In this document: positions 1 to 64,000 of the stretch, one piece after another
How the letters are laid out: every line of letters begins with the position of its first letter
Numbering within the stretch: the stretch's first letter is position 1
Source of the DNA: Bacteroidota bacterium
Lineage (GTDB): Bacteria > Bacteroidota > Bacteroidia > NS11-12g > UBA955
Reading direction: 5' to 3'
NCBI GenBank assembly: GCA_027490055.1
Contig: JAIXYV010000106.1
Coordinates: 30,802-94,801, forward strand
DNA: 64,000 nucleotides
The notes under the pieces: model-generated
What the model saw: the letters and a program-made list of their open reading frames with translations, nothing else
Told to the model about the DNA's origin: nothing
The model's database searches: none
Program-made: the position numbers and the translations under genes

Positions 1-1495
1 AGACAATGTAATAAAATTAGAAACTGAAAATGACCGCATTACAGGGGTTATTACAAGTATGGGATATGCTATAAAAGGCAAATCGGTGGTCGTAACATCC
101 GGTACTTTTCTAAATGGTCTTATACATATAGGCACTAAAAACTTTGGTGGTGGTAGAATGGCAGAAAGTAATAGTGTGGGAATTACTGCAGATTTAATAC
201 ATCTAGGTTTCGAAGCTGGACGAATGAAGACCGGAACACCCCCAAGAGTAGATGGTCGATCTCTAGATTACTCGAAAATGGAAGAACAGGAAGGCGATTC
301 AGAAGCAGGTAAGTTTTCTTTTTCGAGCATTACAAAGCCACTTTCCCAGCAAAGATCCTGCTTTATAACCTATACAAATGATACAGTACATGAGATACTA
401 AGAGAAGGTTTTGATCGTTCGCCAATGTTTAACGGCAGCATTCAAGGTCTGGGTCCACGTTATTGCCCATCCATTGAAGATAAAATAAACCGGTTCGCTG
501 AACGAGATAGACATCAAATCTTTGTGGAGCCAGAAGGTTGGAACACCATAGAAATGTATATTAATGGCTTCTCGACCTCCCTTCCTGAAGACATTCAGTT
601 GAAAGCAATCAAACAAATACCAGGTTTTGAACATGCAAAAATCTTCAGACCAGGTTATGCCATTGAATACGATTACTTCCCACCTACTCAATTAAAACAT
701 ACTTTAGAAACCAAACTTATCAATAATCTTTACTTTGCCGGACAAATCAATGGTACAACAGGCTATGAGGAAGCGGCATGTCAAGGTTTAATGGCTGGTA
801 TTAATGCAGCGCTTAAAGTCCAGGAAAAAGAAGAATTTGTTCTGTCGCGTGCAGATGCCTACATAGGCGTTTTAATAGATGATCTAATTAATAAAGGTAC
901 AGAAGAACCTTATCGAATGTTTACATCAAGGGCTGAGTTCAGAATATTGCTCAGACAAGATAATGCTGACGATAGATTAACAGAAAAAGGTTACAGTATT
1001 GGTTTGGCAAGTGAAGATAGACTTAAAGCATTACATGAGAAAAGGGAAAAAATTAACTCTATACTACATTTTGTAAAAACAACCTCAGTAGAACCTTCAT
1101 TGGTAAATGATATATTGGATCAAAAACAAACACCTATTTTAGACCAAAAGGTTAAGCTAGACAAGTTAGTATTGCGACCGCAGTTATCCATCAGTGACTT
1201 TGAACAAATCTATCAAACGCTATCAAACTCCGAATCAGAGATAAAAGAACAGGCAGAGATTCTTATAAAGTACGAATCATACATTGATAAAGAGAAACAA
1301 ACAGCTGATAAATTAAACCGACTGGAGAACTATAAACTTAGCAAAGAATTTGATTACAGTCAACTTAAATCTCTAAGTACCGAAAGTAGAGAAAAACTAA
1401 ATAAAATTAAACCAGAGAGCATTGGTCAGGCCTCTAGAATAAGTGGTGTTTCACCATCTGATATTTCCGTTCTTTTAATACATTTGGGTAGATGA
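1..1495 (+). CDS. mnmG: tRNA uridine 5-carboxymethylaminomethyl modification enzyme MnmG (GidA), C-terminal ~495 aa; the 5' end lies outside the window
   Basis: The frame is open from nt 2 ([39 protein letters not shown]...). The FAD-binding and C-terminal helical regions typical of MnmG are recognisable ([20 protein letters not shown]..., C-terminal ...[23 protein letters not shown]). Confidence 0.9.
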
Positions 1496-2877
1496 AAAAT
1501 ATCTTAGCTATTTTGACTTGTTTGGCACTTTATTCTTGTGCCAGTATATCACCTCTTTCTGGAGGAAAAGCTGATGAGGCTCCTCCCCTATTATTAAATT
1601 CAAATATTACAAAAACCGAATTTAAAAGTAATACTATACAATTAGAATTTGATGAGTATATCGAAACAGATAATCCTTCAGATAATATAAAAATCTATCC
1701 CCAACATACGACATTCAAAACAAGTATTAATAAAAGAAAGTTAACTATTAAACTTGATTCATCCCTACATGAAAATACCACTTATGTTTTAAGTATAAAA
1801 AAAGGGGTTAAAGACGTTCATGCAGGCAATGGTTTCGAGTATAAAAAGATATTCAGTACAGGTGAAAGTTTAGATACAGGATACATTAAAGTACGGGTTA
1901 AAAATTATAAGAAATATAAAAACATCAAAATTGCGCTTCTAGAAGATCTACCGAGTGATAGTTTAAGGGTTATTAGTAAATCTTATAGTTATAATCTTAC
2001 AAGCGAAACAAATGAGTTTTTTGGCTTAAAAAATAAAAAATATCATATCTGGCTATTTACGGATGCAAATTCTGATAATAAACCAGATTGGTATCAACCT
2101 ATCAATTTCATTAATAATATAAGAACTGATTCGCTCTATGAAATTGAAATAAACGATTGGAATAAAGCTTTTGAAATAAAAAGAATTACTACAGATAATC
2201 AATACTCGAAAATTTATTATAACAACAATCCTCACTATTATTTTCATTTATATGATATCTTAGGAAAACAACTTGAGAATGCGGTATATTTAACTGAAGA
2301 CAGCGCTCTTATATATAACCTGAAGTACAACACTATTAAATCTGATACAGTTAAAAGATTTAATCTTAATAATGAAAAGAAGGATATTGTTCTTAATAAT
2401 CTTCAAATTATTAAAATGAAGAATAGATACACTGTTTATTATAATAAACCTCAATACTATACTGACTATTCGAATTACAGACCTTTAATGCGTGATAAAA
2501 CAATTTATACAGTGTTACCGGAGTTGATACAAATCTATGTTCCACAGGAAGAAAAAATGGATAGTTTTTCTTTAAAAAACATTGCCATCCAGGAACATTC
2601 AAAATTATCCTACTTAGAATTTGAAATAAAAGATAAGTTTAATCAATTGTATGATGTAAAAATAAGTAAAGATGATAAAACTATTATATCGCTTTTTGAT
2701 GTAAAAAAGTACGAGATTTTTTTAGAACCTGGACAATATAAAATTGAAGTTTATAAAAGAAGTTTTACAAATATTTTCAATCCATTTGAATTTAAAAATT
2801 CCAGCAGTCCAATATACGCAAAAGACTTGATTTTAAAGGCATCTTGGGACGAAATACTTTCAATTATTCCACAATAA
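1492..2877 (+). CDS. Hypothetical Lys/Asn-rich lipoprotein (461 aa), overlapping the mnmG stop by 4 nt (ATGA)
   Basis: The ORF has a lipoprotein signal (LTCLALYSC, lipobox Cys). It is AT-rich with a low-complexity K/N/Y-rich composition and no recognisable catalytic motifs. The ATGA overlap suggests translational coupling to mnmG. Confidence 0.5.
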
Positions 2878-3272
2878 TTTTCAACAAAATTAACAACACT
2901 CTATGTAGAAATATTAGTATTTACGTGGAACAAAAAAATAGAGAAATTTAATGTCTATAAACACGAAAAAAAGTGAAGAAAAATAGAATAAATAGTCAGG
3001 TTATCATCAAATCGACTATTGTATTAAATAATCATTAACATTAATGTTGATTTGTTGATGACTGATTAAAAAACCTAGTAAATACAAGGCTTAACATTAA
3101 AAATTATTCGTTGAAAAATATGGTACATCTAATTTTATTCAATAAAAAAACTAGAAAAAATACAAGTTATCCCGATATCAACACGACTATAATATTACTA
3201 AATAATTATTTTAAATATATTTTTTATTATTAATCTGTTCATAAGCCTGGTTGGATAGATGAAACTTTAAAT

Positions 3273-3280
3273 TATTTTTG
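3273..3280 (+). promoter_or_regulatory. Bacteroidetes sigma-A -7 box (TATTTTTG = TAnnTTTG) 4 nt upstream of the pheS ATG
   Basis: The sequence matches the Bacteroidetes -7 consensus TAnnTTTG. The same motif recurs upstream of many genes in this window. Confidence 0.45.
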
Positions 3281-3284
3281 TGCC

Positions 3285-4304
3285 ATGAGTATCCTTGAAA
3301 AAATAGAAACTTTAAAACAGCAAGCAAGCGAACATATTATCGATCAACAAGAAAAGGTTGAAGAGTTCCGCTTGAAGTTTTTATCAAAAAAAGGTGAATT
3401 AAATGAATTGTTCGAAGAATTTAAAAAAGTTTCCGGCGAAGAAAAAAAAGAGCTGGGTAAACAGTTAAATATTTTAAGACAGCAAATAGAATCACTCTAC
3501 AACGACGCTAAAGAGAAATTTAGTTCCACAGAAAAAAAATTTTCCGCTAACGCGGATGAGACATTACCTGTTAATGCCTATAAAATTGGATCTTTACATC
3601 CAATTTCAATTGTAAAAAATGACATTATCAGCATTTTTGAAAAGATAGGTTTTAACGTAGAAAATGGTCCGGAAATAGAAGATGACTGGCATAATTTTAC
3701 GGCTTTAAATTTCGCGGAAAATCATCCGGCGCGCGATATGCAGGACACCTTCTTTGTGGAAAAAAAACCAAAAGGAAATTTTGCTCTTAGAACTCATACC
3801 AGCAGTGTTCAGGTGCGTTTGATGGAGTACACAAAGCCGCCAATTAGAGCTTTGATGCCAGGTAGAGTTTATAGAAATGAGGATGTATCGGCAAGATCCA
3901 ATTGCTTTTTTCATCAGATAGAGGGACTTTATATTGATGAGAATGTGAGTTTCGCGGATCTTAAACAGACGCTCTATTATTTTGTTTCTCAATTTTTCGG
4001 AGAGCGCGAAATTCGTTTCAGACCATCATACTTTCCTTTCACTGAGCCAAGCGCAGAGATGGATATATATTTAGGAACCGCCACCGAGCAAGATAAGCGT
4101 TTAACAAAGGGTACAGGATGGTTGGAAATTCTGGGATGTGGTATGGTAGATCCTAATGTTTTGGAGAACTGCGGCATTGATTCAAGTAAATATACCGGTT
4201 ATGCTTTTGGTATGGGCATAGATAGGATTACCATGTTGAGATATGGTATTAAAGATATCCGTCAGATGTTTGAAAATGATGTTCGTTTTCTGGAACAGTT
4301 TTAA
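3285..4304 (+). CDS. pheS: Phenylalanine--tRNA ligase alpha subunit
   Basis: The 339-aa product has class II aaRS motifs (FRPSYFPFTEPSAEMD, GWLEILGCGMVDPNVL, GYAFGMGIDRITMLRYGIKDIR). Confidence 0.93.
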   Translation: MSILEKIETLKQQASEHIIDQQEKVEEFRLKFLSKKGELNELFEEFKKVSGEEKKELGKQLNILRQQIESLYNDAKEKFSSTEKKFSANADETLPVNAYKIGSLHPISIVKNDIISIFEKIGFNVENGPEIEDDWHNFTALNFAENHPARDMQDTFFVEKKPKGNFALRTHTSSVQVRLMEYTKPPIRALMPGRVYRNEDVSARSNCFFHQIEGLYIDENVSFADLKQTLYYFVSQFFGEREIRFRPSYFPFTEPSAEMDIYLGTATEQDKRLTKGTGWLEILGCGMVDPNVLENCGIDSSKYTGYAFGMGIDRITMLRYGIKDIRQMFENDVRFLEQF

Positions 4305-5035
4305 AAATTCCACGCATTTCTAAGCTTGGCATATCCAGCTCTGCTAACAGAGAGTTTTGTGCCATTTTCCATAACTAAATATACGGTATCCGAACCTGAA
4401 TTTTTTAGTTCAGATATTGATTTAATATTGACAATGTAAGAGCGGTGAATCCTTATGAATTTAACTGGGTTTAAGTGTTTCTCATAGAAGCTCATGGTTT
4501 TCTTTTTCACATAAATTTGATTCATGGTATGTAGTTTCACATAATCATCATATGATTCAATGAAAAGAATATCATTGGTTTGAAGTATTAAAATATTCCC
4601 ATTGTGTTTAATAACAATACGTTCAGAAAATGGATGGTGATCAATAGAGGTAGATGCTTCTGGATTGGAGAGAAAATGCTTAATCTTTTCAGCAGCAATG
4701 CATTTTTTAAGAGCCATTAAGAACCTATCTTTACTAAAGGGTTTTAGTAAATAGTCTACTGCATTTGATTCGAAGGCTTTTATAGCATATTCATCATAGG
4801 CTGTTGTAAAAATCACTAAAGGACTTTCATCCAGAACTTCAAGCATTTCAAATCCATTTATTTTGGGCATATTTATATCCAGAAATATCAGATCTGGTTG
4901 ATATTGCTGGATTTGCTTAATGCCTTCAAATCCATCGCCGCATTCAGAGACAATTGTAATATCAGCTTGATCTTCCAGATATTCTTTTATTAAGTTTCTG
5001 GCCAAAGGCTCATCATCAATAATTATAACTTTCAT
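4301..5035 (-). CDS. LytTR-family two-component response regulator (REC + LytTR DNA-binding domain)
   Basis: MKVIIIDDEPLARNLIKEYL...DLIFLDINMP is a receiver domain. The C-terminus carries a LytTR domain (IFIESYDDYVKLHT...RIHRSYIVN). The likely start is the M at 5035, not the upstream M of the ORF track, and it overlaps the kinase stop by 4 nt. Confidence 0.85.
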   Translation of the reverse strand: MKVIIIDDEPLARNLIKEYLEDQADITIVSECGDGFEGIKQIQQYQPDLIFLDINMPKINGFEMLEVLDESPLVIFTTAYDEYAIKAFESNAVDYLLKPFSKDRFLMALKKCIAAEKIKHFLSNPEASTSIDHHPFSERIVIKHNGNILILQTNDILFIESYDDYVKLHTMNQIYVKKKTMSFYEKHLNPVKFIRIHRSYIVNIKSISELKNSGSDTVYLVMENGTKLSVSRAGYAKLRNAWNF

Positions 5036-6063
5036 TTTATTTGAGGGATAGTTAGTTCGACACAAAACACATTGTTTAAGTGACTAATTTTAAGCAAATC
5101 TGCCCGGCCATATAAGAGAAAAAGTCGCCTACTTAGTGCATTTAAACCAAAGCCCAGGCCTTTGTTTTTTATAACGGAATCTTGTTCATAAGGGTTACAC
5201 ACCTTGATAAATAAGTCGGTATTTATTAAAGAGATAGTTACTTCGATACATGTTTCTCCTAATGATTCGTATACACCGTATTTCATAGCATTTTCAATAA
5301 GGGGTAATAGAATTAATGGCGGTATTAATGCATTTTCAGCCGATTTTGTCACTTCCATTTTAGTAACAAGTCTATTTTCAAAACGAACTTTCTCAATATC
5401 AAGATAGAGTTGAATATGTTGTAGTTCCTGACTAAGACTTATGGTAGCATTAAGATCTTTTTTAATCGTGCCCCTGAGAAAATCCGACAATTGCTGAATC
5501 ATGGTTCTTGCTTTTTCGGGTTGTTTAGTGGCCAAAGCACTAACAGAGTTTAGGGTATTGAACAAAAAATGCGGCTGTAACTGTTGTCTGATGCCCGATA
5601 GTTCGGCTTCTTTAGCCAGCTTTTGAATTTCTAATCGTCTTGTGTTTTCCTCATTTCTATAGATATTTAATTGAGTCATCCACATTGACAAAGCACTAAG
5701 AGTAATAAGAAAAGCAGCCAGTAAAAAACGGAGTAGCTTAGTCGAGTTAAATAGGTAGATAAAACGCGTATCGTAATTTATAACTAAAGGAATGAGGAAA
5801 TTGGCAGCAACATACCAGATACTTGCAAGCAAAAGGCACCAGAGAAAAACATACCATGCTTTTCCTGGTCCCGGTTGATAATAAATTAGAATATTGTTTA
5901 CTATTAGTGCTGTAAGAAGCAGAAGGAAATTACTAATTAGCGAATCTAATAATGCAGATTTAAAACTAATATCGGCCTGTTTTAAAATAAGAACATGTAA
6001 GCTTGCCCAGAGTATCCAGAAAAGTAAAAACCTCAGCGTATAATTCTTTATCCCAGAGCGCAA
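5032..6063 (-). CDS. Sensor histidine kinase, LytS/YehU-type (His_kinase PF06580-like) with a multi-TM sensor
   Basis: The N-terminal half has 5-6 hydrophobic helices. The H-box QLQPHFLFNTLNSV is typical of LytS-type kinases, and there is a C-terminal HATPase region (ENAMKYG...GLGFGL). Confidence 0.8.
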   Translation of the reverse strand: MRSGIKNYTLRFLLFWILWASLHVLILKQADISFKSALLDSLISNFLLLLTALIVNNILIYYQPGPGKAWYVFLWCLLLASIWYVAANFLIPLVINYDTRFIYLFNSTKLLRFLLAAFLITLSALSMWMTQLNIYRNEENTRRLEIQKLAKEAELSGIRQQLQPHFLFNTLNSVSALATKQPEKARTMIQQLSDFLRGTIKKDLNATISLSQELQHIQLYLDIEKVRFENRLVTKMEVTKSAENALIPPLILLPLIENAMKYGVYESLGETCIEVTISLINTDLFIKVCNPYEQDSVIKNKGLGFGLNALSRRLFLLYGRADLLKISHLNNVFCVELTIPQIK

Positions 6064-6075
6064 TTCTGTTGTGTT

Positions 6076-6816
6076 TTAAAAACTTTTGATATCAATTCCA
6101 CCAAGCACACTGGTTCCTCTAATGATTAGTACACTTTCTCCGCTTGGCAGTGTGTTTTGTTGTATTCTTTTATCTTCAATTCCTCCGAAAATAGCCACAA
6201 CTTCAGATCTTATTTCCCAATGAGGTGGGACAATTAGTTTGGTTCCGCCGAGAACATTTACTAATTCCAAAGAAGCCTGTCCATTGATAATGGATTGTGA
6301 CAGGTTGATTTCAGCACCACCCAGAACGCATACAACTTCGCCGCCCTTAAAATCTTTAGAAGTAACATTTTTGCGAACACCTCCAAATACAGCAACAGTA
6401 TCTAAGTAGTCTTCACTGGTATATGGCATTCCTGCATACATTTTGTCTTCCTTCCAATCGAAACCTTCCCATTTTTTGTTTTTTTTTCCGAATATCATAA
6501 TAAGTCCCATACCAATAATGAATACCGGCCAGAAGAATTGACCAATTGCTAAGTTATAGAAGAATTCATCCGTTAAAAAGATACAACCTATAAATGCTAC
6601 AATCCACCAGGCATTGTTTTTAAAATTGTGTTTGAAACCTATGTAAACACCAATAGTTATCATAAGCATTTGCCAGGAGAATAACCAATCCGGGAATATT
6701 ACGCCTGTTTTACGCAGTAAGAGCATAACACCAACAGCCACAACCACAACACCAGCCATTCTTTTGCCATTTTGATTGCGTTTTTCAAAAGTGATTTCAT
6801 TTTTATTTAGAGCCAT
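6076..6816 (-). CDS. LiaF-like membrane protein (N-terminal TM helices plus a C-terminal repeated GG beta-strand domain, DUF2154/DUF4097-like)
   Basis: There are 3-4 TM helices followed by repeated ...VFGG/VLGG/IFGG/VLGG strands. The gene lies immediately downstream of, and co-oriented with, the kinase-regulator pair. Confidence 0.5.
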   Translation of the reverse strand: MALNKNEITFEKRNQNGKRMAGVVVVAVGVMLLLRKTGVIFPDWLFSWQMLMITIGVYIGFKHNFKNNAWWIVAFIGCIFLTDEFFYNLAIGQFFWPVFIIGMGLIMIFGKKNKKWEGFDWKEDKMYAGMPYTSEDYLDTVAVFGGVRKNVTSKDFKGGEVVCVLGGAEINLSQSIINGQASLELVNVLGGTKLIVPPHWEIRSEVVAIFGGIEDKRIQQNTLPSGESVLIIRGTSVLGGIDIKSF

Positions 6817-6951
6817 AATTATTTATTTAATGATGCAAATCAAGCACAAGCTTATGCATATCACAAACAAAAATAGGTGTTTGACAAGAAAAATAGGCGA
6901 ATAAACAAAAATAGCGGGTGAGTAACGTCAAATACTTAAAAAGCCATACTT

Positions 6952-7383
6952 TTGTTCAATATGAAAACCGGTTATTTGTTATTGATTGCAGTATTTTGTC
7001 TTCAAACACTTTCATGTAAGTCAGGCGATGTTTACAAAAGGGACAAAGATCTCTCGATAATCTTTGGAAGTGGAGGTGGATTTACCGGTGCAACAGAGCA
7101 ATATGAAATTAATGGCAAGGGATCTTTAATTAAAGTTAGTTTACCGGGAGATACCACTAAACTACCATCAATATCTAAAAGCCAGAGACGGTATTTGCGT
7201 CAATTAGTTAATTCAGATTCACTGAGTAGAATTAGCTATAATACCTACGCCAATATGACATCTTTCATATATGTGAAGGTGAAAGATAAGCCGCTTTATA
7301 GCTTTCATTGGAATGGCGAAAGTAAATCTTTACAAGCACCATTATTCGCCTTAGATAGTTTTCTTAATACTTTAGTTAAGTAG
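6952..7383 (+). CDS. Hypothetical lipoprotein (143 aa)
   Basis: The product has a signal peptide with a lipobox (LQTLSC) and no recognisable domain. Confidence 0.45.
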   Translation: MFNMKTGYLLLIAVFCLQTLSCKSGDVYKRDKDLSIIFGSGGGFTGATEQYEINGKGSLIKVSLPGDTTKLPSISKSQRRYLRQLVNSDSLSRISYNTYANMTSFIYVKVKDKPLYSFHWNGESKSLQAPLFALDSFLNTLVK

Positions 7384-7412
7384 ACGGGGCACTTAAGGAA
7401 ACAAAACTTTAG

Positions 7413-7420
7413 TATCTTTG
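7413..7420 (+). promoter_or_regulatory. -7 box TATCTTTG, 11 nt upstream of the bshA ATG
   Basis: The sequence matches TAnnTTTG. Confidence 0.4.
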
Positions 7421-7431
7421 TAAGCATTAAG

Positions 7432-8568
7432 ATGAATATAGGAATTGTCTGTTATCCGACTTTTGGCGGAAGTGGCGTTGTAGCCACCGAATTAGGAAAA
7501 GCATTGGCCGCAAAGGGATATAACGTACATTTTATCAGTTACAGTCAGCCAGCCAGACTGGATTTTTTTAATCCCAATGTGTTTTTTCACGAGGTATCTA
7601 TCTACAAATATCCTTTATTTGAATATGTGCCATATGAAACCATATTAGCCAGTAAAATAGTCGATATAGTTAAGCAGTACAAATTACAGATTCTGCATGT
7701 TCACTATGCTATTCCGCATGCGAGTGCTGCCTTAATGGCGAAAAATATTTTAGTAGAACAGGGGATCAATATTCCGATTGTTACCACTTTGCACGGAACA
7801 GATATTACTTTAGTTGGAAAAGATCCAACATACGAGCCGGTAGTGTCTTATTCAATCAATCATTCAGATGCTGTCACGGCCGTTTCTGAAAGTCTGAAGC
7901 AAGATACGATTAAGAATTTTCATATTCAGCGCCCTATTCACGTTGTGCCCAATTTCATCGATTTCTCCAGATTCACTAAGCAGAAAAAAGAGCATTTCAA
8001 GATGGCTATTGCACCTAACAATGAAAAGATCCTGGTGCATACCTCTAATTTCAGGAAGGTTAAAAGAGTAGAGGATGTTGTTAAGGTATTTGCTTTGCTG
8101 GCAGATAAGATTCCGAGCAAGCTTTTGTTAATTGGGGATGGTCCGGAGCGTATGAACATTGAATTGATGGCAAGAGAAATGGGTGTATGCGACAGAATCA
8201 CATTTTTGGGCAAGCAAGATCAGATCGAAGAGATTTTATCGGTTTGTGATTTGTTTTTACTGACTTCAGAAACAGAAAGTTTCGGATTGGCAGCATTAGA
8301 AGCTATGGCATGCGAAGTGCCGGTTATTTCTTCCAACTCAGGCGGTATACCAGAAGTAAACATAGATGGGGTTACCGGATACATGAGCAATGTTGGAGAT
8401 GTTGAAGACATGGCTAAGAATGCCTTAAAGATACTTTCTGATGAAGCGATTCTTGTTCAATTTAAAGCCAATGCATTAAAACGCGCTCAGGAGTTCCATA
8501 TCGATAAAATATTACCGATGTATGAGAATGTCTATCTTAGCTTAATTAGCGCACCAGTGGCCCCATAA
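7432..8568 (+). CDS. bshA: N-acetyl-alpha-D-glucosaminyl L-malate synthase (GT4 glycosyltransferase, bacillithiol biosynthesis)
   Basis: The N-terminus MNIGIVCYPTFGGSGVVATELGKALAAKGYNVHFISY is characteristic of BshA. The product has a GT4 fold and the C-terminal EAMACEVPVISSNSGGIPE motif. Confidence 0.8.
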   Translation: MNIGIVCYPTFGGSGVVATELGKALAAKGYNVHFISYSQPARLDFFNPNVFFHEVSIYKYPLFEYVPYETILASKIVDIVKQYKLQILHVHYAIPHASAALMAKNILVEQGINIPIVTTLHGTDITLVGKDPTYEPVVSYSINHSDAVTAVSESLKQDTIKNFHIQRPIHVVPNFIDFSRFTKQKKEHFKMAIAPNNEKILVHTSNFRKVKRVEDVVKVFALLADKIPSKLLLIGDGPERMNIELMAREMGVCDRITFLGKQDQIEEILSVCDLFLLTSETESFGLAALEAMACEVPVISSNSGGIPEVNIDGVTGYMSNVGDVEDMAKNALKILSDEAILVQFKANALKRAQEFHIDKILPMYENVYLSLISAPVAP

Positions 8569-8571
8569 ACG

Positions 8572-8598
8572 GCTTAATTGGGCCGCTTTTTTTACAGT
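8572..8598 (+). terminator. Weak hairpin plus T7 run after bshA
   Basis: In acggcttaattgggccgcttttttt the stem cggc/gccg is only 4 bp, so this is marginal. Confidence 0.3.
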
Positions 8599-8671
8599 AT
8601 TCTCATAAAAAGAAGACTTTTTATCTAAAAATCTTATTAATTTTTGATTTATAAGCCTGAATGGTTTTAAT

Positions 8672-11600
8672 TTGGATCATCTAACATCCATGTTTAAAAA
8701 ATTATTATTTGCTGCATTGGTTATACCGGTGTTTCAAATGCATTCACAGAGTAAATCCGGCAAGGCGCAAGAGCCTTCAAAAGCGCCGGGTACATTTTCA
8801 CAAATTGTTTCCGGACTAGGTTTCAGGAGTATCGGTCCGGCCGTTACTTCGGGCAGAATTGTCGATTTATGCGTTAATCCGCAAAACACTTCACAGTGGT
8901 ATATCGCAGCTGGCAGTGGTGGTGTATGGAAAACAGACAATGCGGGCACAACCTTTTATCCGGTTTTCGAGACTCAGGCGTCTTTTTCAATTGGGTGTAT
9001 CACCATGGATCCATCTAATCAAAATACAATTTGGGTTGGTAGTGGCGAGAACAATAACCAAAGAAGTGTGGCATATGGCGATGGTGTTTACAAGAGTGAA
9101 GATGGTGGAAAGACCTGGAAAAATGTAGGGTTAAAGCTCAGCGAGCATATTGGTATGATTACCGTAGATCCTAATAACAGTCAGGTTGTTTATGTGGCCG
9201 CTTATGGTCCGCTTTGGAGTGCGGGTGGCGACAGAGGAATCTATAAAACTACAGATGGTGGTAAAACCTGGAACCGTATTTTATTTGTCAGTGATAATAC
9301 TGGGTTTAATGAAATTCATATTGATAAGAAGCGTCCAAATATCATGTATGCCACAGCCCATCAGAGAAGAAGACATGAGTGGACCTATTTAGGTGGCGGT
9401 CCGGAATCTGCTATATACAAAAGTATTGATAACGGAAGCACCTGGACTAAGCTGGACAATGGCTTACCAAAAGGCGATGTGGGTCGTATCGGACTGGCTA
9501 TTCCAGATGCTAATACCGATATAGTTTATGCCTTGATAGAAGCTTCTGAAGGCAATGGCGGTTTGTTTAAATCAACTGACCGAGGTGCGAGCTGGACTAA
9601 GCAATCGGGTCATACCACGGCAGGTAATTATTACAATGAAATATTTGCTGATCCGGTAAATCCAGATAAAATTTATTCTATGAATAACTGGGCTGTAGTA
9701 AGTAGCGATGGCGGTAAAACCTTCAAAGGTATTGGCGAGCGCAGCAAGCACGTAGACAACCACGTGATTTGGGTTGATCCAAAAAACACCTCACATTATT
9801 TGATGGGATGTGATGGCGGATTATACGAGACCTGGGATGAAGCGGCGACTTGGAATTACAAAGCCAATTTGTCAATTACCCAGTTTTACAGAGTAAGTAC
9901 TGATAATGCCTTGCCATTTTACAACATCTATGGAGGTACTCAGGATAATAATACATTGGGCGGACCGTCTAGAACCATGAGCGCTAGTGGAATACATAAT
10001 TACGACTGGTTTGTAACGGTAGGGGGAGATGGTTTTAAGACGGTTGTAGACACTAAGAATCCAGATATCGTATATTCTCAATGGCAGTATGGCGGCTTGG
10101 TAAGATTTAACCGTAAAACAGGAGAGGCATTAGATATTAAACCTCAGGAAAAACAGGGAGAACCAGCCTACAGGTATAACTGGGATGCACCAATTGTATT
10201 AAGTAATTTTGAGAATAAGACTTTGTATTTTGCTGCACAGAAGGTATTTAAAAGTACAGACATGGGTAATACCTGGGAAATTATCAGTCCGGATTTATCA
10301 AGAGGAATAGACAGAAATAAACTAAGTGTAATGGGCAAGGTATGGAGCGTTGATGCAGTGGCTAAGAACCAATCGACCAGTATCTATGGCAACGTAACTG
10401 CTTTGGCGGAATCTCCTAAAAATGCTTTGTTGCTGTATGCCGGAACCGATGATGGTTTAATTCATGTAACAAATGACGGTGGTAAATCCTGGTATAAAAC
10501 AGAACAAATAAGCGGTGTTCCAGCTCAATCTCTGGTGCAAAATATATACGCTTCTAAGCACGACGAGAAATTGGTTTATGCCGTGATTAATAATCACAGA
10601 AATGGCGATTTCAAACCTTATTTAGTCAAGTCAGTTGACCAAGGCAGAACATGGACTTTAGTTAATGGCAATTTACCGGAGCGCGGCTCATTGCAATGTT
10701 TGGCAGAGGATCACAAGAATAGAAATCTCTTGTTTTGCGGAACTGATTTTGGTGTTTTTGCCAGTATTGATGCTGGAAAAACCTGGGATAAAATGAGTGG
10801 TTTACCAACCATTTGTGTCAAAGAAATTGCGATTCAAGAGCGTGAGAATGATTTAGTATTAGCAACTTTTGGAAGAGGTTTTTATGTACTGGATGATTAT
10901 TCATCTTTGCAGAACTTTGAGATTGTTAAACAGGCATTAGAAACTAAGCCTGCTGTCATTTTTCCTATCAAAGACGGGTTAGTATTTATGCAGTCGACGC
11001 CACTTGGGCATAAAGGCAAATCGTTCCAGGGAGAAAGTTTTTTCACTGCCGAAAATCCTCCTGTTGGTGCTGTGATTTCATATTACATCAAAGATGATTA
11101 CAAAACCATCAAGAGCTTAAGAAAAGATAGAGAAGAAAAGCAAAGCAATGATTATTACCCATCGGCAGATAGTTTGAGAATAGAAGACAGTGAGCCAGAG
11201 GCCTACATTCTGGCAGTAATAAAAGATGCTGAGGGCAATATTATCAGACAATTTAAACGCGCTGCAGCAAAGGGACATCAGCGATTGGTGTGGAATGGCA
11301 GAATGGAGCGTACCAGTCCTATTACGTTTTACACACCAGATCCGAGCAATCCGTATGAAGGAGAAGATCAGGGACCAATGGCATTGCCAGGCGATTATAC
11401 TATAGAGTTGCACCTGGTAAAAAATTATCAGATTAGTTTATTGACAGGACCAATAGGATTCAAGATTAAAACCTTACATCCAATGAAATCTGATATGAAT
11501 TTTAACAGAGAATTAGCCGATTTCAGAAGGGTTGTTTTGGGCGTGGATGCTTATTGTTCAGAGATTAAAAACAGATTAAGTTTTGTTAAGCAGGGTATTA

Positions 11601-11944
11601 ATCAGATCAGTCAGCAAGACTTGTTAAGACAAATCGGTTTAATTGAAGAGCAGATGAAAAAATATAATTTAATGATGCATGGTGATGGCAGCATGGCGTC
11701 TAGAGAATTTGAGACATTACCGGGATTAATAGGTTCTTTGGAAGGTATTGTAGGAAATTTATGGGCGACAACCGAAACGCCAACCACTACTTACACCAGC
11801 AGACTTAAAGAGATTAAAGTTAACTTCAAATCTGTTTATCAGCTGGTTCAGGACATAGACACTTTAATGAAGTCGCTTGAACTTCAGTTAGATAAGAACA
11901 AATTCCCATATACTCCGGGAAGGTTGCCAGACTGGAAGGAGTAA
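8672..11944 (+). CDS. Secreted BNR/Asp-box repeat glycosyl-hydrolase-like protein (sortilin/VPS10-type beta-propeller), 1090 aa
   Basis: The product has a signal peptide and at least 9 Asp-box motifs of the SxDxGxTW type (SEDGGKTWKNV, TTDGGKTWNRI, SIDNGSTWTKL, STDRGASWTKQ, TNDGGKSWYKT, SVDQGRTWTLV, SIDAGKTWDKM...). Confidence 0.8.
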   Translation: MDHLTSMFKKLLFAALVIPVFQMHSQSKSGKAQEPSKAPGTFSQIVSGLGFRSIGPAVTSGRIVDLCVNPQNTSQWYIAAGSGGVWKTDNAGTTFYPVFETQASFSIGCITMDPSNQNTIWVGSGENNNQRSVAYGDGVYKSEDGGKTWKNVGLKLSEHIGMITVDPNNSQVVYVAAYGPLWSAGGDRGIYKTTDGGKTWNRILFVSDNTGFNEIHIDKKRPNIMYATAHQRRRHEWTYLGGGPESAIYKSIDNGSTWTKLDNGLPKGDVGRIGLAIPDANTDIVYALIEASEGNGGLFKSTDRGASWTKQSGHTTAGNYYNEIFADPVNPDKIYSMNNWAVVSSDGGKTFKGIGERSKHVDNHVIWVDPKNTSHYLMGCDGGLYETWDEAATWNYKANLSITQFYRVSTDNALPFYNIYGGTQDNNTLGGPSRTMSASGIHNYDWFVTVGGDGFKTVVDTKNPDIVYSQWQYGGLVRFNRKTGEALDIKPQEKQGEPAYRYNWDAPIVLSNFENKTLYFAAQKVFKSTDMGNTWEIISPDLSRGIDRNKLSVMGKVWSVDAVAKNQSTSIYGNVTALAESPKNALLLYAGTDDGLIHVTNDGGKSWYKTEQISGVPAQSLVQNIYASKHDEKLVYAVINNHRNGDFKPYLVKSVDQGRTWTLVNGNLPERGSLQCLAEDHKNRNLLFCGTDFGVFASIDAGKTWDKMSGLPTICVKEIAIQERENDLVLATFGRGFYVLDDYSSLQNFEIVKQALETKPAVIFPIKDGLVFMQSTPLGHKGKSFQGESFFTAENPPVGAVISYYIKDDYKTIKSLRKDREEKQSNDYYPSADSLRIEDSEPEAYILAVIKDAEGNIIRQFKRAAAKGHQRLVWNGRMERTSPITFYTPDPSNPYEGEDQGPMALPGDYTIELHLVKNYQISLLTGPIGFKIKTLHPMKSDMNFNRELADFRRVVLGVDAYCSEIKNRLSFVKQGINQISQQDLLRQIGLIEEQMKKYNLMMHGDGSMASREFETLPGLIGSLEGIVGNLWATTETPTTTYTSRLKEIKVNFKSVYQLVQDIDTLMKSLELQLDKNKFPYTPGRLPDWKE

Positions 11945-11965
11945 ATTTTGTAAACAAAACTATAA

Positions 11966-12013
11966 TTGGCGTGTTTTAACAAGGGATTTAGGTTAAAGCA
12001 CGCCAATTTTTTT
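11966..12013 (+). terminator. Rho-independent terminator downstream of the BNR gene
   Basis: A 15-bp stem with one mismatch (ttggcgtgttttaac / gttaaagcacgccaa) has an 11-nt loop and is followed by a T7 run. Confidence 0.6.
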
Positions 12014-12075
12014 ATGGCTAAAAATGCCTTATTTTTACCCACTTAAATAAAGAATAAAATAATTTATAATATCAA

Positions 12076-14580
12076 TTGAAGCGGATAATCCTTATAGCAG
12101 TTATTTTGAGCAATTTTATATCGCTAAAGGCTTCGCATATAGTGGGTGGGGAGATATTTTACACCTTTGATGGTAGATCAGGGACAAACAACAACTATAC
12201 AGTCACTTTAAACTTATTTGTAGACTGTAATAATGGCACTCCTCAGTCGATTGAGCAGGACAAATCTGCCAGTTTTAATGTCTTCAGGGTTAATCAATCT
12301 AACTACTCATTGTTTACCAGTTATAGTCTTACCAATAGTAGAACTGGTCCTGTGCGTGTTTCGGATATTTCTTACAAGTGTATTAAAAACATTCCTGATA
12401 TCTGTGTCGATAAATACACTTATACTATAAAAATGAGCTTACCAGTTACAACATTGGGGTACGTTATTACATTTGAAAGGTGTTGCAGAAATTCGACCAC
12501 TACCAATATTTTAAATCCAGGAACTACGGGCGCAACTTATTGGACAAAGATCCCAGGAAGTAATTTAGTATCCAGCGATAACAGTCCTCAGTTTAAGTAT
12601 ACCCCGCCAACTTTTATTTGTTTAAATGCCCCTTTAACTTTCGACCATAGCGCTACTGATAAGGATGGTGATTCTTTGGTGTACGAATTGTATACACCAT
12701 ATGAAGGTGCCAGCAGAAACAATCCAATTCCCAGACCAAGCGCCTCTACTAATCCTGCCAATTTCAGCACTATTTCATGGTCGTCAGGTTCGGGGTATTC
12801 TGTGATTAATCAGATAGATGGAAATCCTTCACTTACTATCAATAGAAAAACTGGCAAACTCACTTTGACACCAACGGTGGCAGGACAGTTTGTGATTGGC
12901 ATAAAAGTATTAGAATATCGCAATGGTGTTTTAATAGGAGAAACAAAGCGGGATGTTCAGTTTAATGCCATTACCTGTGTGTTTGAGGTCGTATCATCCT
13001 TTTATTTGCCATCGGTTTTATGTTCAGCCAGTGAATTGAGTATATTGAATCAAAGTCAGGGTGCTACCAGTTATTCATGGGATTTTGGGGTTGTTACCAG
13101 AAAGGATGATACCTCTAATTTAAAGTCGCCGAAATACAAATACGATACATCCGGAAATTTTGAGATCCGTTTGGTGGCCCGGACGACAAAGTGTGCAGAT
13201 ACATTTTATACAGATGTTTATGTCAAGAAGAATTTTATAGTTGAATTGCCCAAGGATACTCTGTATTGCGGAAAATTTACCAAGACACTCAGCAGTAATA
13301 TACCTAATAAATCCAAGTTATGGAATACCGGCGATACTGGGGTAAGCATCACGGTCAATAAACAGGGTATTTATTGGTTAAAAGTATCTGATGACCCTTG
13401 CGTATCTGTAGATTCTACCGTCATCATTAATGATTTGAGTAAAGTTTATGTAGGACGTGATTCGGTAATCTGTACAGATAAATTTAAACCCTATAATTAT
13501 TTGGGACCTCCTGGCTATAAGTCGTACCAGTGGAGCACCGGTCAGGTAAACGATACATTAAGTGTTGCAAAACCCGGTACCTATTGGCTAAGAACTGTAA
13601 ACAGCAATCAATGTTCATCGGCAGATACATTAGAGATTATTGATTATTCGCCGCCCATATTTGACATTAGAGATACTATTTTCTGTCGCAATACAACAGT
13701 AACATTAGATGCCTTGAATCTCAATTCAGCCACACAGGCAGAGAGTAAATATGTATGGAGTAATGGCTCAAATAGCAGCAGCATAACTGTTGGCAGCATT
13801 GGTCAATACACGGTGTTAGTTAGTAATAAGTATTGTCAGCAAAGCGACACAGCAGTCTTAACTTATATTCAGACTGGCTTGGAATTGGGGCCTGATACTT
13901 TTTACTGCGGACCTGTTAACAGAACAGTGTATGCGCAAAATAATTTTATCAGTTACTTGTGGCAGGATGGAACAACTAACAGTTATGACCAGGCCTTATT
14001 ACCCGGAAAGTATAAAGTAACGATTGTTTCTAAAGATGGATGTGTAGAATCTGATTCTATGATGATCATACAGTATCCTGTTTTGGATCCAGGTTTGGGT
14101 GATGACACAACAGTGTGTATTTCATCAGAAATTTATCTCACAGCAGCAGATGGTATGAGCAGTTATTTGTGGAACAATGGAGCCACATCACAAAAGATTT
14201 CGGCCATGGAAAAGGGGCTCTTTACTGTGACGGTAAGCAACAGTCAGGGTTGTATAGCCAGTGATAGTGTGATGGTAAGCACCGATCCGAATGCAGTGCC
14301 GAATGAATTGTTTATGCCAGATGCCTTTACGCCGAATGACGATGGCACCAATGATGTATTTCCCTCCAACAGGTATAACAATCTAAACTCGTATTACCGT
14401 TTAAAAATCTTTAATCGCTGGGGAGAAGAGATCTTCGAAACTCAAGTAACCGGAGTGCAATGGGACGGCACTTTTAATGGCCAGTTAGCGCCACAGGATG
14501 TGTATGTCTTTTTGGTAAGTTCGGTAGGGTGTGATGGCATGGAGCGCCATTTCAGGGGCACTTTCAATTTACTTCGTTAA
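12076..14580 (+). CDS. Cell-surface protein with a T9SS type B sorting domain (gliding motility-associated C-terminal domain); 834 aa with tandem Cys-containing ~65-aa repeats
   Basis: It has a TTG start and a signal peptide. The C-terminus ...FTPNDDGTNDVF...KIFNRWGEEIFET...WDGTFNG...YVF is a canonical type B/CHU_C domain. The central region has 5 repeats of the pattern C..Y.W..G.T...I.V...G.Y.V.V....C...D...I. Confidence 0.8.
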   Translation: MKRIILIAVILSNFISLKASHIVGGEIFYTFDGRSGTNNNYTVTLNLFVDCNNGTPQSIEQDKSASFNVFRVNQSNYSLFTSYSLTNSRTGPVRVSDISYKCIKNIPDICVDKYTYTIKMSLPVTTLGYVITFERCCRNSTTTNILNPGTTGATYWTKIPGSNLVSSDNSPQFKYTPPTFICLNAPLTFDHSATDKDGDSLVYELYTPYEGASRNNPIPRPSASTNPANFSTISWSSGSGYSVINQIDGNPSLTINRKTGKLTLTPTVAGQFVIGIKVLEYRNGVLIGETKRDVQFNAITCVFEVVSSFYLPSVLCSASELSILNQSQGATSYSWDFGVVTRKDDTSNLKSPKYKYDTSGNFEIRLVARTTKCADTFYTDVYVKKNFIVELPKDTLYCGKFTKTLSSNIPNKSKLWNTGDTGVSITVNKQGIYWLKVSDDPCVSVDSTVIINDLSKVYVGRDSVICTDKFKPYNYLGPPGYKSYQWSTGQVNDTLSVAKPGTYWLRTVNSNQCSSADTLEIIDYSPPIFDIRDTIFCRNTTVTLDALNLNSATQAESKYVWSNGSNSSSITVGSIGQYTVLVSNKYCQQSDTAVLTYIQTGLELGPDTFYCGPVNRTVYAQNNFISYLWQDGTTNSYDQALLPGKYKVTIVSKDGCVESDSMMIIQYPVLDPGLGDDTTVCISSEIYLTAADGMSSYLWNNGATSQKISAMEKGLFTVTVSNSQGCIASDSVMVSTDPNAVPNELFMPDAFTPNDDGTNDVFPSNRYNNLNSYYRLKIFNRWGEEIFETQVTGVQWDGTFNGQLAPQDVYVFLVSSVGCDGMERHFRGTFNLLR

Positions 14581-14630
14581 AATTAAATCTTTAGTAATCT
14601 GTCGTTTAAAACAATTTATTTGTCGATAAC

Positions 14631-14653
14631 AGTACTATGTATTGCATAGTACT
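14631..14653. promoter_or_regulatory. Perfect 9-bp inverted repeat (AGTACTATG-tattg-CATAGTACT) overlapping the -35 region of the padR promoter; probable PadR auto-operator
   Basis: The palindrome is read directly from the sequence and is centred ~30 nt upstream of the padR -7 box. Confidence 0.45.
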
Positions 14654-14665
14654 ATAATTTTATTA

Positions 14666-14673
14666 TACCTTTG
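14666..14673 (+). promoter_or_regulatory. -7 box TACCTTTG, 4 nt upstream of the padR ATG (14678)
   Basis: The sequence matches TAnnTTTG. Confidence 0.45.
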
Positions 14674-14677
14674 CAGC

Positions 14678-15004
14678 ATGGATTTAGAGAATACCCGTTC
14701 GCAGATGCGCAAAGGCATATTGGAATACTGCATTCTCAGTATTATCGGACAGCGCGAGTGTTACGCATCGGATATTATAGAAGAGATGAAGAAAGCCAGG
14801 TTGATAGTGGTGGAGGGCACTTTGTATCCATTGCTTACCAGACTAAAGAATGCAGGCTTATTGCAGTATAAGTGGGAAGAATCTAAATCTGGTCCGCCGC
14901 GCAAGTATTACGCATTAACAACAGAAGGAACATTATTCATTAGTGAGCTCACACAAACCTGGGATGAATTGAGCACAGCAGTAAACACCATTAGACAAAA
15001 ATAA
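14678..15004 (+). CDS. PadR-family transcriptional regulator (~108 aa)
   Basis: The winged helix-turn-helix region GILEYCILSIIGQRECYASDIIEEM...GTLYPLLTRLKNAGLL...KYYALTTEG is typical of PadR. The start is chosen at MDLENT, and the ORF-track start at 14642 is probably too far upstream. Confidence 0.85.
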   Translation: MDLENTRSQMRKGILEYCILSIIGQRECYASDIIEEMKKARLIVVEGTLYPLLTRLKNAGLLQYKWEESKSGPPRKYYALTTEGTLFISELTQTWDELSTAVNTIRQK

Positions 15005-15016
15005 AAACACTACAAT

Positions 15017-16525
15017 ATGAACAAAATCATCAGTGCCAACATTAACGGCTTCATTTTTAGCGTCGACGAGAAAGCTTACGAGCATTTGAGGCAGTATCTG
15101 GACAGCATCAGACAGAAGGTAAAGAATGAGGAGGTAATGACGGATATAGAGAACCGTATTGCGGAGTTATTTGATTACAAGATCAAGAACGGATCGCAGG
15201 CGATTTTAATGAAAGATGTGGAAGAGATTATTAGTCAGATAGGCTCGCCGGAGCAATTTGGCGGAGAGGAGCACGAAGAAGAAAAGACACAGCGTGCTGA
15301 AACCAGCAGTTTTCAGCGCCGCAAGTACCGTCGTCTATACCGCAACGAAGATGATAAAATGATAGGCGGTGTTTGTAGCGGATTAGCGGCCTATTTTGGG
15401 ATAGACCCCATGTTGGTGCGAGTAGCATTTGCCTTATCCTTTTTTGCTTTCGGCACAGGCTTTTTGTTATATATATTTTTGATGGTAATAGTACCAAAAG
15501 CGGTTACACCTTCAGAGAAATTGGAGATGATGGGAGAGCCGGTAGATTTTAATAACTTGGGCAAGACCATTGAGAAAGACATCAAGGATGCTTATGACAG
15601 ATACCGTCCGGAGGTAAAAACTGGCTTTGAGCGATTTTTAGAGATAGCAGTTAAGATTGGAGGCATTGTGCTGTTCATTTTTGTGCTTAGCATCATAATA
15701 CCTACCGGCTTTGGAGTTTTTGCCTCTATCGGGCTCGTATCATGGTTTTTGCCAGTAATAAGCAGCTACATCTTCGTGAGCGAAACACAAGCCATCATTA
15801 TTTTAATTGGTTTAATATTATTTTTACTGGTGCCTTTGGTGAGTGTGGCTTACAAGATCATTCAATTTTTATTTAAGACCAGACCCATGCACAGGGGTTT
15901 ATCAATTGCATTATCTGTTTTTTGGTTTATTGGATTTTGCTTGTTGGCTTACAGTACCTACAATACCGCCTCACAGTTTTCAAACAGCACATCCGTCAGC
16001 AGTAACGACACTATAGCAACTCAGGGCACTTTAGTAATAAGGGCCAAGAATACCGGCAGTGATTCAGAATTTGAATTCAGGGCCAATGGCGTGAATTATA
16101 CGCATTTTCAGAGTGAAGATGATTTACGTGAATTTTTAGACGACAGAATAGGCAGGAACATAGAACTCAGTATTGTCAGATCGTACGTCAATCAAGCAGT
16201 GGTGAGTGTAATCAAGCGATCGAATGGTGCTAATCGCAGAGAAGCATATATGAATTCTGAGAATATTTTATACCATTACGAAATCAAGGATTCCATCATC
16301 ACATTGGACGATTTTTTTAGATTAGACAGACAGAGTTTATGGCGCAATCAACGTGTAAAGATTGTGATTGCGGTACCGGTTGCACAGAAGTTCATTATCG
16401 ACAGCAGTTGTGAGCCAATATTTGAGGAGGACAATATCGAGCGCGGCACCAGAGCGCGTGATGAAGATTCGATATACGACAAGACTCTGGAGCTGAATGA
16501 CAAAGGGGTTTTAGCGGGGAAGTAG
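15017..16525 (+). CDS. PspC-domain membrane protein (502 aa) in a PadR-PspC envelope-stress-type module
   Basis: The PspC motif is DKMIGGVCSGLAAYFGIDPMLVRVAFAL. It is followed by multiple TM helices and a C-terminal soluble domain. Confidence 0.75.
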   Translation: MNKIISANINGFIFSVDEKAYEHLRQYLDSIRQKVKNEEVMTDIENRIAELFDYKIKNGSQAILMKDVEEIISQIGSPEQFGGEEHEEEKTQRAETSSFQRRKYRRLYRNEDDKMIGGVCSGLAAYFGIDPMLVRVAFALSFFAFGTGFLLYIFLMVIVPKAVTPSEKLEMMGEPVDFNNLGKTIEKDIKDAYDRYRPEVKTGFERFLEIAVKIGGIVLFIFVLSIIIPTGFGVFASIGLVSWFLPVISSYIFVSETQAIIILIGLILFLLVPLVSVAYKIIQFLFKTRPMHRGLSIALSVFWFIGFCLLAYSTYNTASQFSNSTSVSSNDTIATQGTLVIRAKNTGSDSEFEFRANGVNYTHFQSEDDLREFLDDRIGRNIELSIVRSYVNQAVVSVIKRSNGANRREAYMNSENILYHYEIKDSIITLDDFFRLDRQSLWRNQRVKIVIAVPVAQKFIIDSSCEPIFEEDNIERGTRARDEDSIYDKTLELNDKGVLAGK

Positions 16526-16544
16526 GTTGTTTGAATAAGGCTAC

Positions 16545-16760
16545 CTAGAACAATAAATATCCCAATTTGAAATGGAATAACGAGCTTTTCCTTGTTGGAC
16601 TAAAACCATAAACACTCGGATTAATTGAAGTACCTGGTTGTGGATGAATCTTTTCAAAATTGTGATTATAGCTTCCTTCAATGCCGATTGATATTCTATT
16701 TTTGATTATGTAATTTATAATTAATCCTGCAGTGTAACCCTCCCTAAAACTAGTACGGAT
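16545..16760 (-). pseudogene. Start-less ~70-codon fragment resembling the C-terminal half of the adjacent 224-aa OMP-like gene (paralog remnant)
   Basis: The minus-strand translation is ...TSFREGYTAGLIINYIIKNRISIGIEGSYNHNFEKIHPQPGTSINPSVYGFSPTRKSSLFHFKLGYLLF*. It shares FREGY and (V/I)GIE(T/G)(Q/S)YNH(F/N)FE(S/K) with the 16857..17531 product. Stop codons lie in-frame just upstream and there is no start codon. Confidence 0.4.
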
Positions 16761-16856
16761 TAAAAGTCAAATATTTCAATTTTGCGGTCCTCCTCGTATT
16801 AGTGCGTTTCTAAAGTAGAAAATCCAGGGTCTATTTGTAGAAAATATGCTTCAAAT

Positions 16857-17531
16857 TCATTTTCTCTTCCAATCTATGGTAATCCCTAATTTAAAAGCAA
16901 TATTAATGACATTCTTATTGACTTTATGTTCCGGTATTTGGTCTATTTTATAATTAGAATTATCATAAGGTTTCTTGGACTCAAAAAAGTGATTATATTG
17001 GGTTTCAATTCCGACAGTAAATACTCTTCCAATCACTCTGTTCAGATCGAATCCGAATCCGATAGAAGGACTGAGATATTCATAATTGATCACTGTGTAG
17101 TGATGCCACCCATAGCCTTCTTCAATGTAAATACGTTCATATCCTTCTCTGAAACCAAGGCTGAGCTGCGGAATAAAATTCATTTTTGTTTTTTCATGGT
17201 AAAAAAACCTGCCATAGTGAATAGATCCCCCTATGCTTAGTCTATTAATTACGTCATTTCTTAAGGAAATTTTTCCTTCAGGATAGTAAAGCTCATGTAA
17301 ATAGGAGGAAATACCATAGTAATTTCGTCTTGATATTAAATAGATTTTTGCGAATGTCACCTTAGGTTCATTAGTGTAGAAGAACCGCACATTCTGATCC
17401 TCCATATACCATGGAACCGATTTTCCAATCTCTATGGATATCCTTTTCAGAGAATCTATGGGACTTGTCTGTGAATATGAATACATTACATTCACAGACA
17501 AGCTAATTACGATTAAAGGTCTTATATTCAT
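16857..17531 (-). CDS. Hypothetical secreted/outer-membrane beta-barrel-like protein (224 aa)
   Basis: The product has a signal peptide. Alternating aromatic/hydrophobic beta-strand patterning runs throughout, and it ends in aromatic-rich ...AFKLGITIDWKRK. Confidence 0.45.
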   Translation of the reverse strand: MNIRPLIVISLSVNVMYSYSQTSPIDSLKRISIEIGKSVPWYMEDQNVRFFYTNEPKVTFAKIYLISRRNYYGISSYLHELYYPEGKISLRNDVINRLSIGGSIHYGRFFYHEKTKMNFIPQLSLGFREGYERIYIEEGYGWHHYTVINYEYLSPSIGFGFDLNRVIGRVFTVGIETQYNHFFESKKPYDNSNYKIDQIPEHKVNKNVINIAFKLGITIDWKRK

Positions 17532-17836
17532 AGCTTTAAAATTTTATATCTAAAATTAACTTCTTCAAAGTTAATACAAAGAGAATAGATTCCTGAACCA
17601 AGACTGCTAATATCTATTGAACTTAATTCTTCCATATTGCTTTCTAAGGATAGAACATTTACGCCAAATTGGTTTACGATGTTAATTTTAACCGGAATCC
17701 ATTTGGAATAATTATACAGAATCCCCCAATTTATATTAATTTTATCATTTGAAGGATTTGGATATAATGTGGAAAAGCCGATGATATTGACCCCTCTGTG
17801 CCGAAGTAAATTAACCCCCTGTAGATAAATGTTCAA
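17528..17836 (-). pseudogene. Orphan T9SS type A C-terminal sorting domain-only ORF (102 aa, TTG start); probable 3' remnant of a lost cargo gene
   Basis: The product is essentially only a Por secretion-tail domain (...STLYPNPSNDKININ...GIYSLCINFEEVNFRYKILKL). The upstream in-frame open stretch is only ~30 codons before a stop and contains no ATG. Confidence 0.45.
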
Positions 17837-17910
17837 AATTGATGAATAGTTTGAAATTAAAATGTCAATTACTTTTTGAGGAGTGTTAGCAGAGAAGTAG
17901 GTTGTTTTAA

Positions 17911-19464
17911 TTACCCACTCCAGTTTTCTCTATCCAGACTTCTGTAGTGAATGGCTTCGGCCAGGTGATGGGTTTGAATGTCAACTGAGTTGTCTAAATC
18001 GGCTATGGTGCGAGCTACTTTCAGAATCCTGTCGTAGGCGCGGGCGCTTAGGTTGAGGCGTTGCATAGCGGTCTTGAGCAAGTTATTGCCAGCATCTGTA
18101 ATAGCGCATAAAACTTTGATCTGATTGCCCGGCATCTGGGCATTGCAATAGATGCCTTCCCGTTTCTGATACCGCTCAAGTTGAATGGCTCTGGCATTGA
18201 TAACCCTTTGTCTGACAATGGTACTTTTTTCGTTATTTCTTTTCGATGAAGATAGTTCCTCAAAACTCACTGGTGTTACCTCGATATGGATATCAATTCT
18301 GTCTAATAGCGGTCCGCTGATTTTACTGAGGTATTTCTGCACCACTACAGAGCCACAGGAACATTCTCTGTCAGGGTGGTTGTAGTAGCCACAGGGGCAG
18401 GGATTCATACTGGCCACGAGCATAAATCCAGCGGGATAATCGACCGAGAATTTGGCTCTGGCGATGTTCACTTTCCTGTCTTCGAGGGGCTGTCGCATCA
18501 CTTCAAGAACGGTGCGTTTAAATTCTGGTAATTCATCTAAAAAAAGAACGCCATTGTGGGCCAGAGAAATTTCGCCTGGTTGCGGGGTATTGCCACCGCC
18601 TACCAATGCCACATCGCTGATTGTATGATGGGGTGCTCTGAATGGTCGATGTACCACTAAGCCCTTACCATCGTTTAAACGGCCAGCAACAGAGTGAATT
18701 TTGGTCGTTTCCAGGGCTTCACTTAAAGTCATGGGTGGCAAAATACCCGGCAGGCGTTTTGCGAGCATGGTTTTACCAGCGCCGGGCGGACCGATCAAAA
18801 TGATATTATGACCACCAGCTGCGGCTATTTCCATAGCGCGTTTGATGTTTTCCTGACCTTGCACATCGGCAAAGTCGAGGTCGAAGTCGCTTGCCGCCTG
18901 CTCGAAATCGATGGCAGATAAATCGCTTTCAGGTTCAAGATCAGAAGTACCATTAAAAAACTCCAGCAATTCAGACAGATTCTCGACACCGATAACATCT
19001 AAACCAGAGACTATGGCGGCTTCTCTGGCATTTTGTTTGGGAAGAATAAATCCTTTAAATCCATCGTCTCGCGCCTGAATAGCAATAGGCAGAGCACCTC
19101 TGATAGGTAGCACACTGCCATCCATGGACAATTCCCCCATAATGATATAGTCTTCAATATTACTGGTATTCTTAATTTGATGATCGGCTGCAAGTACAGC
19201 GATGGCGATTGTAAGATCGTAGGCACTGCCTTCTTTACGGATATCAGCAGGGGCCATATTCACCACAATTTTCTTTCGCGGGAAGTCTCGGCCATTATTT
19301 TTAAAGGCAGTGGTAATACGGGTCCAGCTTTCTTTAACTGCATTATCTGGCAGGCCCACCATGATAAATTTGGCGCCATCGCCACTGACATTTACTTCAA
19401 CTGTAATGGTACAGGCATTGATGCCGAATACGGCAGATCCAAAGGTTCTTATAAACATACTCAA
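17911..19464 (-). CDS. comM: YifB/ComM-family Mg-chelatase-like AAA+ ATPase
   Basis: The product has an N-terminal Lon-protease-like S5 domain (FGINACTITVEVNVSGDGAKFIMVGLPDNAVKES), Walker A (ILIGPPGAGKTML), Walker B (GVLFLDELPEF) and a Cys cluster (CPCGYY...CSC). Confidence 0.9.
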   Translation of the reverse strand: MSMFIRTFGSAVFGINACTITVEVNVSGDGAKFIMVGLPDNAVKESWTRITTAFKNNGRDFPRKKIVVNMAPADIRKEGSAYDLTIAIAVLAADHQIKNTSNIEDYIIMGELSMDGSVLPIRGALPIAIQARDDGFKGFILPKQNAREAAIVSGLDVIGVENLSELLEFFNGTSDLEPESDLSAIDFEQAASDFDLDFADVQGQENIKRAMEIAAAGGHNIILIGPPGAGKTMLAKRLPGILPPMTLSEALETTKIHSVAGRLNDGKGLVVHRPFRAPHHTISDVALVGGGNTPQPGEISLAHNGVLFLDELPEFKRTVLEVMRQPLEDRKVNIARAKFSVDYPAGFMLVASMNPCPCGYYNHPDRECSCGSVVVQKYLSKISGPLLDRIDIHIEVTPVSFEELSSSKRNNEKSTIVRQRVINARAIQLERYQKREGIYCNAQMPGNQIKVLCAITDAGNNLLKTAMQRLNLSARAYDRILKVARTIADLDNSVDIQTHHLAEAIHYRSLDRENWSG

Positions 19465-19624
19465 TTTTTAGTCGAAGCTAAAAATTGTATTTCAGAATAA
19501 TAGACTCGTAGACAAAGAATTAGGTGTCTTTTAAAAAATAAAAGTCAAATCGTGCAGCATTTTTGACACAACGGTCGTCTATAGAAGTGTAGATTAGTAA
19601 ATTTTTTCATAATAGAAGGCGAAA

Positions 19625-19654
19625 GGGCACATTGAATGTGTCCTTTTTCTTTTT
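19625..19654. terminator. Hairpin (8-bp stem with one GU, 3-nt loop) flanked by a T-run on the + strand and a weaker T-run on the - strand, between gmhA and comM
   Basis: The sequence gggcacattgaatgtgtcc is followed by tttttcttttt. It sits where a terminator for the minus-strand dsbD-gmhA transcript is expected, but the better T-run is on the + strand, so the orientation is ambiguous. Confidence 0.4.
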
Positions 19655-19662
19655 ATGAAAAT

Positions 19663-20229
19663 TTAGAGATTGTTCTCGATATAGTCGATAAGACTATGGA
19701 TGCATTTGATATGAATTTCCTGGGCTCTATCGGCGAAGTCAGAATGCGGGGCTCTGATTTCTACATCACATAATTCAGCCATTGCGCCACCGTTTTTTCC
19801 GGTTAGTCCTACTACTTTCATGCCTTTAGCATGAGCAGTTTCAATAGCTTTAAGCACATTTTTAGAATTACCACTGGTACTGATAGCTAATAGAACATCA
19901 CCTTTATTACCAAGGGCTTCGAGGTATCTTGAAAACACAAAATCGTAGCCATAATCGTTACCCACGCAAGCCATATGACTGGCGTCAGAGATAGCGATAG
20001 CTGGAATAGCGGGACGATTGTCTCGGTATCTGCCGGTGAGTTCTTCAGCAAAGTGCATGGCATCACAGAGACTGCCACCATTGCCACAGCTAAGAATTTT
20101 ACCACCATTTTTGATAGCCTCTACCATCAATTGCCCAGCTTTTTCTATAGCGATGAAATTATCTTCATTGGATAGGAAGCTGTTTAAAACAGACTGAGCT
20201 TCGAGGAAATGTTGTTTTATCTGACTCAT
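19663..20229 (-). CDS. gmhA: SIS-domain phosphoheptose isomerase (GmhA-like)
   Basis: SIS motifs are present ([23 protein letters not shown]..., [16 protein letters not shown]). Confidence 0.75.
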
Positions 20230-22397
20230 GGATTAGGGTTACGTTTTTTAAATTCAGCCAAACCATTTTCCAGGTATTTCAGGAACTCTTCGGTATCGAA
20301 TTGCTTTTTATTGATTTCGCTACCAACAGGAGTTTGAAGAAGATTTTCTTTACCATCCAGTAAGCAATATAGAGGTTGAGAAGTAGCACCGAAGTAGCAT
20401 ATTTCAATTTCGGCATTTTTCTTACCGAGTGTAGTGATTTTCTTTTTGCTATATCTGCCAATGAATTGTTCAGAGGCTGGCAGTTGTATGGTTTTGTCGT
20501 CTACATAGAGAGAAGCGATTACAAATTCTTCGCGCAGCATTTTAAGCACACGCGGATCACTCCATACCATTTCTTCCATTTTACGACAGTTAACGCAACC
20601 GTGACCGGTAAAGTCGATGAACAAAGGTTTCTTTAGTTCTTTAGAGCAACTAACAGCTTCATCATAGTCATAATAGCCGTTGAGTCCATGAGGCAGGTGA
20701 AGTTTATCGGCATAGCTAGGTTTTTTGCAGATATTACCGCTTAGACCATTAGCATCTCTGATGCTTCTATTGATATCAAATTCCTGAGTACTCATTGGCG
20801 GCAGGTAGCCTGAAAGGTATTTCAATGGTGCACCCCAAAGACCAGGGATCATGTACACCACAAAAGACAGAACTAAAACACCCATTAGGAGGCGAGGCAC
20901 TTTCAGGAACTTAAGATCGGAGTCGTGGGCAAATTTTAATTTACCTAAAAGGTACAAGCCCATCAGTCCGAAGATGATAATCCACAGTGCCAGATAGACA
21001 TCGCGGTTGAGGATATGCCAGTGGTAGGTTTGATCGGCGATGCTTAAAAACTTGAGGGCGAAAGCCAGTTCAAGAAAACCGATACATACTTTAACACTAT
21101 TGAGCCAGCCTCCGCTTTTAGGCAGAGAATTGAGCCATGATGGGAAGAGCGCGAATAGTGTAAACGGCAGGGCAAAGGCCAGACCGAAACCAAACATAGC
21201 AACAACTGGTCTTAGAAATTCACCACCAGCACTTTTTACGAGTACGTTACCAACGATTGGTCCGGTACAAGAAAAAGACACAATTGCCAGGGTGAGGGCC
21301 ATAAAGAAGGCACCGTAGTATCCACCTTTATCCGCTTCGCGGTCGGCTTTATTGGCGATAGACGAAGGCAGAACGATTTCGAAAGCACCAAAGAAAGAGA
21401 AGGCAAAAATAATAAAGATGACAAAGAAGAGAATATTGGGTAACCAGTGGGTTGAAATCACATTACCGGCGTCGGCACCAAAAGCAAAAGCTACAATGGT
21501 ACCAAGAACTGTGTAGATAAAGATGATTGAAAGTCCGAAGAACATGGCGGTAAGACGGGCTTTCAGTTTACCGCGTTTATCGTTGGTAAAGAAGGCCACG
21601 GTCATAGGGATCATTGGGAACACGCAAGGTGTAAGCAGACCGACTAAGCCAGAGAGGAAGGCAAGAAGAAACAGGCCCCAGTAGTCGACATTATCGGTAT
21701 CGGCGCCCTGACCATTAAAAGTTTTTTTAACGCAAGCGGCGGTATCAGCAAAGCTTGAGAGTTTATAATTGCAAGAAGGACAATCAGAGTTGGTGGTATC
21801 AGCAGGAGAGACGGCGGGGTTAGCTGGAATAATTGCAGCAGTATCGGCAGGCACTACCTCAGGTTCGGCAGACGTTTCAGCGGTTTGATCGCAGGTCATT
21901 TCCTTGCCAGAGGCGGTAAATCCGGCAGAGAAGCGCAAAGGATTCATCATACCAAAGTTAAAGCAGGTACTTTCTGTGCACCATTGACCCTCGTATGTTC
22001 CAGAGATTTTTCCAGTATTTTTAATGACCTTTATTTTCTGACGGAATTCAGCTTTATTGAAGAATTCGCCCACTTCACATTTGAAGATTTCGTCCATGAA
22101 GTGCTTATCGCCAACGCTGTAAAGCTCACCGACTTTGCAGAACGCTTTTGAATCGTCGAAGTTAATAACGAATTTAAGCGGACCGAATTCACATTTGCTG
22201 TAGGTACTGTATAGATGAAATCCAGCAGGAATATCACATTTAAAGATCACTTCAATAACATCACCGGTTTTGGGGTTATTATTACTAAAGGACACTTTAA
22301 GGACAGGAGGAGCTGGTTCGGCAGGCGCTTGAGCGAGCACAGAGCTTGAAACAAGGAGCGTAATCAGGCTTAAACAGAAAAGTTTAAATTGATGCAT
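20226..22397 (-). CDS. dsbD: Thiol:disulfide interchange protein DsbD (N-terminal DsbD-alpha domain, central TM transporter with CxxC, C-terminal thioredoxin-like domain)
   Basis: The product has a signal peptide, a central 8-TM region with [10 protein letters not shown], and a C-terminal thioredoxin fold with [13 protein letters not shown]. Its stop overlaps the gmhA start (ATGA). Confidence 0.85.
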
Positions 22398-22555
22398 AAT
22401 AAATATATGGGTTACAAAAATAAGGGACTTAATTGGAGAAACAATAAAATTAGGGTAGAGTGAAATTTTAGCGGATTAAATAGCGTTTATAGTATATATG
22501 TTGACAAAAATAAGGGCTAAAAAGTTGTCTGAGGTATAAATTTGTAGGTTTAGGT

Positions 22556-23794
22556 ATGAAAAAGAGTCTTTCTGCATTTGTTCTCGTGTTGATGAGTACG
22601 TTGGTTTTACGGTCGCAAACCCAGACCATAAAACAGTATATTGATAGTTTCAAGCAGGTGGCCATGATAGAAATGGTAGAGTACAAGATACCGGCGAGTA
22701 TTACATTGGCGCAGGGACTATTGGAGAGTGGCAGTGGGAATAGCAGGTTAGCCAAGCAGGGAAATAACCATTTCGGTATAAAGTGTAAAAAAGACTGGAC
22801 AGGTTGTACGATATTAGAAGACGATGATGCTTTACAAGAGTGTTTCAGGTGTTACAAGACCGCAGAAGAGAGTTATAAGGATCATTCGAGATTTTTAAAA
22901 GAGAATAAGCGCTATGCAGCTTTGTTTCAATTAAGCATAACGGATTATAAGGGATGGGCTGCTGGATTATTAGCGGCTGGGTATGCTACCAATCAGAAGT
23001 ATTCAGAGTTATTAATCAGAACCATAGAGAAAAACGGCTTAGCCAGTTTTGATACATTAATTGTAAACGGTTTTAATCCTTATTCGACCGTAGTTCCGGC
23101 CAAGATAGAGATAGTAGATAATAAAGTACCTTCTACAGTAGTGCAGCCAAATCAGACAGTGAGCAGTATTGCAGAGGCCAGTGACAAGACCGCTAGGAAG
23201 ATTAGCAAGTACAATGATTTAACGTATCACAAGCAGATAGAGCCTGGGGATGTATTATATTTAAAACCAAAGAAGCGCAAGGCAAGTGTAGAGAGTCACA
23301 AGGTCGGCGAGGGAGAGACCATGTGGGAGATATCACAGAAGTATGCTATAAAGATCAACTCCTTATATAAGAAGAATTTGATGGTGCCTGGTACAGAGCC
23401 AAAGGCTGGAGTTGTATTGCAGCTGCAGAGCAAGGCCGCATCGAGGCCAGATACAGGCAGGGTAGAGTTAAAGAAAGAAATGGAGAATGAATACCATACG
23501 GTAGGTGCCGGTGAGACCTTATATAGTATAAGCAGGATTTATGGGATTAAGGTTGAGGAACTGATTGCTATGAATAGCATTATTAATAATCAGATACAAC
23601 CTGGGCAGAGGTTACTAGTTAAAAAGACTCAGGGGGCACAAACAGGAAGTGTCAAGCACACAGTTCAGGCTGGAGAAACATTATACAGTATATCAAAGCG
23701 TTACAATGTAACGGTATCATCAATAAAGAGTATTAACAATTTGACAAGCGATAGTTTAACTATTGGTCAGGTTTTAGAAATACAAAAGCCTTAG
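22556..23794 (+). CDS. Secreted mannosyl-glycoprotein endo-beta-N-acetylglucosaminidase (FlgJ-like glucosaminidase domain) with three C-terminal LysM domains
   Basis: The product has a signal peptide. The glucosaminidase region is ...ITLAQGLLESGSGNSRLAKQGNNHFGIKC...YATNQKYSELLI. The LysM repeats are HKVGEGETMWEISQKY, YHTVGAGETLYSISRIYG and HTVQAGETLYSISKRYN. Confidence 0.8.
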   Translation: MKKSLSAFVLVLMSTLVLRSQTQTIKQYIDSFKQVAMIEMVEYKIPASITLAQGLLESGSGNSRLAKQGNNHFGIKCKKDWTGCTILEDDDALQECFRCYKTAEESYKDHSRFLKENKRYAALFQLSITDYKGWAAGLLAAGYATNQKYSELLIRTIEKNGLASFDTLIVNGFNPYSTVVPAKIEIVDNKVPSTVVQPNQTVSSIAEASDKTARKISKYNDLTYHKQIEPGDVLYLKPKKRKASVESHKVGEGETMWEISQKYAIKINSLYKKNLMVPGTEPKAGVVLQLQSKAASRPDTGRVELKKEMENEYHTVGAGETLYSISRIYGIKVEELIAMNSIINNQIQPGQRLLVKKTQGAQTGSVKHTVQAGETLYSISKRYNVTVSSIKSINNLTSDSLTIGQVLEIQKP

Positions 23795-23945
23795 AGCATT
23801 CTATTTACTTACTTTCAAGGCATTAAGGTTAGAAAAACCTTCAATATCATTTTTTTGTCATTTTAAGGGTTAAATACTAAAATAAATTTTTTTTATTTGA
23901 TAACTTGTTTATTTTTGGACCAAAATAATTATTAGAATTCGCATT

Positions 23946-26900
23946 ATGAAAAGATTAATTACAAATTTAAAGGCTCTGAAACTCATGCTAGCGGCCCCGT
24001 TATTGGGACTGTTTGGTATGACAGCCAGTGCTCAAGCGCCGTGGTGTGACGGATTTCACATGTACAACAACACGACTTACTACTCGTCGTCTAACTACAT
24101 CTTTGCATTAGATCAAATTAGAATCAGCAGTGGTGGTACTGTGTTGTTCAATGTTCCAGCAGATGGATTCAGCGGTGGTAGCACTTGCGGATCTGAATGG
24201 AGATTAGCTAACCCTACTTCAAGAGCGATCGACCTGACAGCAGGTAACTCTTACACAGTAGAGGCTAGTGGATCAAGTGGATCTTATGCTTACGGTGGAT
24301 CTATTGGTGTTTTCGTTGACTACAACAACGACAAAGACTTTTTAGATGCTGGTGAGTATCAAGGTGCATTCACAGTACCTGGTACTGTTCAGACTCCATC
24401 TACTTTAGGTTCAAGAACTTTTACAGTTCCTTGTAACATTACTCCAAGTGCAACTAGATTGCGTGTAGTTGGTAACTATTCTGGTTATCCAATGAACCAA
24501 TCTTATGGTTGTTCTACATGTAGTGGACCTCCTTATTATGGTGAGACTGTTGACTTTTCAATCAACTTAGTATTACCTACAAGTGTATCTGCTAACTTTA
24601 TCGCTCCAACTAACACTTGGGTTAAAGTAGTTAACAAATTCATCAACAGCAATCAGTCTGGTTACACAGAACATGCATGGGATGCTAACAACGATGGTTC
24701 TTATGAGCAAAGAAGCGTAGTTCCAAACTACAGCAATCCTCAGTTCATGTGGACTACTCCAGGTACTAAATGTGTTAAATTGAGATCTACTAACTGTTTA
24801 GGTAGAGATTCAATCGTAAAATGTTTCAACGTTCAATCTCCTACTGCAGTTCCTGTAGTGGATTTTGTTGCTGACAGAGTAACTATCGAGCAATACCAGT
24901 CAATGAGATTGTTTGACTTATCTACTAACGGTCCTTGGTCATGGACTTGGGATGTATATGATTCAACTACATATGCTTCATCAGGTTACTATCCAAACTT
25001 AACAGATGGTGATTTATATTCAGATCCATGGGGTAACGGTAACAATGAGTTCACTCAGAATCCTGAGTTTGCTTTTGACATCCCAGGTTGCTATACTATC
25101 GTAATGACTTGTAAGAACGACGTTGGTCCTTCTGCAACAAAAAGAAAAGTATGTTATGTAACAGTAACATTACCTACACAATATAACTTAGGTTATGGTA
25201 CTTATGGTCCTAACAACGATAACGTAGTTGGTAGCACTAGTGGTACTATCTTCGATGATGGTGGTCCAAATCTTAACTATGGTAACAACCAAGGTTTAGG
25301 TTCACGTTCATTCTTACAAATCACACCTTGTAATGCAAAGAAAATTGTATTAACAATGTCAAGATTGAAGTTCAAAGATGCTGGTGACAAATTAAGCGTT
25401 TGGGATGGTAAATCTCCAGGCGGTCCTGGTACTACATTACTTGCTACTTGGTCAGTTGGTGCAAAAGCGCCTCAGAAAGTAACTGCAACCAGCGGTAGCA
25501 TGTATTTATTATTTGAAGCTGATGCAGCTGGTGTAGACTCAGGTTATGCTGGTTCTTACACTTCAGAACTTGGCCCAGCTACTTTACCTAGTCCAGCATT
25601 CACACCTAACACTGTACCTAGCTACAACAGCACACCTGTTAAGTTCACCAACACTACTCAAAACATTGTGGGTGTACCTACATGGGAATGGACAATTGAT
25701 GGTGCTCAGGTTGCCAACAATACTAAAAAAGACTTCAACTACACCTTCTACACAGATGGTCAGTATGATGTTTGTTTAGAAATCAAATCTTGTGTTGGTA
25801 ACAACAAATCTTGCCAAAAGATTGATGTTATCACTCCAAACACTCAAACCAGCTTAGACTTTATCGCTACAAACCGTCGTCCGAACATCAACGTAGATTT
25901 CTCTACATTGATCCCGGTTTCAGATAATGCTAACAGATTCGAGTGGACAATCTTCCCGACTTCTTACACTTTAATGAACCCACCAGCTTCTCCATCTACT
26001 TACGGTGCAGGTTTCGTTAAATACAATGCAACTCCTGGTGATTCAATTCCAAAACCAAGACTGAAGTTTACAGCTCCTGGTTGTTACACAATCACTTTGA
26101 AAGCATACAATTCATTAGATCCTACCAATACTTCTAGAACAATTGTTAAAAACAAATTCATTTGCGCTCTAGACTATTGCAAACCATCTTCTTACATTTT
26201 AAGTTCAGACGTAGGAATCAACAGAGTACGTATTGTTGATGGAACTACTGACCTGATCAACAACTATTCTACTTCAGGTGACGTTGCTTACACTGATTAC
26301 AGTGCAACTGTAAAAGCTAACTTAACTTATGGTAAAACATACACTTTAGAAGTATCAAGAACTAGCAACGTTGACCCAGCTAACAGAAAAGGTTGGATTG
26401 ACTGGAACATCGACGGTGACTTTGATGATGCAGGTGAGCAGATTTTCTTCGAAACCAGCACATACAATCAAGTTTACACTACTACATTCACTGTTCCTGC
26501 ATTGTCAGCTTCATTTGAAGGTTTAACTAAAATGCGTATTGCAGCTAACTATAACAACGAAAGCACTACTGCTTGTGGTCCAATCACAGCTGGTGAATAC
26601 GAAGATTACGGTTTAGTATTAGCAAACGACAATACACCTCCAGTAATTACCTTAACAGGTAGCGATACTGTAAGAATCGAGGTAGGTTCTTCATACACTG
26701 ATGCTGGTGCAACTGCATTCGATGCTTCAGAAGGTAACATCACAGGTAACCTTGTAATGACTACTGACTTAGATGCAGCAGTAACAGGTTTATACACTGT
26801 TGAGTACAACGTAACTGACAAATCTGGTAACAAAGCAGTTCCTGCTATCCGTACCATCATTGTTGTTAACGACTTAACAAAACCAATCTTAACTCTGAAC

Positions 26901-28139
26901 CCAGGTGCTCCTGGTTGTATCGAGGCTGACAGAGACAATCTGCCATATGTTGATCCAGGTGCAACTGCAACTGACAACAAAGCGCCTTTCAATCTGACAT
27001 CTTCTATTGTAACTTCAGGTTCTGTTGATACAAGAACAATTGGCAACTATGTAATCACTTACTATGTACAAGACGTAGCTGGTAACTCTGTAACTAAAAC
27101 AAGAAACGTTTGTGTTGAAGATACCAAAAAGCCTACTATCTTATCTTTAGGTGATACTTCAGTTCAAATTGGTAGTGTTTGGTTAGATCAGACTTCAGTT
27201 GAAGACAGATATGACAACAACCCAGTATTAACTAAAGAGTGGGGCTTCAACGGTCCGGTTAACACTTTAGTAAGAAGAACTTACCCTGTAACCTACTATG
27301 CAGTAGATCAAAGCGGTAACCAAGCTACTCCAGTAGTGAGAAACTACAGAGTTGACGACTTCATTGCTCCAGTTATTAGCTTAAACACTTTTGACATTGT
27401 AAACCATGAAGTAAGAACTCCATACAATTCAGTTGCTGCTTCAGTAACTGATAACTACTACCCAGCTGGTCAAGTAAGTTTAGTGAAAATTTCTAGCAAC
27501 GTTAACCCTAACGTATTAGGAACTTACACTGAAGTATTTGAAGCTATCGACGGTTCTGGTAACGTTACAACTAAAACAAGAACTGTTATGGTTGTTGATA
27601 CAAAAGCTCCAAGAATCTGGGGTGAAATCATCCACGGTTGCGTAGGTGAAAACATCTGGCCAATGTGGGGTATTTCAACTACTGACAACTACTACAGTCC
27701 AGCTCAGTTGAAGCCACTTGTTGAGGTTGTTAACCAAAACGTAAATATTTGGGAAGAAGGTATCTACACTATCACTTACAGAGTAACTGATCCAAGTGGA
27801 AATACTTCTAACGAATTCACTAGAATGGTATACTTCACCTACTGGCCTAAATGTACTAACAGTACAGTATCAGTTGATGATTTAAAATCAGTAGAAGAAA
27901 GAGTAAGCGTATACCCTAACCCAAGTAACGGTATCGTAAACATCGACCTGCAAGGTGCATTAGTACAAACTGCAACACTTGAAGTTTACAATGCTATGGG
28001 TCAGTTAGTAGTAAGCAAAAACTACAACGAAGTAAGCGGTAAATTTGATGTAGACTTAAGCGGTAATGCAGCTGGTGTTTACACTATCAAGTTAATTGCT
28101 AACGGCGAAGTAGTAACTAAGCGCGTAGTACTTCAGTAA
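23946..28139 (+). CDS. T9SS cargo protein, paralog A (1397 aa): signal peptide, N-terminal GEVED-type module, CUB-like domain, second GEVED region, 5 Ig-like (DUF5011/HYR-type) repeats and a T9SS type A C-terminal sorting domain
   Basis: The sorting domain is ...VSVYPNPSNGIVNIDLQGALVQTATLEVYNAMGQLV...AGVYTIKLIANGEVVTKRVVLQ. GEVED-like motifs are present (GETVDFSINL, GEYEDYGLVL). The Ig-like repeats start PPVITLTGSDTVRIEVGSSYTDAGATAFDASEGNITG... Confidence 0.85.
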   Translation: MKRLITNLKALKLMLAAPLLGLFGMTASAQAPWCDGFHMYNNTTYYSSSNYIFALDQIRISSGGTVLFNVPADGFSGGSTCGSEWRLANPTSRAIDLTAGNSYTVEASGSSGSYAYGGSIGVFVDYNNDKDFLDAGEYQGAFTVPGTVQTPSTLGSRTFTVPCNITPSATRLRVVGNYSGYPMNQSYGCSTCSGPPYYGETVDFSINLVLPTSVSANFIAPTNTWVKVVNKFINSNQSGYTEHAWDANNDGSYEQRSVVPNYSNPQFMWTTPGTKCVKLRSTNCLGRDSIVKCFNVQSPTAVPVVDFVADRVTIEQYQSMRLFDLSTNGPWSWTWDVYDSTTYASSGYYPNLTDGDLYSDPWGNGNNEFTQNPEFAFDIPGCYTIVMTCKNDVGPSATKRKVCYVTVTLPTQYNLGYGTYGPNNDNVVGSTSGTIFDDGGPNLNYGNNQGLGSRSFLQITPCNAKKIVLTMSRLKFKDAGDKLSVWDGKSPGGPGTTLLATWSVGAKAPQKVTATSGSMYLLFEADAAGVDSGYAGSYTSELGPATLPSPAFTPNTVPSYNSTPVKFTNTTQNIVGVPTWEWTIDGAQVANNTKKDFNYTFYTDGQYDVCLEIKSCVGNNKSCQKIDVITPNTQTSLDFIATNRRPNINVDFSTLIPVSDNANRFEWTIFPTSYTLMNPPASPSTYGAGFVKYNATPGDSIPKPRLKFTAPGCYTITLKAYNSLDPTNTSRTIVKNKFICALDYCKPSSYILSSDVGINRVRIVDGTTDLINNYSTSGDVAYTDYSATVKANLTYGKTYTLEVSRTSNVDPANRKGWIDWNIDGDFDDAGEQIFFETSTYNQVYTTTFTVPALSASFEGLTKMRIAANYNNESTTACGPITAGEYEDYGLVLANDNTPPVITLTGSDTVRIEVGSSYTDAGATAFDASEGNITGNLVMTTDLDAAVTGLYTVEYNVTDKSGNKAVPAIRTIIVVNDLTKPILTLNPGAPGCIEADRDNLPYVDPGATATDNKAPFNLTSSIVTSGSVDTRTIGNYVITYYVQDVAGNSVTKTRNVCVEDTKKPTILSLGDTSVQIGSVWLDQTSVEDRYDNNPVLTKEWGFNGPVNTLVRRTYPVTYYAVDQSGNQATPVVRNYRVDDFIAPVISLNTFDIVNHEVRTPYNSVAASVTDNYYPAGQVSLVKISSNVNPNVLGTYTEVFEAIDGSGNVTTKTRTVMVVDTKAPRIWGEIIHGCVGENIWPMWGISTTDNYYSPAQLKPLVEVVNQNVNIWEEGIYTITYRVTDPSGNTSNEFTRMVYFTYWPKCTNSTVSVDDLKSVEERVSVYPNPSNGIVNIDLQGALVQTATLEVYNAMGQLVVSKNYNEVSGKFDVDLSGNAAGVYTIKLIANGEVVTKRVVLQ

Positions 28140-28160
28140 TTAATCAATCATTCATAATAA

Positions 28161-28192
28161 AGCGCACCGGCTCTGGCTGGTGCGCTTTTTTT
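28161..28192 (+). terminator. Rho-independent terminator after paralog A
   Basis: The stem gcgcacc...ggtgcgc (7 bp plus extension) is followed by a T7 run. Confidence 0.7.
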
Positions 28193-28480
28193 ATGCAGTC
28201 ATTTTCCTGTCATATTAGTGTTGGAACCAAGTCATTTTTGTTAATTTTGATTTTATTTATTAAAAATATTATTACATTTGAATATTAAATCAATTGTAAT
28301 TGAATGTTGAACTTGTGATTTGAATCAATCATTTTATTTATATTTATTCTAAATAAGATATCAAGGTTTTGAAAAACAATTCTCTATACAGCTCATTTAT
28401 TAATAATTTAACTTTTTGCAACTATGTGAAAAAAAATTATTAAGAAATTGATATTAAATTGCCAACCTATTAAAAAAAAT

Positions 28481-31400
28481 ATGAATAAGTTTACTAATTA
28501 CTACAATGAAAAGATGGGCTTTGCCCGGTACTTTGTACTGGCATTGTTTCTTCTTTTAGGAGTCAGTACTGCATCTGCTCAGTATTGTGCATCCAACGCA
28601 ACATCAACGGCAGACGAGGATATCGCCTCGGTTTATTTGAAAGGTAACACGGTAACATTAAACAATGTTTCTGCTGCTCCAACCTGTCAGACATACACCG
28701 ATTGGACTGCCTTAACACCTGTTGATTTATCTGCAGGAAGACAGTATTCAATTGTTATCACTGAAAGTACTTGTAACGGTCACTATACTTATGCATGTAA
28801 TGCATGGATTGACTACAACAAGAACAATACTTTTGAGTCTGGTGAGGCTGTAGCTCCAACTTCTCAATCTAAAAATGGTGCTAACGCTGTATTTACTTAC
28901 ACTTGGACAGTACCATGTAACATCACACCTGGAAACACCAGAATGAGAGTTGTTATGATTGAGGGTGCGGTTTCAAACCCTTCAAGTGCCTGCGGTACTT
29001 ATACCTGGGGAGAGACTGAAGATTACACAGTTAACTTACAGTTACCAACCTCAGTGAATGCCAACTTTATCGCACCAAGTTCAGCTTGGGTAAAGGCGGT
29101 AGTTAAATTTATCAATCAGAACCCAACAGGGTATATTTCACATTCTTGGAATGCCAACAACGATGCCACTATCGAGGCTCCGAATAGCGTAAACTTTAAT
29201 TATACATGGACTACTCCAGGTAACAAATGTGTTAAATTAAAGTCTACAAACTGTTTGGGCTCTGATTCAATTGTTAAGTGTTTGAATGTTGTTGCACCAA
29301 CTGCAGTGCCTGTTGCGGATTTTGTTGCTGACAGAGTAACAATTGAGCAATATGGTTCAATGAGATTATATGATTTATCATCTAATGGTCCTTGGGATTG
29401 GACATGGGATGTTTATGATTCAACTACTTATGCCTCTTCAGGTTTCTATCCAAGTTTAGCAACAGGTGAGCTTTATTCAGATCCATGGGGTAATGGAAAC
29501 AATGAATTCTCACAGAATCCTGAGTTCGCATTCGACTATCCTGGTTGTTATACTATTGTATTGACAAGTAAGAACGATGTTGGCCCTTCAGTTACTAAAA
29601 GAAAAGTTTGTTATATAACAGTAACATTACCTACTCAATACAACTTAGGTTACGGTACTTATGGTCCTAACAACGACAACGTAGTTGGTAGTTCAGCAGG
29701 TACAATATTTGATGATGGCGGTCCGGGTTTAAACTATGGTAACAACCAAGGTTTAGGTTCACGTTCATTCCTTCAGATCACCCCATGTAACGCTAAAAAG
29801 ATCACTTTGAAAATGACAACTTTGAAATTCAAAGATGCGGGTGATAAATTAAGAGTTTGGGATGGTAAGACTCCAGGTGGTCCTGGTACAACATTATTAG
29901 CTACCTGGACCATGGGTTCAAAAGCTCCAGCAGCAGTAGTTGCTACCAGCGGTAGCATGTATTTATTATTTGAAGCAGATGCTGCAGGTGTAGATTCAGG
30001 TTATGCTGGTTCTTATACTTCAGAACTTGGTCCAGCTACTGTACCAGTTCCAGCTTTCTCTCCAAATTCAGTACCTAGCTATAACAGCACGCCAATATTC
30101 TTTACTAACACTACTCAAAATATTGTTGGTGTTCCTACATGGGAATGGACAATTGATGGCGCTCAGGTTAATAATAATACTGGCAAAGATTTCCGTTATA
30201 CTTTCTATACTGATGGTCAGTATGAAGTATGTGCTGAGATCAAATCTTGTGTTGGTAACAATAAGACTTGTAAAACCATTGATGTAATCACACCGAATCA
30301 ACAAACAATGTTGGATTTCACTGCTTCAAGCAGAAGACCTAACATTAACGTAGATATCGTATCATTGATTCCTTCAAGCGATAATGCTAACAGATTTGAG
30401 TGGACAATCTTCCCGACTTCTTATACTTTAATGAACCCACCAGCTTCTCCATCTACTTATGGAACTGGTTTCGTTAAATACAATGCAACTCCTGGTGATT
30501 CAATTCCAAAACCAAGACTGAAGTTTAATTCACCTGGTTGTTATACAATCACTTTGAAAGCTTACAATTCATTGGATCCTACCAATACTACAAAAACAGT
30601 AGTAAAGAATAAATTCATCTGTGCTTTAGACTATTGTTTACCTGCTTCTTACATCTTAAGTACTGATGTTGGAATCAACAGAGTTCGTGTTGTTGATGGT
30701 ACAAATGACCTTATCAATAACTACACTACATCTGGTGATGTATCTTATACTGATTATAGCAGCACTGTAAAAGCTAATTTAACATACGGTAAATCTTATA
30801 CTATTGAAGTATCAAGAACTGGAAATGTTGACCCGGCTAACAGAAAAGCTTGGATTGACTGGAACATCGACGGTGACTTTGATGATGCAGGTGAGCAAAT
30901 CCTTACTGAGTCTAGCTCTTACAACCAGGTTTACAGCACTACATTTACAGTACCAGCATTATCTGCTTCGTTTGAAGGTTCAACAAGATTACGTGTTGCT
31001 ACTAATTATAACAACGAAAATACTACTGCTTGTGGACCGATTACAGCTGGTGAGTACGAAGATTACGGTATCGTTTTAGCGAATGACAACATGCCTCCGG
31101 TCATTACTTTATTAGGTAGTGATACAGTGAGAATCGAAGTTGGTTCTAACTATACTGACGCTGGTGCAACTGCCTATGATGCTTCAGAAGGTAATATCAG
31201 CAGCAGTTTAGTAATGACTACTGACTTAGATGCAGCGGTTACAGGTTTATACACTGTAGAGTACAATGTAACGGACAAATCTGGCAACAGAGCAGTTCCG
31301 GCTATTCGTACAATCATTGTAGTTAACGACTTAACTAAGCCAATCTTAACGCTTAACCCAGGAACTTCTGGTTGTATTGAAGCAAGAAGAGATAATCTTC

Positions 31401-32596
31401 CATACGTTGATCCAGGTGCAACTGCAACTGATAACAAAGCGCCATTCAATTTGAATTCTTCAATTGTTACTACTGGTACAGTTGATACAAGAACAATTGG
31501 CAACTATGTAATCACTTACTATGTGCAAGACGTAGCTGGTAACTCTGTAACAAAAACAAGAAACGTTTGTGTTGAAGATACCAAAGCTCCAATGGTAGAA
31601 GTTCTAGGTGATACTTCAATTCAGATCGGAAGTGTTTGGATTGATCAGACATCTGCAACTGATGCCTATGATTTGACTCCAACTCTTAACAAAACATGGT
31701 GGACAGTACCAGTTAATACTTTAATAAGAGCTACATACAGCGTAACTTATGAAGCAGTTGACGGTTCAGGTAATATTTCGAATCCAGCTACTGTAAGACA
31801 TTACAGAGTTGATGACTTCATTCCTCCTGTTATTAGTTTAAACACATTTGATATAGTTCAGCATGAGGTAAGAACGCCTTACAACTCTATTGCTGCAACT
31901 GTTTCTGATAACTACTATAGCTCAGGTCAGGTTTCAATCATCAGAAAATCAAGCAATGTTAATTACAATGTTTTAGGCACATATACCGAAGTATTCGAAG
32001 CTATCGATGGATCAGGTAACATTTCAACTAAAACCAGAACAGTTAAAGTGGTAGATACAAAATCTCCTACACTTTGGGGTCAGGTTATCCATGGTTGCGT
32101 TGGTGAAAACATCTGGCCAATGTGGGGTCTGTCAACTACTGACAACTACTACAGTCCAAGTCAGTTATTACCATTAGTAGAAGTGGTTAGTCAAAACGTA
32201 AACATTTGGGAAGAAGGTATCTACTCTATCACTTACAGAGTAACCGACCCAAGTGGTAATACATCTGAAGAGTTCACCAGATTGGCGTACTTCACTTACT
32301 GGCCAAAATGTTACAACAGTACAGTATCAGTTGATGATCTGAAATCTGTTGAAGAGAAAGTAAGCGTATACCCTAACCCAAGTAACGGTATCGTAAACAT
32401 CGACCTGCAAGGTGCATTAGCGCAAACTGCAACCCTTGAAGTTTACAATGCAATGGGTCAGCTGGTAGCAAGCAAAAACTACAGCGAAGTAAGCGGTAAA
32501 TTTGATGTAGACTTAAGAGGTAATGCAGCTGGTGTTTACACTATCAAGTTAATTGCTAACGGCGAAGTAGTAACTAAACGCGTAGTGCTTCAGTAA
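28481..32596 (+). CDS. T9SS cargo protein, paralog B (~1372 aa from MNKFTNYY; the ORF-track start at 28448 is probably spurious): same architecture as paralog A with a divergent N-terminal module
   Basis: The signal peptide is FVLALFLLLGVSTASAQ. From ~aa 200 onward it aligns with paralog A at ~85-90% identity. The C-terminal sorting domain is near-identical to A. Confidence 0.85.
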   Translation: MNKFTNYYNEKMGFARYFVLALFLLLGVSTASAQYCASNATSTADEDIASVYLKGNTVTLNNVSAAPTCQTYTDWTALTPVDLSAGRQYSIVITESTCNGHYTYACNAWIDYNKNNTFESGEAVAPTSQSKNGANAVFTYTWTVPCNITPGNTRMRVVMIEGAVSNPSSACGTYTWGETEDYTVNLQLPTSVNANFIAPSSAWVKAVVKFINQNPTGYISHSWNANNDATIEAPNSVNFNYTWTTPGNKCVKLKSTNCLGSDSIVKCLNVVAPTAVPVADFVADRVTIEQYGSMRLYDLSSNGPWDWTWDVYDSTTYASSGFYPSLATGELYSDPWGNGNNEFSQNPEFAFDYPGCYTIVLTSKNDVGPSVTKRKVCYITVTLPTQYNLGYGTYGPNNDNVVGSSAGTIFDDGGPGLNYGNNQGLGSRSFLQITPCNAKKITLKMTTLKFKDAGDKLRVWDGKTPGGPGTTLLATWTMGSKAPAAVVATSGSMYLLFEADAAGVDSGYAGSYTSELGPATVPVPAFSPNSVPSYNSTPIFFTNTTQNIVGVPTWEWTIDGAQVNNNTGKDFRYTFYTDGQYEVCAEIKSCVGNNKTCKTIDVITPNQQTMLDFTASSRRPNINVDIVSLIPSSDNANRFEWTIFPTSYTLMNPPASPSTYGTGFVKYNATPGDSIPKPRLKFNSPGCYTITLKAYNSLDPTNTTKTVVKNKFICALDYCLPASYILSTDVGINRVRVVDGTNDLINNYTTSGDVSYTDYSSTVKANLTYGKSYTIEVSRTGNVDPANRKAWIDWNIDGDFDDAGEQILTESSSYNQVYSTTFTVPALSASFEGSTRLRVATNYNNENTTACGPITAGEYEDYGIVLANDNMPPVITLLGSDTVRIEVGSNYTDAGATAYDASEGNISSSLVMTTDLDAAVTGLYTVEYNVTDKSGNRAVPAIRTIIVVNDLTKPILTLNPGTSGCIEARRDNLPYVDPGATATDNKAPFNLNSSIVTTGTVDTRTIGNYVITYYVQDVAGNSVTKTRNVCVEDTKAPMVEVLGDTSIQIGSVWIDQTSATDAYDLTPTLNKTWWTVPVNTLIRATYSVTYEAVDGSGNISNPATVRHYRVDDFIPPVISLNTFDIVQHEVRTPYNSIAATVSDNYYSSGQVSIIRKSSNVNYNVLGTYTEVFEAIDGSGNISTKTRTVKVVDTKSPTLWGQVIHGCVGENIWPMWGLSTTDNYYSPSQLLPLVEVVSQNVNIWEEGIYSITYRVTDPSGNTSEEFTRLAYFTYWPKCYNSTVSVDDLKSVEEKVSVYPNPSNGIVNIDLQGALAQTATLEVYNAMGQLVASKNYSEVSGKFDVDLRGNAAGVYTIKLIANGEVVTKRVVLQ

Positions 32597-32616
32597 TTAA
32601 TCTAATTTTATAATAG

Positions 32617-32648
32617 AAAAGCACCGGTTAAACGCCGGTGCTTTTTTT
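32617..32648 (+). terminator. Rho-independent terminator after paralog B
   Basis: In aaaagcaccgg-ttaaacg-ccggtgcttttttt the stem is 7-11 bp with a 7-nt loop and a T7 run. Confidence 0.75.
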
Positions 32649-32852
32649 ATGGAATCAATTTTTAACATGACATCGTTATCTCATGAATTGAAATAGATAT
32701 AAATATTAGTTTAAGCGCGGCATTCTTTGAAATCAGAGATTATCTCATGAATCCAAATTCAATAGTTTAAAGCCCATTAGACGACTTTAAATTATCAATC
32801 ATAGAAATTGTGGCAACACTACTTTAAATCGCCGCAAATCGCCAGAAAAACC

Positions 32853-33254
32853 TTAATCCAGGTCATCTATAATATCTGTTGGTTCATCAGAAGACCGGTA
32901 ACCATAAATACTAATAACCGTAGAATAGATAGCCATTACACCAATGCCTGCGGCTAATGCGATATTACCCAAAGGCCAATGCATAATTTTAAGAATAGCA
33001 CCTAGAACAATAGTAAAGCTTGCCAAAGGGCGAAGAATGTATATTAACTTCTTAACGGAATTGCTTAATCTATCTGATTTTAGTTTTTCAGATTCATTAA
33101 AAAATATTGACAATAAAAACCAAAGCAACAAGAAAGCACTGGGCAAAAGTCTGTATACCATTCCCAAAAAATAATTGCCATTATAATCCCATACCTGTTG
33201 TAAAGCAATCAGGAAGAATGCCAACCACAAAAGAATGGTTCTGAAATGTGTCAT
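32853..33254 (-). CDS. Hypothetical 4-TM membrane protein (133 aa), 3 nt downstream of glyA
   Basis: Four hydrophobic helices are visible, with no recognisable motif. Confidence 0.45.
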   Translation of the reverse strand: MTHFRTILLWLAFFLIALQQVWDYNGNYFLGMVYRLLPSAFLLLWFLLSIFFNESEKLKSDRLSNSVKKLIYILRPLASFTIVLGAILKIMHWPLGNIALAAGIGVMAIYSTVISIYGYRSSDEPTDIIDDLD

Positions 33255-33257
33255 AGA

Positions 33258-34541
33258 TTAACTGTATAACGGAAAACGCTTCATCAGAGTATTAACCTGT
33301 GTGCGAATTTCCATTAATTTAGCATCATCTGAATGGTTCATCAAAGCCTGGTCTATTAGTTCGGCGATGGTTTCCATATCTGATTCTTTCATGCCGCGTG
33401 TAGTAACGGCAGGTGTTCCTAATCTGATACCAGAGGTAACGAAAGGAGAACGAGTTTCGAAAGGCACAGTATTTTTGTTGATAGTGATATCACATTTAAC
33501 CAGTGTATTTTCGGCCAATTTACCAGTGATAGTGTCACCTTTAGGGCGAAGATCGATGAGCATTAAATGATTATCGGTACCACCAGAAATAATTTTATAA
33601 CCTCTTTTAACCATTGCTTCGGCCAAAGCAGCAGCGTTAGCTTTTACTTGCTGCATATAGGTTTTATATTCAGGAGCTAATGCTTCACCAAAAGCAATCG
33701 CTTTAGCTGCGATAACATGTTCTAATGGTCCGCCTTGAGTACCCGGAAAAACAGCACCGTCCAGAACAGCACTCATCATTTTAGGCTCACCTTTTGGTGT
33801 TTTCAGTCCCCAAGGGTTCTCAAAATCTTTACCCATCATGATAATACCACCTCTTGGCCCTCTTAAAGTTTTATGAGTAGTAGAGGTAACAATATGACAA
33901 TGCGGCATAGGGTTGTTTAGTAAGCCAGCAGCTATTAATCCTGCGGGGTGAGAAATATCGGCAAGTAGTAGAGCCCCAACGCTGTCGGCTATTTCTCTTA
34001 GTTTTTTATAATCCCAGTCTCTACTGTAAGAAGAGGCACCACAAATAATTAATTTTGGATTTTCTCTTTTAGCTATTTCTTCAATTTTATTGAAATCGAT
34101 GCGCCCATCAGTTTCTTCAACACCGTAAAAACTTGGAACATATAATTTTCCAGAGAAGTTAACGGGAGATCCGTGGGTTAAATGACCACCGTGACTGAGA
34201 TCAAAGCCTAGAATTTTATCTCCAGGATTTAGGCAAGCCAGCATTACAGCAGCATTTGCTTGGGCACCGCTATGAGGCTGTACATTGGCCCATTCTGCGC
34301 CAAAAAGTTGCTTTAATCTATCAATAGCAAGTTGTTCAACCTGATCGACAATCTCGCAACCACCATAATATCTTTTACCTGGCAGACCCTCGGCATATTT
34401 GTTTGTAAGAACAGAGCCCATGGCTTCCATTACCTGTTTAGAAACAAAATTTTCAGAGGCAATTAATTCAATGCCATGTTCCTGACGGTTTAATTCTTTT
34501 TGAATTAAATCAAATACAATAGTATCTCTTTGTGCGTTCAT
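33258..34541 (-). CDS. glyA: Serine hydroxymethyltransferase
   Basis: Recognisable segments include ...[11 protein letters not shown]...[12 protein letters not shown]..., the PLP-binding [14 protein letters not shown], and ...[14 protein letters not shown]. The start is chosen at MNAQRDT. Confidence 0.93.
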
Positions 34542-34607
34542 TATTAAGGGCAAAGATATTTAAACTTTTTAAATTCTTATTTTTTTGTAAAAATTCATTT
34601 AGATTAA

Positions 34608-34615
34608 TATATTTG
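34608..34615 (+). promoter_or_regulatory. -7 box TATATTTG, 5 nt upstream of the TTG start of the 2420-aa gene
   Basis: The sequence matches TAnnTTTG. Confidence 0.4.
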
Positions 34616-34620
34616 TTGTC

Positions 34621-37600
34621 TTGAAGAAAAAGTACTTTTCAAAAAACACTTTTTTTCTATTTTGTTCTTTGTTTATGGCATTGATTATCAATGCTCAGGG
34701 GAATAGATTGTCTTTTGTGGTTACCGGACCGAAGAATCTTTCCATCTGCGGGGTTAATGATTCAGCCTTTGTTGAAGCCTACAATATCTCGTCAGGACCA
34801 GTTAACAACATTACAATTAAACTAATTTTACCATCAGGCATCAATTATGTCAAAGGTTCTTTCTTTGGCACTGGTATTAGCGAAGCCAATGTTACAAATC
34901 TCAATCAACCTATTTTTAATGTTCCCAATTTATTATTAGCTAAGAATACAAAATTCAGGGTATTGCTAACGGCAGATTGCAACTTACTTACCTTTCTAAA
35001 TAACAGCAGTACGCCAACAGTAAGTTTGCGGGCAGATTATACGGGTAATTTTGATGTTGGCAGTTCAATACCGTATTCTGTAAGGGTGCCATCTGTGCAA
35101 TACGGCACTGTAACGAACCTATCATATACAGGTGATGTAGCTACCAAATTCACAAGAAGTATCACCATTGGAAATTATGGCAAAGGACCATTACGAGAGA
35201 TAAAACTTACCAGATATAATGGAAAGGATATTCAAACATTCTTTGTTAACAAAGGGAATACCGTATACAAGGGAGATACAGTAATAACCACATTTAACAC
35301 CAATCATTTCAAAACGGTAGGCAATCTTGACACATTTCTTGATCAGAATGAAACAATCACATTTACAGATTCCAATTTAATTAAAGCCTGTAAATTACTT
35401 AATACTAATTTCGAATTAAGTTGGGGTTGTGGTGGAAAATCCTGCCAGGTTAGTAAGTTATCAGGCTCTGCTTTAATCAGCAATAAAACACCAACATTAA
35501 AGGCAATTCCCTTGCCTGTTTATCCAACATGTTATAACAACAATACGTTTAAATCCGAAGTCCGTTTTGTGAATATCGGTAATATGCCTGCGATAGCTCC
35601 CCGACTTGCAATATCCTCCAACTATTACTATATGTTCTCGAGTTTTGATACTGGATCGATACGCATGAAAGTTGGTTTTAAGGGTACCTGGTACAAACCA
35701 ATCAAGGACAGCACAACGGGTTCATATAACTTAGGTTATTATGGCTGTATCGGTTTATATCCGATTGGATTATTCAGAGTTAAATGTCCGGATTTAAAAC
35801 CGAATGATACGGTCTATCTGACATGGAATACCATATCGTGTACACCACCCCCTTGTAGCAACGCCAGTATGGTGGTCAATAGCTGGGCTTATTATGCCGA
35901 TTTTAAAGATCAGTGTAAGAATCTGAAAACAGTTCCATGGGCCTGGGGAAAGGTTTACGACCAGCACTATTTTACGGGTTCTACTTTTAGTCCGACCGAC
36001 CTTATAGCCAATCAAACCGGCGAGTTCAGAACTTATATCAATTCAGCAAGTCTGTTAAATCGCAATTCATCTGCCTCCTACATAGTAGATATCATTTTAC
36101 CGAAGGGTCTCACTCACAGCAAGCAAAAGAAAGATTTCTATTTTATCAATTCAGATTTAACTGCCAACTGGAATCCAGACAGTATTGTTCAGAAAGGCGA
36201 TACTGTGAGGGCCTATTTTCCGCATCCTGTTCCAATCAATTTAACAGGTGCAGAATTGGTATATTATTTAAAAGCCGATTGTTCTAAGAGTGGTGCCAAT
36301 GGCAACCAAAACATTACTACTCAAATACGCTATATACCAGATAGAACCTGTGGAAGTAAAGAATGGATATTTTTGTATTGCCAGACACAGCAAATAAAAA
36401 TACATTGTATCAGTAATTGTGCTGGCGGTATGAAGTTCAGAAATTTTAAAGTACAAAGGATAAGTTTCGGAAGACCAGACAATGACAATGATGGAAAACC
36501 TGACGCCAGTGGTAGTTTAGATACATTAAGAGTAAGGGAAGAACGTTGCATTTATGGAGACACCATCCAGGCAGAGTATTTCGGAATAGTTAAACGGACT
36601 AGCTCGATAATTACCTGGAGAAATGCTTATATTGAAAGTACAATAACCAATGGCAGGAATCTTGACGTGGCGGGCATTCAATTATTGGTTTGGCGTCGTG
36701 GCGTAACCTTGTCTCTCAATTGTAATCAGATTAAAAGCTGGAAGACAGTGAGTGGTACAACCGCTACATTTAAAATTGATATCAGCACAGATTCAATGCC
36801 TAATTGTGTGTCTTCAGGATTTAGGTACAGCAATGATGATAGTGTGGTAGTGAAAGTAAAGTACAGGGTCAACGGTAATCTTGGTGCTACCATTCAGAAT
36901 TTAAATTTCAGCAATAGGTTTTATACCAGCAATGTCAATAATCCGACCAGCAATACCAACAAGTTTCAATGTGATACTTTTTCTGGCCAGATGATACTGG
37001 CAGGGTATTTTTTCACTACCTGTTGCAGTGATAATTATCAATTAAATTCGTGCGGTACTGTTAGCGTCAATAATTATTTTTATCTTGGTTTAGGCGGAAA
37101 CAGTTATGGCGGCAATAACTATTTTCCATATGAGTATCGAAATTTTGCAAAATTACGATCCATAAGATTTTATATGCCTGCCGGCATGAAAATGAAAAAC
37201 GCCTATATTGGCCAGTACCGTACAAGTGGTTCTAACAGGACCACATTAGAGACAAAAGATTCGTTGCGACCATTGAACATCAATGCGAATCCGATGGTCT
37301 TTGAAGTAGGCAAATTTTTCAAGGATTCGACAGGAGGTGTTATTAATCTGAGTGATGATGGTTTCCATGGCTATTTTGTAGCACAGATGGATCCTACATG
37401 CGAGATTCAGACTGGTGATCCTAACCTTATTAAATACGATTTTGTTTTTGAGCGCAAAGGCATATTTGGTAATACTTTAGATACGATAAGTTCAGGATTT
37501 ACAGACAAACTGATTTACAACAAACCTGTCTTTACTGTTAAACCCGTATCACCAACAATTTATGCGGCACAGGATACTGCAGAGTGGGAATTAGTATTCA

Positions 37601-40600
37601 CAAATTATTCTGCCAGTTTCAGTAATACCAACTCTTGGTTTGCGCCCGATAACAGTGGAGCTATTAAAGTGGTTCAGATCAGAGATGGCGGAACAAAAGA
37701 CACCTTGATGCCTTCAAAAAATGGGGTTTATAAGTTAGGAACAATACCTTTTAACACCACCCGAAAATTTAAAGTTAGGGCCATTTATAATTCTTGTAAG
37801 AAGGACAGTGTAATCTTGTATGCTGGCTGGAATTGCGCAGGCTATCCGAATGATTTAGCCAGTTATCCTTGCGTAAAAGAGCGAATACCATTGTATCTTG
37901 AACCACAGAACACACAGTATCAGGTGACATTAACAGATTCTGTCAGAGTGGCTGATTTATGTGCCTCTACACCCTACACCATGACCATAGAGAATATTGG
38001 TGCTACAGCGGGTTATTCTACAAAAGCCATCATTAATTTACCTATTGGAATGACAGTGGATCCTGGCTCCTGTTATATCCGTTATCCGCATAAGAATGCT
38101 AAGTCATCTTTATCTAATCCAGTATTAAAAAGTGGTACCACCTATGAGTGGAACTTATCTGGATTAAATACCACTATAGCCAATGGTTTTAAAGGGGTAA
38201 GCGATACTAATAAAAACAAAATAATCATCTATTTCAGAGTAAAAACTTCTTGTGATTATTCGAGTGGAAATTATATTCGAGCAAGTGCTTCCGGCAATAT
38301 AAAATGTGGCGATCCAATCATGGTTTATCCAGCCATTAGCAATCCATTAAACATTAAAGGTGTAACACGTCCATATTATACCTTACTGAAGGTTGAATCT
38401 GACTCTATTTTTCCTTGTGAAAAGCCAAGTAAAGTTCGAGTAAAAATTATTAATCTTGGTCCGGGTAAAACAGGCTCTGAAGACAAGTATCAAGCTATAT
38501 TGGTTCCAGGATTAAGCTACAACAGTAGTATGTATACAGCAAGCTATAACGCGCCTGTAGACAGTTTAACCACTACCAGAAACATTAACGGTGCAACAGA
38601 AGTAGAATTTAGTTTAAGAGATAGCATACAGCCTGGTGACAGTATGTATTTTGATTTCGGATTTAATAGCGATGGCAGATTTTTGAATTGCGGGACAGTT
38701 GACTTATACAGTCAGGCAGCAGTTAAACAAGAGGTAACTTGTGTATCCAATAATTCGAAGTGTAAAATCAATGTTGTTACCGGTAATAATTTACTGAAGC
38801 CGACTGTAGTAAAAGGGTCAGTTGGCTTTTCTGGTTTAAAAACTAAAATATTAAGTACAGCAAACGATTCAGAAATCCTATCGATGCAATACCGCATCAC
38901 GAATACCAGTTTCAGAATTGCATCGCCCAATACTATAGTTTATAAACTGGTCTATGATAAAAACAGTTCGGGTACAGTCAATTCTGGTGATATCGTTGCC
39001 TTTACAGATACGATTAAAACAGGCTTAGGTAAAAACAACTTTACAGATATTACTAAAACGATTAAAGTAAAAGCAGGACAGTCGTGTGCCCTATTTATTG
39101 CCTTAGATTCTGCCAGTTGCAGTTGTGGCTTTGCTTATGCAAAATTTCCGGTTCCGGGATTGCAGAATGCTGGCATAGATCAATCACTTTGTAGCGGTGA
39201 TACAATCAAGCTAGGTGTTACCAAAGTAAACGGTTACCGATATCTTTGGACCCCAGGAAGTGAGTTTATTTCTGATACAGTAGCTCAGCCAGTTGCTGTG
39301 ATGGAGAACACAGATAGTGCAGGAATTTTTAAGAATTATATTCTTACAACCTATAGAGGATTCTGCAATAGTAAAGACACTGTAAAAGTGGAGATTTATA
39401 AGTTACCAGCATTAAGATTACTGCAAAAAGACACATCAATTTGTGATGGAAATCAGGTTGTTTTAAAAGCAGTTTCTAAAGGAGGAACAGGTTTGCATAC
39501 CATCAAATGGAGTCCTGCTAAAACAGTGAAAGACAGCACAAAATTTACCACTTCCACCAAACCTTTAAAGACGCAAACGTATGTTGCCAGCATTGTAGAC
39601 GCTAAGCAATGCAAAGCAAAGGACAGTATGCGCATAGTGGTTTATCAGAATCCAATAGCAAAATTCACTTATCCTGAAACTTGTTTAAATTTACCATTGT
39701 TGTTAAGTGATAGCAGCAAAGTTAGTGGAGATACTATCAGTCTGCGAAAGTGGAACTTTAATGGTATTGATACCACGCAGATTAAAGACTGGTTGATAGA
39801 TTTACAAGGTAATTCAGATGCTTTAGTTTCCTTAACTATCAGAAGTGGATTTGGCTGTGAAGATACGATCGTTAAAACAGTGTATTTGAATCCATATGTT
39901 GTTGCAGATTTTTCGACCAAAGATGTATGTTTTGGAGACTCTGTAAAATTTGTCAATCTTAGCACACTATCAAAAGGCGTAATACAATCTAATATTTGGG
40001 ATTTCGGCGATGCTATAACCAGCGTAAAGACTCAAACCAAACATTTATACAATGCTGCAGACACTTATCAGGTAAAGCTTATCTCAATTAGTGATAAAAA
40101 TTGCAACGATACCATTGCAAAATCTGTAATTGTTTATCCGCGACCATCAACAGCATTTAGTATAAGTAATGTATGTCTTAAGGACAGTATTCATGCTTTT
40201 AATAGCTCAACAATTGTAAATGATTCTATTACCAGTCAGTGGTGGTATATTAATAAGGATACGATAAGTCAACAGCATTTAACATATTTATTGAGCTATG
40301 ATACATCGTATATTTTAACATTAAAGACATCAACAGCATTTGGCTGCAGAGACAGTTTAAGTAAATCAGTAGAGGTATACACAAATCCTAAAGCGCTATT
40401 TAATGTTAATCCTGTTTGTGAAGGCAAGAAGAGCACTGTTATCAGTAGTTCAAGCATTAGAAAAGGTGCTATTTCGTCCTACAATTATGCAGTTAGTGAT
40501 GGCAATAGTTTTACCAATCAGAATTTTGTCCATCAATTTGCCAAAGGCGATACTTTTGATATTAGATTAATTGTTACTTCTTCTAACAATTGCAGAGATA

Positions 40601-41883
40601 CATTAACTAAACAAGCCATAGTGTATCCTCGAATTGTACCTTCATTTAAGGTATCGGATACTTGTGTATCGGCAATGGCAGTGATAAGAGACCGGTCCAC
40701 ATTTGTCAATACCGGAATCAGTCGCTGGGTATACGATTTTGGTAATGGCGATTCGGCCTTTATCAGCAATCCATTTTATCAGTACTCAGCACCTGGCACT
40801 TATACTATAAGACAAACAGTTACCAGCAGAGAAGGATGCGTTTATGACACTACAGGTAAGGTGACTATTTATCCATTACCAAAACCTGATTTCAGAGATA
40901 CTAATAAGTGTGTCGATAACCAATTTAATTTCTTTTCAAAGTCGACCATAAGTTCGGGCACCATTAATACGTATAAATGGCATTTTGGGGACAATACCAA
41001 CTCTGTATTAAGAGATCCGGGTCATGTGTTTCCGGGAGCTGGCAACTATATAGTGAAGTTAATTGCGTCTAGTAATTTTGGCTGTGTCGATTCGATTGAA
41101 AAATCGATTGTAAGTTACCCTCCGGTACAGGTAAAATTTGGTGTTTACAATGTTTGTTTAGGAGACCCAATTGAATTTACCGATAGCAGTATCGTTCCGT
41201 CTTCGAGCATTAAACAGTACCAGTGGTGGTTTGGGGACAATGATACCTCTATGCAAAAGCAACCTTGGCACACCTATAAAACCGACGACACATTTAAAGT
41301 AAAACTGAGGATCACAACAGCTTATGATTGTGATTACGATAGCAGCACAACACTCACTGTTTATCCGGTGCCAACAGCAAATTTCAAGACCGATCCAGAT
41401 CAGGGTACCATAGTTAATCCAGAGATCCAGATTACAGATTTTAGTACTGGCGCAGATACCTTGATTTATGACTTAGGGGATGGTACTTTCTCAATGATGA
41501 GAAACCTTGTAAACAGTTATCCGGATAGTGGTACATTTACCTTGAGACAAACAGTATGGAACACCTTTGGTTGTCGGGATACCTTTATAAAAACAATTAC
41601 TATACGCTACTTATTCGTATTCAATACACCAACGGCATTTAGTCCAAATAACGATGGAATTAATGATGTATTTGCCCCTGGTGGGATAGGCTATACCAAA
41701 TATTCTATGTGGATTTATAACCGCTGGGGTGAAATGATCTATGAAACAACCGACGGTAAGGGTTGGGATGGTACCTATGCTGGAGAAGATGTCATGACGG
41801 ATGTCTATGCCGTTAGGTATAAAGTCAAAGATTTTAAGGGAAGGAATCACTATTACAGTGCTACCTTTACTTTGTTGAGATAG
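34621..41883 (+). CDS. Giant cell-surface protein (2420 aa): signal peptide, ~1500-aa Cys-rich N-terminal region of unknown fold, ~9 tandem PKD-type domains and a T9SS type B sorting domain
   Basis: The C-terminus ...FSPNNDGINDVFAPGG...IYNRWGEMIYET..GWDGTYAGEDVMTDVYAVRY is a type B sorting domain. Repeated ~85-aa units of the form ...F..GD....(N/S)....HxY...G.Y.V.L......C.D.. are PKD-like. Confidence 0.8.
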   Translation: MKKKYFSKNTFFLFCSLFMALIINAQGNRLSFVVTGPKNLSICGVNDSAFVEAYNISSGPVNNITIKLILPSGINYVKGSFFGTGISEANVTNLNQPIFNVPNLLLAKNTKFRVLLTADCNLLTFLNNSSTPTVSLRADYTGNFDVGSSIPYSVRVPSVQYGTVTNLSYTGDVATKFTRSITIGNYGKGPLREIKLTRYNGKDIQTFFVNKGNTVYKGDTVITTFNTNHFKTVGNLDTFLDQNETITFTDSNLIKACKLLNTNFELSWGCGGKSCQVSKLSGSALISNKTPTLKAIPLPVYPTCYNNNTFKSEVRFVNIGNMPAIAPRLAISSNYYYMFSSFDTGSIRMKVGFKGTWYKPIKDSTTGSYNLGYYGCIGLYPIGLFRVKCPDLKPNDTVYLTWNTISCTPPPCSNASMVVNSWAYYADFKDQCKNLKTVPWAWGKVYDQHYFTGSTFSPTDLIANQTGEFRTYINSASLLNRNSSASYIVDIILPKGLTHSKQKKDFYFINSDLTANWNPDSIVQKGDTVRAYFPHPVPINLTGAELVYYLKADCSKSGANGNQNITTQIRYIPDRTCGSKEWIFLYCQTQQIKIHCISNCAGGMKFRNFKVQRISFGRPDNDNDGKPDASGSLDTLRVREERCIYGDTIQAEYFGIVKRTSSIITWRNAYIESTITNGRNLDVAGIQLLVWRRGVTLSLNCNQIKSWKTVSGTTATFKIDISTDSMPNCVSSGFRYSNDDSVVVKVKYRVNGNLGATIQNLNFSNRFYTSNVNNPTSNTNKFQCDTFSGQMILAGYFFTTCCSDNYQLNSCGTVSVNNYFYLGLGGNSYGGNNYFPYEYRNFAKLRSIRFYMPAGMKMKNAYIGQYRTSGSNRTTLETKDSLRPLNINANPMVFEVGKFFKDSTGGVINLSDDGFHGYFVAQMDPTCEIQTGDPNLIKYDFVFERKGIFGNTLDTISSGFTDKLIYNKPVFTVKPVSPTIYAAQDTAEWELVFTNYSASFSNTNSWFAPDNSGAIKVVQIRDGGTKDTLMPSKNGVYKLGTIPFNTTRKFKVRAIYNSCKKDSVILYAGWNCAGYPNDLASYPCVKERIPLYLEPQNTQYQVTLTDSVRVADLCASTPYTMTIENIGATAGYSTKAIINLPIGMTVDPGSCYIRYPHKNAKSSLSNPVLKSGTTYEWNLSGLNTTIANGFKGVSDTNKNKIIIYFRVKTSCDYSSGNYIRASASGNIKCGDPIMVYPAISNPLNIKGVTRPYYTLLKVESDSIFPCEKPSKVRVKIINLGPGKTGSEDKYQAILVPGLSYNSSMYTASYNAPVDSLTTTRNINGATEVEFSLRDSIQPGDSMYFDFGFNSDGRFLNCGTVDLYSQAAVKQEVTCVSNNSKCKINVVTGNNLLKPTVVKGSVGFSGLKTKILSTANDSEILSMQYRITNTSFRIASPNTIVYKLVYDKNSSGTVNSGDIVAFTDTIKTGLGKNNFTDITKTIKVKAGQSCALFIALDSASCSCGFAYAKFPVPGLQNAGIDQSLCSGDTIKLGVTKVNGYRYLWTPGSEFISDTVAQPVAVMENTDSAGIFKNYILTTYRGFCNSKDTVKVEIYKLPALRLLQKDTSICDGNQVVLKAVSKGGTGLHTIKWSPAKTVKDSTKFTTSTKPLKTQTYVASIVDAKQCKAKDSMRIVVYQNPIAKFTYPETCLNLPLLLSDSSKVSGDTISLRKWNFNGIDTTQIKDWLIDLQGNSDALVSLTIRSGFGCEDTIVKTVYLNPYVVADFSTKDVCFGDSVKFVNLSTLSKGVIQSNIWDFGDAITSVKTQTKHLYNAADTYQVKLISISDKNCNDTIAKSVIVYPRPSTAFSISNVCLKDSIHAFNSSTIVNDSITSQWWYINKDTISQQHLTYLLSYDTSYILTLKTSTAFGCRDSLSKSVEVYTNPKALFNVNPVCEGKKSTVISSSSIRKGAISSYNYAVSDGNSFTNQNFVHQFAKGDTFDIRLIVTSSNNCRDTLTKQAIVYPRIVPSFKVSDTCVSAMAVIRDRSTFVNTGISRWVYDFGNGDSAFISNPFYQYSAPGTYTIRQTVTSREGCVYDTTGKVTIYPLPKPDFRDTNKCVDNQFNFFSKSTISSGTINTYKWHFGDNTNSVLRDPGHVFPGAGNYIVKLIASSNFGCVDSIEKSIVSYPPVQVKFGVYNVCLGDPIEFTDSSIVPSSSIKQYQWWFGDNDTSMQKQPWHTYKTDDTFKVKLRITTAYDCDYDSSTTLTVYPVPTANFKTDPDQGTIVNPEIQITDFSTGADTLIYDLGDGTFSMMRNLVNSYPDSGTFTLRQTVWNTFGCRDTFIKTITIRYLFVFNTPTAFSPNNDGINDVFAPGGIGYTKYSMWIYNRWGEMIYETTDGKGWDGTYAGEDVMTDVYAVRYKVKDFKGRNHYYSATFTLLR

Positions 41884-41914
41884 CAGCTCATTTTTCTATT
41901 TCACTTTAATATTG

Positions 41915-41922
41915 TATATTTG
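41915..41922 (+). promoter_or_regulatory. -7 box TATATTTG upstream of the small T9SS cargo gene
   Basis: The sequence matches TAnnTTTG. Confidence 0.4.
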
Positions 41923-41932
41923 CAATACAACA

Positions 41933-42547
41933 TTGAAAAGCAAATATTTAAAGATTAAGTTTTTAACTGTTTTTTTGTTTTGGGTATGTGCACTTAATGC
42001 ACAGTTTACACCAAAATTGAATCGTTTCAGTGCTCAGCACAGAGACGGAATAGTGTATCTCGACTGGGTGATGTCCAGTGGAAGTGTTTGCCTTGGAATT
42101 TCAATAGAGAAGAGTGAAGATTCCATCAATTTCAAAGAGATTGGAAGTATCAGTGGTTTTTGTGGCAATTTAACGAAGCCTATGTCTTATGCTTTTCAGG
42201 ATGAATCACCCTTACTTAATAAAAAAATATACTACCGTTTAAGCTATCCTGGATTAGGCCATTCTCACTATATCAGCATTGTTGTCATCGATGTCAAAAA
42301 GAACGATTATGAGGTAAATCCCAATCCTTCATCAGGCCTTTCAAAAATCAATTTTTACAATCCCAAAGGCGAATTGCATCATATAAAAGTACTTAATTTA
42401 TCAGGTGTTGAGGTATTAAAGTTAGAAACCACTAACGAAGTATTTGAGATAGAATCCGGCTTATTGGAAGCGGGTATTTATCAGTTTATGATCTTCAACG
42501 ATTCGCTCAGCAATGTTGTCAACGGACGCCTGATTATTGCTCAGTGA
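41933..42547 (+). CDS. Small secreted protein (~204 aa, TTG start) with a T9SS type A C-terminal sorting domain
   Basis: The signal peptide is KSKYLKIKFLTVFLFWVCALNA. The C-terminus ...VNPNPSSGLSKINF...GIYQFMIFNDSLSNVVNGRLIIAQ is a Por secretion tail. Confidence 0.65.
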   Translation: MKSKYLKIKFLTVFLFWVCALNAQFTPKLNRFSAQHRDGIVYLDWVMSSGSVCLGISIEKSEDSINFKEIGSISGFCGNLTKPMSYAFQDESPLLNKKIYYRLSYPGLGHSHYISIVVIDVKKNDYEVNPNPSSGLSKINFYNPKGELHHIKVLNLSGVEVLKLETTNEVFEIESGLLEAGIYQFMIFNDSLSNVVNGRLIIAQ

Positions 42548-42550
42548 TTG

Positions 42551-43375
42551 TTAATTTCCAACCAATAAATTCATAGCAGCTTTCAGGCTGCATTTCTGGT
42601 ATTTTGAATAAGCTTCTGCGGCTTTAATTCTAATAGCCTGATGACTTTGTTTTTTGCAGTAAGCAACAATAGCATCGTGAACGGTATAGGCCTCCGGGCA
42701 CATTAATCCGGTGGTCCATACCAGGGCATTTCCACCTGCCTTAATAATAAAAGGTTTAAAGTAATCGCGACTCCTGCAGGCCAGAATAATACAATCTCTT
42801 TTTTTGCCATCGGTATTATAGATGGAATCGGTAATGTCAAAATCCATAAGTCCATCATGACCGATATAGGCTATCAGTTGAGCATTGCCATTAGTACCAA
42901 TAACTTTTTGATTATAGTGGATGGTATCTTTAAGTTGACCAGATACACTGTAAAGGAAATCTCTGGTGCAATTTTTAATATAGCGACCGTTATAGGCATC
43001 TGCCAGCAGGAATTTGCCAGTACTTAAGTGCTGAAAAAGCAATCGTTCCAGCAAGATAGAATCCTTTGTGATAGAGTCATTGAGCGATATCTTTTTAAGC
43101 AATTTCCATTCAGTACTTTTTTTAAAGTAGGATTTTATGCCATAGCCACAACCCCAGTATAGATTTGAATTAGGCTGGTTGCCCATGCCAATTTTTGCAG
43201 GAACAGGAACGATGCCCTGGTATTCATTATCACACAGAGCAACCAGAATATGTACTGAGGGAATGATTGTATCACGATTATGAATGTTTTTAGGGCTTGG
43301 GTGCTCTGAAGATTGAGCACCGAGCAAATGAAATTGAAACAGAAGAAAATAAATACCAAGTAAAAACTTATGCAT
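42551..43375 (-). CDS. Hypothetical secreted protein (274 aa) with no family assignment possible from sequence
   Basis: The product has a signal peptide (LLGIYFLLFQFHLLGAQS) and conserved-looking Cys/His/Asp positions, but no motif I can place. Confidence 0.45.
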   Translation of the reverse strand: MHKFLLGIYFLLFQFHLLGAQSSEHPSPKNIHNRDTIIPSVHILVALCDNEYQGIVPVPAKIGMGNQPNSNLYWGCGYGIKSYFKKSTEWKLLKKISLNDSITKDSILLERLLFQHLSTGKFLLADAYNGRYIKNCTRDFLYSVSGQLKDTIHYNQKVIGTNGNAQLIAYIGHDGLMDFDITDSIYNTDGKKRDCIILACRSRDYFKPFIIKAGGNALVWTTGLMCPEAYTVHDAIVAYCKKQSHQAIRIKAAEAYSKYQKCSLKAAMNLLVGN

Positions 43376-43440
43376 ACCACCAATAACGCTTTATCGAGTT
43401 AAAAATTGCCAATAAGTGACTTGAAAAATAGCAGGAATTG

Positions 43441-43448
43441 TATCTTTG
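43441..43448 (+). promoter_or_regulatory. -7 box TATCTTTG ending 4 nt before the rarA ATG (possible leaderless or near-leaderless mRNA)
   Basis: The sequence matches TAnnTTTG immediately adjacent to the start codon. Confidence 0.4.
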
Positions 43449-43452
43449 CAAC

Positions 43453-44712
43453 ATGCAACATGTACCATTAGCTGAGCGGGTAAGACCAAGACGCCTTGAA
43501 GATTATATTGGGCAGGAACACCTTACGGGTCATGGAGCACCTTTAAAGAATTATTTAGATTCGGGTACTATTCCAAGTATGATTTTCTGGGGACCACCCG
43601 GCGTTGGAAAGACAACTCTGGCGCGAATAATCGGAGAAACTCTTCAGTTACCCTATGTGCAATTAAGTGCCATCAATGCTGGTGTTGCAGATGTCAGAAA
43701 AATTATTGCAGATTCGAAAGAACAGGGACGAATTTTATTGTTTCTGGATGAGATACACAGATTTAATAAAAGTCAGCAAGATGCTTTACTTGGAGCAGTT
43801 GAGTCAGGCAATATTTTACTGATTGGAGCAACAACAGAAAATCCATCATTTGAGGTTAACAATGCTTTGCTGTCCAGATGTCAGGTCTATGTTTTACAAG
43901 ATTTGAGTGCAGATAATTTATTGAGTATGGCGCAGCAAGCCATTAGCAAAGATGAATTTTTGCAATCTAAACAAACCAGTATTGCAGAGCATTCTGCCCT
44001 ATTGCAGTTTAGTGGCGGCGATGGCAGAAAACTACTCAATATCATCGATATGATAGCCATGCATGAGCAGGCACCAGTAGTGATAGATGACAATAAAGTG
44101 AAGAACATTCTTCAGAATAAACAAATAGTTTATGACAAAGCTGGAGAAGAGCATTACAACATCATTTCTGCTTTTATAAAAAGCATCAGAGGCAGTGATC
44201 CTAATGCGGCAGTTTATTATCTGGCAAGGATGCTGGAGGGTGGAGAAAAGCCAGAGTTTATAGCCAGAAGACTCTTGATACTAGCTTCAGAAGATATAGG
44301 AAATGCCAATCCAACGGCATTGGTCTTAGCCACCACAACAATGACGGCTGTTCAGACAATTGGTATGCCCGAGGGAAGAATCATACTATCACAATGCGCC
44401 ACTTATCTGGCATGCAGCATGAAAAGCAACGCCTCGTATCTGGCGATAAACAATGCCATGGAACTGGTTCAGAAGACAGGTGCCCTGGCCGTTCCGTTAC
44501 ATTTGCGAAATGCTCCAACCAAGTTGATGAAATCTATGGATTATGGTAAAGAATATGAATACGCTCATTCGCATCCGGGTAATTTTATTGAGCAGGAATT
44601 TTTACCAGATTCGATTCGTGGGGCAAAGTTTTTTGAACCAGGAAATAACGCCCGGGAAAATGAGATGCGAGACTTCTTAAAGAAACGCTGGAAAGACAAG
44701 TATGGATATTAG
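43453..44712 (+). CDS. rarA: Replication-associated recombination protein A (MgsA/RarA AAA+ ATPase)
   Basis: Motifs present are Walker A (GPPGVGKTTLARII), Walker B (ILFLDEIHRFNKSQQDALL), MgsA C-terminal helical domains (...ISAFIKSIRGSDPNAAVYYLARML...), and the MRPRxLxDxxGQxHL N-terminal motif (ERVRPRRLEDYIGQEHL). Confidence 0.9.
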   Translation: MQHVPLAERVRPRRLEDYIGQEHLTGHGAPLKNYLDSGTIPSMIFWGPPGVGKTTLARIIGETLQLPYVQLSAINAGVADVRKIIADSKEQGRILLFLDEIHRFNKSQQDALLGAVESGNILLIGATTENPSFEVNNALLSRCQVYVLQDLSADNLLSMAQQAISKDEFLQSKQTSIAEHSALLQFSGGDGRKLLNIIDMIAMHEQAPVVIDDNKVKNILQNKQIVYDKAGEEHYNIISAFIKSIRGSDPNAAVYYLARMLEGGEKPEFIARRLLILASEDIGNANPTALVLATTTMTAVQTIGMPEGRIILSQCATYLACSMKSNASYLAINNAMELVQKTGALAVPLHLRNAPTKLMKSMDYGKEYEYAHSHPGNFIEQEFLPDSIRGAKFFEPGNNARENEMRDFLKKRWKDKYGY

Positions 44713-44810
44713 AACTATCTAATATACAAGTCTTTATCTATTTATTTTAACACCTTAGGCTTTTATAAATCACCTTTTTGATTGTGGATGGAAAAACGAC
44801 AAAAAATCGT

Positions 44811-44818
44811 TACCTTTG
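44811..44818 (+). promoter_or_regulatory. -7 box TACCTTTG, 21 nt upstream of the ileS ATG
   Basis: The sequence matches TAnnTTTG. Confidence 0.45.
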
Positions 44819-44839
44819 CACATTTTATAAAATTTTAGC

Positions 44840-47800
44840 ATGTATCGCACTCTAAAACACGTTAACTGGCCGGCCATCGAGGAAGAGATTATGAAGCAAT
44901 GGGAGAAGGACAATACCTTCACCAGGAGTATTGAATCTCGTCCTGAGAGCAAGCGTTTTGTGTTTTACGAGGGTCCGCCCAGCGCTAATGGAATGCCTGG
45001 CATACATCACGTGATGGCCAGAGCAATCAAGGATGTATTTTGTCGTTACAAGACATTACAGGGATACAGAGTTGAGAGAAAAGGAGGCTGGGATACACAC
45101 GGACTTCCAATCGAATTACAAGTAGAGAAGCGTTTAGGCATCACAAAAGAAGACATCGGAAAAAGTATCAGTGTTGAGCAATACAACAAAGAATGCCGAA
45201 AAGATGTCATGGAATTTAAGGACAAGTGGGATGATTTGACAACCAAAATGGGTTATTGGGTCGACCTCGATCATCCTTACATCACATACGAGAACGATTA
45301 TATTGAAACACTTTGGCATTTGTTAAAACGCCTGCACGACAAAGGTTTTCTTTACAAGGGCCATACCATACAACCATTCAGTCCGGCTGCTGGTACAGGC
45401 CTCTCATCACACGAACTTAATCAACCTGGCACATACAAGCCGGTAAAAGATACAACAGCAGTTGCTCAGTTTAAAATAGAATCAGAAGATTTACAAAAGC
45501 TGAATACCTTGTACGGTTCTCATGCTTCAGAGGCATATTTTCTGGCATGGACAACCACACCTTGGACACTGCCTAGCAATACTGCCCTTGCGGTAGGAAA
45601 GAACATCGACTATGTCATGGTTAACACCTACAATCAGTACAGTCACCAAGCTGTAACCGTGATCTTAGCAGAGGCTTTATTAAGCAAGCATTTTAATCAA
45701 ACTGCAGCAGAACTTACTTTAAGCGATTACAAAGCGGGTGATAAACTAATTCCATTTGAAGTCATCGGCAAAGTGAAAGGTTCTGAACTGTCTGGCATTC
45801 GTTATGAGCAGTTACTGCCTTTTGAAGTAAATGCTAAAGACCAGATAGATGGTGATGCTTTTAAAGTTATCATTGGCGATTTTGTAACGACTGAAGACGG
45901 TACAGGTATAGTGCATATAGCACCGAGTTTTGGTGCTGACGACTTCAGGGTTGCCAAGCAGAACGGCATTGGGTCATTGACCATGGTAGACAAGCGCGGT
46001 AAGTTTCTCACAGGCATTCAAGACGGCGTGTTTCTGTATGGCGATGAATATGTCAAAGAAGACTATCTGAACGAAACAGAAAAGCAGTTAGCCACAGAGC
46101 AACAAAGATTGCATTTGCAGGGCTTTATGAAAGACACCAGCAAACTCAATTATCTCAGTGTAGACGATAGAATTGCTTTAAAACTTCAGAACGAAAACAA
46201 GTTATTTAAGAAGGAAAAATATGAGCATACTTATCCGCATTGCTGGAGAACAGATAAGCCAATTTTATATTATCCTTTAGAGAGCTGGTTTATCAAAACC
46301 ACAGCTGTAAAAGATAAATTAGTTGAATTCAATAAAACCATCAACTGGAAACCGGCATCAACCGGAGAGGGTAGATTTGGTAACTGGTTGGAGAATCTGG
46401 TAGACTGGAATTTAAGTCGCAGCAGATACTGGGGCACACCACTTCCAATCTGGAGAACAGAAGAAGGTAGCGAAGAGGTATGCATAGGTTCGGTTGATGA
46501 GCTATTTTCAGAAGTTGAAAAAGCGAATGCACAACTTGGATTGCAGCAGGTATTAAATCGCGATGATTTTGATTTGCACAAACCATTTGTCGATCAGATT
46601 ACATTAGTATCAGCCAGCGGTCAGCCTATGAAACGCGAGAGTGATTTGATAGATGTTTGGTTTGATAGTGGAGCAATGCCATATGCTCAATGGGGATTAA
46701 AGAACATGGATAAATGGGCTGAGAATTTTCCAGCTGATTTTATCGCAGAGGGAGTCGATCAGACAAGAGGCTGGTTCTTTACTTTACACGCCATTGCGGT
46801 TATGTTATTTGATTCGGTTGCCTACAAAAATGTAGTAGCAAACGGACTTGTACTGGACAAGAATGGCAACAAGATGAGCAAGCGTCTGGGCAATGCAATC
46901 GATCCGTTTACGACAATTTCTACCTATGGTGCTGATGCTACCAGATGGTATATGATGACCAATAGTGATCCATGGGACAATTTGAAATTTGACATTGAAG
47001 GGATAGGAGAGACTCAGAGAAAGTTCTTTGGAACTTTGTATAATACGTATTCATTCTTTGCCATTTATGCCAATATAGATCAGTACGAGTACAACAAAGC
47101 ATCGGTGTTAAATGTTAATGAGTTGAGCGAGTTAGATCGCTGGATTTTATCTAAACTTAATACTCTGGTTCAAATGGTGTGCAAGAGCATGGATGATTAT
47201 GATCCAACGCCTGCAGCAAGGGCAATAGAAACTTTTGTCTGCGACGATTTAAGTAATTGGTATGTTAGATTATCAAGACGTCGTTTCTGGAAGGGCGAGA
47301 TGAACAGCGATAAGCAGGCAGCGTATGATACTTTGCATACTTGTTTGACTACGGTTGCTCAGTTAGCCAGTCCGTATGCACCATTCTTTAGCGATTGGTT
47401 ATATGGCAGTTTGAATCCATCACTCAATGGCAGTTCGGTGCATCTGAGCGATATGACTGAAGTTAACTCAGTTTTAATCGACAAAGAACTTGAAGTGACC
47501 ATGCAATTGGCTCAGGACATTAGCAGCATGGTTTTAGGTTTAAGAAAGAAGCAGAACATCAGAGTGAGACAGCCATTGCAGAAAATCATGGTTCCTGCTA
47601 TGGATGCAGCCTTTAAGCAAAGATTAGAGCATGTTAAGGCCTTAATCCTGTCTGAAGTAAATATTAAAGAGATTGAGTATCTGGAGGCAGACAATGCCAT
47701 TTTAGTAAAAGGAATAAAACCTAATTTCAAGGCTCTTGGTCCGAAGATAGGAGCTAATATGAAGGCATTGACGGCTGCTGTAGCTGCAATGGATCAGGCT

Positions 47801-48229
47801 CAGATCAGAACCATCGAAACAGAAGGAAAGATAGCACTAAATCTGGGACAAACAGAGTTTGAACTCATCCTGGCCGATGTTGAAATTACATCACAAGACA
47901 TACCAGGCTGGTTAGTTAGCAGTTATAACGGACTGACTGTTGCTATGGATATTACTATTACAGAATCATTAAAGAAAGAAGGCATAGCGAGAGAGTTTGT
48001 AAACAGGTTACAGAATCTGCGTAAAGACACCGGATTAGATGTAACCGACAGAATAGCAGTGACAGTCGATACAGATGAAACCACACTAAATGCTATACTG
48101 GATTTTAAATTGTATATTTGCAGCGAAATTTTAGCAGATACTCTGATACCATCGGAAGGCATGTTAGAAGGAACTGAAATAGAAATAGAAGGCATTATCT
48201 GCAAAATAAAATTAGAAAAAAATGGCTAA
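44840..48229 (+). CDS. ileS: Isoleucine--tRNA ligase (long Bacteroidetes/eukaryote-like type, 1129 aa)
   Basis: The class I motifs are HIGH (PSANGMPGIHHVMARAIKD) and KMSKS (GNKMSKRLGN), and the editing domain is present. Confidence 0.93.
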   Translation: MYRTLKHVNWPAIEEEIMKQWEKDNTFTRSIESRPESKRFVFYEGPPSANGMPGIHHVMARAIKDVFCRYKTLQGYRVERKGGWDTHGLPIELQVEKRLGITKEDIGKSISVEQYNKECRKDVMEFKDKWDDLTTKMGYWVDLDHPYITYENDYIETLWHLLKRLHDKGFLYKGHTIQPFSPAAGTGLSSHELNQPGTYKPVKDTTAVAQFKIESEDLQKLNTLYGSHASEAYFLAWTTTPWTLPSNTALAVGKNIDYVMVNTYNQYSHQAVTVILAEALLSKHFNQTAAELTLSDYKAGDKLIPFEVIGKVKGSELSGIRYEQLLPFEVNAKDQIDGDAFKVIIGDFVTTEDGTGIVHIAPSFGADDFRVAKQNGIGSLTMVDKRGKFLTGIQDGVFLYGDEYVKEDYLNETEKQLATEQQRLHLQGFMKDTSKLNYLSVDDRIALKLQNENKLFKKEKYEHTYPHCWRTDKPILYYPLESWFIKTTAVKDKLVEFNKTINWKPASTGEGRFGNWLENLVDWNLSRSRYWGTPLPIWRTEEGSEEVCIGSVDELFSEVEKANAQLGLQQVLNRDDFDLHKPFVDQITLVSASGQPMKRESDLIDVWFDSGAMPYAQWGLKNMDKWAENFPADFIAEGVDQTRGWFFTLHAIAVMLFDSVAYKNVVANGLVLDKNGNKMSKRLGNAIDPFTTISTYGADATRWYMMTNSDPWDNLKFDIEGIGETQRKFFGTLYNTYSFFAIYANIDQYEYNKASVLNVNELSELDRWILSKLNTLVQMVCKSMDDYDPTPAARAIETFVCDDLSNWYVRLSRRRFWKGEMNSDKQAAYDTLHTCLTTVAQLASPYAPFFSDWLYGSLNPSLNGSSVHLSDMTEVNSVLIDKELEVTMQLAQDISSMVLGLRKKQNIRVRQPLQKIMVPAMDAAFKQRLEHVKALILSEVNIKEIEYLEADNAILVKGIKPNFKALGPKIGANMKALTAAVAAMDQAQIRTIETEGKIALNLGQTEFELILADVEITSQDIPGWLVSSYNGLTVAMDITITESLKKEGIAREFVNRLQNLRKDTGLDVTDRIAVTVDTDETTLNAILDFKLYICSEILADTLIPSEGMLEGTEIEIEGIICKIKLEKNG

Positions 48230-48623
48230 GAAAAAAGTAGAAGAAAAAGAAAAAACACGCTACAGCGACGTTGATCTGCAAGAGTTCAAGCAAATCATTT
48301 TAGGTAAGCTAGAAGTGGCAAAAGACGAATTTGGCAAAATGCAGAGATCGTTACAAAATCCGAATGAAAACGGAGATGAGAATACCTCTAACCAGTATTT
48401 GACACTGGATGATGGCGCCAGTACTTTTGAAAAAGAAAACTTGAATCAGCTGGCTGCCAGACAGAAGAAATTTATTGATAACCTTGAAGCGGCACTTATC
48501 AGAATTGAGAATAAGACTTATGGCGTATGCAGAGTTACAGGTAAGTTAATTCAGAAAGAAAGATTAAAAGCTGTACCACATGCTACTTTGAGCATGGAGG
48601 CAAAATTAAATCAATACAAATAG
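48222..48623 (+). CDS. DksA/TraR-family protein (133 aa) with a degenerate zinc finger carrying a single Cys; the start overlaps the ileS stop by 8 nt
   Basis: The coiled-coil N-terminus and C-terminal ...KTYGVCRVTGKLIQKERLKAVPHATLSMEAK resemble Bacteroidetes DksA-like proteins that lack the Cys4 motif. Confidence 0.7.
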   Translation: MAKKKVEEKEKTRYSDVDLQEFKQIILGKLEVAKDEFGKMQRSLQNPNENGDENTSNQYLTLDDGASTFEKENLNQLAARQKKFIDNLEAALIRIENKTYGVCRVTGKLIQKERLKAVPHATLSMEAKLNQYK

Positions 48624-48627
48624 TCGC

Positions 48628-49335
48628 TTGTCAAACGAAATTAACACAGAGAACAAGAGTATTCCTGCGATAAAATGGGTATTGCCTTTTGTTGCGTTGT
48701 TTCTGGTCATTTTACTTGATCAGTGGTTGAAGTATTGGATTAAAAACACCATGATTCTTCACACTGAGAGGAAGATTTTCGGAGATTGGTTTATATTGCA
48801 TTTCACCGAAAACGAAGGCATGGCATTTGGCATGAAGTTTTTTGATGTCTATGGAAAATATGCCTTGACAATTCTTAGAATCGGGGTCTCTATTTTTGGT
48901 TTCTGGTATTTAATCACTCACATCCGTAAGCATGCCAACACATTCTTTTTAGTATGTGTAGCGTTAATTTTAGGAGGTGCAATTGGTAATATTATCGATT
49001 GTGTTTTCTACGGTGTCATTTATCATGACATGAACCAGTACAACGGGGGTTTCTTACTGGGTTGGGTAGTTGATATGTTGTATTTCCCAATAGTTGAAAC
49101 ACACTATCCAAGCTGGTCGCCAATAAAACCTGGACAGGAATTCGTTTTCTTCAGTCCGGTGTTTAACTTAGCAGACGCTGCAATCAGTATTGGTGTTGTG
49201 TCTATTATTATTTTTCAGAAGAGATTTTTCAGGCAGGGTGAAGAGGTTGAAGCAGCGACTGAGCCTGCAACTGTTGAACCAGCCAACGATACTAATAACA
49301 CAGAAAATTCTGAAAACAAAAATGAAAGCATTTAA
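48628..49335 (+). CDS. lspA: Lipoprotein signal peptidase II
   Basis: The 4-TM product has conserved LspA segments (GGAIGNIIDCVFYG, FNLADAAISIGV). It has a TTG start and a C-terminal low-complexity tail. Confidence 0.85.
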   Translation: MSNEINTENKSIPAIKWVLPFVALFLVILLDQWLKYWIKNTMILHTERKIFGDWFILHFTENEGMAFGMKFFDVYGKYALTILRIGVSIFGFWYLITHIRKHANTFFLVCVALILGGAIGNIIDCVFYGVIYHDMNQYNGGFLLGWVVDMLYFPIVETHYPSWSPIKPGQEFVFFSPVFNLADAAISIGVVSIIIFQKRFFRQGEEVEAATEPATVEPANDTNNTENSENKNESI

Positions 49336-50209
49336 AGTAGCACTGAGTAAATTTTTAGTTTTACTCAGTATGTTTTATACCGGGTCACAATTGACAGCCC
49401 AGGCAGACGGTATTTTATGGAAAGTAAGTGGCAACGGACTAAGCAAACCAAGTTATATTTTCGGAACCATTCATTTATATTGTAATCCAGAGAACTTATT
49501 AACTCAGCCTTTGGTTGATGCAGCAAAAGCTTCTGATGTGGTTGCCATGGAGCTTAATCTGAATGATTACAACACCTTAGTTGCTATTTATACATCGAGC
49601 ATGGCTCCGGTTAAAAAACCGTTAAGCGAGATGCTCACCAAAGCGCAGTATAAAACGGTAGATAGTGCAATTAGAGTGGTCTTAAAAGATTCTATATCTA
49701 CCTATAATGCTAAATCACCTATCGCCATGATGGGGTATTTATACGGCAGCAATGATGTAATGGGTTGTGCCCAGCCTATGCCAGTGGATTTTTCTATTGC
49801 TCAGTTAGCCAAACAATTAGGAAAAGAAACCTATGGGTTGGAAAGTTTCGAGTTTCAGGATAGTGTTTTGAAAGCCATTCCAGACAGTATACAGGTAAAA
49901 TGGTTAATGGATTTTTGTGGCAATATGGGTAAATCTAAAAAAGAGTTCGGAGATTTTATCAGTAGTTATGATGCACAATTGAGTAACAAATTGTACGAGC
50001 TATCTGTAACGGTATCACCAGAGTTTGAGCTATACAAAGAATTGCTATTGACTGATCGCAATAATTCATGGGTGAATTTCCTGAAAGAGAACATGACATC
50101 TTACGCTATTTTCACTGCCGTTGGTGCAGGTCATTTAGGTGGAGATGATGGATTAATTGCACAATTGAAAAAGGCCGGATATACTTTAACACCTATATCC
50201 ATCAAATAA
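49322..50209 (+). CDS. TraB/GumN-family protein (signal peptide, ~295 aa)
   Basis: The start is chosen at MKAFKVALSKFLVLL. The region ...LWKVSGNGLSKPSYIFGTIHLYC... and the C-terminal ...IFTAVGAGHLGGDDGLIAQLKKAGYTLTPI are typical of GumN/TraB. Confidence 0.7.
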   Translation: MKAFKVALSKFLVLLSMFYTGSQLTAQADGILWKVSGNGLSKPSYIFGTIHLYCNPENLLTQPLVDAAKASDVVAMELNLNDYNTLVAIYTSSMAPVKKPLSEMLTKAQYKTVDSAIRVVLKDSISTYNAKSPIAMMGYLYGSNDVMGCAQPMPVDFSIAQLAKQLGKETYGLESFEFQDSVLKAIPDSIQVKWLMDFCGNMGKSKKEFGDFISSYDAQLSNKLYELSVTVSPEFELYKELLLTDRNNSWVNFLKENMTSYAIFTAVGAGHLGGDDGLIAQLKKAGYTLTPISIK

Positions 50210-50219
50210 TATTTCGAAT

Positions 50220-50876
50220 ATGATGAAAGTTTTAAGATTTTATATTTTATACAGACTGTATGTAGCTGTAGCATTAGTAGTAGGCGGAGTTTTGTCGCAT
50301 GTTTATGGCGATCCTATTCTCGCATGGATATTATATATTCTGGCCTTCTTTTCCATTTTGCTGCACTTTCTAATTGGTCCGATGCGTCTGGTTAAAGATT
50401 CTGTTGAAAGTGGCAATGTTGAAGAGGCAGTAGAATTAATTAATAAAGTAAAATATCCTAAATTACTGGTTAAGCCAATTCGTTCGGCATATTACATGTT
50501 GCAGAGTACATTAAATCTGGCTACCAACGATTTAAGCAGTGCGGAGAACAATATCAGAAAGTCTTTAAGTACAACTTCATCATTAACTGGTGATATGCGT
50601 GGTACTAACCTTATGCAGCTCGGTTTTATTCAGCTTAGACAGGGTAAGACAAAAGAAGGCAGAGCTAATTTACTGGAAGCAGTAAAAGCAGGTATACCAG
50701 ACAAAGAAAGTTTAGCCAGTGTGTATTTACAATTGTGTTCTATCGAGATTCAAAGACAGCAGAACAGAGCAGGTAAAGCGTATTTCAAGAAAGCGAAGGA
50801 TTTAAATCCTAAGAACAAAGAGGTAGCTGATCAGATCAGAATGATGGAAAAAACCATTAGTCGTTTACCTGGATAA
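50220..50876 (+). CDS. TPR-repeat membrane protein (two N-terminal TM helices plus a TPR-like C-terminal region)
   Basis: The product has two hydrophobic helices and a helical repeat region (...MQLGFIQLRQGKTKEGRANLLEAVKAG...). Confidence 0.55.
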   Translation: MMKVLRFYILYRLYVAVALVVGGVLSHVYGDPILAWILYILAFFSILLHFLIGPMRLVKDSVESGNVEEAVELINKVKYPKLLVKPIRSAYYMLQSTLNLATNDLSSAENNIRKSLSTTSSLTGDMRGTNLMQLGFIQLRQGKTKEGRANLLEAVKAGIPDKESLASVYLQLCSIEIQRQQNRAGKAYFKKAKDLNPKNKEVADQIRMMEKTISRLPG

Positions 50877-50905
50877 AAAAAAGCAGTCCTTGCAGACTGC
50901 CTTTT
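50875..50905. terminator. Bidirectional terminator-like hairpin between the convergent TPR gene (+) and OMP gene (-)
   Basis: The arrangement is A8, then gcagtc-cttgca-gactgc, then cttttag. Confidence 0.45.
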
Positions 50906-50932
50906 AGATTGTTATTATAAAAATTCACTAAA

Positions 50933-51868
50933 TCAGATTCCGAACAGGCAGACACCGAAAGAGAAGAGGTGCTGACCTGGGTTTTGCCCCTGAGCATAGG
51001 CCGAATTGGCGAACATGTCAGTAAGGCTATATTTGGCATACAGAGCGATATTATCAAGACCAACACGCACAACAGCGTTCATTTGAGTATCATTGATTTT
51101 AATATCCGTATCATTTTTTTGCTTGAATTCGAGAGAGTTTCTATCGCCTTTGAGAACCACTTTACTTCGGCCGTTAAAACCAAATTCTACACCAGCAGCA
51201 AGGCTAAACTTATCGTTTTTACCATGGAATTCGAGCATAACAGGAACGGTTAAATAACGAACATCCAGGCGGTTTTTATCATAGTTATTGATACTGTCAT
51301 TATAAGCATTGAGGTGTCCATTGTTATCAATGTATTGTACCTGTTGTTTGTTCGAATATTTCAGGTAGTAGTTATTAATATGCAGGCCATAACTCAAAAG
51401 AACCTGATTGTTGTAGAGGTTCATATCCTGGCGTATGATACCGATATTGATGTTGGCGCTTTTTCGCAGCTCTGGTTTAAATGAAACACCACCGGCATTG
51501 TCATTCATAGTGCTTGCAAATCCGATATCAAAACTTGGTAAAAATGACGTTTCGATGAAGTGAGATCTTTCTTCTTTATTATTGGATTTAACATGAAAGA
51601 CTTTCTTACCGCTGGAGTCCTCTTTACTGATAGTGGTGTTATCAGACAATCTGATATCATCTGTATAACTCACTTTCACTACAATTTTCTTCTTGTTAAG
51701 AGAGTCTTTGAATTTAACTGTGGTAGTGCTTTCGTCGCCAAGAGGCATAACGGCAACTGTCTTGTTTTTGTAGGTGATTTTAACGCTGTCTGAACTTGAT
51801 TGTGCTTTAGCTAGCAGGCCTGAGCAAGCGATCAGTAAGGTGGTGATTATGAATTGAATTGTTTTCAT
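50933..51868 (-). CDS. Outer-membrane beta-barrel protein (311 aa), downstream partner of the ECF sigma/anti-sigma pair
   Basis: The product has a signal peptide, alternating beta-strand patterning and a C-terminal aromatic ...HLFSFGVCLFGI. Confidence 0.55.
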   Translation of the reverse strand: MKTIQFIITTLLIACSGLLAKAQSSSDSVKITYKNKTVAVMPLGDESTTTVKFKDSLNKKKIVVKVSYTDDIRLSDNTTISKEDSSGKKVFHVKSNNKEERSHFIETSFLPSFDIGFASTMNDNAGGVSFKPELRKSANINIGIIRQDMNLYNNQVLLSYGLHINNYYLKYSNKQQVQYIDNNGHLNAYNDSINNYDKNRLDVRYLTVPVMLEFHGKNDKFSLAAGVEFGFNGRSKVVLKGDRNSLEFKQKNDTDIKINDTQMNAVVRVGLDNIALYAKYSLTDMFANSAYAQGQNPGQHLFSFGVCLFGI

Positions 51869-51886
51869 GATGATTAATAGGTGGTA

Positions 51887-52675
51887 TTAAAATCCTGCGA
51901 TGATTTGATATTTTCTGTTTTCAATGATGATTTTTTTGGAGGTTCTGGTGGTAGAATCGTTTTCGATTTTAATGCGTGAGCCACCAGTAATTCTGGAAAA
52001 GAGAGAGGTTTTTTCTGCCTGAATAGAGGTTTTGGTATTTGGTTCATTTTCGATACTTACCAGGATGGTTTCAGAGATCGGAGCAATTGGTTTAATTTCT
52101 GGCGATGACTTTTCTGGCAGGGTTTGATTAACCAATTTCTGATTGATTGGTGGATCAATGACTATTGGATCGATCTCTTGAGGAAGATGTGTTTCTGGTG
52201 AAACTTGTTCAGGTATTTCGAGGTTTTTGTGGGCAATAAATCGCACTTTTTCTTTGAGTGGCACAACGGTGTCTTCTGGTGATTTAAATGGGGTATTGAC
52301 TGAATTAGGTTGTAGCGCAGGTGTTTGAATGACAGGTTTTTTGCCAACAGGTTTGGTATCTGCAAATGATTTGTCTGAGCCAGATTGATTGAGCAGTATA
52401 GCGGTACCAATACTTAGAACCAGGGCAGCAGCAGCAGCATATCTAAAATGGATGGGAATGATACGGGCCGTTTTCTTTTTAAGAGGAGCCAGGTTCAAAG
52501 GCGCTTCATCCTGATCTGGAGTCAGAACTGTTTTTTGCCAGGCCATCCATAATTTACTATACGCTTCATCGGCATGAATTGCTTCGAGTAATCGTTCTCT
52601 TTCCGTTCCGGTGATTTCACCTTCGAGGAGCTGAAACAGAATTTCATCAATATTGTTGTCGTTGATCGGTTTCAT
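51887..52675 (-). CDS. Anti-sigma factor (single TM helix, Pro-rich periplasmic tail)
   Basis: The gene overlaps the sigma gene by 4 nt. An N-terminal cytoplasmic helix region is followed by the TM helix AAAALVLSIGTAILL and a P/E/I-rich C-terminus. Confidence 0.6.
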   Translation of the reverse strand: MKPINDNNIDEILFQLLEGEITGTERERLLEAIHADEAYSKLWMAWQKTVLTPDQDEAPLNLAPLKKKTARIIPIHFRYAAAAALVLSIGTAILLNQSGSDKSFADTKPVGKKPVIQTPALQPNSVNTPFKSPEDTVVPLKEKVRFIAHKNLEIPEQVSPETHLPQEIDPIVIDPPINQKLVNQTLPEKSSPEIKPIAPISETILVSIENEPNTKTSIQAEKTSLFSRITGGSRIKIENDSTTRTSKKIIIENRKYQIIAGF

Positions 52676-53154
52676 ATAATATTTTCTATACTAACGAGGT
52701 AATTTTTTAAGGTTTGTCTTGCTCTGAAGATGTATACTTTCACTTGCGATTCATTGAGTCCGGTAATATTGCCTATTTCAGCATAATCGTAGCCTTCGTA
52801 ATCGCGGAGCATAATAACAGAGCGTTGAATTTCTGGTAGCTTCTGAATGGCCGAATTCAGGATACTTTTAAGATCCGGCTGAGCGGCTTCTTTTCCTTTT
52901 TCGCGGTATGATTCAGGCATTTCTACCATTTTCTTTTCTCTGCGTATTCCATCAATCATTTTTCTGTAAGCGGTGGTAAAGAGCCATGACTTGCATTTTT
53001 CGAATTCCACCTTTTTCAGATTGAGCCAGAGGCTTTCAAAAGTGTCTTGCACAATGTTTTCTGCATCTTCTCTAACGTTCAGATTTTTTTTTATAAACCT
53101 GAACAGGGCAGAAGCATGCAAATCAACGGATGTGTTGTACTCTTTTTCTGTCAT
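52672..53154 (-). CDS. ECF (sigma-70 family group IV) RNA polymerase sigma factor
   Basis: Region 2 (DAENIVQDTFESLWLNL) and region 4 helix-turn-helix (VIMLRDYEGYDYAEIGNITGLNESQVKVYIFRARQTLK) are recognisable. Confidence 0.85.
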   Translation of the reverse strand: MTEKEYNTSVDLHASALFRFIKKNLNVREDAENIVQDTFESLWLNLKKVEFEKCKSWLFTTAYRKMIDGIRREKKMVEMPESYREKGKEAAQPDLKSILNSAIQKLPEIQRSVIMLRDYEGYDYAEIGNITGLNESQVKVYIFRARQTLKNYLVSIENII

Positions 53155-53208
53155 CTGTTATGTTTGAAACGAAGAATACAAAGATATAGTTACAGGGTAT
53201 GCAAAAAA

Positions 53209-53862
53209 TTATTTAAAGCCCCATAGCAGAACGGCTTTCTTATTGTTTTGCAGGATACTATCAATCTTTGTCATCCCTGAATTAGAGAAGGCAGGACAGC
53301 CCCAACCTTCGGGGGTGCCATTGGGATAAACTTCGTGGTCTGTTACATCGCCCCAGCCATGCATGACGATGGTCCGCTTAAGCGCATTAGAATTTGATGA
53401 CTCCAGTCCGTGCAGTATATATTTCACATTAATACCCCATGAGCTGTAGCCTCTGGCGCCAATTTTAAATTTTCCTAAAGAGCTACGGTGACTTTCGAAA
53501 TCGTTGCTGAATTCCGGGTTGTTTTTACTGTAGTCCCAACCCCAGGGCATGTCGCCGCAACCATGACTTACAAGCAGGCTATCGGTGATAGAGTCTTTTT
53601 GAAGATCAACCAAAAAGGCCCGCTTTTTTCCGGAGTGAATACTGTAATCAATAAAAATAGCAAAGCAGGTATCCATTTTGTTTTTCCGGCAATAGCGCAA
53701 GGCTTCAGAGATTTTTGAAGCATAGGATTTGACGGGTATGCTATCTGTTTTGTCCGTTAAGAAAGCAATCTTTGAAAGTGGTCCGTGAGAGGACGCGAAT
53801 CTGAAAGACCCTAAAAATATTAAGGTGCATAGTATTAGAAGGACTAAAATCAGTCGGTACAT
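53209..53862 (-). CDS. Murein L,D-transpeptidase catalytic-domain family protein (YkuD-like), secreted
   Basis: The product has a signal peptide and a SHGCGDM motif matching the YkuD catalytic (S/T)HGC signature. This assignment is an inference. Confidence 0.5.
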   Translation of the reverse strand: MYRLILVLLILCTLIFLGSFRFASSHGPLSKIAFLTDKTDSIPVKSYASKISEALRYCRKNKMDTCFAIFIDYSIHSGKKRAFLVDLQKDSITDSLLVSHGCGDMPWGWDYSKNNPEFSNDFESHRSSLGKFKIGARGYSSWGINVKYILHGLESSNSNALKRTIVMHGWGDVTDHEVYPNGTPEGWGCPAFSNSGMTKIDSILQNNKKAVLLWGFK

Positions 53863-54009
53863 TTTTTAGACATGAACTTAAATATTGCTCATTTATTGTC
53901 ATACATCTGTCAATTTCGATAGAAATCCTACAGATATGCGCCATTCATCTAATAAGTCAGCAAAGAATTGATTTTAAATCTATCATTGTTAAAACAATTA
54001 AATACTAAT

Positions 54010-54387
54010 ATGACACTTTCTACTACCATTCTAAGAACCGGAACAGGTTTGTTACTGATGTTTGTATTGATTTTCAGCGCCTGTTCAAAAGAAGAAACCA
54101 CTACCACAACTCCAGCAGTTGTAACCAAATCACTTAACAAGGGAACACTCACGCCAAAGAAATGGTATAGTGAGGGCAGTTCTGTCATTCACGATTTTAA
54201 AGCCAATGGTGCATACAATGTATCAGGCTCATGGGCCTGGGTAAAGACCAGCGACACCATGCAGATTGTGACGCAATCAGGTTTTCCGGCAGTTTACTGG
54301 AAAATTTACTGGAACACAGAAACAGAAATGAGTGCAGAGCGCGTCGATCAGAAAGTGAAAATGTTGTTCAAGGACAAGGCCTGGTAA
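54010..54387 (+). CDS. Small lipoprotein paralog 1 (~125 aa; start at MTLSTTIL, lipobox IFSAC)
   Basis: It shares the pattern W(Y)..G(G)S.IH.FK.NG.Y..SG.WAW......M.I.T..G....YWKIYWNT.TEMS..RV with the next gene. Confidence 0.5.
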   Translation: MTLSTTILRTGTGLLLMFVLIFSACSKEETTTTTPAVVTKSLNKGTLTPKKWYSEGSSVIHDFKANGAYNVSGSWAWVKTSDTMQIVTQSGFPAVYWKIYWNTETEMSAERVDQKVKMLFKDKAW

Positions 54388-54503
54388 GATTTTCATCTTG
54401 TCTGTGCAAAAAGCAGACAGTGATGTGGAAATTATTCTACTAAATATTTGAATAGTCAAAATGTAACCTATACTTTTGACGATTAACAATATATAATTTC
54501 CAT

Positions 54504-54857
54504 ATGAGTAAAATTTTTTCCATTTCAATGCTTGCATTGGCATTAGTAAGCACATTTACTGCTTGTAAAAAAGACGATGATTCATCATCAGCAAAAACCC
54601 TTAACAAAACAACCTTAACCAACAATACCACCTGGTACAACCAAGGCGGTTCTATTATTCACATTTTCAAATCCAATGGTGTGTATTCTAACTCAGGCAC
54701 CTGGGCTTGGAAGAACGGATCGGACACTATGGAGATTGCTACAGTTGCAGGAGGTGCAAAAACCTACTGGAAAATTTACTGGAATACCTCTACGGAGATG
54801 AGCTGCCAGAGAGTTAATACCAGCTCTGCAGAGCTATATAAAAGTCAGCTTTGGTAA
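54504..54857 (+). CDS. Small lipoprotein paralog 2 (117 aa, lipobox TFTAC)
   Basis: It is a tandem paralog of 54010..54387, about 45% identical over the mature region by eye. Confidence 0.5.
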   Translation: MSKIFSISMLALALVSTFTACKKDDDSSSAKTLNKTTLTNNTTWYNQGGSIIHIFKSNGVYSNSGTWAWKNGSDTMEIATVAGGAKTYWKIYWNTSTEMSCQRVNTSSAELYKSQLW

Positions 54858-54872
54858 GACATTTCAATTGAT

Positions 54873-54908
54873 AAAAAAAGCCGGAGCGTTTGTTCCGGCT
54901 TTTTTTAT
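54873..54908 (+). terminator. Rho-independent terminator after the lipoprotein pair
   Basis: The arrangement is aaaaaaa, then gccgga-gcgtttgt-tccggc, then ttttttt. Confidence 0.75.
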
Positions 54909-54975
54909 TCCATCAAAGTGGAAAGTATGTCGAATCAGTTCAAAATATGTGCATTGGTTTAGCTTTAAAAAAGTA

Positions 54976-54983
54976 TAATTTTG
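54976..54983 (+). promoter_or_regulatory. -7 box TAATTTTG, 4 nt upstream of the thyA ATG
   Basis: The sequence matches TAnnTTTG. Confidence 0.45.
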
Positions 54984-54987
54984 AAGC

Positions 54988-55785
54988 ATGTCAAATCAGT
55001 ATGAAATATTTCTGGAACATGTGTACCGCAATGGTCTGATGAAGAGCGACAGAACAGGTACCGGCACTAAGAGTGTTTTCGGTTATCAGATGCGATTTGA
55101 TTTGAACGAAGGATTTCCGTTAGTAACTACTAAAAAGGTCCATTTAAAGTCGATTATTCACGAACTATTATGGTTTTTGAAGGGTGAGACCAATATTGCC
55201 TATTTAAAAGAAAATGGCGTAAGCATCTGGGACGAGTGGGCTGATGCAGACGGTAATCTTGGTCCGGTTTACGGCAAACAGTGGCGCTCCTGGTCGGGAC
55301 CAGACGGCAAGGTCATAGACCAGATTACAGAAGTTGTTGAAACTCTAAAAAAGAATCCGGATAGCAGACGCATGATAGTTTCTGCCTGGAATCCATCAGA
55401 CTTACCACATATGGCATTGGCTCCTTGTCATTGTTTATTTCAGTTTTATGTCGCTGATGGTAAACTATCTTGCCAGTTATACCAGCGCAGTGCCGATATT
55501 TTCCTGGGAGTTCCTTTTAACATTGCCTCATACGCCTTACTAACGATGATGCTGGCCCAGGTTTGCGGATTAGGCTATGGTGATTTTGTTCATACCTTTG
55601 GCGATGCTCATATTTACACCAACCATTTCGAGCAGGTAGAACTACAATTAAGCAGAGAGGTAAGAACCTACCCTAAGATGCTTATTAATCCTGATATTAA
55701 GTCTGTGTTTGATTTCAAATATGAAGATTTCAAACTAGAAGCATACGATCCACATCCTGCCATTAAAGCACCAGTTGCAGTTTAA
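54988..55785 (+). CDS. thyA: Thymidylate synthase (ThyA type)
   Basis: Canonical ThyA segments are present (RTGTGT, the catalytic Cys in [14 protein letters not shown], and ...DAHIYTNH...). Confidence 0.95.
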
Positions 55786-55796
55786 CCCTCACGACA

Positions 55797-56675
55797 TTGA
55801 ATCCAGAAAAAAAATACAAAAAAAGAACCTCCTTTTGGCCGACTATCATTAGCATGTCGCTGGTTTTATTTATAGTTGGTTTACTAGGTGTTATTTCTAT
55901 TTATGCCAAACACATGGCAGAGTTTTATCAAGGTAATTTTGAAGTCTTTGTATACTACACCGACACTACAGGAACAGAGGGTGCAAAGAAGACCGAGCAA
56001 TTGATAAAAACCAGAAACTATGTTAACAGCACCGTATTTATCGATCGTGAAATAGCAGCCAGAAAAGAGATTGCAAAAACAGGCAATGACTTCATCAAGA
56101 CACTGGGTTACAATCCAATTCCACATACTTTACAAATCAATATTAAGCCTGAATTTGCAGAAGAGGGGAAGCTCGATTTAATTGAAAGCCAGTTACGCCT
56201 GCTTCCCAATGTTGACGATGTTAACTATGCCAAAGACGATCTTGGCAAAAATATCCTGGCTCAAATCAATCAGAACTTTAGAACTGTAGAAATAATATTA
56301 CTGACAATAGCCGGAATTTTACTGATGATAAGTTTGGCACTCATTAACAGCACTGTTCGTATCAACATGTTTGCCCGTCGTTTTCTAATTAAGAGCATGC
56401 AGTATGTAGGGGCCTCTGACTGGTTTATTATCCGTCCATTTTTAGGCATGTATATCGTGTATGCTTGCATATCAGTGCTTATATCATTGGGGATGTTGTT
56501 TGGCATCATTTATCTGGCAGAAACACATCTTAATCAAAATAACTGGCAATTATTTTTACCGAAGTATTTACTATTAGCAGGATTTTTATTAGTTTTGGCG
56601 GTAGTAATATCTGTGGTGAGTGTTTATTTCTCTACCAGAAGGTATTTAAAATTAAAAATAGATCAACTTTACTAA
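55797..56675 (+). CDS. ftsX: Cell division protein FtsX-like permease (292 aa)
   Basis: An N-terminal TM helix and a periplasmic domain are followed by a C-terminal 3-TM bundle (FtsX fold), with the typical size and arrangement for a Bacteroidetes ftsX. Confidence 0.7.
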   Translation: MNPEKKYKKRTSFWPTIISMSLVLFIVGLLGVISIYAKHMAEFYQGNFEVFVYYTDTTGTEGAKKTEQLIKTRNYVNSTVFIDREIAARKEIAKTGNDFIKTLGYNPIPHTLQINIKPEFAEEGKLDLIESQLRLLPNVDDVNYAKDDLGKNILAQINQNFRTVEIILLTIAGILLMISLALINSTVRINMFARRFLIKSMQYVGASDWFIIRPFLGMYIVYACISVLISLGMLFGIIYLAETHLNQNNWQLFLPKYLLLAGFLLVLAVVISVVSVYFSTRRYLKLKIDQLY

Positions 56676-56685
56676 ATCAAATTGT

Positions 56686-56964
56686 ATGGCAGCGCCTCAA
56701 AAAAATAAAGTATCAAAAACCGCAGAGAAGAAAGTGGTTAATCAGTTCATGGTTTTCAAGAAACAGAACTATATGTTATTGTTAGCTAGCTTAGCGGTTA
56801 TCGTTATTGGTTTTATCGTGATGGGCAGTGGTAAAGACAAACCATTTGATGATCCTACAAAAATTACTGTAGCGCCAATTATCGTCATATTAGGTTTTGC
56901 TTTAGGGGTATTTTCTATCCTATTCACACCTAAATCTAACGACAATCAGGAAGCAGGCAAGTGA
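56686..56964 (+). CDS. Small 2-TM membrane protein (DUF3098-like), 92 aa
   Basis: Two hydrophobic helices are visible. The gene overlaps the uppP start. Confidence 0.45.
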   Translation: MAAPQKNKVSKTAEKKVVNQFMVFKKQNYMLLLASLAVIVIGFIVMGSGKDKPFDDPTKITVAPIIVILGFALGVFSILFTPKSNDNQEAGK

Positions 56965-57776
56965 GTCTTTTTGAAGCCATCATCGTTGCCATTATAGAAG
57001 GTCTAACCGAGTATCTTCCGGTATCTTCTACGGCTCATATGATTTTTACAAGCACATTATTCGGCAACGAAAAAGATGAGTTTGTAAAAATGTTTCAGGT
57101 ATCCATTCAATTTGGTGCCATTCTGGCTGTGGTTGTTGCCTATTGGCGTAAATTCTTCGACTTTTCCAATTTCCAGTTTTATTTAAAATTAGCTTTAGCA
57201 GTTATTCCAGCTTTGGTGCTTGGTTATCTGTTTGATGATGCTATAGAAGCCGTGCTCGAAAAACCAGTTCCTATTGCTATCGTAATGGTATGTGGCGGTG
57301 TTATTTTGCTATTAATTGACCGTTGGTTCAAAACACCAGTTATTAATGACGAGAAACAGATTCCAGTTAAATCTGCTGTTACAATTGGTTTTTGGCAGTG
57401 TCTTGCTATGATGCCAGGCGTTAGCAGATCGGCGGCCTCTATCATTGGAGGTATGCAACAAAAGTTGAGCAGAACCACTGCAGCAGAATTTTCTTTCTTT
57501 CTGGCCGTACCTACCATGTTAGCCGTTACTGCCTATTCGGTGTTTTTAAAAGACTGGAATTACAATGGCACTGAAATGAAAGGCATTGGTATGATTTTGA
57601 TTAATAACGACAATCTTAAGGTGTTTGTTATAGGTAATCTTGTAGCCTTTATTGTCGCATTATTAGCCATTAAAACCTTTGTCAGTTTTTTGAATAAATA
57701 CGGCTTTAAGCCATTCGCCTGGTACCGAATTCTTGTAGGTATCGTTTTACTGATTGTTTTTTACACTCAGAATTAA
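56961..57776 (+). CDS. uppP: Undecaprenyl-diphosphatase (BacA/UppP)
   Basis: Conserved segments are MSLFEAIIVAIIEGLTEYLPVSSTAHM and ...PGVSRSAASIIGG... Confidence 0.9.
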   Translation: MSLFEAIIVAIIEGLTEYLPVSSTAHMIFTSTLFGNEKDEFVKMFQVSIQFGAILAVVVAYWRKFFDFSNFQFYLKLALAVIPALVLGYLFDDAIEAVLEKPVPIAIVMVCGGVILLLIDRWFKTPVINDEKQIPVKSAVTIGFWQCLAMMPGVSRSAASIIGGMQQKLSRTTAAEFSFFLAVPTMLAVTAYSVFLKDWNYNGTEMKGIGMILINNDNLKVFVIGNLVAFIVALLAIKTFVSFLNKYGFKPFAWYRILVGIVLLIVFYTQN

Positions 57777-58834
57777 TCCACCCAGTCTGCTATAAACAAG
57801 TTGGTATCTCTGGTGCCACCGTTGTTTCTATTGCTGCTCCACACCAGTTTTTTACCGTTAGGACTGAACATAGGGAAGGCATTAAAATTGCTTTCATCGG
57901 TAATTTTTGTAAGGTTGCTACCATCGATGTCAATCATATACAACTGGAAGGCATAGCCTCTTGGTGAGGCGTGGTTACTTGAGAATATAATTTTCTTACC
58001 AGAAGGGTGGAAGAAAGGCGCCCAGTTGGCTTTGCCTAAACGCGTAATTTGACGCAAATTCTGGCCGTTAGTATCCACTACATAGATTTCCATATTGGTT
58101 GGCGCTACGAGGCCCTGAGACAGTAAATCTTTGTATTCTTTGATCTCTTCCTCAGTCTGTGGTCTGGAGGCTCTGAAGACTAATTGTTTTCCATCTGGAG
58201 AGAAGAAGGCACCGCCATCATAGCCTAAACCAAAGGTGATTTGTTTTAAACCGCTTCCGTCGATATTCATAGTGTACAATTCCAAATCACCAGTGCGGGT
58301 ACTTGTAAAAACTATTTTATCACCTTTAGGACTGACAGTAGCTTCGGCATCATATCCCATAGAATCGGTTAATTGTTTTATCACTTTTCCTTTAAGATCA
58401 GATACGAAAATATCAAACTCAGGATATACAGGCCATACATATTTAGCTTTCGGGTTGTATGGTGCTGTTGCCGGGCAGGTATCCATGTAATGATGGGTAC
58501 TGGCAAATAAGATAGATTTATCACCGGGCATGAAGTAAGAGCAGGTGGTGCGACCGCGACCAGTACTTATTAATTGAGCCTGATAAGTCTGCATTTGCTT
58601 AGCCGCTCTCTTGATGTTCATGTTATAAATCTGGTCACATTTTAAACCCCATTTAGGATTGTTGGTTTGGAAACTCAGAAATTTACCATCAAAGCTAAAA
58701 TACGCCTCTGCGTTGTCTCCACCGAAAGTGAGCTGTTGAATATTTTTTAAATGAACTTCTTTAGCAGTGTCTTTAGGTTGAGCAGTGACTAATAAAGGAA
58801 ATATTAGGAAGCAAAGGGACAGTGATTTAAACAT
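57773..58834 (-). CDS. Secreted TolB-like beta-propeller (PD40 repeat) protein, 353 aa
   Basis: The product has a signal peptide and repeated PD40-type units (...SPKGDKIVFTSTRTGDLELYTMNIDGSGLKQIT..., ...SPDGKQLVFRASR...). Its 3' end overlaps the uppP 3' end by 4 nt in a convergent arrangement. Confidence 0.65.
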   Translation of the reverse strand: MFKSLSLCFLIFPLLVTAQPKDTAKEVHLKNIQQLTFGGDNAEAYFSFDGKFLSFQTNNPKWGLKCDQIYNMNIKRAAKQMQTYQAQLISTGRGRTTCSYFMPGDKSILFASTHHYMDTCPATAPYNPKAKYVWPVYPEFDIFVSDLKGKVIKQLTDSMGYDAEATVSPKGDKIVFTSTRTGDLELYTMNIDGSGLKQITFGLGYDGGAFFSPDGKQLVFRASRPQTEEEIKEYKDLLSQGLVAPTNMEIYVVDTNGQNLRQITRLGKANWAPFFHPSGKKIIFSSNHASPRGYAFQLYMIDIDGSNLTKITDESNFNAFPMFSPNGKKLVWSSNRNNGGTRDTNLFIADWVD

Positions 58835-58966
58835 TGATAGGTTAAAATTAATGTCGCAAAGTTATTACTATAGATGTAAATATCTCTAAAAACTTATTGA
58901 AAAATATTTGGTTAAACGATTGAATAACAATGTTTAACAATTTGTTCTATACCTTAATCAAGAAAA

Positions 58967-60139
58967 TTAATAGGTGAAGGACCCATGCTGACTGATGATG
59001 CTGAGTTGTCTGGCTGGAGCAGCTTCAACACGACCAATGATTTTAGCATTGATATTAAACTGAGCAGAGATAGCTATAAGACTTGCTGCTACTCTCTCTG
59101 GCACATAAAGTTCTAAGCGGTGTCCCATGTTAAACACTTTGTACATTTCATCCCACGAAGTCTGACTTTGTTCCTGAATGGTTTTAAACAGCACTGGCGT
59201 TTCGAATAAATTATCCTTGATGATGTGCATAGGGTCTTTCACAAAATGGAGCACTTTAGTTTGCGCGCCACCTGTGCAGTGAATCATACCATGGATATCC
59301 GCTTTATGTTCTGCAAGCATTGCTTTAACGAGCGGTGCGTATGTGCGGGTAGGTGACAATACCATCTGACCAGCATTGAGTGGAATACCTGGAACAGCAT
59401 CTGTCAGTTTGAGTTTACCTGTGTAGGCCAGAGAAGCACTGAGAAGATCGTCGTAGGTTTCAGGGTATTTTTCGCGGTAAACGGCATCAAACACATCATG
59501 TCTGGCAGAGGTTAGTCCGTTACTACCCATACCGCCATTGTAATTTTTCTCGTAGGTGGCTTGACCGTCACTGGCGAATGCTACAATGACATCGCCTGGT
59601 TGAATATTGTGATTAGAAATGATCTCAGAGCGTTTAGCGCGTGCTGTCACTGTTGAATCAACGATAATGGTTTTTACTAAATCGCCAACATCTGCAGTTT
59701 CGCCGCCGCCACTGATAATATTGACACCAAAAGGACGAAGACTTTCTATAAATTCTTCGGTACCGTTGATGATTTCGGCAATCACTTCACCTGGAATTCT
59801 TTTTTTATTTCTGCCGATGGTACTTGAAAGCAGGAAATTATCAGTTATACCAATACAAAGCAGATCATCGATGTTCATGACGATGGCATCCTGAGCGATA
59901 CCTTTCCAAACAGAAATATCGCCGGTTTCTTTCCAGTAGAGGTAAGCCAGACTGCTTTTGGTACCAGCGCCATCAGCGTGAATAACATTGCAGAAGGCGT
60001 CATCCTGACCAAGAATATCGGGAATAACTTTACAGAAAGCCTGTGGGAACAAACCCTTGTCTACATTGGCAATGGCTTTATGAACATCTTCTTTTTGAGA
60101 AGAGACTCCTCTTTCGGCGTATTTATCTGTTGTTTGCAT
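58967..60139 (-). CDS. purM: Phosphoribosylformylglycinamidine cyclo-ligase (AIR synthetase), long Bacteroidetes form
   Basis: PurM N-terminal segments (...VIHADGAGTKSSLAYLYW..., ...DDLLCIGITDN...) and the C-terminal domain (...GMIHCTGGAQTKVL...) are present. The start is chosen at MQTTDKY. Confidence 0.8.
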   Translation of the reverse strand: MQTTDKYAERGVSSQKEDVHKAIANVDKGLFPQAFCKVIPDILGQDDAFCNVIHADGAGTKSSLAYLYWKETGDISVWKGIAQDAIVMNIDDLLCIGITDNFLLSSTIGRNKKRIPGEVIAEIINGTEEFIESLRPFGVNIISGGGETADVGDLVKTIIVDSTVTARAKRSEIISNHNIQPGDVIVAFASDGQATYEKNYNGGMGSNGLTSARHDVFDAVYREKYPETYDDLLSASLAYTGKLKLTDAVPGIPLNAGQMVLSPTRTYAPLVKAMLAEHKADIHGMIHCTGGAQTKVLHFVKDPMHIIKDNLFETPVLFKTIQEQSQTSWDEMYKVFNMGHRLELYVPERVAASLIAISAQFNINAKIIGRVEAAPARQLSIISQHGSFTY

Positions 60140-60203
60140 GAACACTGCAAAAATACTAAAAATCTGCAAGTCACACGAATTTAAAAAAGCTTAATTAAGC
60201 CTG

Positions 60204-61760
60204 TTAGTTGATGGGTAATCCCACCGAGAAAACAATGTTTGAACTTCTGATATTGTTGGTAACGGCATAAGACTGACCATTAGCAGAATTATTAGAATCC
60301 AGCGTATACGGCACAGTATAGAAGGCGCTTCTGCTATTGACATAGGCGATATCAAAGGCATAGGCTTTGGTTTTAATACCGAAGCCAAGGGTATAAATAT
60401 TATTAACCAAATCTTTGACATATGGCACAGCACCGTTGCGATACGGACTAGGATTGCGGGCATACCCAGCTCTGAAGCGGTAATTGTCCAAGATATATTC
60501 TGCGCCTACTCTTAGGTTAACTGCGCTTGAATTAAGCAAACTCCGTATTCGCAGGTTTTCTTGAGTGAAATTATAGTCAGAGGCATTGGCTTTGGTCGGA
60601 CTAAGATTGGCGCTTGCGTAGTTAACCACTTCCAAATCAAGGGCAATGAACCCAGTGTTTTTATCTATGAGTGCCAGACTGAAAATATTTCTTGAGGGTG
60701 ATGTTACTTTGTAATTATAGATAGCGGAAGGCGTGCTCATTTTCTGACCTACTCTGAGACTGTCAAATGGGTCGCGAGCCCCAAAGTCGTATGCCGTAGC
60801 AATCGTATAGTTATAAGAATCCTTTAGATTGTATACAGTTGGGGAGTGGAAGGCATAGCCAATTCTTACGTATTCGTTAGGCGAAAAATTGACCCCTATT
60901 TTTGCATTTAATCCTAAGCCACTGGTTTTAACATATTCGTTCAATTCAACAGATTTAATATCTTTCACCGGACTATTTCTCACATCTGTCTCGAGGAAGG
61001 TGCTATTGCTGATGTATCGCACACTTTTGGCGCCTACACTTATTCCGAATAATAGTTTATGCTGATAGTTGGCTGCGAAACTGACATTATAATCATTGAT
61101 AGCTCCTTTAGTGAGCAAACTGCCAAGCTGATTCACTTTTATGGGTGCATTTGCGCCATAAGCAGAGATATATCTAGGGGTTGGACTAAGCGTATCTTTA
61201 TCAATCGCCCAGGTTGAGTAGGCGAGATGTTCAATAGAATAACGACTAAATTCTCTGGGTGTATAGCCAAACTCGTTGGCGCGGTCGGCCCAGTTCTGAG
61301 TAATACTACTGGAACTATTGACTGCATTATACAAACTGCGGTTGTGCAGGTTATTAAGTCGGTTCATGTTAAAACCCAAAGTAAAACTTACAAATCCTGT
61401 TGGTTTTTTATTTTCGAAATCCTCTCCGGGAATTACAAATGCGAATCCCACATTGGGCAAATTAAAATTGAATTTTTTATCGGTTAAATCTTTATTGATA
61501 TAAGTAGCAGTATTTTTTACATTGTAGAAAGATGTACTAAATCCGAACTGAGATTTTCTAAATCGGGCCATACCGGCGGGATTGAAGGCAGCGCAGGAAA
61601 GATCGGCGCCTACAGATCCGAATGCACCTGCTATACCGTAAGAACGAGCAGTACTTCCAATAGATTGAGCAGAATATCTGATAGCATCTGCTTCATTTTG
61701 AGCAATGATATTGTCTGCCAGAAAAAAAGAAAGTACCGTTACTACTATTTTAAATTTCAT
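60204..61760 (-). CDS. FadL/OMPP1-family-like outer-membrane beta-barrel protein (518 aa)
   Basis: The product has a signal peptide. The N-terminal ...IRYSAQSIGSTARSYGIAGAFGSVGADLSCAAFNPAGMARF motif is typical of FadL-like (and PorV-like) barrels, and the C-terminal aromatic ends in ...FSVGLPIN. Confidence 0.55.
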   Translation of the reverse strand: MKFKIVVTVLSFFLADNIIAQNEADAIRYSAQSIGSTARSYGIAGAFGSVGADLSCAAFNPAGMARFRKSQFGFSTSFYNVKNTATYINKDLTDKKFNFNLPNVGFAFVIPGEDFENKKPTGFVSFTLGFNMNRLNNLHNRSLYNAVNSSSSITQNWADRANEFGYTPREFSRYSIEHLAYSTWAIDKDTLSPTPRYISAYGANAPIKVNQLGSLLTKGAINDYNVSFAANYQHKLLFGISVGAKSVRYISNSTFLETDVRNSPVKDIKSVELNEYVKTSGLGLNAKIGVNFSPNEYVRIGYAFHSPTVYNLKDSYNYTIATAYDFGARDPFDSLRVGQKMSTPSAIYNYKVTSPSRNIFSLALIDKNTGFIALDLEVVNYASANLSPTKANASDYNFTQENLRIRSLLNSSAVNLRVGAEYILDNYRFRAGYARNPSPYRNGAVPYVKDLVNNIYTLGFGIKTKAYAFDIAYVNSRSAFYTVPYTLDSNNSANGQSYAVTNNIRSSNIVFSVGLPIN

Positions 61761-61762
61761 TA

Positions 61763-62620
61763 TTATCTTCTTCGAGTACTACCCCCTGAACCTCCTGAAC
61801 TGCGGTCGCTGCTACCCCCTGAATTGCCGCCTGAACTTCTTGAACCGCTGCTACCTGAACCCGAACTTCTGTCGCTACTACCATTGCCATACCATTTGTC
61901 ATTGCCAGAAGAACTATTGTTATTGCGCGAATTGTTTTGAGGTTGAGTAACAGTAGTATTGGAAGAAGGAACATTGTTAGAGGATCCTGTTCTTCTGTGG
62001 CTGTTGGGGTAAGTTGTCTGATTATTTCTGCTTGGTTGATTGTAGTAATAGTAGTTATTGTAATGAGGGTTGAAGTAACCATAATTATAACCATAACCGT
62101 AACCATAGCCATAAGAACACGGATTAAAGAAATAAGGATTGTGATAGTAACTTGGGTAATAGCCATACATCCATGAATTACCCCAGCCGTTTGAGAAGAA
62201 AGGGTTGTAGAAAGGCATATTGTAGCCGTAATAAGGAGAAAACGGACTGTTAAAACCACCCATGTAGCCAAAGCGGGGATCGACATAAGCCATACCCAAT
62301 GACCATCCGTTAAACATGTTGTAAGAGACACTTGGCACTATAGTCGGACGATAAGCATCGTAATGAAATCTTCTTGATGTGCCGAAATTTCTGAAACGAT
62401 TAGCATAAGAATTGGTATAGTTACCAGCATTGCTGGGTTCTGATTTTTCGTTCGATTCGGCATATGAGCGCAGAGCAGGAGGTGGTTCTGCTTTCTTTCT
62501 TGTATCTGAAGCTGTGAAGTACACATCATCAGTTCGGCCTGTCACTGTGGAAGCCTGTTTTTGTATGGTACAGGAAACAATCAGAAGGCTAAGAGACGAG
62601 AAATAAAGAAAATGTTTCAT
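61763..62620 (-). CDS. Extremely Tyr/Gly/Asn/Ser-rich low-complexity lipoprotein (285 aa), 2 nt upstream of the FadL-like OMP gene
   Basis: The lipobox is LLIVSC. The central region is ...PYYGYNMPFYNPFFSNGWGNSWMYGYYPSYYHNPYFFNPCSYGYGYGYGYNYGYFNPHYNNYYYYNQ..., and the C-terminal tail is SG/SR-rich (...SSGSGSSGSRSSGGNSGGSSDRSSGGSGGSTRRR). Confidence 0.55.
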   Translation of the reverse strand: MKHFLYFSSLSLLIVSCTIQKQASTVTGRTDDVYFTASDTRKKAEPPPALRSYAESNEKSEPSNAGNYTNSYANRFRNFGTSRRFHYDAYRPTIVPSVSYNMFNGWSLGMAYVDPRFGYMGGFNSPFSPYYGYNMPFYNPFFSNGWGNSWMYGYYPSYYHNPYFFNPCSYGYGYGYGYNYGYFNPHYNNYYYYNQPSRNNQTTYPNSHRRTGSSNNVPSSNTTVTQPQNNSRNNNSSSGNDKWYGNGSSDRSSGSGSSGSRSSGGNSGGSSDRSSGGSGGSTRRR

Positions 62621-62659
62621 AAGCTCATATTTTTGTTAGGCGCAAAGGCATTTTATAAA

Positions 62660-62667
62660 TACTTTTG
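62660..62667 (+). promoter_or_regulatory. -7 box TACTTTTG upstream of proS
   Basis: The sequence matches TAnnTTTG, 39 nt before the ATG. Confidence 0.4.
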
Positions 62668-62706
62668 CACTATCAAATTTACAAGAATTATTCCAAAAAT
62701 ACTAAT

Positions 62707-64000
62707 ATGGCTTTCGAGAAGGTAAAAAGAAGTGATAACTACAGCGAATGGTACAATAACCTGGTTAAAAACGCTGATTTGGCTGAACATGCAGACGTAA
62801 AAGGATGTATGGTAATTAAGCCCTATGGTTATGCTATCTGGGAGAAAATGCAGGCACAACTCGACAAAATGTTTAAGCAAACGGGTCACGTTAACGCCTA
62901 TTTTCCTTTACTGATTCCTAAATCATTTTTTGAAAAAGAAGAGAAGAATGCCGAAGGTTTTGCTAAAGAATGTGCTGTTGTAACACATTACCGATTAAAG
63001 GTTGATGAGAATCATAAAATCATTGTTGATCCGGAAGCAAAACTGGAAGAAGAATTGATTATTCGTCCGACCAGTGAGGCCATTATCTGGAATACTTACA
63101 AAGGCTGGATTCAGAGCTACAGAGATTTGCCATTACTGATCAATCAGTGGGCGAATGTGATGCGTTGGGAAATGCGTACTCGTTTGTTTTTAAGAACCTC
63201 TGAGTTCTTATGGCAGGAGGGTCATACCGCCCACAGCACAGCCGAAGAGGCTTTAGTAGAAACCAAGCAGATGTTGGATGTGTATGCTGAATTTGCTGAA
63301 AATTTCTTAGCGGTGCCAGTAATGAAAGGTGTTAAAACCGAGAACGAGCGTTTTGCAGGTGCTGTTGAAACGTATTGTATAGAAGGTTTGATGCAGGATG
63401 GAAAAGCTTTACAAATGGGAACTTCACACTTCCTTGGACAGAACTTTGCCAAAGCATTTGATGTTAAATTTCAGACCAAAGAAGGTAAATTAGAATATGT
63501 TTGGGCCACCAGCTGGGGCGTTTCTACCCGATTAATGGGTGCTTTAGTAATGGCTCATAGCGATGACGAAGGTTTGGTGCTGCCTCCAAAACTGGCGCCA
63601 ATACAAGTAGTAATCGTTCCGATCTATCGTTCTGACGAAGAATTTGAAAAAGTGTCTGCCGCTGCCGCTGCCATTAAAAAGCAATTGGAAGCATTAGATA
63701 TCAGCGTTAAGTTTGACAACCGCGATACCCACAAACCAGGTTATAAATTTGCTGAATGGGAATTGAAAGGTGTGCCTTTAAGAATTGGTATTGGTCCGAG
63801 AGACCTTGAAAACGGCACGGTTGAATTAGCCCGCCGAGACACCAAAGAAAAATCTGTTGTAGCCATTGAAGGCATAGATGCTCATGTAAAGAACCTCCTG
63901 AACGAGATTCAGGAAGCTATTTACAACAGAGCCTTAGAGTTCAGAAATACCAGCATCCATCAGGTAAACACCTGGGATGAGTTTCTTGATGCAATCAATA
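62707..64000 (+). CDS. proS: Proline--tRNA ligase, eukaryote/archaeal-type (N-terminal ~430 aa; the 3' end lies outside the window)
   Basis: The N-terminus [49 protein letters not shown]... matches the class II ProRS of Bacteroidetes. This CDS is not in the supplied ORF track because it runs off the window. Confidence 0.9.

Follow-up and report, generated by a model that had tools for sequence, protein, structure and literature searches.

Probable remnant of a T9SS protease–barrel gene module in a repeat-bracketed block between pspC and comM

The AT-rich interval between pspC and comM in a 64-kb stretch of DNA (the window, meaning the whole stretch that was analyzed) very probably holds the remnant of a two-gene module, in which the gene for a T9SS-secreted M4 protease was followed by the gene for a small barrel protein. 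On this reading the protease has been lost, the barrel gene remains intact, and both lie in a repeat-bracketed block that has been exchanged between lineages. The intact module, as read from Bacteroidota-like metagenomic genomes, would encode a T9SS-secreted M4 metalloprotease (propeptide, catalytic domain and type A tail) with the barrel gene immediately next to it. In the genome of the window the protease gene would have been lost upstream of its sorting tail, leaving a 102-codon stump, and the barrel gene would have survived intact beside the stump with a dead fragment of a second family member downstream. The block would have been inserted into the variable pspC–comM interval, where 33 nt of the 3' end of pspC stand imperfectly duplicated as the likely mark of the insertion event, and would recently have passed from one species-level lineage to another by recombination via the flanking genes.

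An earlier note on this DNA had described the interval as the wreck of a larger T9SS cargo/OMP gene-family locus. A remnant of a cargo gene was recovered, but no array of OMP family genes; such an array was considered and set aside for a conserved protease–barrel gene pair that lacks its protease. No tandem paralogs or fragments were found downstream of other members of the barrel family.

The pspC–comM interval and the sorting-tail ORF

Coordinates of all features are given in Table 1. pspC and comM are convergent. The final 22 nt of pspC, the left flank of the block, fall within the first copy of the direct repeat, and comM, the right flank, lies upstream of the block on the same strand. ORF analysis placed all three elements of the earlier note (the sorting-tail ORF, the 224-aa gene and a start-less stretch) on the minus strand with unchanged coordinates, and found no other ORFs of note in the 1.4-kb block. 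The block was AT-rich, as had been described, with a GC content of 29–34% against 42–47% in pspC and comM. Genes around the block encode PadR, PspC, ComM, a SIS-domain protein and a DsbD-like protein. Scanning the region against Rfam (E ≤ 1) and for tRNAs returned no matches, and sigma-70-type promoter matches were not enriched (6 against 7.3 expected).

Table 1. Features of the pspC–comM interval and its flanks (window coordinates).
Feature	Position	Strand	Basis or remark
pspC-like gene	15017..16525	+	PspC, PspC transmembrane region and ToastRack domains; Pfam PF04024 (E = 8.9e-25), PF22744, PF22571
Direct repeat, copy 1 (33 nt)	16504..16536	+	End of pspC (…GVLAGK, stop) and 11-nt spacer
Pseudogene fragment of a second, divergent barrel-family member	16545..16856	-	phmmer/BLASTP against the family; tblastn
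Block core	16767..17878		About 99.7% identical to L036 and L037 (per-segment identities, 100-nt profile)
224-aa gene, intact; predicted 8-stranded outer-membrane beta-barrel	16857..17531	-	ATG start; signal-peptide-like N-terminus
CTD ORF (102 aa), putative 3' stump of a T9SS-secreted protease gene	17528..17836	-	TTG start; PF18962, TIGR04183
Candidate Bacteroidota-type -7 promoter motif (TAnnTTTG)	17566..17573	-	Pattern scan; consensus match only
Direct repeat, copy 2	17879..17911	+	pspC-end-like sequence (…GVLAEK, stop, and spacer); abuts the comM stop codon
comM/YifB-type Mg-chelatase-like AAA ATPase gene	17911..19464	-	TIGR00368, E = 2e-187

The 102-aa ORF (CTD ORF) was, as first described, a T9SS type A sorting tail and nothing else. 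It exceeded the curated thresholds of both Por_Secre_tail (PF18962; E = 5.7e-11, 43 bits against a cut-off of 27, residues 24–95, model positions 1–69 of 75) and TIGR04183 (27.6 bits, cut-off 23), with the complete type A sorting domain at about 17552–17767, and its best NCBIfam alignments were to the C-termini of T9SS-dependent metallopeptidases. The ORF begins 23 residues before this domain, and neither a signal peptide, a hydrophobic leader nor a passenger domain was found in it; it thus lacks the Sec signal peptide and upstream passenger of a T9SS cargo protein, and it has neither PF01447/PF02868 nor the HExxH motif of Peptidase M4. The upstream frame, earlier put at some 30 open codons, was counted as open for 31 more, to 17929 inside the 3' end of comM in a frame other than that of comM. 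A protein search with the extended ORF matched only a strain variant (P0013) and no close full-length parent.

The 5' side of the ORF was unstable, with the N-terminal 20–50 residues varying between strains. In L036 and L037, 24 nt are duplicated in tandem there, in frame, and this is the sole indel seen between strains; L038 is unrelated to the stump right up to LYPNPS; and L002 retains just the last ~35 residues of the sorting domain in recognizable form, within a 46-codon TTG ORF. The gene caller left the ORF uncalled on the Logan contig. Because it lacks a signal peptide, its product could not reach the periplasm, and competition by the tail peptide for the T9SS sortase/PorV pathway, as proposed earlier, is implausible, the more so with a variable 5' part and a domain mostly gone in L002.

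These observations also bear on the possibility, very unlikely in our view, that the ORF is a small but functional gene whose product might act as a decoy in T9SS sorting or regulate it. An open stretch of at least 133 codons was reached in 10 of 3000 Markov simulations of the block, which is beyond chance for AT-rich DNA, the Por_Secre_tail domain is complete and scores over its gathering threshold, and the one indel keeps the frame; the TGA of the ORF also overlaps the ATG of the 224-aa gene (ATGA, read from the sequence), as is typical for translated upstream ORFs. Against this stand the TTG start and the missing signal peptide, the strain-variable N-terminus, the reduced tail of L002 and the verdict of the gene caller, and the ATGA overlap would be inherited from the intact protease gene. 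The 133 open codons together with the complete Pfam domain indicate either a recent truncation or some constraint on the stump. The ORF is not exportable and is best read as a pseudogene.

Part of its sequence may be retained for the sake of the next gene. The motif TAACTTTG lies inside the stump, some 35 nt before the 224-aa gene begins. It is the single minus-strand match to TAnnTTTG in 16400–18100; the background rate of such matches is 0.64 per kb on each strand. It has no well-spaced -33 element, and L002 has TAATTTTG at the aligned position. TAACTTTG is probably the promoter of the 224-aa gene, which would presumably be expressed from this stump-internal promoter and/or by read-through from comM; an intrinsic terminator scan of 16300–18100 predicted no terminators between comM and the block. 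The last roughly 100 nt of the stump may therefore have been retained for what they hold upstream of the barrel gene, namely the start overlap and probably the promoter.

Protease–barrel pairs in relatives and the barrel family

The intact ancestral genes, which the earlier note proposed to seek in related genomes, were represented by genes for M4 proteases with T9SS tails that immediately precede genes for homologs of the 224-aa protein. P0003, with 37% identity to the 224-aa protein, is encoded just downstream of 610–684-aa proteins with PF01447, PF02868 and PF18962 on 3 contigs (L040–L042). In L046 the gene for P0005 (32% identity) begins 1 nt after that for a protein of 621 aa or more with FTP, PepSY, Peptidase_M4, M4_C and Por_Secre_tail domains. 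Along their full length the two proteases share 40% identity. In L035, P0010 is likewise preceded by a CTD-coding end (E = 7e-8). These pairings come from the family members with readable upstream context; in L034, L043 and L045 the upstream sequence was too short or showed no clear gene.

The junction of the two genes was similar in the window and in these pairs. The ATG of the L040 barrel gene overlaps the TGA of its protease gene as ATGA, with the start supported by a 228-aa cluster member (P0015); the same overlap was found in the window, and TTGA in L002. The tails end in GIYSLCINFEEVNFRYKILKL (window), DIYSLCINFEKTTFRFKIVKI (L002) and GVYTLCIKIGDAYLRFRFIKL (L040), each followed by a stop codon, and the pattern …GxYxLCI…RFxxxKL-stop is common to the window and one intact pair. 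The CTD ORF and the CTD of the L040 protease shared 31% identity across 80 aa (E = 5e-9). Full-length proteases upstream of the barrel homologs, with the shared overlap and tail, point to the CTD ORF as the stump of a protease gene, in agreement with the earlier view that it derives from a larger T9SS cargo gene, and identify the likely counterpart as an M4 thermolysin-like protease with a T9SS tail.

No M4 catalytic sequence was found in the window by tblastn with the proteases of L040–L042 and L046, which matched CTD-type tails only, at 17531–17767 (L040–L042) and weakly at 27894–28121 (L046). Since no close full-length homolog of the CTD and no catalytic remnants were found, the M4 assignment rests on synteny with 31%-identical CTDs; we thus infer from gene order the passenger that the ORF, as the leftover 3' end of a T9SS-tailed M4 protease gene, would once have carried. 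Compared with type A CTD cargo (PF18962/TIGR04183; e.g., the M36 family NF038113 and the M6-like family NF052323), the stump likewise has a complete CTD, and its tail resembles those of the M4 proteases of L040 and L046, but signal peptide, propeptide and catalytic domain are all missing, and it is therefore a remnant rather than cargo.

The 224-aa gene is intact and not decayed, as judged from its complete ORF, the 99.5–100% identity of its product across strains, its full-length homologs (as low as 23–46% identity) and a confident barrel model. The earlier description of a decayed locus with 5' deletions accordingly applies to the CTD ORF and the start-less stretch, both of which are truncated, but not to this gene. 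Its protein, described before as secreted and rich in beta-strands, has a signal-peptide-like N-terminus whose leader (MNIRPLIVISLSVNVMYSYSQ) contains no cysteine, and so no lipobox cysteine. AlphaFold2 modeled 8 long antiparallel strands (pLDDT 79.2, pTM 0.73), and the top PDB matches of the model by Foldseek were the OmpA transmembrane domain, NspA, Ail, OmpX and OmpW (E down to 2.4e-5, probability 1.0, with TM-scores of only 0.4–0.55). The protein is thus predicted to be an 8-stranded outer-membrane barrel of the OmpA/OmpX/OmpW-like kind, sharing with OmpA TM domains, OmpX/Ail, NspA and OmpW a signal peptide and eight modeled strands. It differs from such barrels in that its family is very rare and tied specifically to a T9SS protease gene.

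The family is rare and previously unannotated. The 224-aa protein had no Pfam or NCBIfam match; OMP_b-brl (PF13505) was matched weakly by 4 of 11 family members (best E = 0.0015) and not by the window protein itself, and a family profile gave 0 matches to PDB sequences. Exhaustive HMMER searching, which was required to recover the family, found 10 relatives at E ≤ 1e-3 among 1.84e9 (1.84 billion) cluster representatives; a word-indexed search returned the protein itself and one homolog, and a family-profile search returned 5 proteins. A 3-sequence alignment searched against metagenomes recovered only the same block, in two other contigs.

Downstream of the 224-aa gene, the start-less stretch noted earlier at about 70 codons was confirmed at 73 open codons (16548..16766, stop at 16545–47). 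Three in-frame stops (16767–69, 16776–78 and 16851–53) interrupt the continuation of its frame up to the stop codon of the 224-aa gene. The stretch has neither a start codon nor a 5' half and covers about the C-terminal third to 40% of a family protein. We consider it extremely improbable that the stretch is a chance open frame whose motif matches to the 224-aa protein are coincidental. A stretch of 73 codons was reached in 35% of Markov simulations of the block, and the nucleotide alignment to the 224-aa gene, which the earlier note had suggested making, hardly exceeded chance (34 nt, with a score matched in 52 of 1000 shuffles). FREGY and IGIEGSYNHNFEK, the blocks said to be shared with the 224-aa protein, are both present in the translation, but FREGY probably does not align with the FREGY of its neighbor, since the family alignment starts downstream of the FREGY of the fragment. 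Against chance, independent family members (P0006, P0003, P0008 and P0011) gave significant matches over 57–72 aa, the strongest to P0006 (phmmer E = 1.9e-8; BLASTP 37% over 57 aa). These cover the conserved YNHxFE and KLG strands, reciprocal tblastn of P0006 (at 16557–16730) and P0011 recovered the fragment, and the translation ends in the terminal strand of the family followed by a stop. The fragment was therefore counted as real on homology, not on open length, and its reading as a truncated family member was upheld.

It was not upheld as a partial duplicate of the 224-aa gene in any recent sense. Identity to the neighbor was 41% over just 29 aa and distant family members matched better, so that any such duplication would be old and divergent; a recent duplicate was rejected on this figure and on the marginal nucleotide similarity. 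By its sequence the fragment is the nonfunctional 3' remnant of a second family member that diverged long ago.

The direct repeat and horizontal exchange

The two repeat copies bracketing the block are identical at 28 of 33 positions and share an exact 14-nt core, GAAGTAGGTTGTTT, which occurs at only two sites within the window and was probably 18 nt ancestrally (cf. L036). All four arm differences lie in the left 15 nt, and the alignment score was reached by 0 of 5000 shuffles. Copy 2 has GGA GTG, as do the pspC ends of L003 and L004. Both carry different genes in the pspC–comM interval, which in L003 holds a 3.2-kb island that lies between exact 27-nt repeats of the 3' end of comM. Searches for identical PspC and ComM proteins yielded no further arrangements of these genes. 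L003 may also hold a remnant of the fragment 3' end beside pspC, a suggestive match only (20 of 2000 shuffles reach its score) that was not used as evidence. Neither the bracketing repeat nor horizontal exchange figured in the earlier note.

The window was 100% identical over 4.7 kb to an independent assembly (L001). Against L036 and L037, metagenome contigs in which chimeric assembly is possible but whose two independent assemblies agree, identity was 99.1–99.9% in the block core and 97% in the 3' part of pspC, compared with 80% in comM, 87% in gmhA and 83% in the dsbD-like gene. Against L003 the pspC segment was only 74% identical. A core of this identity between flanking genes at 80–87% indicates recent horizontal exchange, and points to a block recently exchanged between species-level lineages.

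How the block was inserted is a separate matter. It may be a small, now non-autonomous integrative element that was site-specific at the pspC 3' end, with the repeats as attL and attR, although we consider this rather unlikely; otherwise, DNA taken up from outside would have been incorporated by homologous or homology-facilitated illegitimate recombination. An att-like direct repeat at a gene 3' end, with an exact core and a diverged arm, the low GC of the block, the second island in the same interval (L003) with its comM-end repeat, and the GGA GTG of copy 2, which fits its being the displaced original pspC end, would all suit an integrative element, and decayed att-flanked elements are likewise discrete low-GC blocks with an imperfect direct repeat that duplicates a gene 3' end. 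Such elements differ from the block in that no recombinase gene and no second locus with the same repeat were seen here: neither an integrase, a transposase nor a tRNA lies within or adjoins it, and the comparison is of a single repeat pair. The diverged module copy of L002 adjoins comM without the repeat. Moreover, the high-identity tract shared with L036 and L037 passes the repeats into pspC (97%) and 170 nt of comM (94%), and its extension into both flanks fits plain homologous recombination through the flanking genes.

Known systems and biological meaning

Two known arrangements resemble the pair of a T9SS cargo gene and a small outer-membrane protein gene. In Tannerella forsythia, potempins are outer-membrane lipoprotein inhibitors encoded beside T9SS-secreted KLIKK peptidases; they are reported to be lipoproteins of 98–132 residues, encoded upstream of the peptidase gene (PMC9890683). 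The tandem of a T9SS peptidase gene and a gene for a small outer-membrane-associated protein is shared with the module described here, but the 224-aa protein has no lipobox cysteine in its leader, is a predicted integral barrel of 224 aa and is encoded downstream of the peptidase. No sequence relation to potempins was found. PorP/SprF is likewise a barrel-type outer-membrane protein encoded beside a T9SS cargo gene. Its neighbor, however, is type B CTD cargo, whereas the tail here is type A; the 224-aa protein is much smaller and had no Pfam match to PF11751 (PorP/SprF) at E ≤ 1. By likeness to potempins it is possible, as a lead, that the barrel is a cognate partner, inhibitor or anchor of the protease.

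As a decayed locus the interval is ordinary, since pseudogenized cargo genes and variable intergenic hotspots are common. A rare, unannotated barrel family consistently paired with T9SS thermolysin-like proteases leads to the hypothesis of an accessory factor for a class of T9SS cargo. In its fullest form, which we put forward only tentatively, the barrel family would be a dedicated outer-membrane partner of T9SS-secreted M4 proteases, co-inherited with them in a translationally coupled, mobile two-gene module, with the pspC–comM interval as an insertion hotspot. If so, the barrel would act as an anchor, receptor or self-protection/inhibitor factor, loosely like potempins or PorP/SprF, and modules landing in the interval would leave 27–33 nt of the flanking-gene 3' ends duplicated. 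A barrel that survives and spreads between species after loss of the protease would then have a function independent of the protease. For annotators, the locus is a caution that CTD-only ORFs can be promoter-bearing stumps rather than genes. It also offers a clean example of a 1.1–2 kb accessory block exchanged between lineages that are ~18% apart in neighboring genes, and the repeat-bracketed insertions at both gene ends of the interval may serve as a small model for the movement of accessory surface genes in Chitinophagaceae-like bacteria.

Layout of the pspC-comM interval

The AT-rich block between pspC and comM was found to hold, all on one strand, the three elements that an earlier note had described there: an ORF coding for a T9SS C-terminal sorting domain (CTD), a 224-aa gene and a start-less fragment. 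GC content was 29–34% in the block vs 42–47% in the flanking genes. As the note had read it, the TTG-started 102-aa ORF is a complete type A sorting domain (PF18962, E=5.7e-11, 43 bits, cut-off 27; TIGR04183, 27.6 bits, cut-off 23); it carries neither a leader nor a passenger domain and therefore does not qualify as a T9SS cargo protein. Above it the frame stays open for 31 codons (~30 had been reported) and closes within the comM 3' end, in a frame that differs from comM's. The resulting 133-codon open frame is unusual, being reached in 10 of 3000 simulations. A decoy role, or the proposed competition for the T9SS sortase and PorV, is not credible, since the product has no signal peptide and could not reach the periplasm.

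Upstream of pspC, an 834-aa protein (12076–14580) carries a CHU_C type B T9SS signal domain (PF13585, E=2.3e-15), so the genome uses both tail types. A PadR-family regulator (14642–15004) lies directly before pspC, and weak CTD-like matches were seen at 27906–28124 and 32363–32581.

Features of the pspC-comM interval (window positions)
Feature	Position	Strand	Remarks
pspC-like gene	15017–16525	+	left flank of block
33-nt repeat, copy 1	16504–16536		working pspC end (GVLAGK, stop)
Start-less fragment	16548–16766	-	73 open codons; protein homology to barrel family
224-aa barrel gene	16857–17531	-	ATG start; signal-peptide-like N-terminus
102-aa CTD ORF	17528–17836	-	TTG start; PF18962 and TIGR04183 matches
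33-nt repeat, copy 2	17879–17911		GVLAEK, stop; abuts comM stop
comM/YifB-type ATPase gene	17911–19464	-	right flank of block

The 224-aa protein and the start-less fragment

In a word-indexed search of 5.8 billion proteins, the 224-aa protein found, besides itself, a single protein, 45% identical. Exhaustive HMMER searching of 1.84 billion cluster representatives recovered 10 proteins at E ≤ 1e-3, all of 214–239 aa except for one 80-aa fragment. Family members have in common a YNHxFE motif and a terminal KLG strand and, where the source names them, are called "hypothetical protein". The 224-aa protein had no match in Pfam or NCBIfam, and the family profile had none among PDB sequences; Pfam OMP_b-brl was matched weakly by 4 of 11 family members. 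AlphaFold2 modelling from the family alignment gave a reasonably confident structure (pLDDT 79.2, pTM 0.73), with a leader helix and eight long strands. Foldseek against the PDB matched it to the OmpA transmembrane domain, NspA, Ail, OmpX, OmpW and other small barrels (E down to 2.4e-5). The protein, labelled "OMP-like" from sequence, is thus predicted to be a small 8-stranded outer-membrane barrel; it resembles OmpA/OmpX/OmpW-like proteins in fold and PorP/SprF in no tested feature.

On contig L034, an ~82-nt direct repeat (~88% identical) of the 5' end of family member P0012 brackets that gene (51–132 and 775–856). The second copy joins the next gene in frame at its start, so that this gene encodes a duplicated signal peptide ahead of its own.

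The start-less stretch contains FREGY and IGIEGSYNHNFEK, as described, and its frame, interrupted by three stops, can be traced as far as the stop codon of the 224-aa gene. Because 73 open codons were reached in 35% of simulated blocks, open length alone does not validate it. It aligned to family member P0006 (37% over 57 aa, E ~2e-8), matched P0003, P0008 and P0011, and was found by reciprocal tblastn with family members; these protein comparisons establish its homology with the last three strands of the family. The neighbouring 224-aa protein (41% over 29 aa) is no closer to the fragment than are distant members, and nucleotide alignment with the 224-aa gene covered only 34 nt, barely above chance. 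The partial duplicate of the note is therefore not a recent one; the fragment is the defunct 3' end of a second, old member of the family. No tandem remnant of this kind was seen at the other barrel-family loci examined.

Between the window and contig L036, from another assembly, the fragment (16574–16733) has identical in-frame stops and 10 differences, clustered at 16613–16673; by codon, 5 are synonymous and 4 non-synonymous in the pseudogene frame. The clustering may have arisen by chance (binomial p ~0.05), or by gene conversion over a short tract, with an intact paralog elsewhere as donor.

Direct repeats and exchange of the block

The block is bracketed by a 33-nt imperfect direct repeat (28/33 identical), whose alignment score was reached by 0 of 5000 shuffles. 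Its exact core, GAAGTAGGTTGTTT, has two sites in the window, both in the repeat copies. The pspC-comM interval is variable among relatives: in L003, a Chitinophagaceae metagenome-assembled genome with a PspC 91% identical to the window's, it holds a 159-aa secreted protein, a 591-aa T9SS-tailed protein and a LuxR-type regulator, and in L004, a more distant relative, three other genes. Exact 27-nt direct repeats of the comM 3' end (7210–7236 and 10457–10483) flank the L003 island (7237–10456, 3.2 kb), and the displaced repeat copy is still joined to the native comM downstream flank, also present in relative L002. This insertion is in the same style as the window's, at the other gene's end.

The L003 pspC ORF closes at 6987 (465 aa) and tblastn homology to the window PspC runs to 7095, which suggests a frameshift or assembly error near the 3' end (L003:6987–7095). 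L004 carries three tandem copies of the 33-nt unit ACTTTAAAATAACAAGGTAAATATTAAAGCATC (L004:10024–10122) ~70 nt downstream of the comM stop.

An independent assembly (L001) matched the window exactly over 4.7 kb, and the L036/L037 structure is given by two independent assemblies. Identity between the window and L036/L037 was 99.1–99.9% over the block core (16767–17878), 97% over the last 540 nt of pspC and the fragment, and ~94% over the last 170 nt of comM, vs 80% over the rest of comM, 87% over a gmhA-like gene, 83% over a dsbD-like gene and 82% beyond (22398–23506). The pspC 3' segment was only 74% identical to that of L003. The drop in identity from block to flanking genes marks a recent transfer, of 2 kb or more, between lineages separated at the species level; the simplest route would be homologous recombination through pspC and the 3' end of comM. 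The block may first have entered by site-specific integration, as an element that is now non-autonomous, or by homology-facilitated illegitimate recombination. It contains no recombinase gene. By its repeats and identity profile, the block appears to be a repeat-bracketed, recently exchanged insertion.

Protease-barrel gene pairs and the CTD stump

The genomic contexts of barrel-family members in other genomes, a comparison of the kind that the note had called for, revealed full-length T9SS-tailed M4 proteases directly upstream of barrel homologs. P0003 (37% identical to the 224-aa protein) lies directly downstream of a 610–684-aa protein with Peptidase_M4, Peptidase_M4_C and Por_Secre_tail on three independent contigs. 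On contig L046, P0005 (32% identical) follows at a distance of 1 nt a protein of at least 621 aa that combines FTP, PepSY, M4, M4_C and Por_Secre_tail, and a CTD-coding end precedes P0010 on a short contig. The two full-length proteases share 40% identity, which argues that protease and barrel were inherited together. On contig L040 the true barrel start is an ATG overlapping the protease TGA, backed by a 228-aa cluster member. The window has the same ATGA arrangement, formed by the CTD ORF TGA and the 224-aa gene ATG; L002 has TTGA. The window CTD is 31% identical to the L040 protease CTD over 80 aa (E=5e-9), and the tails before the stop resemble each other (GIYSLCINFEEVNFRYKILKL in the window, DIYSLCINFEKTTFRFKIVKI in L002, GVYTLCIKIGDAYLRFRFIKL in L040). 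M4 catalytic-domain-like sequence is absent from the whole 64 kb window. By the genomic contexts of barrel-family members, the 102-aa ORF is the 3' stump of a T9SS-secreted protease gene, most probably M4-type. Of the supposed wreck of a larger T9SS cargo/OMP gene-family locus, the wrecked cargo part stands; the 224-aa gene is intact rather than decayed, and the ancestral unit is a protease-barrel gene pair.

L036 and L037 differ from the window by a tandem duplication of 24 nt, slightly diverged (ACCCCTCTGTGCCGAAGTAAATTA / ACCCCTTTGTGCCGGAGAAAATTG), immediately ahead of the CTD; inserted at window 17813/17814, it adds eight in-frame codons (GVNLLRHR-like repeat) to the non-CTD part of the stump ORF. 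In L038 (region 1–345 of a 631-bp metagenome scaffold), unrelated, very AT-rich, low-complexity sequence runs up to the LYPNPS motif, from which the CTD, with 1 aa changed, and the beginning of the 224-aa gene follow; either the stump has a further 5' breakpoint here or the scaffold is chimeric. In L002, whose barrel protein is 45% identical to the window's, the comM-to-barrel gap is 240 nt vs 379 nt and the CTD is recognisable only over its last ~35 residues. The last ~100 nt before the barrel start are kept in both the window and L002, with a Bacteroidota-type -7 box ~35 nt upstream of that start (window TAACTTTG; L002 TAATTTTG, consensus match); none was visible by eye in the L040 and L046 protease-barrel junctions. 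The stump appears to be decaying except at its 3' end, and we infer that it survives because it carries the barrel gene's upstream region. Read-through transcription from comM is also possible, since comM shares the block's strand and lies upstream of it, with no predicted terminator between them.

The intact L040 pair (1928–4665) has 33% GC vs 39% in flanking nusA and 41% in a moxR-like gene, and lies in a different context (nusA … moxR) from the window's, consistent with a mobile accessory module. In the M4 protease that precedes P0003 on L039 (GCA_963169345.1), a frameshift at an eight-G run within the CTD (7770–7802) removes most of the sorting domain; the frame is intact in L040–L042. This could be phase variation, decay or assembly error.

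Potempins, which the 224-aa protein resembles in no tested feature, show that T9SS-secreted peptidases can pair with small outer-membrane partners (PMC9890683). By this analogy, a role for the barrel as partner of a T9SS-secreted protease is a reasonable hypothesis. The most useful lead is the rare barrel family itself, conservedly paired with T9SS M4 proteases.

Follow-up and report, generated by a model that had tools for sequence, protein, structure and literature searches.

In the window, by which we mean the whole 64-kb stretch of DNA analyzed, we found two intact co-oriented neighboring genes, A and B, of an uncultured freshwater Bacteroidia bacterium (Table 1). The tandem pair of proteins of about 1390 aa with a common architecture, described earlier from the letters of this DNA (hereafter the sequence-only reading), was thus borne out, and the counter-possibility which that reading had named, that one copy is a pseudogene, did not hold for either gene; both reading frames are intact. 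For gene B, the mechanically called ORF (28448..32596, + strand) opens at a TTG at 28448; the start is probably the ATG at 28481, because ATGAATAAGTTT is conserved in relatives. Both translations begin with a basic n-region and a hydrophobic core, and reading by eye we predicted signal peptides spanning aa 1-29 of A and aa 1-33 of B, with cleavage between ASA and Q. A look-up of the exact sequence of protein A returned no identical record, and in the database searched the A/B-type domain order was restricted to about 90 uncultured relatives.

The locus is flanked by a glucosaminidase/LysM gene on one side and by GldL_N-like and SHMT genes on the other, and the position of the pair is conserved in many freshwater Bacteroidia MAGs. 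A survey of copy number in relatives, which had been suggested earlier, gave two genes or one per locus: two in the window, L001, L008, L031, L036, and L038, plus partial pairs in L002, L009, L021, L030, and L039, and one in L011, L028, L033/L034, and L035. The window also carries other CTD cargo genes and a small GldL_N-like ORF; no core T9SS gene (PorK/L/M/N, PorV, PorU, Sov) was seen within its 64 kb.

Proteins A and B share the order predicted signal peptide, GEVED head, PKD, CUB-like, two PKD, GEVED, five DUF5011, and T9SS CTD. Profile searches recovered most of the domains that the sequence-only reading had named: GEVED (PF20009) with 44.8 bits in the A head, 77.2 in the B head, and 66.5 in the internal copy (Pfam cut-off 24.4); Bact_surface_Ig-like/DUF5011 (PF16403) in five stretches at aa 903-1315 of A (E 7e-48; four stretches in A and in B in the whole-protein search), with weaker, overlapping HYR matches in both proteins; and, at the extreme C-terminus of both, TIGR04183 (47.2 bits in A, 46.3 in B, cut-off 23) and Por_Secre_tail PF18962 (49.8 and 48.5 bits, cut-off 27). 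The exception was CUB, as PF00431 stayed under the Pfam gathering score in the window protein (14.0 vs 21.4 bits, E 0.063). Some homologs have a precomputed PF00431 match, a family profile of the region matched cubilin (1.9e-9), neuropilin (7.6e-5), MASP, and enteropeptidase in the PDB, and the top Foldseek matches of its AF2 model (pLDDT 83.6) were all CUB (Kremen, neuropilin, spermadhesin, TSG-6; probability 1.0, TM about 0.6). Since family profile and AlphaFold model both match CUB structures, the label CUB-like holds. Three PKD-like domains around it (Pfam) had been overlooked, and the PKD-CUB-PKD-PKD block is also found on other stalks, with P0093-P0095 sharing only aa 302-744. Each head (160-190 aa) is one whole GEVED-type beta-sandwich, non-catalytic, and the internal GEVED aligns full-length with both. 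A likeness to polymorphic toxins, suggested earlier, was rejected: Pfam searches found no toxin or enzyme domain in A or B, and the 340-nt A-B spacer contains no immunity-like ORF, only chance ORFs of at most 31 aa.

Hairpin folding energies and T-runs confirmed that each gene has its own terminator, with hairpins at 28159-28188 after A (-25.9 kcal/mol, z -6.6) and at about 32616-32646 after B (-21.0 kcal/mol, z -6.3). A hairpin at the A-terminator position recurs in most relatives, with differing stem sequences. The separate promoters thought plausible in the sequence-only reading are in line with candidate boxes found by pattern or conservation. A sigma-70 promoter scan, whose model is wrong for Bacteroidota, gave no enrichment (42 vs 38 in shuffles), and the motif TAnnTTTG was used instead, its matches being only suggestive. 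The element TTAAATTGCCAACCTATTA is conserved at the nucleotide level across genera though read in different frames, and is possibly the -7 box or 5′ leader of a promoter of B's own. With their own terminators and candidate promoter boxes, A and B look like separate transcription units. An Rfam scan of the window gave no match.

Table 1. Features of the A/B locus, in window coordinates.
Feature	Position	Strand	Basis and remarks
Candidate Bacteroidota -7 box TATTTTTG upstream of A	23910..23917	+	Pattern match; putative
Gene A	23946..28139	+	1397-aa T9SS cargo protein; ORF, translation, Pfam, NCBIfam
A-type head	24036..24590	+	GEVED-type beta-sandwich, aa 31-215; appears to escape gene conversion
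First Ig/PKD-like domain of A	24591..24845	+	aa 216-300; still A-specific
Repeat unit, copy 1	24750..28205	+	blastn vs 29207-32661: 81.6% over 3480 nt
CUB-like domain of A	25167..25589	+	aa 408-548, within PKD-CUB-PKD-PKD block aa 302-744
Candidate recent conversion tract	25968..26115	+	Partner 30425-30572; quartet sites 4 orthology-type vs 8 within-genome-type
Second, internal GEVED of A	26181..26651	+	Pfam E 4e-18
Five DUF5011/Bact_surface_Ig-like domains of A (stalk)	26652..27890	+	Pfam PF16403, 5 stretches
Candidate recent conversion tract	26967..27114	+	Partner 31424-31571; quartet sites 3 vs 8
T9SS type A CTD of A	27909..28136	+	PF18962, TIGR04183; most recently homogenized segment
Recent conversion tract	27999..28139	+	Partner 32456-32596; quartet sites 0 vs 9
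Intrinsic terminator of A	28159..28195	+	13-bp stem and T-run
Conserved non-coding element TTAAATTGCCAACCTATTA	28452..28470	+	11-29 nt upstream of B start
Gene B	28481..32596	+	1371-aa paralog of A; ORF, translation, Pfam, NCBIfam
B-type head	28580..29050	+	Canonical GEVED module (GETEDY); Pfam GEVED E 1.8e-21
Repeat unit, copy 2	29207..32661	+	Partner of 24750-28205 (blastn)
T9SS type A CTD of B	32366..32593	+	PF18962, TIGR04183, four-fold sites, trees
Intrinsic terminator of B	32616..32649	+	Hairpin and T-run

We compared A and B by blastn and sliding identity, in the manner of the dot-plot proposed earlier, and found that divergence along their length is strongly uneven, as had been claimed. 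The heads are 40% identical in amino acids over alignment columns 1-225 and 33% over aa 31-215, with about 48% nucleotide identity and saturated dS, which fits the description of the first 190 or so residues as poorly alignable beyond a GEVED framework. The high similarity reported for the central part stood, at about 83-85% amino acid and 79-80% nucleotide identity (dS about 0.9), although the measured 83% and 79% fall short of the 85-90% estimated. The last 101 codons are 94% identical in amino acids and 92.7% in nucleotides (dS 0.26), rather than the 97% of nucleotides stated before; only the final 60 nt reach 98%. A further divergent island lies at aa about 1075-1135 of A (about 27165-27340; 60% amino acid identity). 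At four-fold sites, identity within a pair ranges from 0.42 to 0.91. For the window pair the heterogeneity is significant (chi-square p = 0.0027), and the maximum-run test on this pair alone is borderline (p = 0.06); the case for homogenization is carried by the heterogeneity test, the other genomes, and the quartet sites. Copy 1 of the repeat unit extends 66 nt beyond the stop codon into the terminator. No further DNA copy of the unit was found within the window by blastn, and a CTD cassette common to all cargo genes of the window was rejected for want of any other DNA match.

Comparison with relatives placed these differences in time. In NJ/JC trees built per segment, the heads separate all A copies from all B copies with 100% bootstrap, so that the duplication predates these genera and is old, as the sequence-only reading had proposed. 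The split persists at aa 216-300 (89% bootstrap), where paralogs share about 0.60-0.66 amino acid identity in all genomes vs 0.72-0.94 for orthologs, and the non-converted region of A ends at about aa 270-300. In every segment after aa 300 the split falls to about 0-1% bootstrap, and the two genes of a genome group with each other at 86-100% bootstrap in many segments, although the segments are short and partly saturated and several in mid-gene are weakly supported either way. For the CTD, within-genome clustering reaches 100% in the window, L001, and L008 and 87% in L031. Seven of eight pairs have a within-genome CTD nucleotide identity of 0.88-1.00 (0.94, 0.95, 1.00, 0.88, 0.97, 0.95, and 0.93), vs 0.69-0.79 between genus-level orthologs, and CTD dS is 0.10-0.22 within pairs vs 1.0-2.5 between orthologs. 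Four-fold identity within the CTD is 0.91 in the window pair, 1.00 in L001 (a run of 52, p < 0.0005), and 0.80 in L008; between orthologs it is flat along the gene, at 0.38-0.59. This within-genome clustering, together with the homogenized synonymous four-fold sites, indicates that the A/B stalk is under concerted evolution. The stalk and sorting signal are therefore common to both genes, as described earlier, but conservation alone does not explain this. Homogenization is not universal, as the most distant pairs (L031 CTD, L062) lack it.

Within the window pair, the tract at the 3′ end of A (Table 1) is younger than the split from L036, the closest relative, and a 59-nt exact A/B run lies at 28062-28120; further exact runs of 61 and 44 nt lie at 26010-26070 and 27024-27067, within the two candidate tracts. 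Such runs, of 44-62 nt, could serve as seeds of recombination. Comparison with L036 gave 495 orthology-type sites vs 69. Because most body differences are shared with L036, conversion of the body in the window lineage would be old, with only about three short recent tracts. Another protein, P0012, is a B gene with an A-type tract at aa about 994-1300, making it a candidate natural convertant; it may also be an assembly chimera.

Per-domain dN/dS, another check proposed earlier, indicated constraint in head and stalk alike. Since dS is saturated between the A and B heads, their dN/dS is meaningless, and we used ortholog comparisons instead. Head dN/dS was 0.009-0.15 among orthologs (0.009 for A and 0.05 for B in close pairs), and omega in the stalk was about 0.1. 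The B head retains 0.77-0.92 amino acid identity between genera, with dN below that of its own body. These values indicate that purifying selection has conserved each head type, A and B, across genera, and contradict the earlier suggestion that they are now diversifying. What remains of that suggestion concerns the A family, whose heads come in discrete types at odds with the species tree, with a head dN of 0.32 vs a body dN of 0.039 in L028.

We consider it probable, from these comparisons of sequence, that A and B are an old tandem pair of T9SS cargo genes with two old heads, the rest co-evolving by gene conversion. An ancient, syntenically conserved tandem duplication would have produced two large non-enzymatic multi-domain surface or extracellular proteins, in which the first 270-300 codons (GEVED head and first Ig-like domain) remain of two old types, A and B, while the other 3.4 kb, which takes in the sorting domain and the first part of the terminator, would evolve in concert. 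Through non-reciprocal recombination one copy would be overwritten by the other again and again, patch by patch, with the 3′ end as the latest and most frequent target. The homology of A and B would also allow unequal crossing-over, leaving one or two genes at the locus and A-family head types that are mosaic with respect to the stalk. The heads may be too divergent to pair, which would halt conversion at about aa 270-300; alternatively, selection may purge convertants that lose a head type.

A single old duplication followed by ordinary divergence, with purifying selection keeping stalk and CTD while the head changes quickly under positive or relaxed selection, would account for the strong constraint on the stalk, for the head being the least similar part, and for A-family heads evolving 1-8 times faster than the stalk in some lineages. 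Selection on the protein, however, can neither homogenize four-fold sites nor make paralogs cluster by genome, and the segment trees contradict this account; the ortholog dS given above means that CTD synonymous sites are free to change. With heads conserved between orthologs, and neither a toxin domain nor an immunity gene to sustain the toxin likeness, we regard this account as very improbable. Assembly deserves consideration too, as our comparisons come mostly from MAG or metagenome contigs, where paralog chimeras can arise; mis-assembly or paralog collapse in metagenome bins could yield within-genome similarity, many contigs break within or beside these genes, and P0012 has no contig on record. 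Yet the pattern recurs in at least seven independent assemblies from different projects, most copies are similar without being identical (0.88-0.97), reading frames are intact, and the head/stalk boundary does not shift from one to the next, so that we can hardly credit an artefact.

Module shuffling, in which stalks were duplicated or genes replaced lineage by lineage and old A or B heads grafted on near aa 300, has specific observations in its favor. A real shuffling point lies at aa about 300: P0093-P0095 begin exactly at A aa 302 and have another C-terminal stalk. Moreover, the L028 head type conflicts with its own stalk and with the species tree, and L032 has two A-like copies, 98-100% identical, that look like a fresh duplication. 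Against this, within-pair similarity is patchy, different segments favor different groupings, and in the window clade the CTD has a grouping unlike that of the body, all of which indicates numerous short transfers, spread over time, and not a single graft. Shuffling as the sole process is refuted by tracts that differ in age, and a long-tract graft between copies is formally gene conversion; we give this explanation only a small chance.

The A and B proteins resemble T9SS type A cargo (TIGR04183/PF18962) in their predicted signal peptide, Gln after the predicted cleavage site, beta-rich multi-domain passenger, and CTD scoring above cut-offs. Close homologs are named "DUF5011 domain-containing protein," "GEVED domain-containing protein," or "PKD repeat protein" at NCBI. 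Among T9SS cargo paralogs, RgpA, Kgp, and HagA of Porphyromonas gingivalis have near-identical C-terminal adhesin regions attributed to recombination, but these are proteases or hemagglutinins at separate loci. A literature search for T9SS, paralogs, and gene conversion found no paper.

As an instance of a known evolutionary pattern, the pair is clear though fairly ordinary, and its closest analog is babA/babB. In babA/babB and homA/homB of Helicobacter pylori, 3′ segments from the same strain resemble each other more than those from different strains, a precedent for bacterial adhesin paralogs that evolve in concert at the 3′ end and diverge at the 5′ end (Pride and Blaser, 2002, as reviewed in PMC3960876). 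As in babA/babB, intragenomic recombination would homogenize the 3′ part while the 5′, ligand-binding part stays paralog-specific, and copy number and locus occupancy vary. However, babA/babB encode autotransporter-like beta-barrel OMPs at separate loci of a pathogen; they have been studied within a single species, where RecA-dependent conversion and phase variation are demonstrated. A and B, in contrast, are adjacent T9SS cargo genes of free-living freshwater Bacteroidia, whose pattern spans genera and is read from sequence comparison. There is also a likeness to GEVED fibrillar adhesins such as Streptococcus gordonii CshA, in which GEVED (PF20009) lies next to a distal region for binding, a repetitive stalk carries the head and ends in an anchor signal, and heads are shuffled onto stalks (PMC10952558). 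CshA differs in being a Gram-positive LPXTG protein with a ligand-binding NR2 domain ahead of GEVED (PMC10952558); no NR2-like domain was detected in A or B.

Similarity gradients between bacterial surface-protein paralogs can thus mislead, and A/B offer a clean multi-genome example. Here the "conserved stalk" would tell of recent recombination rather than of how old the duplication or how strong the constraint is, and the "divergent head" would be the only part to retain the true old history. Dating such duplications by dS will be wrong, dN/dS scans that compare paralogs are unreliable, and contig breaks at these genes affect both annotation and MAG assembly. As to function, A and B may be surface binding proteins, exported by the T9SS and then surface-anchored or released, whose two heads, set on a PKD/CUB/Ig stalk common to both, would recognize different ligands, probably glycans or surfaces. 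We think it unlikely that homogenization sparing the heads is selected rather than passive, with A and B as an obligate pair. If it were, the two might co-assemble side by side through matched stalks, for example, or share one lineage-specific T9SS sortase/PorV interface for processing and anchoring; the match of stalk and CTD would then have to be maintained while the heads give two fixed specificities, and loss of B in some lineages or replacement of the A head type would act as ecological switches of binding target. The comparison flags a conserved, uncharacterized two-head surface-protein system in abundant freshwater Bacteroidia.

Alignment identities and dS vary strongly by segment along genes A and B, and bear out the mosaic divergence that the sequence-only reading had described for this pair of T9SS cargo paralogues, with some correction of its figures. 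Over alignment columns 1-225, the proteins are 40% identical (33% over aa 31-215 of A, the N-terminal GEVED module or head) and the genes 49.5% identical, with saturated dS. The central part is 83% identical in amino acids (85-90% had been quoted) and 79% in nucleotides, with a dS of about 0.9, and the last 101 codons are 94% and 92.7% identical, respectively (~97% of nucleotides had been quoted), with a dS of 0.26. Homology at the DNA level (81.6% over 3480 nt) reaches 66 nt past the stop codon, into the terminator region. The similarity is patchy, with exact runs of 44-62 nt and two islands of low identity, and four-fold degenerate sites are heterogeneous along the pair (p = 0.0027), with identities of 0.42-0.78 across the body and of 0.91 across the sorting domain.

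We built bootstrapped neighbor-joining trees by segment from codon alignments of four genomes with complete pairs. The split placing all A copies on one side and all B copies on the other was supported at 100% for aa 31-215 of A and 89% for aa 216-300, and at 0-1% for each segment after aa 300. Beyond this point, A groups with the B gene of its own genome or lineage. Support for such own-pair grouping was 100% for the window and 93% for L001 in aa 901-990 (L numbers denote contig loci of relatives), 100% for L031 in aa 661-745, and 100%, 100%, 100%, and 87% for the four genomes in the sorting domain; 20-taxon trees concur. Within genomes, nucleotide identity of the sorting domain is 0.94 in the window, 0.95 in L036, 1.00 in L038, 0.88 in L039, 0.97 in L001, 0.95 in L008, and 0.93 in L009; for genus-level orthologues it is 0.69-0.79. 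Homogenisation of this domain is absent only in the most distant pairs, L031 (0.67) and L062.

The similarity of the stalks had been taken for conservation, a reading that the segment trees and the four-fold sites contradict. Four-fold identity in the sorting domain is 0.80-1.00 within pairs, and the L001 pair has 52 consecutive four-fold matches (p < 0.0005), while the same sites are 0.38-0.59 identical between orthologues, with flat profiles. Because these sites are alike within pairs and unlike between orthologues, whose dS in this domain is 1.0-2.5, homogenisation of the sorting domain is, on this comparison, not due to selection on protein or RNA. In a quartet analysis of the window pair and the closest complete pair, L036, we counted 495 sites of the orthology type vs 69 of the within-genome type. 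Together with the counts in three recent tracts (see table), this indicates that homogenisation of the body in the window lineage mostly predates the split from L036, and that exchange since then has involved the final stretch of about 140 nt and two short internal tracts. P0012, from a close relative and known as a protein only, is a B gene product in which aa about 994-1300, across Ig domains 3-5, are of the A type; aa 1081-1123 are 100% identical to window A, and both the part up to aa about 990 and the extreme C-terminus match P0014 almost exactly. Natural conversion may have produced it, or it may be a chimera from assembly.

Coordinates of the genes and associated features, in the window or in the contig locus named
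Feature	Sequence	Position	Strand	Remarks
Gene A	window	23946..28139	+	intact ORF, 1397 aa
Gene B ORF	window	28448..32596	+	intact, co-oriented with A
ATG start of B	window	28481	+	MNKF..., 1371 aa; conserved among relatives
Element TTAAATTGCCAACCTATTA	window	28452-28470	+	11-29 nt upstream of B start
A/B DNA homology	window	24750-28205 (A), 29207-32661 (B)
Third-Ig island	window	about 27165-27340 (A), 31622-31800 (B)		low identity
Second island	window	about 27462-27520		low identity
Recent tract	window	25968-26115		candidate; quartet sites 4 orthology vs 8 within-genome
Recent tract	window	26967-27114		candidate; 3 vs 8
Recent tract	window	27999-28139		0 vs 9
GldL_N-like ORF	window	32853-33254	-	133 aa, directly 3′ of B
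Further T9SS cargo genes	window	34621-41883, 41912-42547, 12076-14580	+
Single gene	L028	7032-11222
Single gene	L033	6438-10640
Single gene	L035	10001-14173
Single gene	L011	7034-11257
Tandem A-like copies	L032	5629-9807, 10001-14182
Tandem family members	L062	9514-13680, 14078-18130

A and B are likely to be transcribed separately, given that each has its own terminator, the spacer lacks a credible ORF, and candidate promoters precede both genes. A hairpin with a T-run lies 3′ of A (-25.9 kcal/mol, z -6.6) and of B (-21.0 kcal/mol, z -6.3), and matches to the Bacteroidota-type -7 box are candidates upstream of each, with the possible promoters at about 23910 for A and about 28455 for B. The conserved element before B further supports this; its nucleotides are conserved across genera despite differing reading frames, so that it is non-coding, probably part of a promoter or leader. 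No credible ORF was found in the 340-nt spacer between A and B, and the proposed analogy to polymorphic toxins fails here.

Both proteins begin with a putative signal peptide of typical form ending in ASA before Q (read by eye) and have an identical domain order by Pfam and NCBIfam. The GEVED head (44.8 bits in A, 77.2 bits in B), of a domain type defined in the fibrillar adhesin CshA (PMC10952558), is followed by one PKD-like domain, a CUB-like region, two PKD domains, a second GEVED (66.5 bits), five Bact_surface_Ig-like/DUF5011 domains (E 7e-48), and a T9SS type A sorting domain (TIGR04183, 47 and 46 bits vs a cut-off of 23), making A and B members of the T9SS type A cargo class. Thus, GEVED, DUF5011, and the sorting domain were recovered as the sequence-only reading had named them, while its CUB domain stayed below the Pfam threshold (14 bits vs 21.4). 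However, a profile of this region built from 26 family members matches cubilin (1.9e-9), neuropilins, MASP, and enteropeptidase, and its AlphaFold model (pLDDT 83.6) matches CUB domains of Kremen, neuropilin, spermadhesin, and TSG-6, so that the CUB-like assignment is sound at the level of family and fold.

Diversification of the heads, as had been proposed, does not describe their present-day evolution, but A-family heads do behave as replaceable modules. Orthologue comparisons place both heads under strong purifying selection (dN 0.005 and dS 0.53 between window A and L030 A; omega 0.05 between window B and L029 B), and in comparisons between genera the B head changes less than the stalk that carries it (dN 0.09-0.16 vs 0.17-0.26). 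Heads of the A family vary more and occur in discrete types that are discordant with the species tree. L028, the closest relative of the window by its flanks, has a stalk 93% identical to A in amino acids (dN 0.039) and a head only 64% identical (dN 0.32) that clusters with heads from other single-copy loci, while its sorting domain clusters with a B gene (95.5%). This three-way mosaic suggests that the single gene of L028 arose by unequal crossing-over (deletion) within the homogenised 3′ region. P0093, P0094, and P0095 (925-938 aa) match A over the PKD-CUB-PKD-PKD block alone (A aa 302-744), at 48-55% identity, and combine it with another stalk (PF24595/PF17210) and a sorting domain of type A; this indicates that the block is a mobile cassette and that junctions recur at aa about 300. 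The third-Ig island (A aa about 1075-1135) is 53-63% identical in nucleotides between the paralogues, and between genera its amino acid identity is 0.53-0.54 in the B lineage and 0.73-0.87 in A orthologues. This island is a possible second variable patch of the surface, specific to B.

All of the about 90 full-length homologues are from uncultured Bacteroidota, most from freshwater metagenomes; the Lake Mendota time series is the source of several relatives. The locus is framed upstream by conserved genes for a Mg-chelatase-like ATPase, SIS, DsbD, and glucosaminidase/LysM proteins and downstream by the GldL_N-like ORF, SHMT, and a 2420-aa PKD/CHU_C protein; the flanking housekeeping genes of relatives are 68-89% identical to the window in nucleotides, which places these relatives at species to genus level. 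A survey of these relatives found two genes or one at the locus and varying A-family head types. Both A and B are present in the window, L001, L008, L031, L036/L041, and L038, and partial pairs in L002, L009, L021, L030, and L039; L011, L028, L033/L034, and L035 have one gene, with an A-family head every time. Further paralogues with other head types occur at other loci in other genomes. The tandem A-like copies of L032, a more distant relative, are 98-100% identical in nucleotides over their entire length, heads included, and may stem from a duplication that took place very recently or from conversion of the whole gene; P0041, the B-like paralogue in this relative, would lie on the same contig, beyond the stretch compared. 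The tandem members in the very distant L062 (about 36% amino acid identity) are not homogenised (sorting domain 0.49 in nucleotides), indicating that tandem layout recurs widely in the family and conversion does not. The GldL_N-like ORF has a weak GldL N-terminal match (PF22827, E 2.5e-6), is a small paralogue of a T9SS motor-protein domain beside cargo genes, and occupies the same position in L001, L010, L011, L020, L026, L028, L029, L033, and L035. Two other window proteins, the 2420-aa PKD-repeat protein and one of 834 aa, have type B (CHU_C) sorting domains, and the type A domain of a 211-aa protein is weak; what is left of the window belongs to the core chromosome (GidA, PheS, IleRS, SHMT, DsbD).

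Judged from these comparisons, A and B arose by an ancient duplication, both head types are stable, all sequence 3′ of about codon 270-300 undergoes concerted evolution, with recency rising from 5′ to 3′, and copy number differs among relatives. The pair behaves like babA/babB and homA/homB of H. pylori, in which 3′ concerted evolution accompanies paralogue-specific 5′ parts (PMC3960876); in a literature search of incomplete coverage, no paper connected gene conversion with paralogues of T9SS cargo. RecA-type gene conversion may have been seeded by the long exact runs and stopped at the heads, either because these lack homology or because selection retains two specificities. As an evolutionary pattern, the A/B pair is well supported, and A and B would be T9SS-exported binding proteins that share a stalk and differ in their tips.

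Follow-up and report, generated by a model that had tools for sequence, protein, structure and literature searches.

How did two adjacent genes come to encode proteins that are much less alike over their ~180 N-terminal mature residues than over the remainder? This imbalance, which a first-pass annotation had correctly noticed in a 64,000-nucleotide stretch of DNA from a freshwater-type Bacteroidota bacterium (hereafter the window), raises the question of which of the two parts, if any, has been moved by recombination.

Two tandem genes for probable T9SS-secreted surface proteins

The two genes, A and B, are tandem paralogs that belong to a single family of putative surface proteins with Ig repeats, ~1,400 aa long and predicted to be secreted by the T9SS, and all their features given here lie on the + strand. 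Gene A (23946..28139; 1397 aa; delimited from its open reading frame, its translation, Pfam matches and ~90 collinear homologues) encodes, in order, a predicted signal peptide, an A-type GEVED head, an Ig-like linker, PKD and CUB-like domains, a second GEVED module, four Bact_surface_Ig-like (DUF5011)/HYR domains and a T9SS C-terminal sorting domain. Read from the translations, both proteins have a hydrophobic N-terminus ending in ASA|Q. In A, the predicted signal peptide (23946..24032, aa 1-29) ends at ...TASA|QAPWC, a cleavage site placed by eye from the sequence, and Gln would be the first residue of the mature protein. Next come the head, or tip (24033..24572, aa 30-209), a GEVED-type beta-sandwich of subtype A1 recognised with Pfam, hhalign, AF2 models and trees, and the Ig-like linker domain (24573..24836, aa 210-297), supported by the change-point analysis described below, by its linker forms and by the presence of a second beta domain in the AF2 model. 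The variable part of this linker (aa ~241-285) exists in two forms, A and B/C. The body of A (25446..28139, aa 501 to the stop) was delimited by a four-point scan, bootstrapped NJ trees and identity runs, and includes the internal second GEVED module (26178..26621, aa ~745-892), with the best Pfam GEVED stretch at aa 815-889 and the motif YCKP...GEYEDY.

Gene B (28481..32596; 1371 aa counted from the ATG at 28481) has the same architecture as A, but with a B-type head. This ATG, rather than the TTG at 28448 of the mechanically called open reading frame, is most likely its start, because several homologues (P0016, P0019) begin with MNKFTN/MNMFTN. The B head (28580..29038, aa 34-186) runs from QYCASNATSTADEDI to GETEDYTVNLQ and is followed by the B/C-form part of the B linker domain (29039..29206), which extends to the B position (aa ~242) that aligns with A aa 268. 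The T9SS type-A C-terminal sorting domains of A (27909..28130, aa 1322-1395) and B (32366..32587, aa 1296-1369) score 49.8 and 48.5 bits against PF18962 (Por_Secre_tail; cut-off 27), both matches lying at the extreme C-termini. All the strings quoted in the first-pass annotation were found in the translations, namely APWCDGFHMYNNTTYY, VPCNITPSATRLRVV, GETVDFSINL and LPTSVSANFIAP in A, and QYCASNATSTADEDIASVYLKGN, VPCNITPGNTRMRVV, GETEDYTVNL and LPTSVNANFIAP in B. The gap between the genes contains an intrinsic-terminator-like hairpin (28159..28198; 13 bp stem with 8 GC pairs, and a T run), which suggests that A and B are separate transcription units. The neighbouring genes encode a Mg-chelatase-like ATPase, SIS, DsbD, a LysM-glucosaminidase, SHMT and a PKD protein, a context of chromosomal housekeeping genes.

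Four Bact_surface_Ig-like stretches, PKD domains and the T9SS sorting domain, all detected with Pfam, provide the repeated stalk domains and the anchor that, together with an adhesive domain, characterise fibrillar adhesin-like proteins, and the Pfam search of A and B returned no match to a known adhesive family. Anchoring to the cell is expected to occur through the C-terminal sorting domain, and the mature N-terminus would be the distal end of the protein, a ~150-180-aa GEVED-type beta-sandwich head. Judging from its position and evolutionary rate, this head may be the ligand-binding part; the study in which GEVED was defined regards it as associated with stalks and not as an adhesive domain (PMC10952558).

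Both heads are GEVED-type modules

The heads of A and B are homologous, and both are GEVED-type beta-sandwich modules. Tips A and B score 44.4 and 78.2 bits, respectively, against Pfam GEVED (PF20009), above its gathering threshold of 24.4 bits, and the internal module also matches. Profile-profile comparison of the A-type and B-type tip families with hhalign gives a probability of 99.6% (E = 6e-24) over 142 columns at 30% identity, and three Cys together with several Gly, Asp and Arg residues are invariant in all tip types. These matches contradict the first-pass statement that the tips share only the GEVED motif and one further block; by profile search they form one family, although not the tight one that had been set against a replacement of modules. 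Structure prediction, which had been proposed as a check, produced confident AF2 models of both heads (pLDDT 91.7 for A and 93.0 for B), with 9x1i_A as the best PDB match of each in Foldseek. A sequence search of solved structures yielded nothing credible, with weak chance matches to haemagglutinin (E ~0.3) for tip A and none for tip B.

Each head carries a GEVED-like motif (GETVDF in A, GETEDY in B) followed by NL.LPTSV and an Ig-like domain. The ~90 residues that precede the Pfam GEVED match form one beta-sandwich together with it in the AF2 models; Pfam gives no other domain there, and an NR2 lectin-like domain upstream of GEVED is absent from A and B. The Pfam GEVED model spans here only the C-terminal ~80 residues of a ~150-180-aa module. 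Word-indexed searches with tips A and B alone retrieved only short fragments and two small GEVED-plus-sorting-domain proteins. In an exhaustive HMMER search with tip A, the GEVED core proved to be widespread and frequently internal or multi-copy, and all the N-terminal full-length matches belonged either to proteins with the A/B stalk or to truncated ORFs, so that the occurrence of this tip on other stalks, which the first-pass annotation had proposed to look for, was not observed.

Identity between A and B rises in two steps

A change-point model divides the comparison of A and B into three segments of 24%, 51% and 86% identity, separated at A residues 157 and 268 (the latter with a support interval of 267-275), and reaches a log-likelihood of -322 with two breaks versus -418 with none. 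The sharp transition at a fixed point that had been described is partly borne out, since the change-point model outperforms uniform identity, but it resolves into two steps, and the high plateau lies past the LPTSV junction: the break to ~86% identity at aa 268 corresponds to ~24747-24770, and the plateau, which extends from about position 24747 of the window, begins ~60 codons 3' of the junction and outside the interval 23946-24560 initially singled out. Neither is the downstream sequence essentially identical, as had been stated, since A and B are ~65% identical over residues 210-289 and, beyond them, ~85% identical in amino acids and 81% in nucleotides (~19% of nucleotides differ). In this downstream part dS is ~0.4-1.4 in most sliding windows. 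In the head, sliding-window dS is saturated and alignment-dependent, and fourfold-degenerate sites at identical aligned residues were used instead. The longest runs of exact identity between A and B are 59-62 nt against a background of 81% identity, with no long perfect tract in the window, and the last ~300 nt of A are 91-95% identical to B.

Heads group by type and bodies by genome

The family was followed in about 90 homologues and 65 loci of uncultured, mostly lake-derived Bacteroidia. Their heads are of types A, B and C, which share ~30% identity and are old. The comparison sequences are nearly all metagenome-assembled contigs, several A and B genes lie at contig ends, and assemblers can break or mis-join at paralogous repeats. 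The A-B tandem is found, with shared flanking genes, in at least six lineages (L003, L004, L012, L013, L042 and the window). Located between the LysM-glucosaminidase gene and the SHMT gene, it would be older than the split of several lineages, and heads A, B and C would each have been vertically inherited, as at least three old types within the family. The idea of a distal tip swapped onto an otherwise identical gene fits poorly with tip types that are both old and have orthologs in many genomes. Where body identity between genomes is just 72-78%, B tips share 84-93% identity, A tips are hypervariable relative to B tips and evolve fast even between orthologs, and body identity tracks lineage and not head type.

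In bootstrapped NJ trees, based on protein p-distances, the heads (aa 31-268) form clades by type (B 100%, A 98%) and a B clade is still recovered for aa 269-500 (84%), whereas the bodies (aa 501-1397) form within-genome clades in three lineages (98%, 100% and 100%). Within-genome identity of A and B bodies is 0.85, 0.85 and 0.77, and that of orthologous B bodies between genomes 0.78, 0.73 and 0.72, the B tips of the same genomes being 0.84-0.88 identical. Four-point sums give ((A1,B1),(A2,B2)) for the body and ((A1,A2),(B1,B2)) for aa 31-355, and the four-point condition favours the concerted topology in the body in three of the three lineage pairs. Fourfold-degenerate sites at conserved residues differ between A and B at 27 of 46 positions in the head and at 109 of 325 in the body (p = 0.0016); in the sorting domain they differ at 6 of 42 (p = 0.0125 versus the body).

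We consider it likely, from these sequence comparisons, that the body has been overwritten by gene conversion while the old heads stayed distinct, and that the tip was not imported. Within each genome, A and B would have undergone repeated homogenisation 3' of about codon 270-500, with the sorting domain as the probable site of the most recent homogenisation, and the conversion tracts would end short of the head, either because the heads are too divergent for homologous pairing, because homogenised heads are selected against, or both. Selection may be the reason why the heads remain distinct. The step from low to high identity would then mark the 5' limit of past conversion tracts and a domain boundary, not the scar of an imported tip. 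Conversion between A and B in the window seems to be old or patchy, as judged from the length of the longest identical runs and from body dS values mostly of 0.4-1.4. Homogenisation is absent from the A and B bodies of distant lineages, the A-far and B' clades, so that concerted evolution is not universal in the family. Of the earlier proposal of module replacement as opposed to drift, the recombination is upheld by the discordant head and body trees and by the fourfold-degenerate sites, but not the import of the tip, the body being probably the overwritten part.

Alternative explanations

If A and B were recent duplicates in which a foreign module had replaced one distal tip through a single recombination at the LPTSV junction, this would agree with the marked rise in identity close to where the GEVED module ends and with the junction-level reassortment that is real elsewhere in the family. 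It would also agree with the chimeric nature of near-B proteins compared with distant B' paralogs: B of the window (winB) resembles these only to about aa 290, its C-terminal half being A-like, and a B-type head is thus combined with a body nested among A-type bodies, which implies that, long ago, either a B head became attached to an A-like body or the body of a B gene was overwritten. We nevertheless find such an import unlikely, since the ~19% nucleotide difference and the dS of the bodies indicate that the pair is not recent, positional orthologs of both heads occur in several genomes, the plateau starts at aa 268 and not at the junction, and aa 269-500 are still grouped by type. Moreover, sequence searches found the full-length A tip on no other architecture, and the within-genome grouping of the bodies, independent in three lineages, needs repeated events in the body and not one import.

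An old duplication without recombination, after which the heads evolved fast, under relaxed constraint or under positive selection and the bodies stayed under strong purifying selection, could account for a body dN/dS of ~0.1 versus a head dN of 0.6-0.9 between A and B, for the fast change of A tips even between orthologs, and for the coincidence of the first identity step with domain boundaries. It is very improbable, however, because rate differences cannot give within-genome body clades with 98-100% support alongside heads grouped by type, nor a concerted topology in all three lineage pairs, and because the head shows significantly more synonymous divergence at conserved residues than the body does. 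Even less credible is a programmed variation in which dedicated machinery, for instance a shufflon or invertase, silent cassettes or a diversity-generating retroelement, exchanges the tips. Such a system would agree with the reassortment of several head types and subtypes at one conserved junction and with the hypervariability of the A tips compared with the B tips, but no convincing inverted repeats flank the heads, the neighbouring genes include neither a recombinase nor a reverse transcriptase, and the differences lie between genomes, not inside one. The window shows no promoterless tip cassettes; both genes are complete there and separated by the terminator-like hairpin. With neither convincing inverted repeats at the heads nor a recombinase among the neighbours, a shufflon or invertible element was rejected. 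Conversion of the bodies is the reading that we retain, and a sharp identity step between paralogs should not be taken as the mark of module import, since it may be the conserved side that has moved.

Reassortment of tips and linkers

Gene A of the window (winA) and its closest ortholog, L002A, from the genome closest to the window according to flanking genes, share an identity of 0.62 over the tip and of 0.93 over the remainder, the break falling at aa ~198-205. An A tip is joined to a B/C linker in two family members, P0008 and P0009, and a C tip to an A linker in P0027. Reassortment precisely at the tip/linker junction does occur, both between orthologs and between family members, and the conserved junction GET.D..NL.LPTS..ANF.AP would permit heads and linker forms to reassort among family members and strains. 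The L002 locus lacks B, but an A x B deletion hybrid was rejected there, the gene being A-like over its whole length (0.93 identical to winA versus 0.84 to winB).

More tentatively, heads A1, A2, A3, B and C and the two linker forms might be exchanged between freshwater Bacteroidia species by homologous recombination at the GET.D..NL.LPTS..ANF junction, with conversion keeping the bodies compatible within each genome, in what would be a population-level cassette system. This is possible but doubtful, and the discordant combinations of tip, linker and body fit inter-species transfer and old polymorphism alike. If it were true, binding or antigenic specificity would be uncoupled from a species-adapted stalk and sorting domain.

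Comparison with known systems

A pattern of fixed heads and homogenised bodies is already known from adhesin families in other bacteria. In Helicobacter pylori, adhesin/outer-membrane protein genes such as babA/babB and other hop paralogs undergo concerted evolution, the ligand-binding region being divergent and the remainder homogenised within genomes by gene conversion, and trees group by strain for the conserved part and by type for the variable part. A and B share this combination of a distinct variable region and a remainder homogenised within genomes, but they differ in phylum, fold and secretion route, they are in tandem, their variable part is the N-terminal head, and their homogenisation appears old and patchy (81% nucleotide identity) instead of leaving near-identical sequences. 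They would provide a clean, replicated example from uncultured freshwater Bacteroidota of distinct specificity modules on scaffolds kept alike by conversion, and they delineate an uncharacterised T9SS cargo family of ~1,400 aa in which at least three head types occur, with confident models for two of the heads.

Large surface proteins that Bacteroidota secrete by the T9SS, such as Flavobacterium SprB/RemA and the Aureispira grappling-hook protein GhpA, have in common with A and B long runs of Ig-like/PKD domains, a T9SS sorting domain and an N-terminal signal peptide, predicted in the case of A and B, and GhpA fragments are among the Foldseek matches of the A and B heads. The sequence likeness is, however, limited to generic Ig-like folds, and the A/B family has a fixed architecture of ~1,370-1,400 aa with two GEVED modules. 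With mosaic phage tail fibres and receptor-binding proteins the resemblance is one of working principle, a conserved structural part with specificity modules reassorting at a conserved junction; A and B are not phage proteins, and the main process in them would be homogenisation of the conserved part, not tip import.

The definition of GEVED (PF20009) goes back to the NR3 region of CshA/CshB, fibrillar adhesins of Streptococcus gordonii (PMC10952558). The two heads and one internal module likewise end in GE(T/V)(V/E)D, with the next stalk domain within 12-17 residues, as described in that work, and its theme of domain shuffling fits A and B too. In contrast with CshA/CshB, A and B have no NR2 lectin-like domain, the GEVED-type module is the extreme mature N-terminus, and the anchor is the T9SS sorting domain of Bacteroidota instead of a Gram-positive cell-wall anchor. 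For GEVED annotation, the full fold here has about double the length of the Pfam model and can be located at the distal tip as well as within the stalk.

Architecture and divergence of two tandem surface protein genes

Gene A (23946–28139, + strand; ORF of 1397 aa), at the 5′ end of which the first-pass annotation had located a swapped tip, is the first of a tandem + strand pair. The true start of the second gene, B, is uncertain; judging from its homologues, several of which begin at the position of ATG 28481 (MNKFTN...) while others reach further upstream (MILNCQPI...), this ATG (+ strand, 1371 aa) is the likely start and is favoured over TTG 28448, from which the mechanical ORF extends. According to Pfam, A and B have a common architecture, with an N-terminal GEVED match (the head, or tip), PKD-like domains, a second, internal GEVED, four Bact_surface_Ig-like (DUF5011)/HYR domains, and a C-terminal Por_Secre_tail T9SS sorting domain. 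Both predicted mature proteins would begin with Gln after an ASA motif (QAPWC, 24033, and QYC, 28580), and the first invariant Cys follows 2–4 residues later. GC content is ~0.37–0.41 across 2-kb windows spanning the two genes. They are probably separate transcription units, since a strong terminator-like hairpin (28159–28198; 13 bp stem with 8 GC pairs, and a T run) lies between them, 20 nt past the A stop codon.

All strings quoted in the first-pass annotation are found in the A and B translations, and pairwise alignment shows that their N-terminal regions diverge greatly and that the rest is similar. The tips had been thought to share only the GEVED-type motif and one conserved block; instead, the heads are homologous over nearly their full length. 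Both pass the Pfam GEVED threshold, A-type and B-type head profiles align over 142 columns with 99.6% probability and 30% identity, and three Cys, two Gly, two Asp, and one Arg residues are invariant in every head type. When the head is modelled together with the domain that follows it, AlphaFold2 confidently predicts an all-beta structure for both proteins (pLDDT 91.7 and 93.0), and the two models have the same best PDB match (9x1i_A). Nor is the downstream sequence essentially identical: identity is ~65% in aa 210–289 and, beyond that, ~85% for amino acids and 81% for nucleotides, with dS mostly 0.4–1.4 and dN/dS ~0.1 downstream of the head. The marked change from low to high identity does exist, but it is made up of one step at A residue 157 and another at residue 268 (support 267–275) rather than of one sharp transition. 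These residues bound three segments with 24%, 51%, and 86% identity, and the plateau starts ~60 codons 3′ of the LPTSV junction (the conserved stretch between the head and the following Ig-like linker), past position 24560, where the annotated site ended. The body and the 3′ end contain exact-identity runs of 59–62 nt. Over the closing ~300 nt, which include the sorting domain, A (27839–28139) and B (32296–32596) are 91–95% identical, and similarity ends at the stop codon. A second low-identity island (27186–27335, A aa ~1081–1130; ~55–60% aa identity, dS saturated), with flanks 85–90% identical, lies in one C-terminal Ig-like domain and may be another region escaping conversion.

Heads and bodies have different histories

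A full-length search retrieves ~90 collinear homologues (1,350–1,410 aa) with at least three head types, A (starting APWCDG...), B (QYC(T/A)SNATSTADEDI...), and C (NPAPYCKPTF...), plus other kinds in more distant members. Body identity to the window proteins (winA and winB) tracks lineage, not head type; in the body tree, A, B, and C heads are interleaved in the window's clade, and each of the more distant clades holds only A or only B heads. Our scan of species-representative genomes yielded 65 loci. The relatives all come from MAGs of uncultured Bacteroidia/Bacteroidota, many of them apparently lake-derived to judge by the isolate names. A always comes after a LysM-glucosaminidase gene and B before SHMT; the A-B tandem recurs at loci L003, L004, L012, L013, and L042, and in other genomes A and B lie on separate contig ends, the pattern expected if assembly breaks inside the repeat. 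The same genomes hold, elsewhere, distant B paralogs (B′) with tips 0.5–0.6 and bodies 0.60–0.65 identical to winB.

We compared the window, L003, and L012, three lineages in which the tandem pair is complete. Within one genome, A and B bodies are 0.85, 0.85, and 0.77 identical, respectively; between orthologs, B bodies are 0.78, 0.73, and 0.72 and B tips 0.84–0.88 identical. From aa 31 to ~355, the orthologous topology is favoured by four-point sums; past ~aa 355–500 they mostly favour the within-genome one, overwhelmingly in the sorting domain, the extreme within-genome likeness of which is also seen in L003 and L012. Bootstrapped neighbor-joining trees recover the B and A clades for the head (aa 31–268; 100% and 98%) and still the B clade for aa 269–500 (84%), whereas aa 501–1397 yield within-genome clades (98%, 100%, and 100%; by-type clades 0%). 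Differences at fourfold-degenerate sites of identical aligned residues number 27/46 for head plus linker, 109/325 for the body (p = 0.0016 versus head), and 6/42 for the sorting domain (p = 0.0125 versus body), from which it follows that the head split predates the body split and that the 3′ end was homogenised last. The chief caveat is that these results lean on contigs from MAGs, on trees built from distances, and on synonymous sites that are saturated. Set against the distant clades, winB resembles B up to ~aa 290 only and is A-like in its C-terminal half, which puts an older joining or overwriting event near aa 268–290; later lineage-specific conversions have their 5′ limits further downstream. 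A mechanism combining old head types, bodies evolving in concert by gene conversion, and occasional head reassortment at the junction is well supported.

Such reassortment is visible in L002, which its flanking genes (DsbD 92%, SIS 97%, and SHMT 94% identical) mark as the nearest relative of the window. Past the head, the A gene of L002 matches winA at 93% identity, against only 62% within the head, with a sharp break at aa ~198–205, and this head is 90% identical to that of homologue P0004, despite the more distant body of the latter. Likewise, P0003 and P0006 have close bodies and different head subtypes, an A head is joined to the B/C linker form in P0008 and P0009, and a C head to the A form in P0027. 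These combinations indicate that the junction GET.D..NL.LPTS..ANF is a recurrent recombination site in the family. Recombination there, proposed at first to have swapped the tips of A and B, thus holds for other members but does not explain the A/B contrast in the window; the initial observation is partly confirmed and its interpretation partly supported.

Two related genomes, L002 (7071–11225) and L021 (7061–11260), have a sole A-type gene between LysM-glucosaminidase and SHMT, without B; that of L021 is P0008, with its A head and B/C-type linker. Another MAG carries a tandem of two A-type genes (L017, 5599–9807 and 9989–14182), the proteins of which are 100% identical from ~aa 81 onwards, all differences being confined to the signal peptide and the ~50 residues that open the head. 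A very recent duplication or conversion that had its 5′ limit within the head could account for this, as could an artefact of assembly.

Possible function and genomic context

As with other type-A T9SS cargo, the sorting domain should attach both proteins to the cell surface, in which case the N-terminal head would be the distal end. GEVED was defined from the CshA/B adhesins, where it is the constant companion of the ligand-binding NR2 domain (PMC10952558), whereas A and B have GEVED without NR2. A heads are fast-evolving and B heads conserved, which is consistent with two specificities under different selection. In other bacteria, paralogous adhesin and outer-membrane protein genes, such as the H. 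pylori bab genes, are known to combine divergent specificity domains with homogenised scaffolds. Nothing among the neighbouring genes, and no convincing inverted repeat, points to a programmed switching system. The pair therefore follows a pattern already known, in a family of proteins that is uncharacterised.

When either tip served as query, word-indexed searches retrieved only fragments plus two GEVED-plus-sorting-domain proteins of ~240 aa. In these two, P0130 and P0131 (231–244 aa), a B-like GEVED module (37% identical) is fused straight to a T9SS sorting domain, a head without stalk. An exhaustive HMMER search with tip A matches 564 cluster representatives (E ≤ 0.001), most of them only over the GEVED core (query residues ~45–179). 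These core matches are internal, number up to 13 per protein, and occur in proteins as long as 6,000 aa. The full-length N-terminal matches in this search all have the same stalk (35–46% identity) or are truncated ORFs, so full-length tip A was not found on another stalk.

The genes around A and B are housekeeping ones (Mg-chelatase-like ATPase, SIS, DsbD, LysM-glucosaminidase, and SHMT). The DsbD-like thiol:disulfide interchange protein gene (20226–22397, − strand), located two genes upstream of the pair with Cys-rich heads, keeps its position in most related loci; this may be chance, or it may bear on how disulfides form in the heads. Three more putative T9SS cargo genes lie nearby, two for PKD-rich proteins with CHU_C type sorting domains (12076–14580, 834 aa, and 34621–41883, 2420 aa) and one (41912–42547) for a protein of 211 aa that matches Por_Secre_tail weakly. 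The 2420-aa protein gene is syntenic with SHMT in related loci.

Follow-up and report, generated by a model that had tools for sequence, protein, structure and literature searches.

The window (the whole 64-kb stretch of DNA analysed here) carries a complete gene of 2420 codons with a TTG start, as the initial annotation had it (Table 1). Its orthologs are 2398–2436 aa long and 65–93% identical to it, with start and length unchanged, and an exact-sequence look-up of the window protein itself returned no record. The TAnnTTTG box that the initial annotation had placed upstream of the gene is present, and two observations speak for its being more than a chance match. Over the window as a whole the motif occurs 82 times vs 81 by chance; at 4–11 nt before a start codon it is found for 9 of the 38 window ORFs, where the chance estimate is ~0.2. 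In addition, the box is kept at an equal distance in about 10 orthologous loci examined (those listed being L001, L002, L004–L007, L011, L013 and L014), although the intergenic sequences on either side of it diverge between these loci. The box is thus likely to be a genuine –7 promoter element, in which case its position just before the TTG would imply a leaderless or nearly leaderless mRNA. Rfam families are absent throughout the window.

Table 1. Positions of the gene, its upstream box and the parts of its product (window coordinates; residues of the 2420-aa protein)
Feature	Residues	Window positions	Strand	Basis
Match to Bacteroidota –7 promoter consensus TAnnTTTG (TATATTTG)		34608..34615	+	5 nt upstream of TTG start
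CDS, complete		34621..41883	+	2420 codons + stop; TTG start
Sec signal peptide, predicted (MKKKYFSKNTFFLFCSLFMALIINA then Q)	1–25	34621..34695	+	Read from sequence; cleavage predicted between INA and QG
Head module core, about 10 predicted beta-sandwiches, about 26 conserved Cys	26–1233	34696..38319	+	BLASTP, phmmer, AF2
Domain 1, DUF11-like beta-sandwich, conserved pair C43/C120	about 27–150	34699..35070	+	Sub-threshold TIGR01451; relatives; model
Peak-conservation stretch G-R-P-D-N-D-N-D-G-K-P-D-A-S-G-S-L-D	616–641	36466..36543	+	DxDxDG-type loop between two sandwiches
N-Y-F-P-Y-E-Y-R-N, in sandwich 7, after YLGLG..(CC) segment	833–841	37117..37143	+	Alignment A1
Head extension, two predicted beta-sandwiches, first weakly DUF11-like	about 1252–1497	38374..39111	+	AF2 model 2, hhalign
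Two Ig_7-like ('CHU_C-associated') Ig domains	about 1500–1680	39118..39660	+	Ig_7 match, model 2
Eight PKD repeats, exactly 82 aa each	1681–2336	39661..41628	+	PKD_4 and PKD profiles; register
T9SS type B C-terminal sorting domain	2335–2420	41623..41880	+	TIGR04131, CHU_C

The N-terminus has the layout of a Sec signal peptide, with a basic stretch followed by a hydrophobic one and then by INA and Gln. Relatives keep both the start and this Gln, which is invariant in the family alignments A3, A5 and A6, and we infer that cleavage takes place directly before it, leaving Gln26 as the mature N-terminus. At the other end of the protein, the extreme C-terminus matches TIGR04131 (46.8 bits, cut-off 35) and residues 2336–2401 match CHU_C (PF13585; E = 8e-10, 39.1 bits, cut-off 27), both above the curated cut-offs, and the preceding repeats are recovered by PKD_4 (PF18911; E = 9e-55, 6 stretches) and PKD (PF00801; E = 2e-23). 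A conserved Cys pair is found in seven of the eight PKD repeats with a periodicity that fits the 82-aa register. The earlier description of a PKD string ending in a type B domain is thereby borne out, and given this domain, the PKD stalk and the Sec signal, its reading of the product as a surface protein is a natural one. Between the stalk repeats and the N-terminal region lie two further Ig-like domains, the first of which (~1500–1603) is a beta-sandwich in the second AlphaFold2 model (which ends at residue 1620); a sub-threshold Ig_7 match at residues 1601–1678 (E = 0.015) is the sole basis of the second. Ig_7 is also found in the relatives P0053 and P0062.

For residues 1–1500, to which the initial annotation could assign no motif, searches of Pfam and NCBIfam likewise gave zero family matches. 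The nearest to one is a sub-threshold trace of TIGR01451, the DUF11 repeat, at residues 54–82 (9.8 bits, cut-off 24); PF01345 did not match the window protein, and a sequence-profile search of the head against the PDB gave a CBM2-like pattern on domain 1 at chance level (E = 0.07), the sole hint of binding in a head in which we found no ligand, lectin or CBM signature. Structure prediction was more informative, as AlphaFold2 models of 1200 residues (model 1; pLDDT 88.5, pTM 0.60) and of residues 1167–1620 (model 2; pLDDT 86.5) are both all-beta, and together they divide residues 26–1500 into about 12 beta-sandwich domains, the limits of which, taken from the DSSP string, are approximate. The only Foldseek neighbours of these models are strings of Ig-like, MG, ASH or integrin-leg domains, with TM-scores of 0.1–0.3. 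These predictions do not favour the novel binding domain that had been proposed for this region; the head is instead predicted to be a conserved but unnamed module and not a new fold. The opposite outcome, in which the region resolves into Ig-type repeats, is seen at the level of predicted structure and only in part at the level of profiles, as the window protein has no significant match whereas domain 1 of its relatives is DUF11 above the Pfam threshold.

The counterparts of domain 1 that exceed this threshold include those of P0058 and P0062 and of 12 other relatives, DUF11 being present in five of eight and seven of 29 relatives in the two sets scanned. Like the DUF11 proteins (PF01345 / TIGR01451 'conserved repeat domain'), the head is predicted to be composed of beta-sandwiches, with a first domain that the DUF11 models recognise in relatives. 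In contrast to them, the window protein stays below every DUF11 threshold, and the head domains are not copies of one repeat, each position of the series being conserved individually. A tandem repeat array was considered and rejected, as hhalign self-comparison gave weak similarity among three DUF11-like domains only: those at about 1087–1226 and about 1252–1375 weakly resemble domain 1, with residues 35–125 matching residues ~1258–1307. The extents of the core were set by BLASTP against P0058, P0061 and P0063, which delimits a unit common to proteins with other C-termini. The extension, with conserved Cys at 1266, 1357, 1374, 1381 and 1489, is common to P0062, P0064 and the type A proteins of ~1700 aa described below.

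The initial annotation had called the N-terminal region Cys-rich, quoting the peptide CSKSGANGNQNITTQIRYIPDRTCGSKEWIFLYCQTQQIKIHCISNC (residues 554–600). As a statement about composition this is exaggerated, since the 39 Cys of residues 27–1530 amount to 2.6%, compared with 2.0% in the PKD part and a mean of 1.2% in the other window ORFs; what is striking is their conservation. About 30 head Cys are each retained by 84% or more of a diverse set of 196 relatives, and among these representatives C701 and C729 are lost jointly. As the protein folds, about 19 disulfides could form. Conservation is otherwise even over all head domains and peaks at residues 616–641, which have the highest mean column conservation of all segments (0.60), contain the invariant G617, D620 and D628, form a loop in the model and are the sole DxDxDG match in the whole protein; judged by this motif, the loop is a presumed Ca2+ site. 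In the motif at residues 833–841 N833, F835, P836, E838 and R840 are invariant. Orthologs conserve the head better than the stalk (72% vs 46% in L014, for example).

A further property of the sequence is an excess of the Bacteroidota O-glycosylation motif D-(S/T)-(A/I/L/V/M/T), as defined in PMC8550257. The protein contains 43 such sequons where 9.8 ± 3.0 are expected (z = 11.6, 4.4-fold), an excess seen only with Asp at position –1. It is also family-wide (a head median of 19 vs 5.5), and the neighbouring Ig-like T9SS cargo proteins do not share it. The protein is thus probably O-glycosylated at many of these sites. However, the motifs lie mostly at loop-to-strand junctions and several are conserved in position, so some of the excess may have a structural cause and not reflect glycosylation.

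The initial annotation had suggested a search for independent occurrence of the N-terminal region, and it is indeed found apart from the PKD and type B part, with varied C-termini. A repeat of the word-indexed search with a profile of eight sequences yielded no additional relatives, but an exhaustive phmmer search did, and matched 804, 663 and 358 clusters (50% identity) at E < 1e-3, 1e-10 and 1e-30, respectively. Most of these matches are a single full-length stretch (1–1200) that starts at residue 20–50 of the matched protein, straight after the signal peptide. A genome scan with the pattern of residues 833–841 found a relative in 291 GTDB species; the 80 loci kept are essentially all from uncultured organisms, mostly labelled Bacteroidota, and among the family members found there is none from an organism that has been cultured or studied. 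The proteins that bear the head range from about 1300 to 6455 aa, and behind it they carry FG-GAP plus DUF7619 and a type A CTD, SprB repeats (P0056), cadherin-like repeats or fn3. In proteins of about 1700 aa hardly anything separates the head from a type A CTD. CTDs of either type occur behind the head, type A in 20 of 29 short members and in P0058–P0061.

At its own locus the gene is a single syntenic core-like gene, located in its lineage between glyA and mgsA/ileS. Comparison of 79 related loci reveals no conserved neighbouring gene family, and hence no conserved partner gene is seen. PorP/SprF matches are absent from the adjacent ORFs and from the seven window ORFs of 270–350 aa, and no core T9SS genes were identified within the window; however, type A sorting domains on three other window ORFs (23946–28139, 28448–32596 and, weakly, 41912–42547) imply that a T9SS is present.

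We take the gene to encode a non-enzymatic giant cell-surface protein of the adhesin or fibril type, a reading to which we assign a probability of roughly 0.55. In such a model the protein would be exported by Sec, lose its signal peptide before Gln26 and fold in the periplasm, where its disulfides could form and where O-glycosylation would probably take place at many of the sequons. PorP-like proteins are the binding partners of proteins with a type B CTD, as in the PG1035–PorP and SprB–SprF pairs (PMC9143113), and an outer-membrane protein of the PorP/SprF kind, with its gene at another place in the genome, would retain the window protein at the surface. From the membrane outward the order would be the CTD, a spacer formed by the eight PKD repeats and the two Ig_7-like domains, and a distal head of ~1500 aa in which about 12 beta-sandwiches follow in a fixed series that opens with the DUF11-like domain; conserved cysteines, many of them located where domains meet, and the one DxDxDG loop would brace this series. 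Such bracing would make the head one rigid unit, which evolution moves as a block.

We also put forward, tentatively, a more far-reaching version of this reading. The head would then be an undescribed family module in which 12 sandwiches follow one another in fixed order, with ~30 conserved Cys, a Ca2+ lock and dense O-glycosylation. It would be the hallmark of a major surface structure (an adhesin, a coat or a prey- or particle-capture fibril) in uncultured Bacteroidota, of which many come from freshwater. Its inter-domain architecture would be unlike that of any solved multi-Ig protein, and the module would have passed in one piece between the type A and type B anchoring systems.

The protein could instead be a gliding-motility adhesin like SprB or RemA, in which case the type B CTD would attach it to an SprF-like outer-membrane protein, which would be pulled along the gliding track while the head grips the substratum. 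The general plan fits, as SprB of Flavobacterium johnsoniae and PG1035 of P. gingivalis are likewise giant, repetitive all-beta proteins that have a Sec signal and carry a type B domain (TIGR04131/CHU_C), and the PorP/SprF-like surface retention of both is what is expected here (PMC9143113). SprB is a type B cargo bound to SprF (PMC9143113), which is itself disulfide-coupled to the moving track (PMC12635249). Several relatives carry the JGI label 'gliding motility-associated-like protein', and P0056 has its SprB repeats behind the same head. However, the window protein itself is devoid of SprB repeats (PF13573), neither its neighbours nor the other scanned window ORFs include an sprF-like gene, and with no neighbour conserved over the 79 loci no sprCDBF-like operon is seen. 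Unlike SprB, it has as its head a fixed, non-repetitive series of ~12 domains that elsewhere also stands on type A CTDs. The type A signal leads to covalent A-LPS anchoring and not to track coupling, and as the head is so often found on it, its function need not involve movement. We therefore consider a role as gliding adhesin unlikely.

If the protein were a structural coat, akin to the S-layer proteins TfsA and TfsB of Tannerella forsythia, it would form a protective, heavily O-glycosylated layer and not act as a specific adhesin. TfsA and TfsB are T9SS-secreted all-beta S-layer glycoproteins with many D(S/T)(A/I/L/V/M/T) O-glycosylation sites (PMC8550257), and the head family is enriched in the same sequon. 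This enrichment is strong, specific and family-wide, although it may be partly structural as discussed above. A coat would also suit an all-beta, predicted disulfide-braced molecule that is evenly conserved and shows no clear hot-spot for binding, the single syntenic core-like gene, and the many family members that consist of the head and a type A CTD only, which is the arrangement of T9SS-secreted S-layer proteins. Against this, self-assembly is without support, no sequence similarity to TfsA or TfsB was detected, and the long stalk of ten domains and the type B anchor of the window protein are atypical of S-layer proteins. We regard a coat of this kind as distinctly improbable for the window protein.

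Secreted Bacteroidota glycoside hydrolases commonly carry PKD domains and T9SS sorting signals, and the same companions here raise the idea of a protein that binds or degrades polysaccharides and captures nutrients by displaying a carbohydrate-binding or catalytic head. The weak CBM2-like match on domain 1 and the NPCBM_assoc and ChitinaseA_N matches in some relatives point the same way, the latter two being Ig-like accessory folds. Yet neither the window protein nor the 48 scanned relatives (A5 and A6) contain a catalytic family, which led us to reject the enzyme reading; moreover, the models consist of all-beta sandwiches with neither a barrel nor an (alpha/beta) fold, and the gene context is not PUL-like. 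Any such role in polysaccharide use thus appears very improbable. Weaker still is the case for an alpha-2-macroglobulin/TEP-like protease trap or another covalently reactive protein, which we find scarcely credible. It arises from the best Foldseek matches, in which C3, C5, A2M, CD109 and TEP1 align over ~1200 columns (E = 1e-21 to 1e-15). Proteins with MG domains (alpha-2-macroglobulin, C3, TEP, CD109) or ASH domains (hydin, CPC1) do resemble the head in being runs of 7–9-stranded sandwiches, but TM-scores lie at 0.1–0.2 for this group and at 0.13–0.20 for the protease-trap matches, with an rmsd of about 45 Å, so the agreement is confined to the succession of sandwiches. A CxEQ thioester motif is absent from the window protein, the helical thioester domain is in neither model, the A2M Pfam families do not match, and there is no sequence relationship to the MG or ASH proteins. 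With the thioester and the helical domain missing and no TM-score above 0.2, this reading was rejected.

The preferred interpretation as an adhesin- or fibril-type surface protein opens no new mechanism, as the protein shares its fold class, secretion route and general plan with known surface proteins of Bacteroidota. The ~1500-residue conserved head, however, has no Pfam or NCBIfam model even though its family is widespread (at least 800 clusters and 291 species-level genomes), and defining it as a module would improve the annotation of many metagenomic giants now listed as "hypothetical / PKD domain-containing". For T9SS researchers the family also offers a natural case in which anchors of type A and of type B carry one and the same cargo head.

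The giant protein is encoded by an intact reading frame, and in each of three alignments of its distant relatives the residue directly after the signal peptide, Gln26, never varies. Pfam returned PKD_4 (E 9e-55), PKD (E 2e-23) and CHU_C (E 8e-10) matches, which, together with the TIGR04131 match, bear out the initial annotation of the C-terminal part as a PKD-like string ending in a type B sorting domain; the protein is both a T9SS type B cargo and a PKD-repeat protein. The N-terminal region (the head, residues 26–1500) had been described as lacking an assignable motif, and indeed Pfam and NCBIfam give none above threshold in residues 1–1500, the sole match being a far sub-threshold DUF11 repeat at 54–82. 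Its description as Cys-rich is true in moderation only, as the cysteine content is 2.6%, against 2.0% in the PKD part and a mean of 1.2% in the other window ORFs. Raised cysteine content is also seen in window ORFs 12076–14580 (+; 2.4%) and 20226–22397 (–; 2.8%).

Coordinates of the giant gene, its product and associated elements (nucleotides of the window or residues of the protein)
Feature	Position	Strand	Details
Giant protein CDS	34621–41883	+	intact, 2420 codons, TTG start
Signal peptide, typical	residues 1–25	+	MKKKYFSKNTFFLFCSLFMALIINA; read from sequence
Ig_7-like domains, n = 2	residues ~1500–1680	+	N-terminal to PKD repeats; sequence layout
PKD repeats, n = 8	residues 1681–2336	+	perfect 82-residue register, Cys pair in most; sequence layout
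Type B T9SS sorting domain	residues 2335–2420	+	TIGR04131 (NCBIfam), 46.8 bits vs cut-off 35
AlphaFold2 model	residues 27–1226		mean pLDDT 88.5, pTM 0.60
AlphaFold2 model	residues 1167–1620		mean pLDDT 86.5, pTM 0.70
Conservation peak (0.60), loop	residues 616–641		G-x-P-D-N-(D/N)-N-D-G-x-P-D-x-S-G-x-L-D; alignment
Second invariant motif	residues 833–841		N-x-F-P-Y-E-Y-R-N; alignment
TAnnTTTG box	34608–34615	+	TATATTTG; 5 nt upstream of TTG start
Boxes near likely starts	3273, 7413, 22537, 34551 (–), 34608, 41915, 43441, 54976 and others		4–11 nt upstream
Small ORF, 211 aa	41912–42547	+	begins 29 nt past the giant gene's stop

An initial homolog search yielded 66 clusters, mostly ~2400-aa orthologs from MAGs, and BLASTP showed residues 1–1233 to be common to proteins with quite different C-termini, namely FG-GAP/VCBS repeats with DUF7619 and a type A sorting domain, cadherin-like/Big_9 domains with CHU_C, or SprB repeats. 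Exhaustive phmmer searching of 1.84 billion representatives with residues 27–1226 matched 804 proteins at E < 1e-3, 663 at 1e-10 and 358 at 1e-30; among the matches listed, most span all 1200 residues as one stretch from residue 20–50 of the hit, and total lengths run from ~1300 to 6455 aa. In domain scans, 20 of 29 short members (mostly ~1700 aa) have a type A sorting domain a short way beyond the head, and 19 long members carry additional PKD, K319L-PKD, fn3, SprB, FG-GAP and Ig_7 domains together with CHU_C or Por_Secre_tail. Because the head is found with such varied C-termini and with type A sorting domains, sequence comparison places it as a unit that also exists without the PKD/type B part, a question the initial annotation had left to a homolog search. 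Within the ~2400-aa ortholog group total length is nearly constant (2398–2436 aa) down to ~40% identity, so the number of stalk domains (Ig_7-like plus PKD) seems constrained in this subgroup, other subgroups ranging from 1300 to 6455 aa.

The head was modelled with AlphaFold2 in two segments, for which 49 and 44 sequences were aligned. Essentially only beta structure is predicted in either model, pLDDT is at least 50 at every residue, and the strand pattern gives ~10 sandwiches in residues 27–1226 and two further at ~1252–1497 before the Ig_7-like domains, these limits being an approximate reading of DSSP strings. Foldseek against the PDB matched solely proteins with strings of Ig-like sandwiches: hydin, CPC1-type ASH-domain proteins, the complement C3, C5, A2M, CD109 and TEP1 group, mastigoneme, PrgB, integrin alpha legs, pilins and the base of GhpA. 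E-values go down to 1e-24, yet TM-scores are 0.1–0.3 and rmsd is 11–78 Å, mostly 15–50 Å, among the matches listed, which indicates that the modelled head belongs to a familiar fold class in an arrangement common to no solved protein. The initial annotation had suggested that the region may be a novel binding domain, distinct from known repeats; profiles give no above-threshold match to it in the giant protein, but the predicted structure resolves into Ig-type domains. Domain 1 is the sole domain of the head recognisable from sequence: the aligned domain passes the Pfam cut-off for DUF11 in two relatives, P0058 and P0062; of 8 diverse head modules 5 pass it, and of 29 short family members 7 do. 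The giant protein itself has the far sub-threshold match at 54–82. In an hhalign self-comparison domain 1 is weakly similar to domains at ~1106–1215 and 1258–1307. The head is an unnamed family module made of a familiar fold class.

Conservation is even over the head domains (0.33–0.46) and peaks in an acidic loop containing the single DxDxDG motif of the protein (DNDNDG at residue 620); motif searches of the giant protein found neither LPxTG nor a CxEQ thioester motif. About 30 head cysteines are each retained by 84% or more of 196 representatives, most by over 94%; C701 and C729 are lost jointly, and so is the vicinal pair C801 and C802. Many conserved cysteines lie at approximate domain junctions (257/270/275/304, 1059/1072/1084/1114 and 1211/1229/1266). 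The second invariant motif, taken as search pattern, picked out 291 GTDB species genomes that contain a relative; practically every one of the 80 loci kept comes from a MAG, mostly labelled Bacteroidia or Bacteroidota, and several are from lake series. The database names of 10 representatives are 'hypothetical', 'T9SS type A sorting domain-containing', 'gliding motility-associated' or 'TIGR01451 family', with no studied protein among them, and literature searching turned up no description of the head family.

O-glycosylation in Bacteroidota follows the sequon D-(S/T)-(A/I/L/V/M/T) (PMC8550257; review PMC12871550). The giant protein has 43 such sites against 9.8 ± 3.0 in shuffles (maximum 23 in 2000), with an excess in both halves (24 vs 4.8 and 19 vs 5.0) that is Asp-specific, since z stays within –1.5 to +1.5 when D is exchanged for E, N, Q, K, G, S, T, A, P, R or Y. 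The excess in the head is family-wide (median 19 vs 5.5; z > 3 in 71% of 202 relatives), and two neighbouring Ig-like type A cargo paralogs (23946–28139 and 28448–32596) show none (4 vs 6.5 expected). Part of the signal may be structural, as the sites are mostly placed where a loop passes into a strand, several keep their position in relatives (D647 87%, D740 91%, D1062 76%) and some fit a C-x-D-(S/T) or a GD(S/T)-hydrophobic pattern; dense O-glycosylation is accordingly worded here as a prediction, not a demonstration. Window ORF 12076–14580 carries 11 D-(S/T)-hydrophobic sequons against 3.9 expected.

In the giant protein a Sec-type N-terminus is followed by an all-beta head with conserved cysteines and one acidic loop, a stalk of PKD and Ig domains and the type B T9SS signal. 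It would fold in the periplasm, where disulfides would form and O-glycans be added, and then be exported through the T9SS and retained at the surface by a PorP/SprF-like protein, as in the type B precedents PG1035–PorP and SprB–SprF (PMC9143113), the stalk holding a rigid head outwards. The head is mounted on type A as well as type B anchors, which speaks for a function at the distal end that is independent of how the protein is anchored. Since neither the giant protein nor 48 relatives contain a catalytic domain, a structural or adhesive role is the best reading (probability roughly 0.55). A more novel but less likely reading would make the head a distinct super-module, glycosylated and disulfide-locked, that builds a major surface structure of uncultured Bacteroidota.

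Functionally, the giant protein resembles giant T9SS surface proteins such as SprB as well as the CHU_ large proteins, but it does not fit the SprB type, and we consider an SprB-like gliding adhesin rather unlikely. Its predicted glycosylation, read from the sequons, recalls TfsA/TfsB; an S-layer-like glycoprotein coat is rather unlikely. A carbohydrate-binding or degrading protein is very improbable, the absence of catalytic domains speaking against degradation, and an A2M-like trap, A2M being among the structural matches, is essentially refuted by the missing thioester motif, the all-beta models and the low TM-scores; the protein is not of the A2M type.

The TAnnTTTG box that the initial annotation placed immediately upstream of the giant gene is present, and it is retained at identical distance in 10 of the orthologous loci examined, the remaining spacer having diverged. 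The motif total in the window is at chance level (82 vs 81), and 9 of 38 window ORFs have a box 4–11 nt before the start codon where ~0.2 are expected (an estimate from motif frequency). Positional conservation and enrichment together support a real –7 element. This suggests that the mRNAs of the giant gene and of many others in the organism may be leaderless or very short-leader, a reading that relies on the box-to-transcription-start distance of known Bacteroidota promoters. The box positions also imply that glyA (34553), the 211-aa ORF (41912) and mgsA (43438) start further downstream than their listed TTG codons.

The giant gene is flanked by divergent glyA (SHMT) on one side and by the small ORF, mgsA and ileS on the other, a synteny limited to close relatives. 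When all ORFs of 79 loci were clustered, none of the neighbour families proved to be shared throughout the head family, and no PorP/SprF-like protein was detected among nearby ORFs or 7 window ORFs of suitable size; the giant gene therefore seems to be monocistronic, with the small ORF as its one partner at most. The latter lies directly downstream in 5 related loci, with no terminator-like site between the two genes and one after it at 42576; it has a signal peptide if TTG at 41933 is the start (MKSKYLKIKFLTVFLFWVCALNAQ), and its match to a type A sorting domain stays below threshold (24.4 bits vs 27). The tandem paralogs at 23946–28139 and 28448–32596 (+; ~1390 aa each) carry GEVED domains, bacterial surface Ig-like domains and a type A sorting domain, and with the giant gene and the small ORF make four T9SS cargo genes in 19 kb. 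A 133-aa ORF at 32853–33254 (–), kept beside glyA in 10 related loci, has a short GldL_N match at residues 82–109 (28 bits vs cut-off 24) and was rejected as GldL because it is too short. At 4301–6816 (–) a LytTR response regulator, a His_kinase-domain sensor and a LiaF-like membrane protein lie side by side in what looks like a cell-envelope stress module unrelated to the giant gene.
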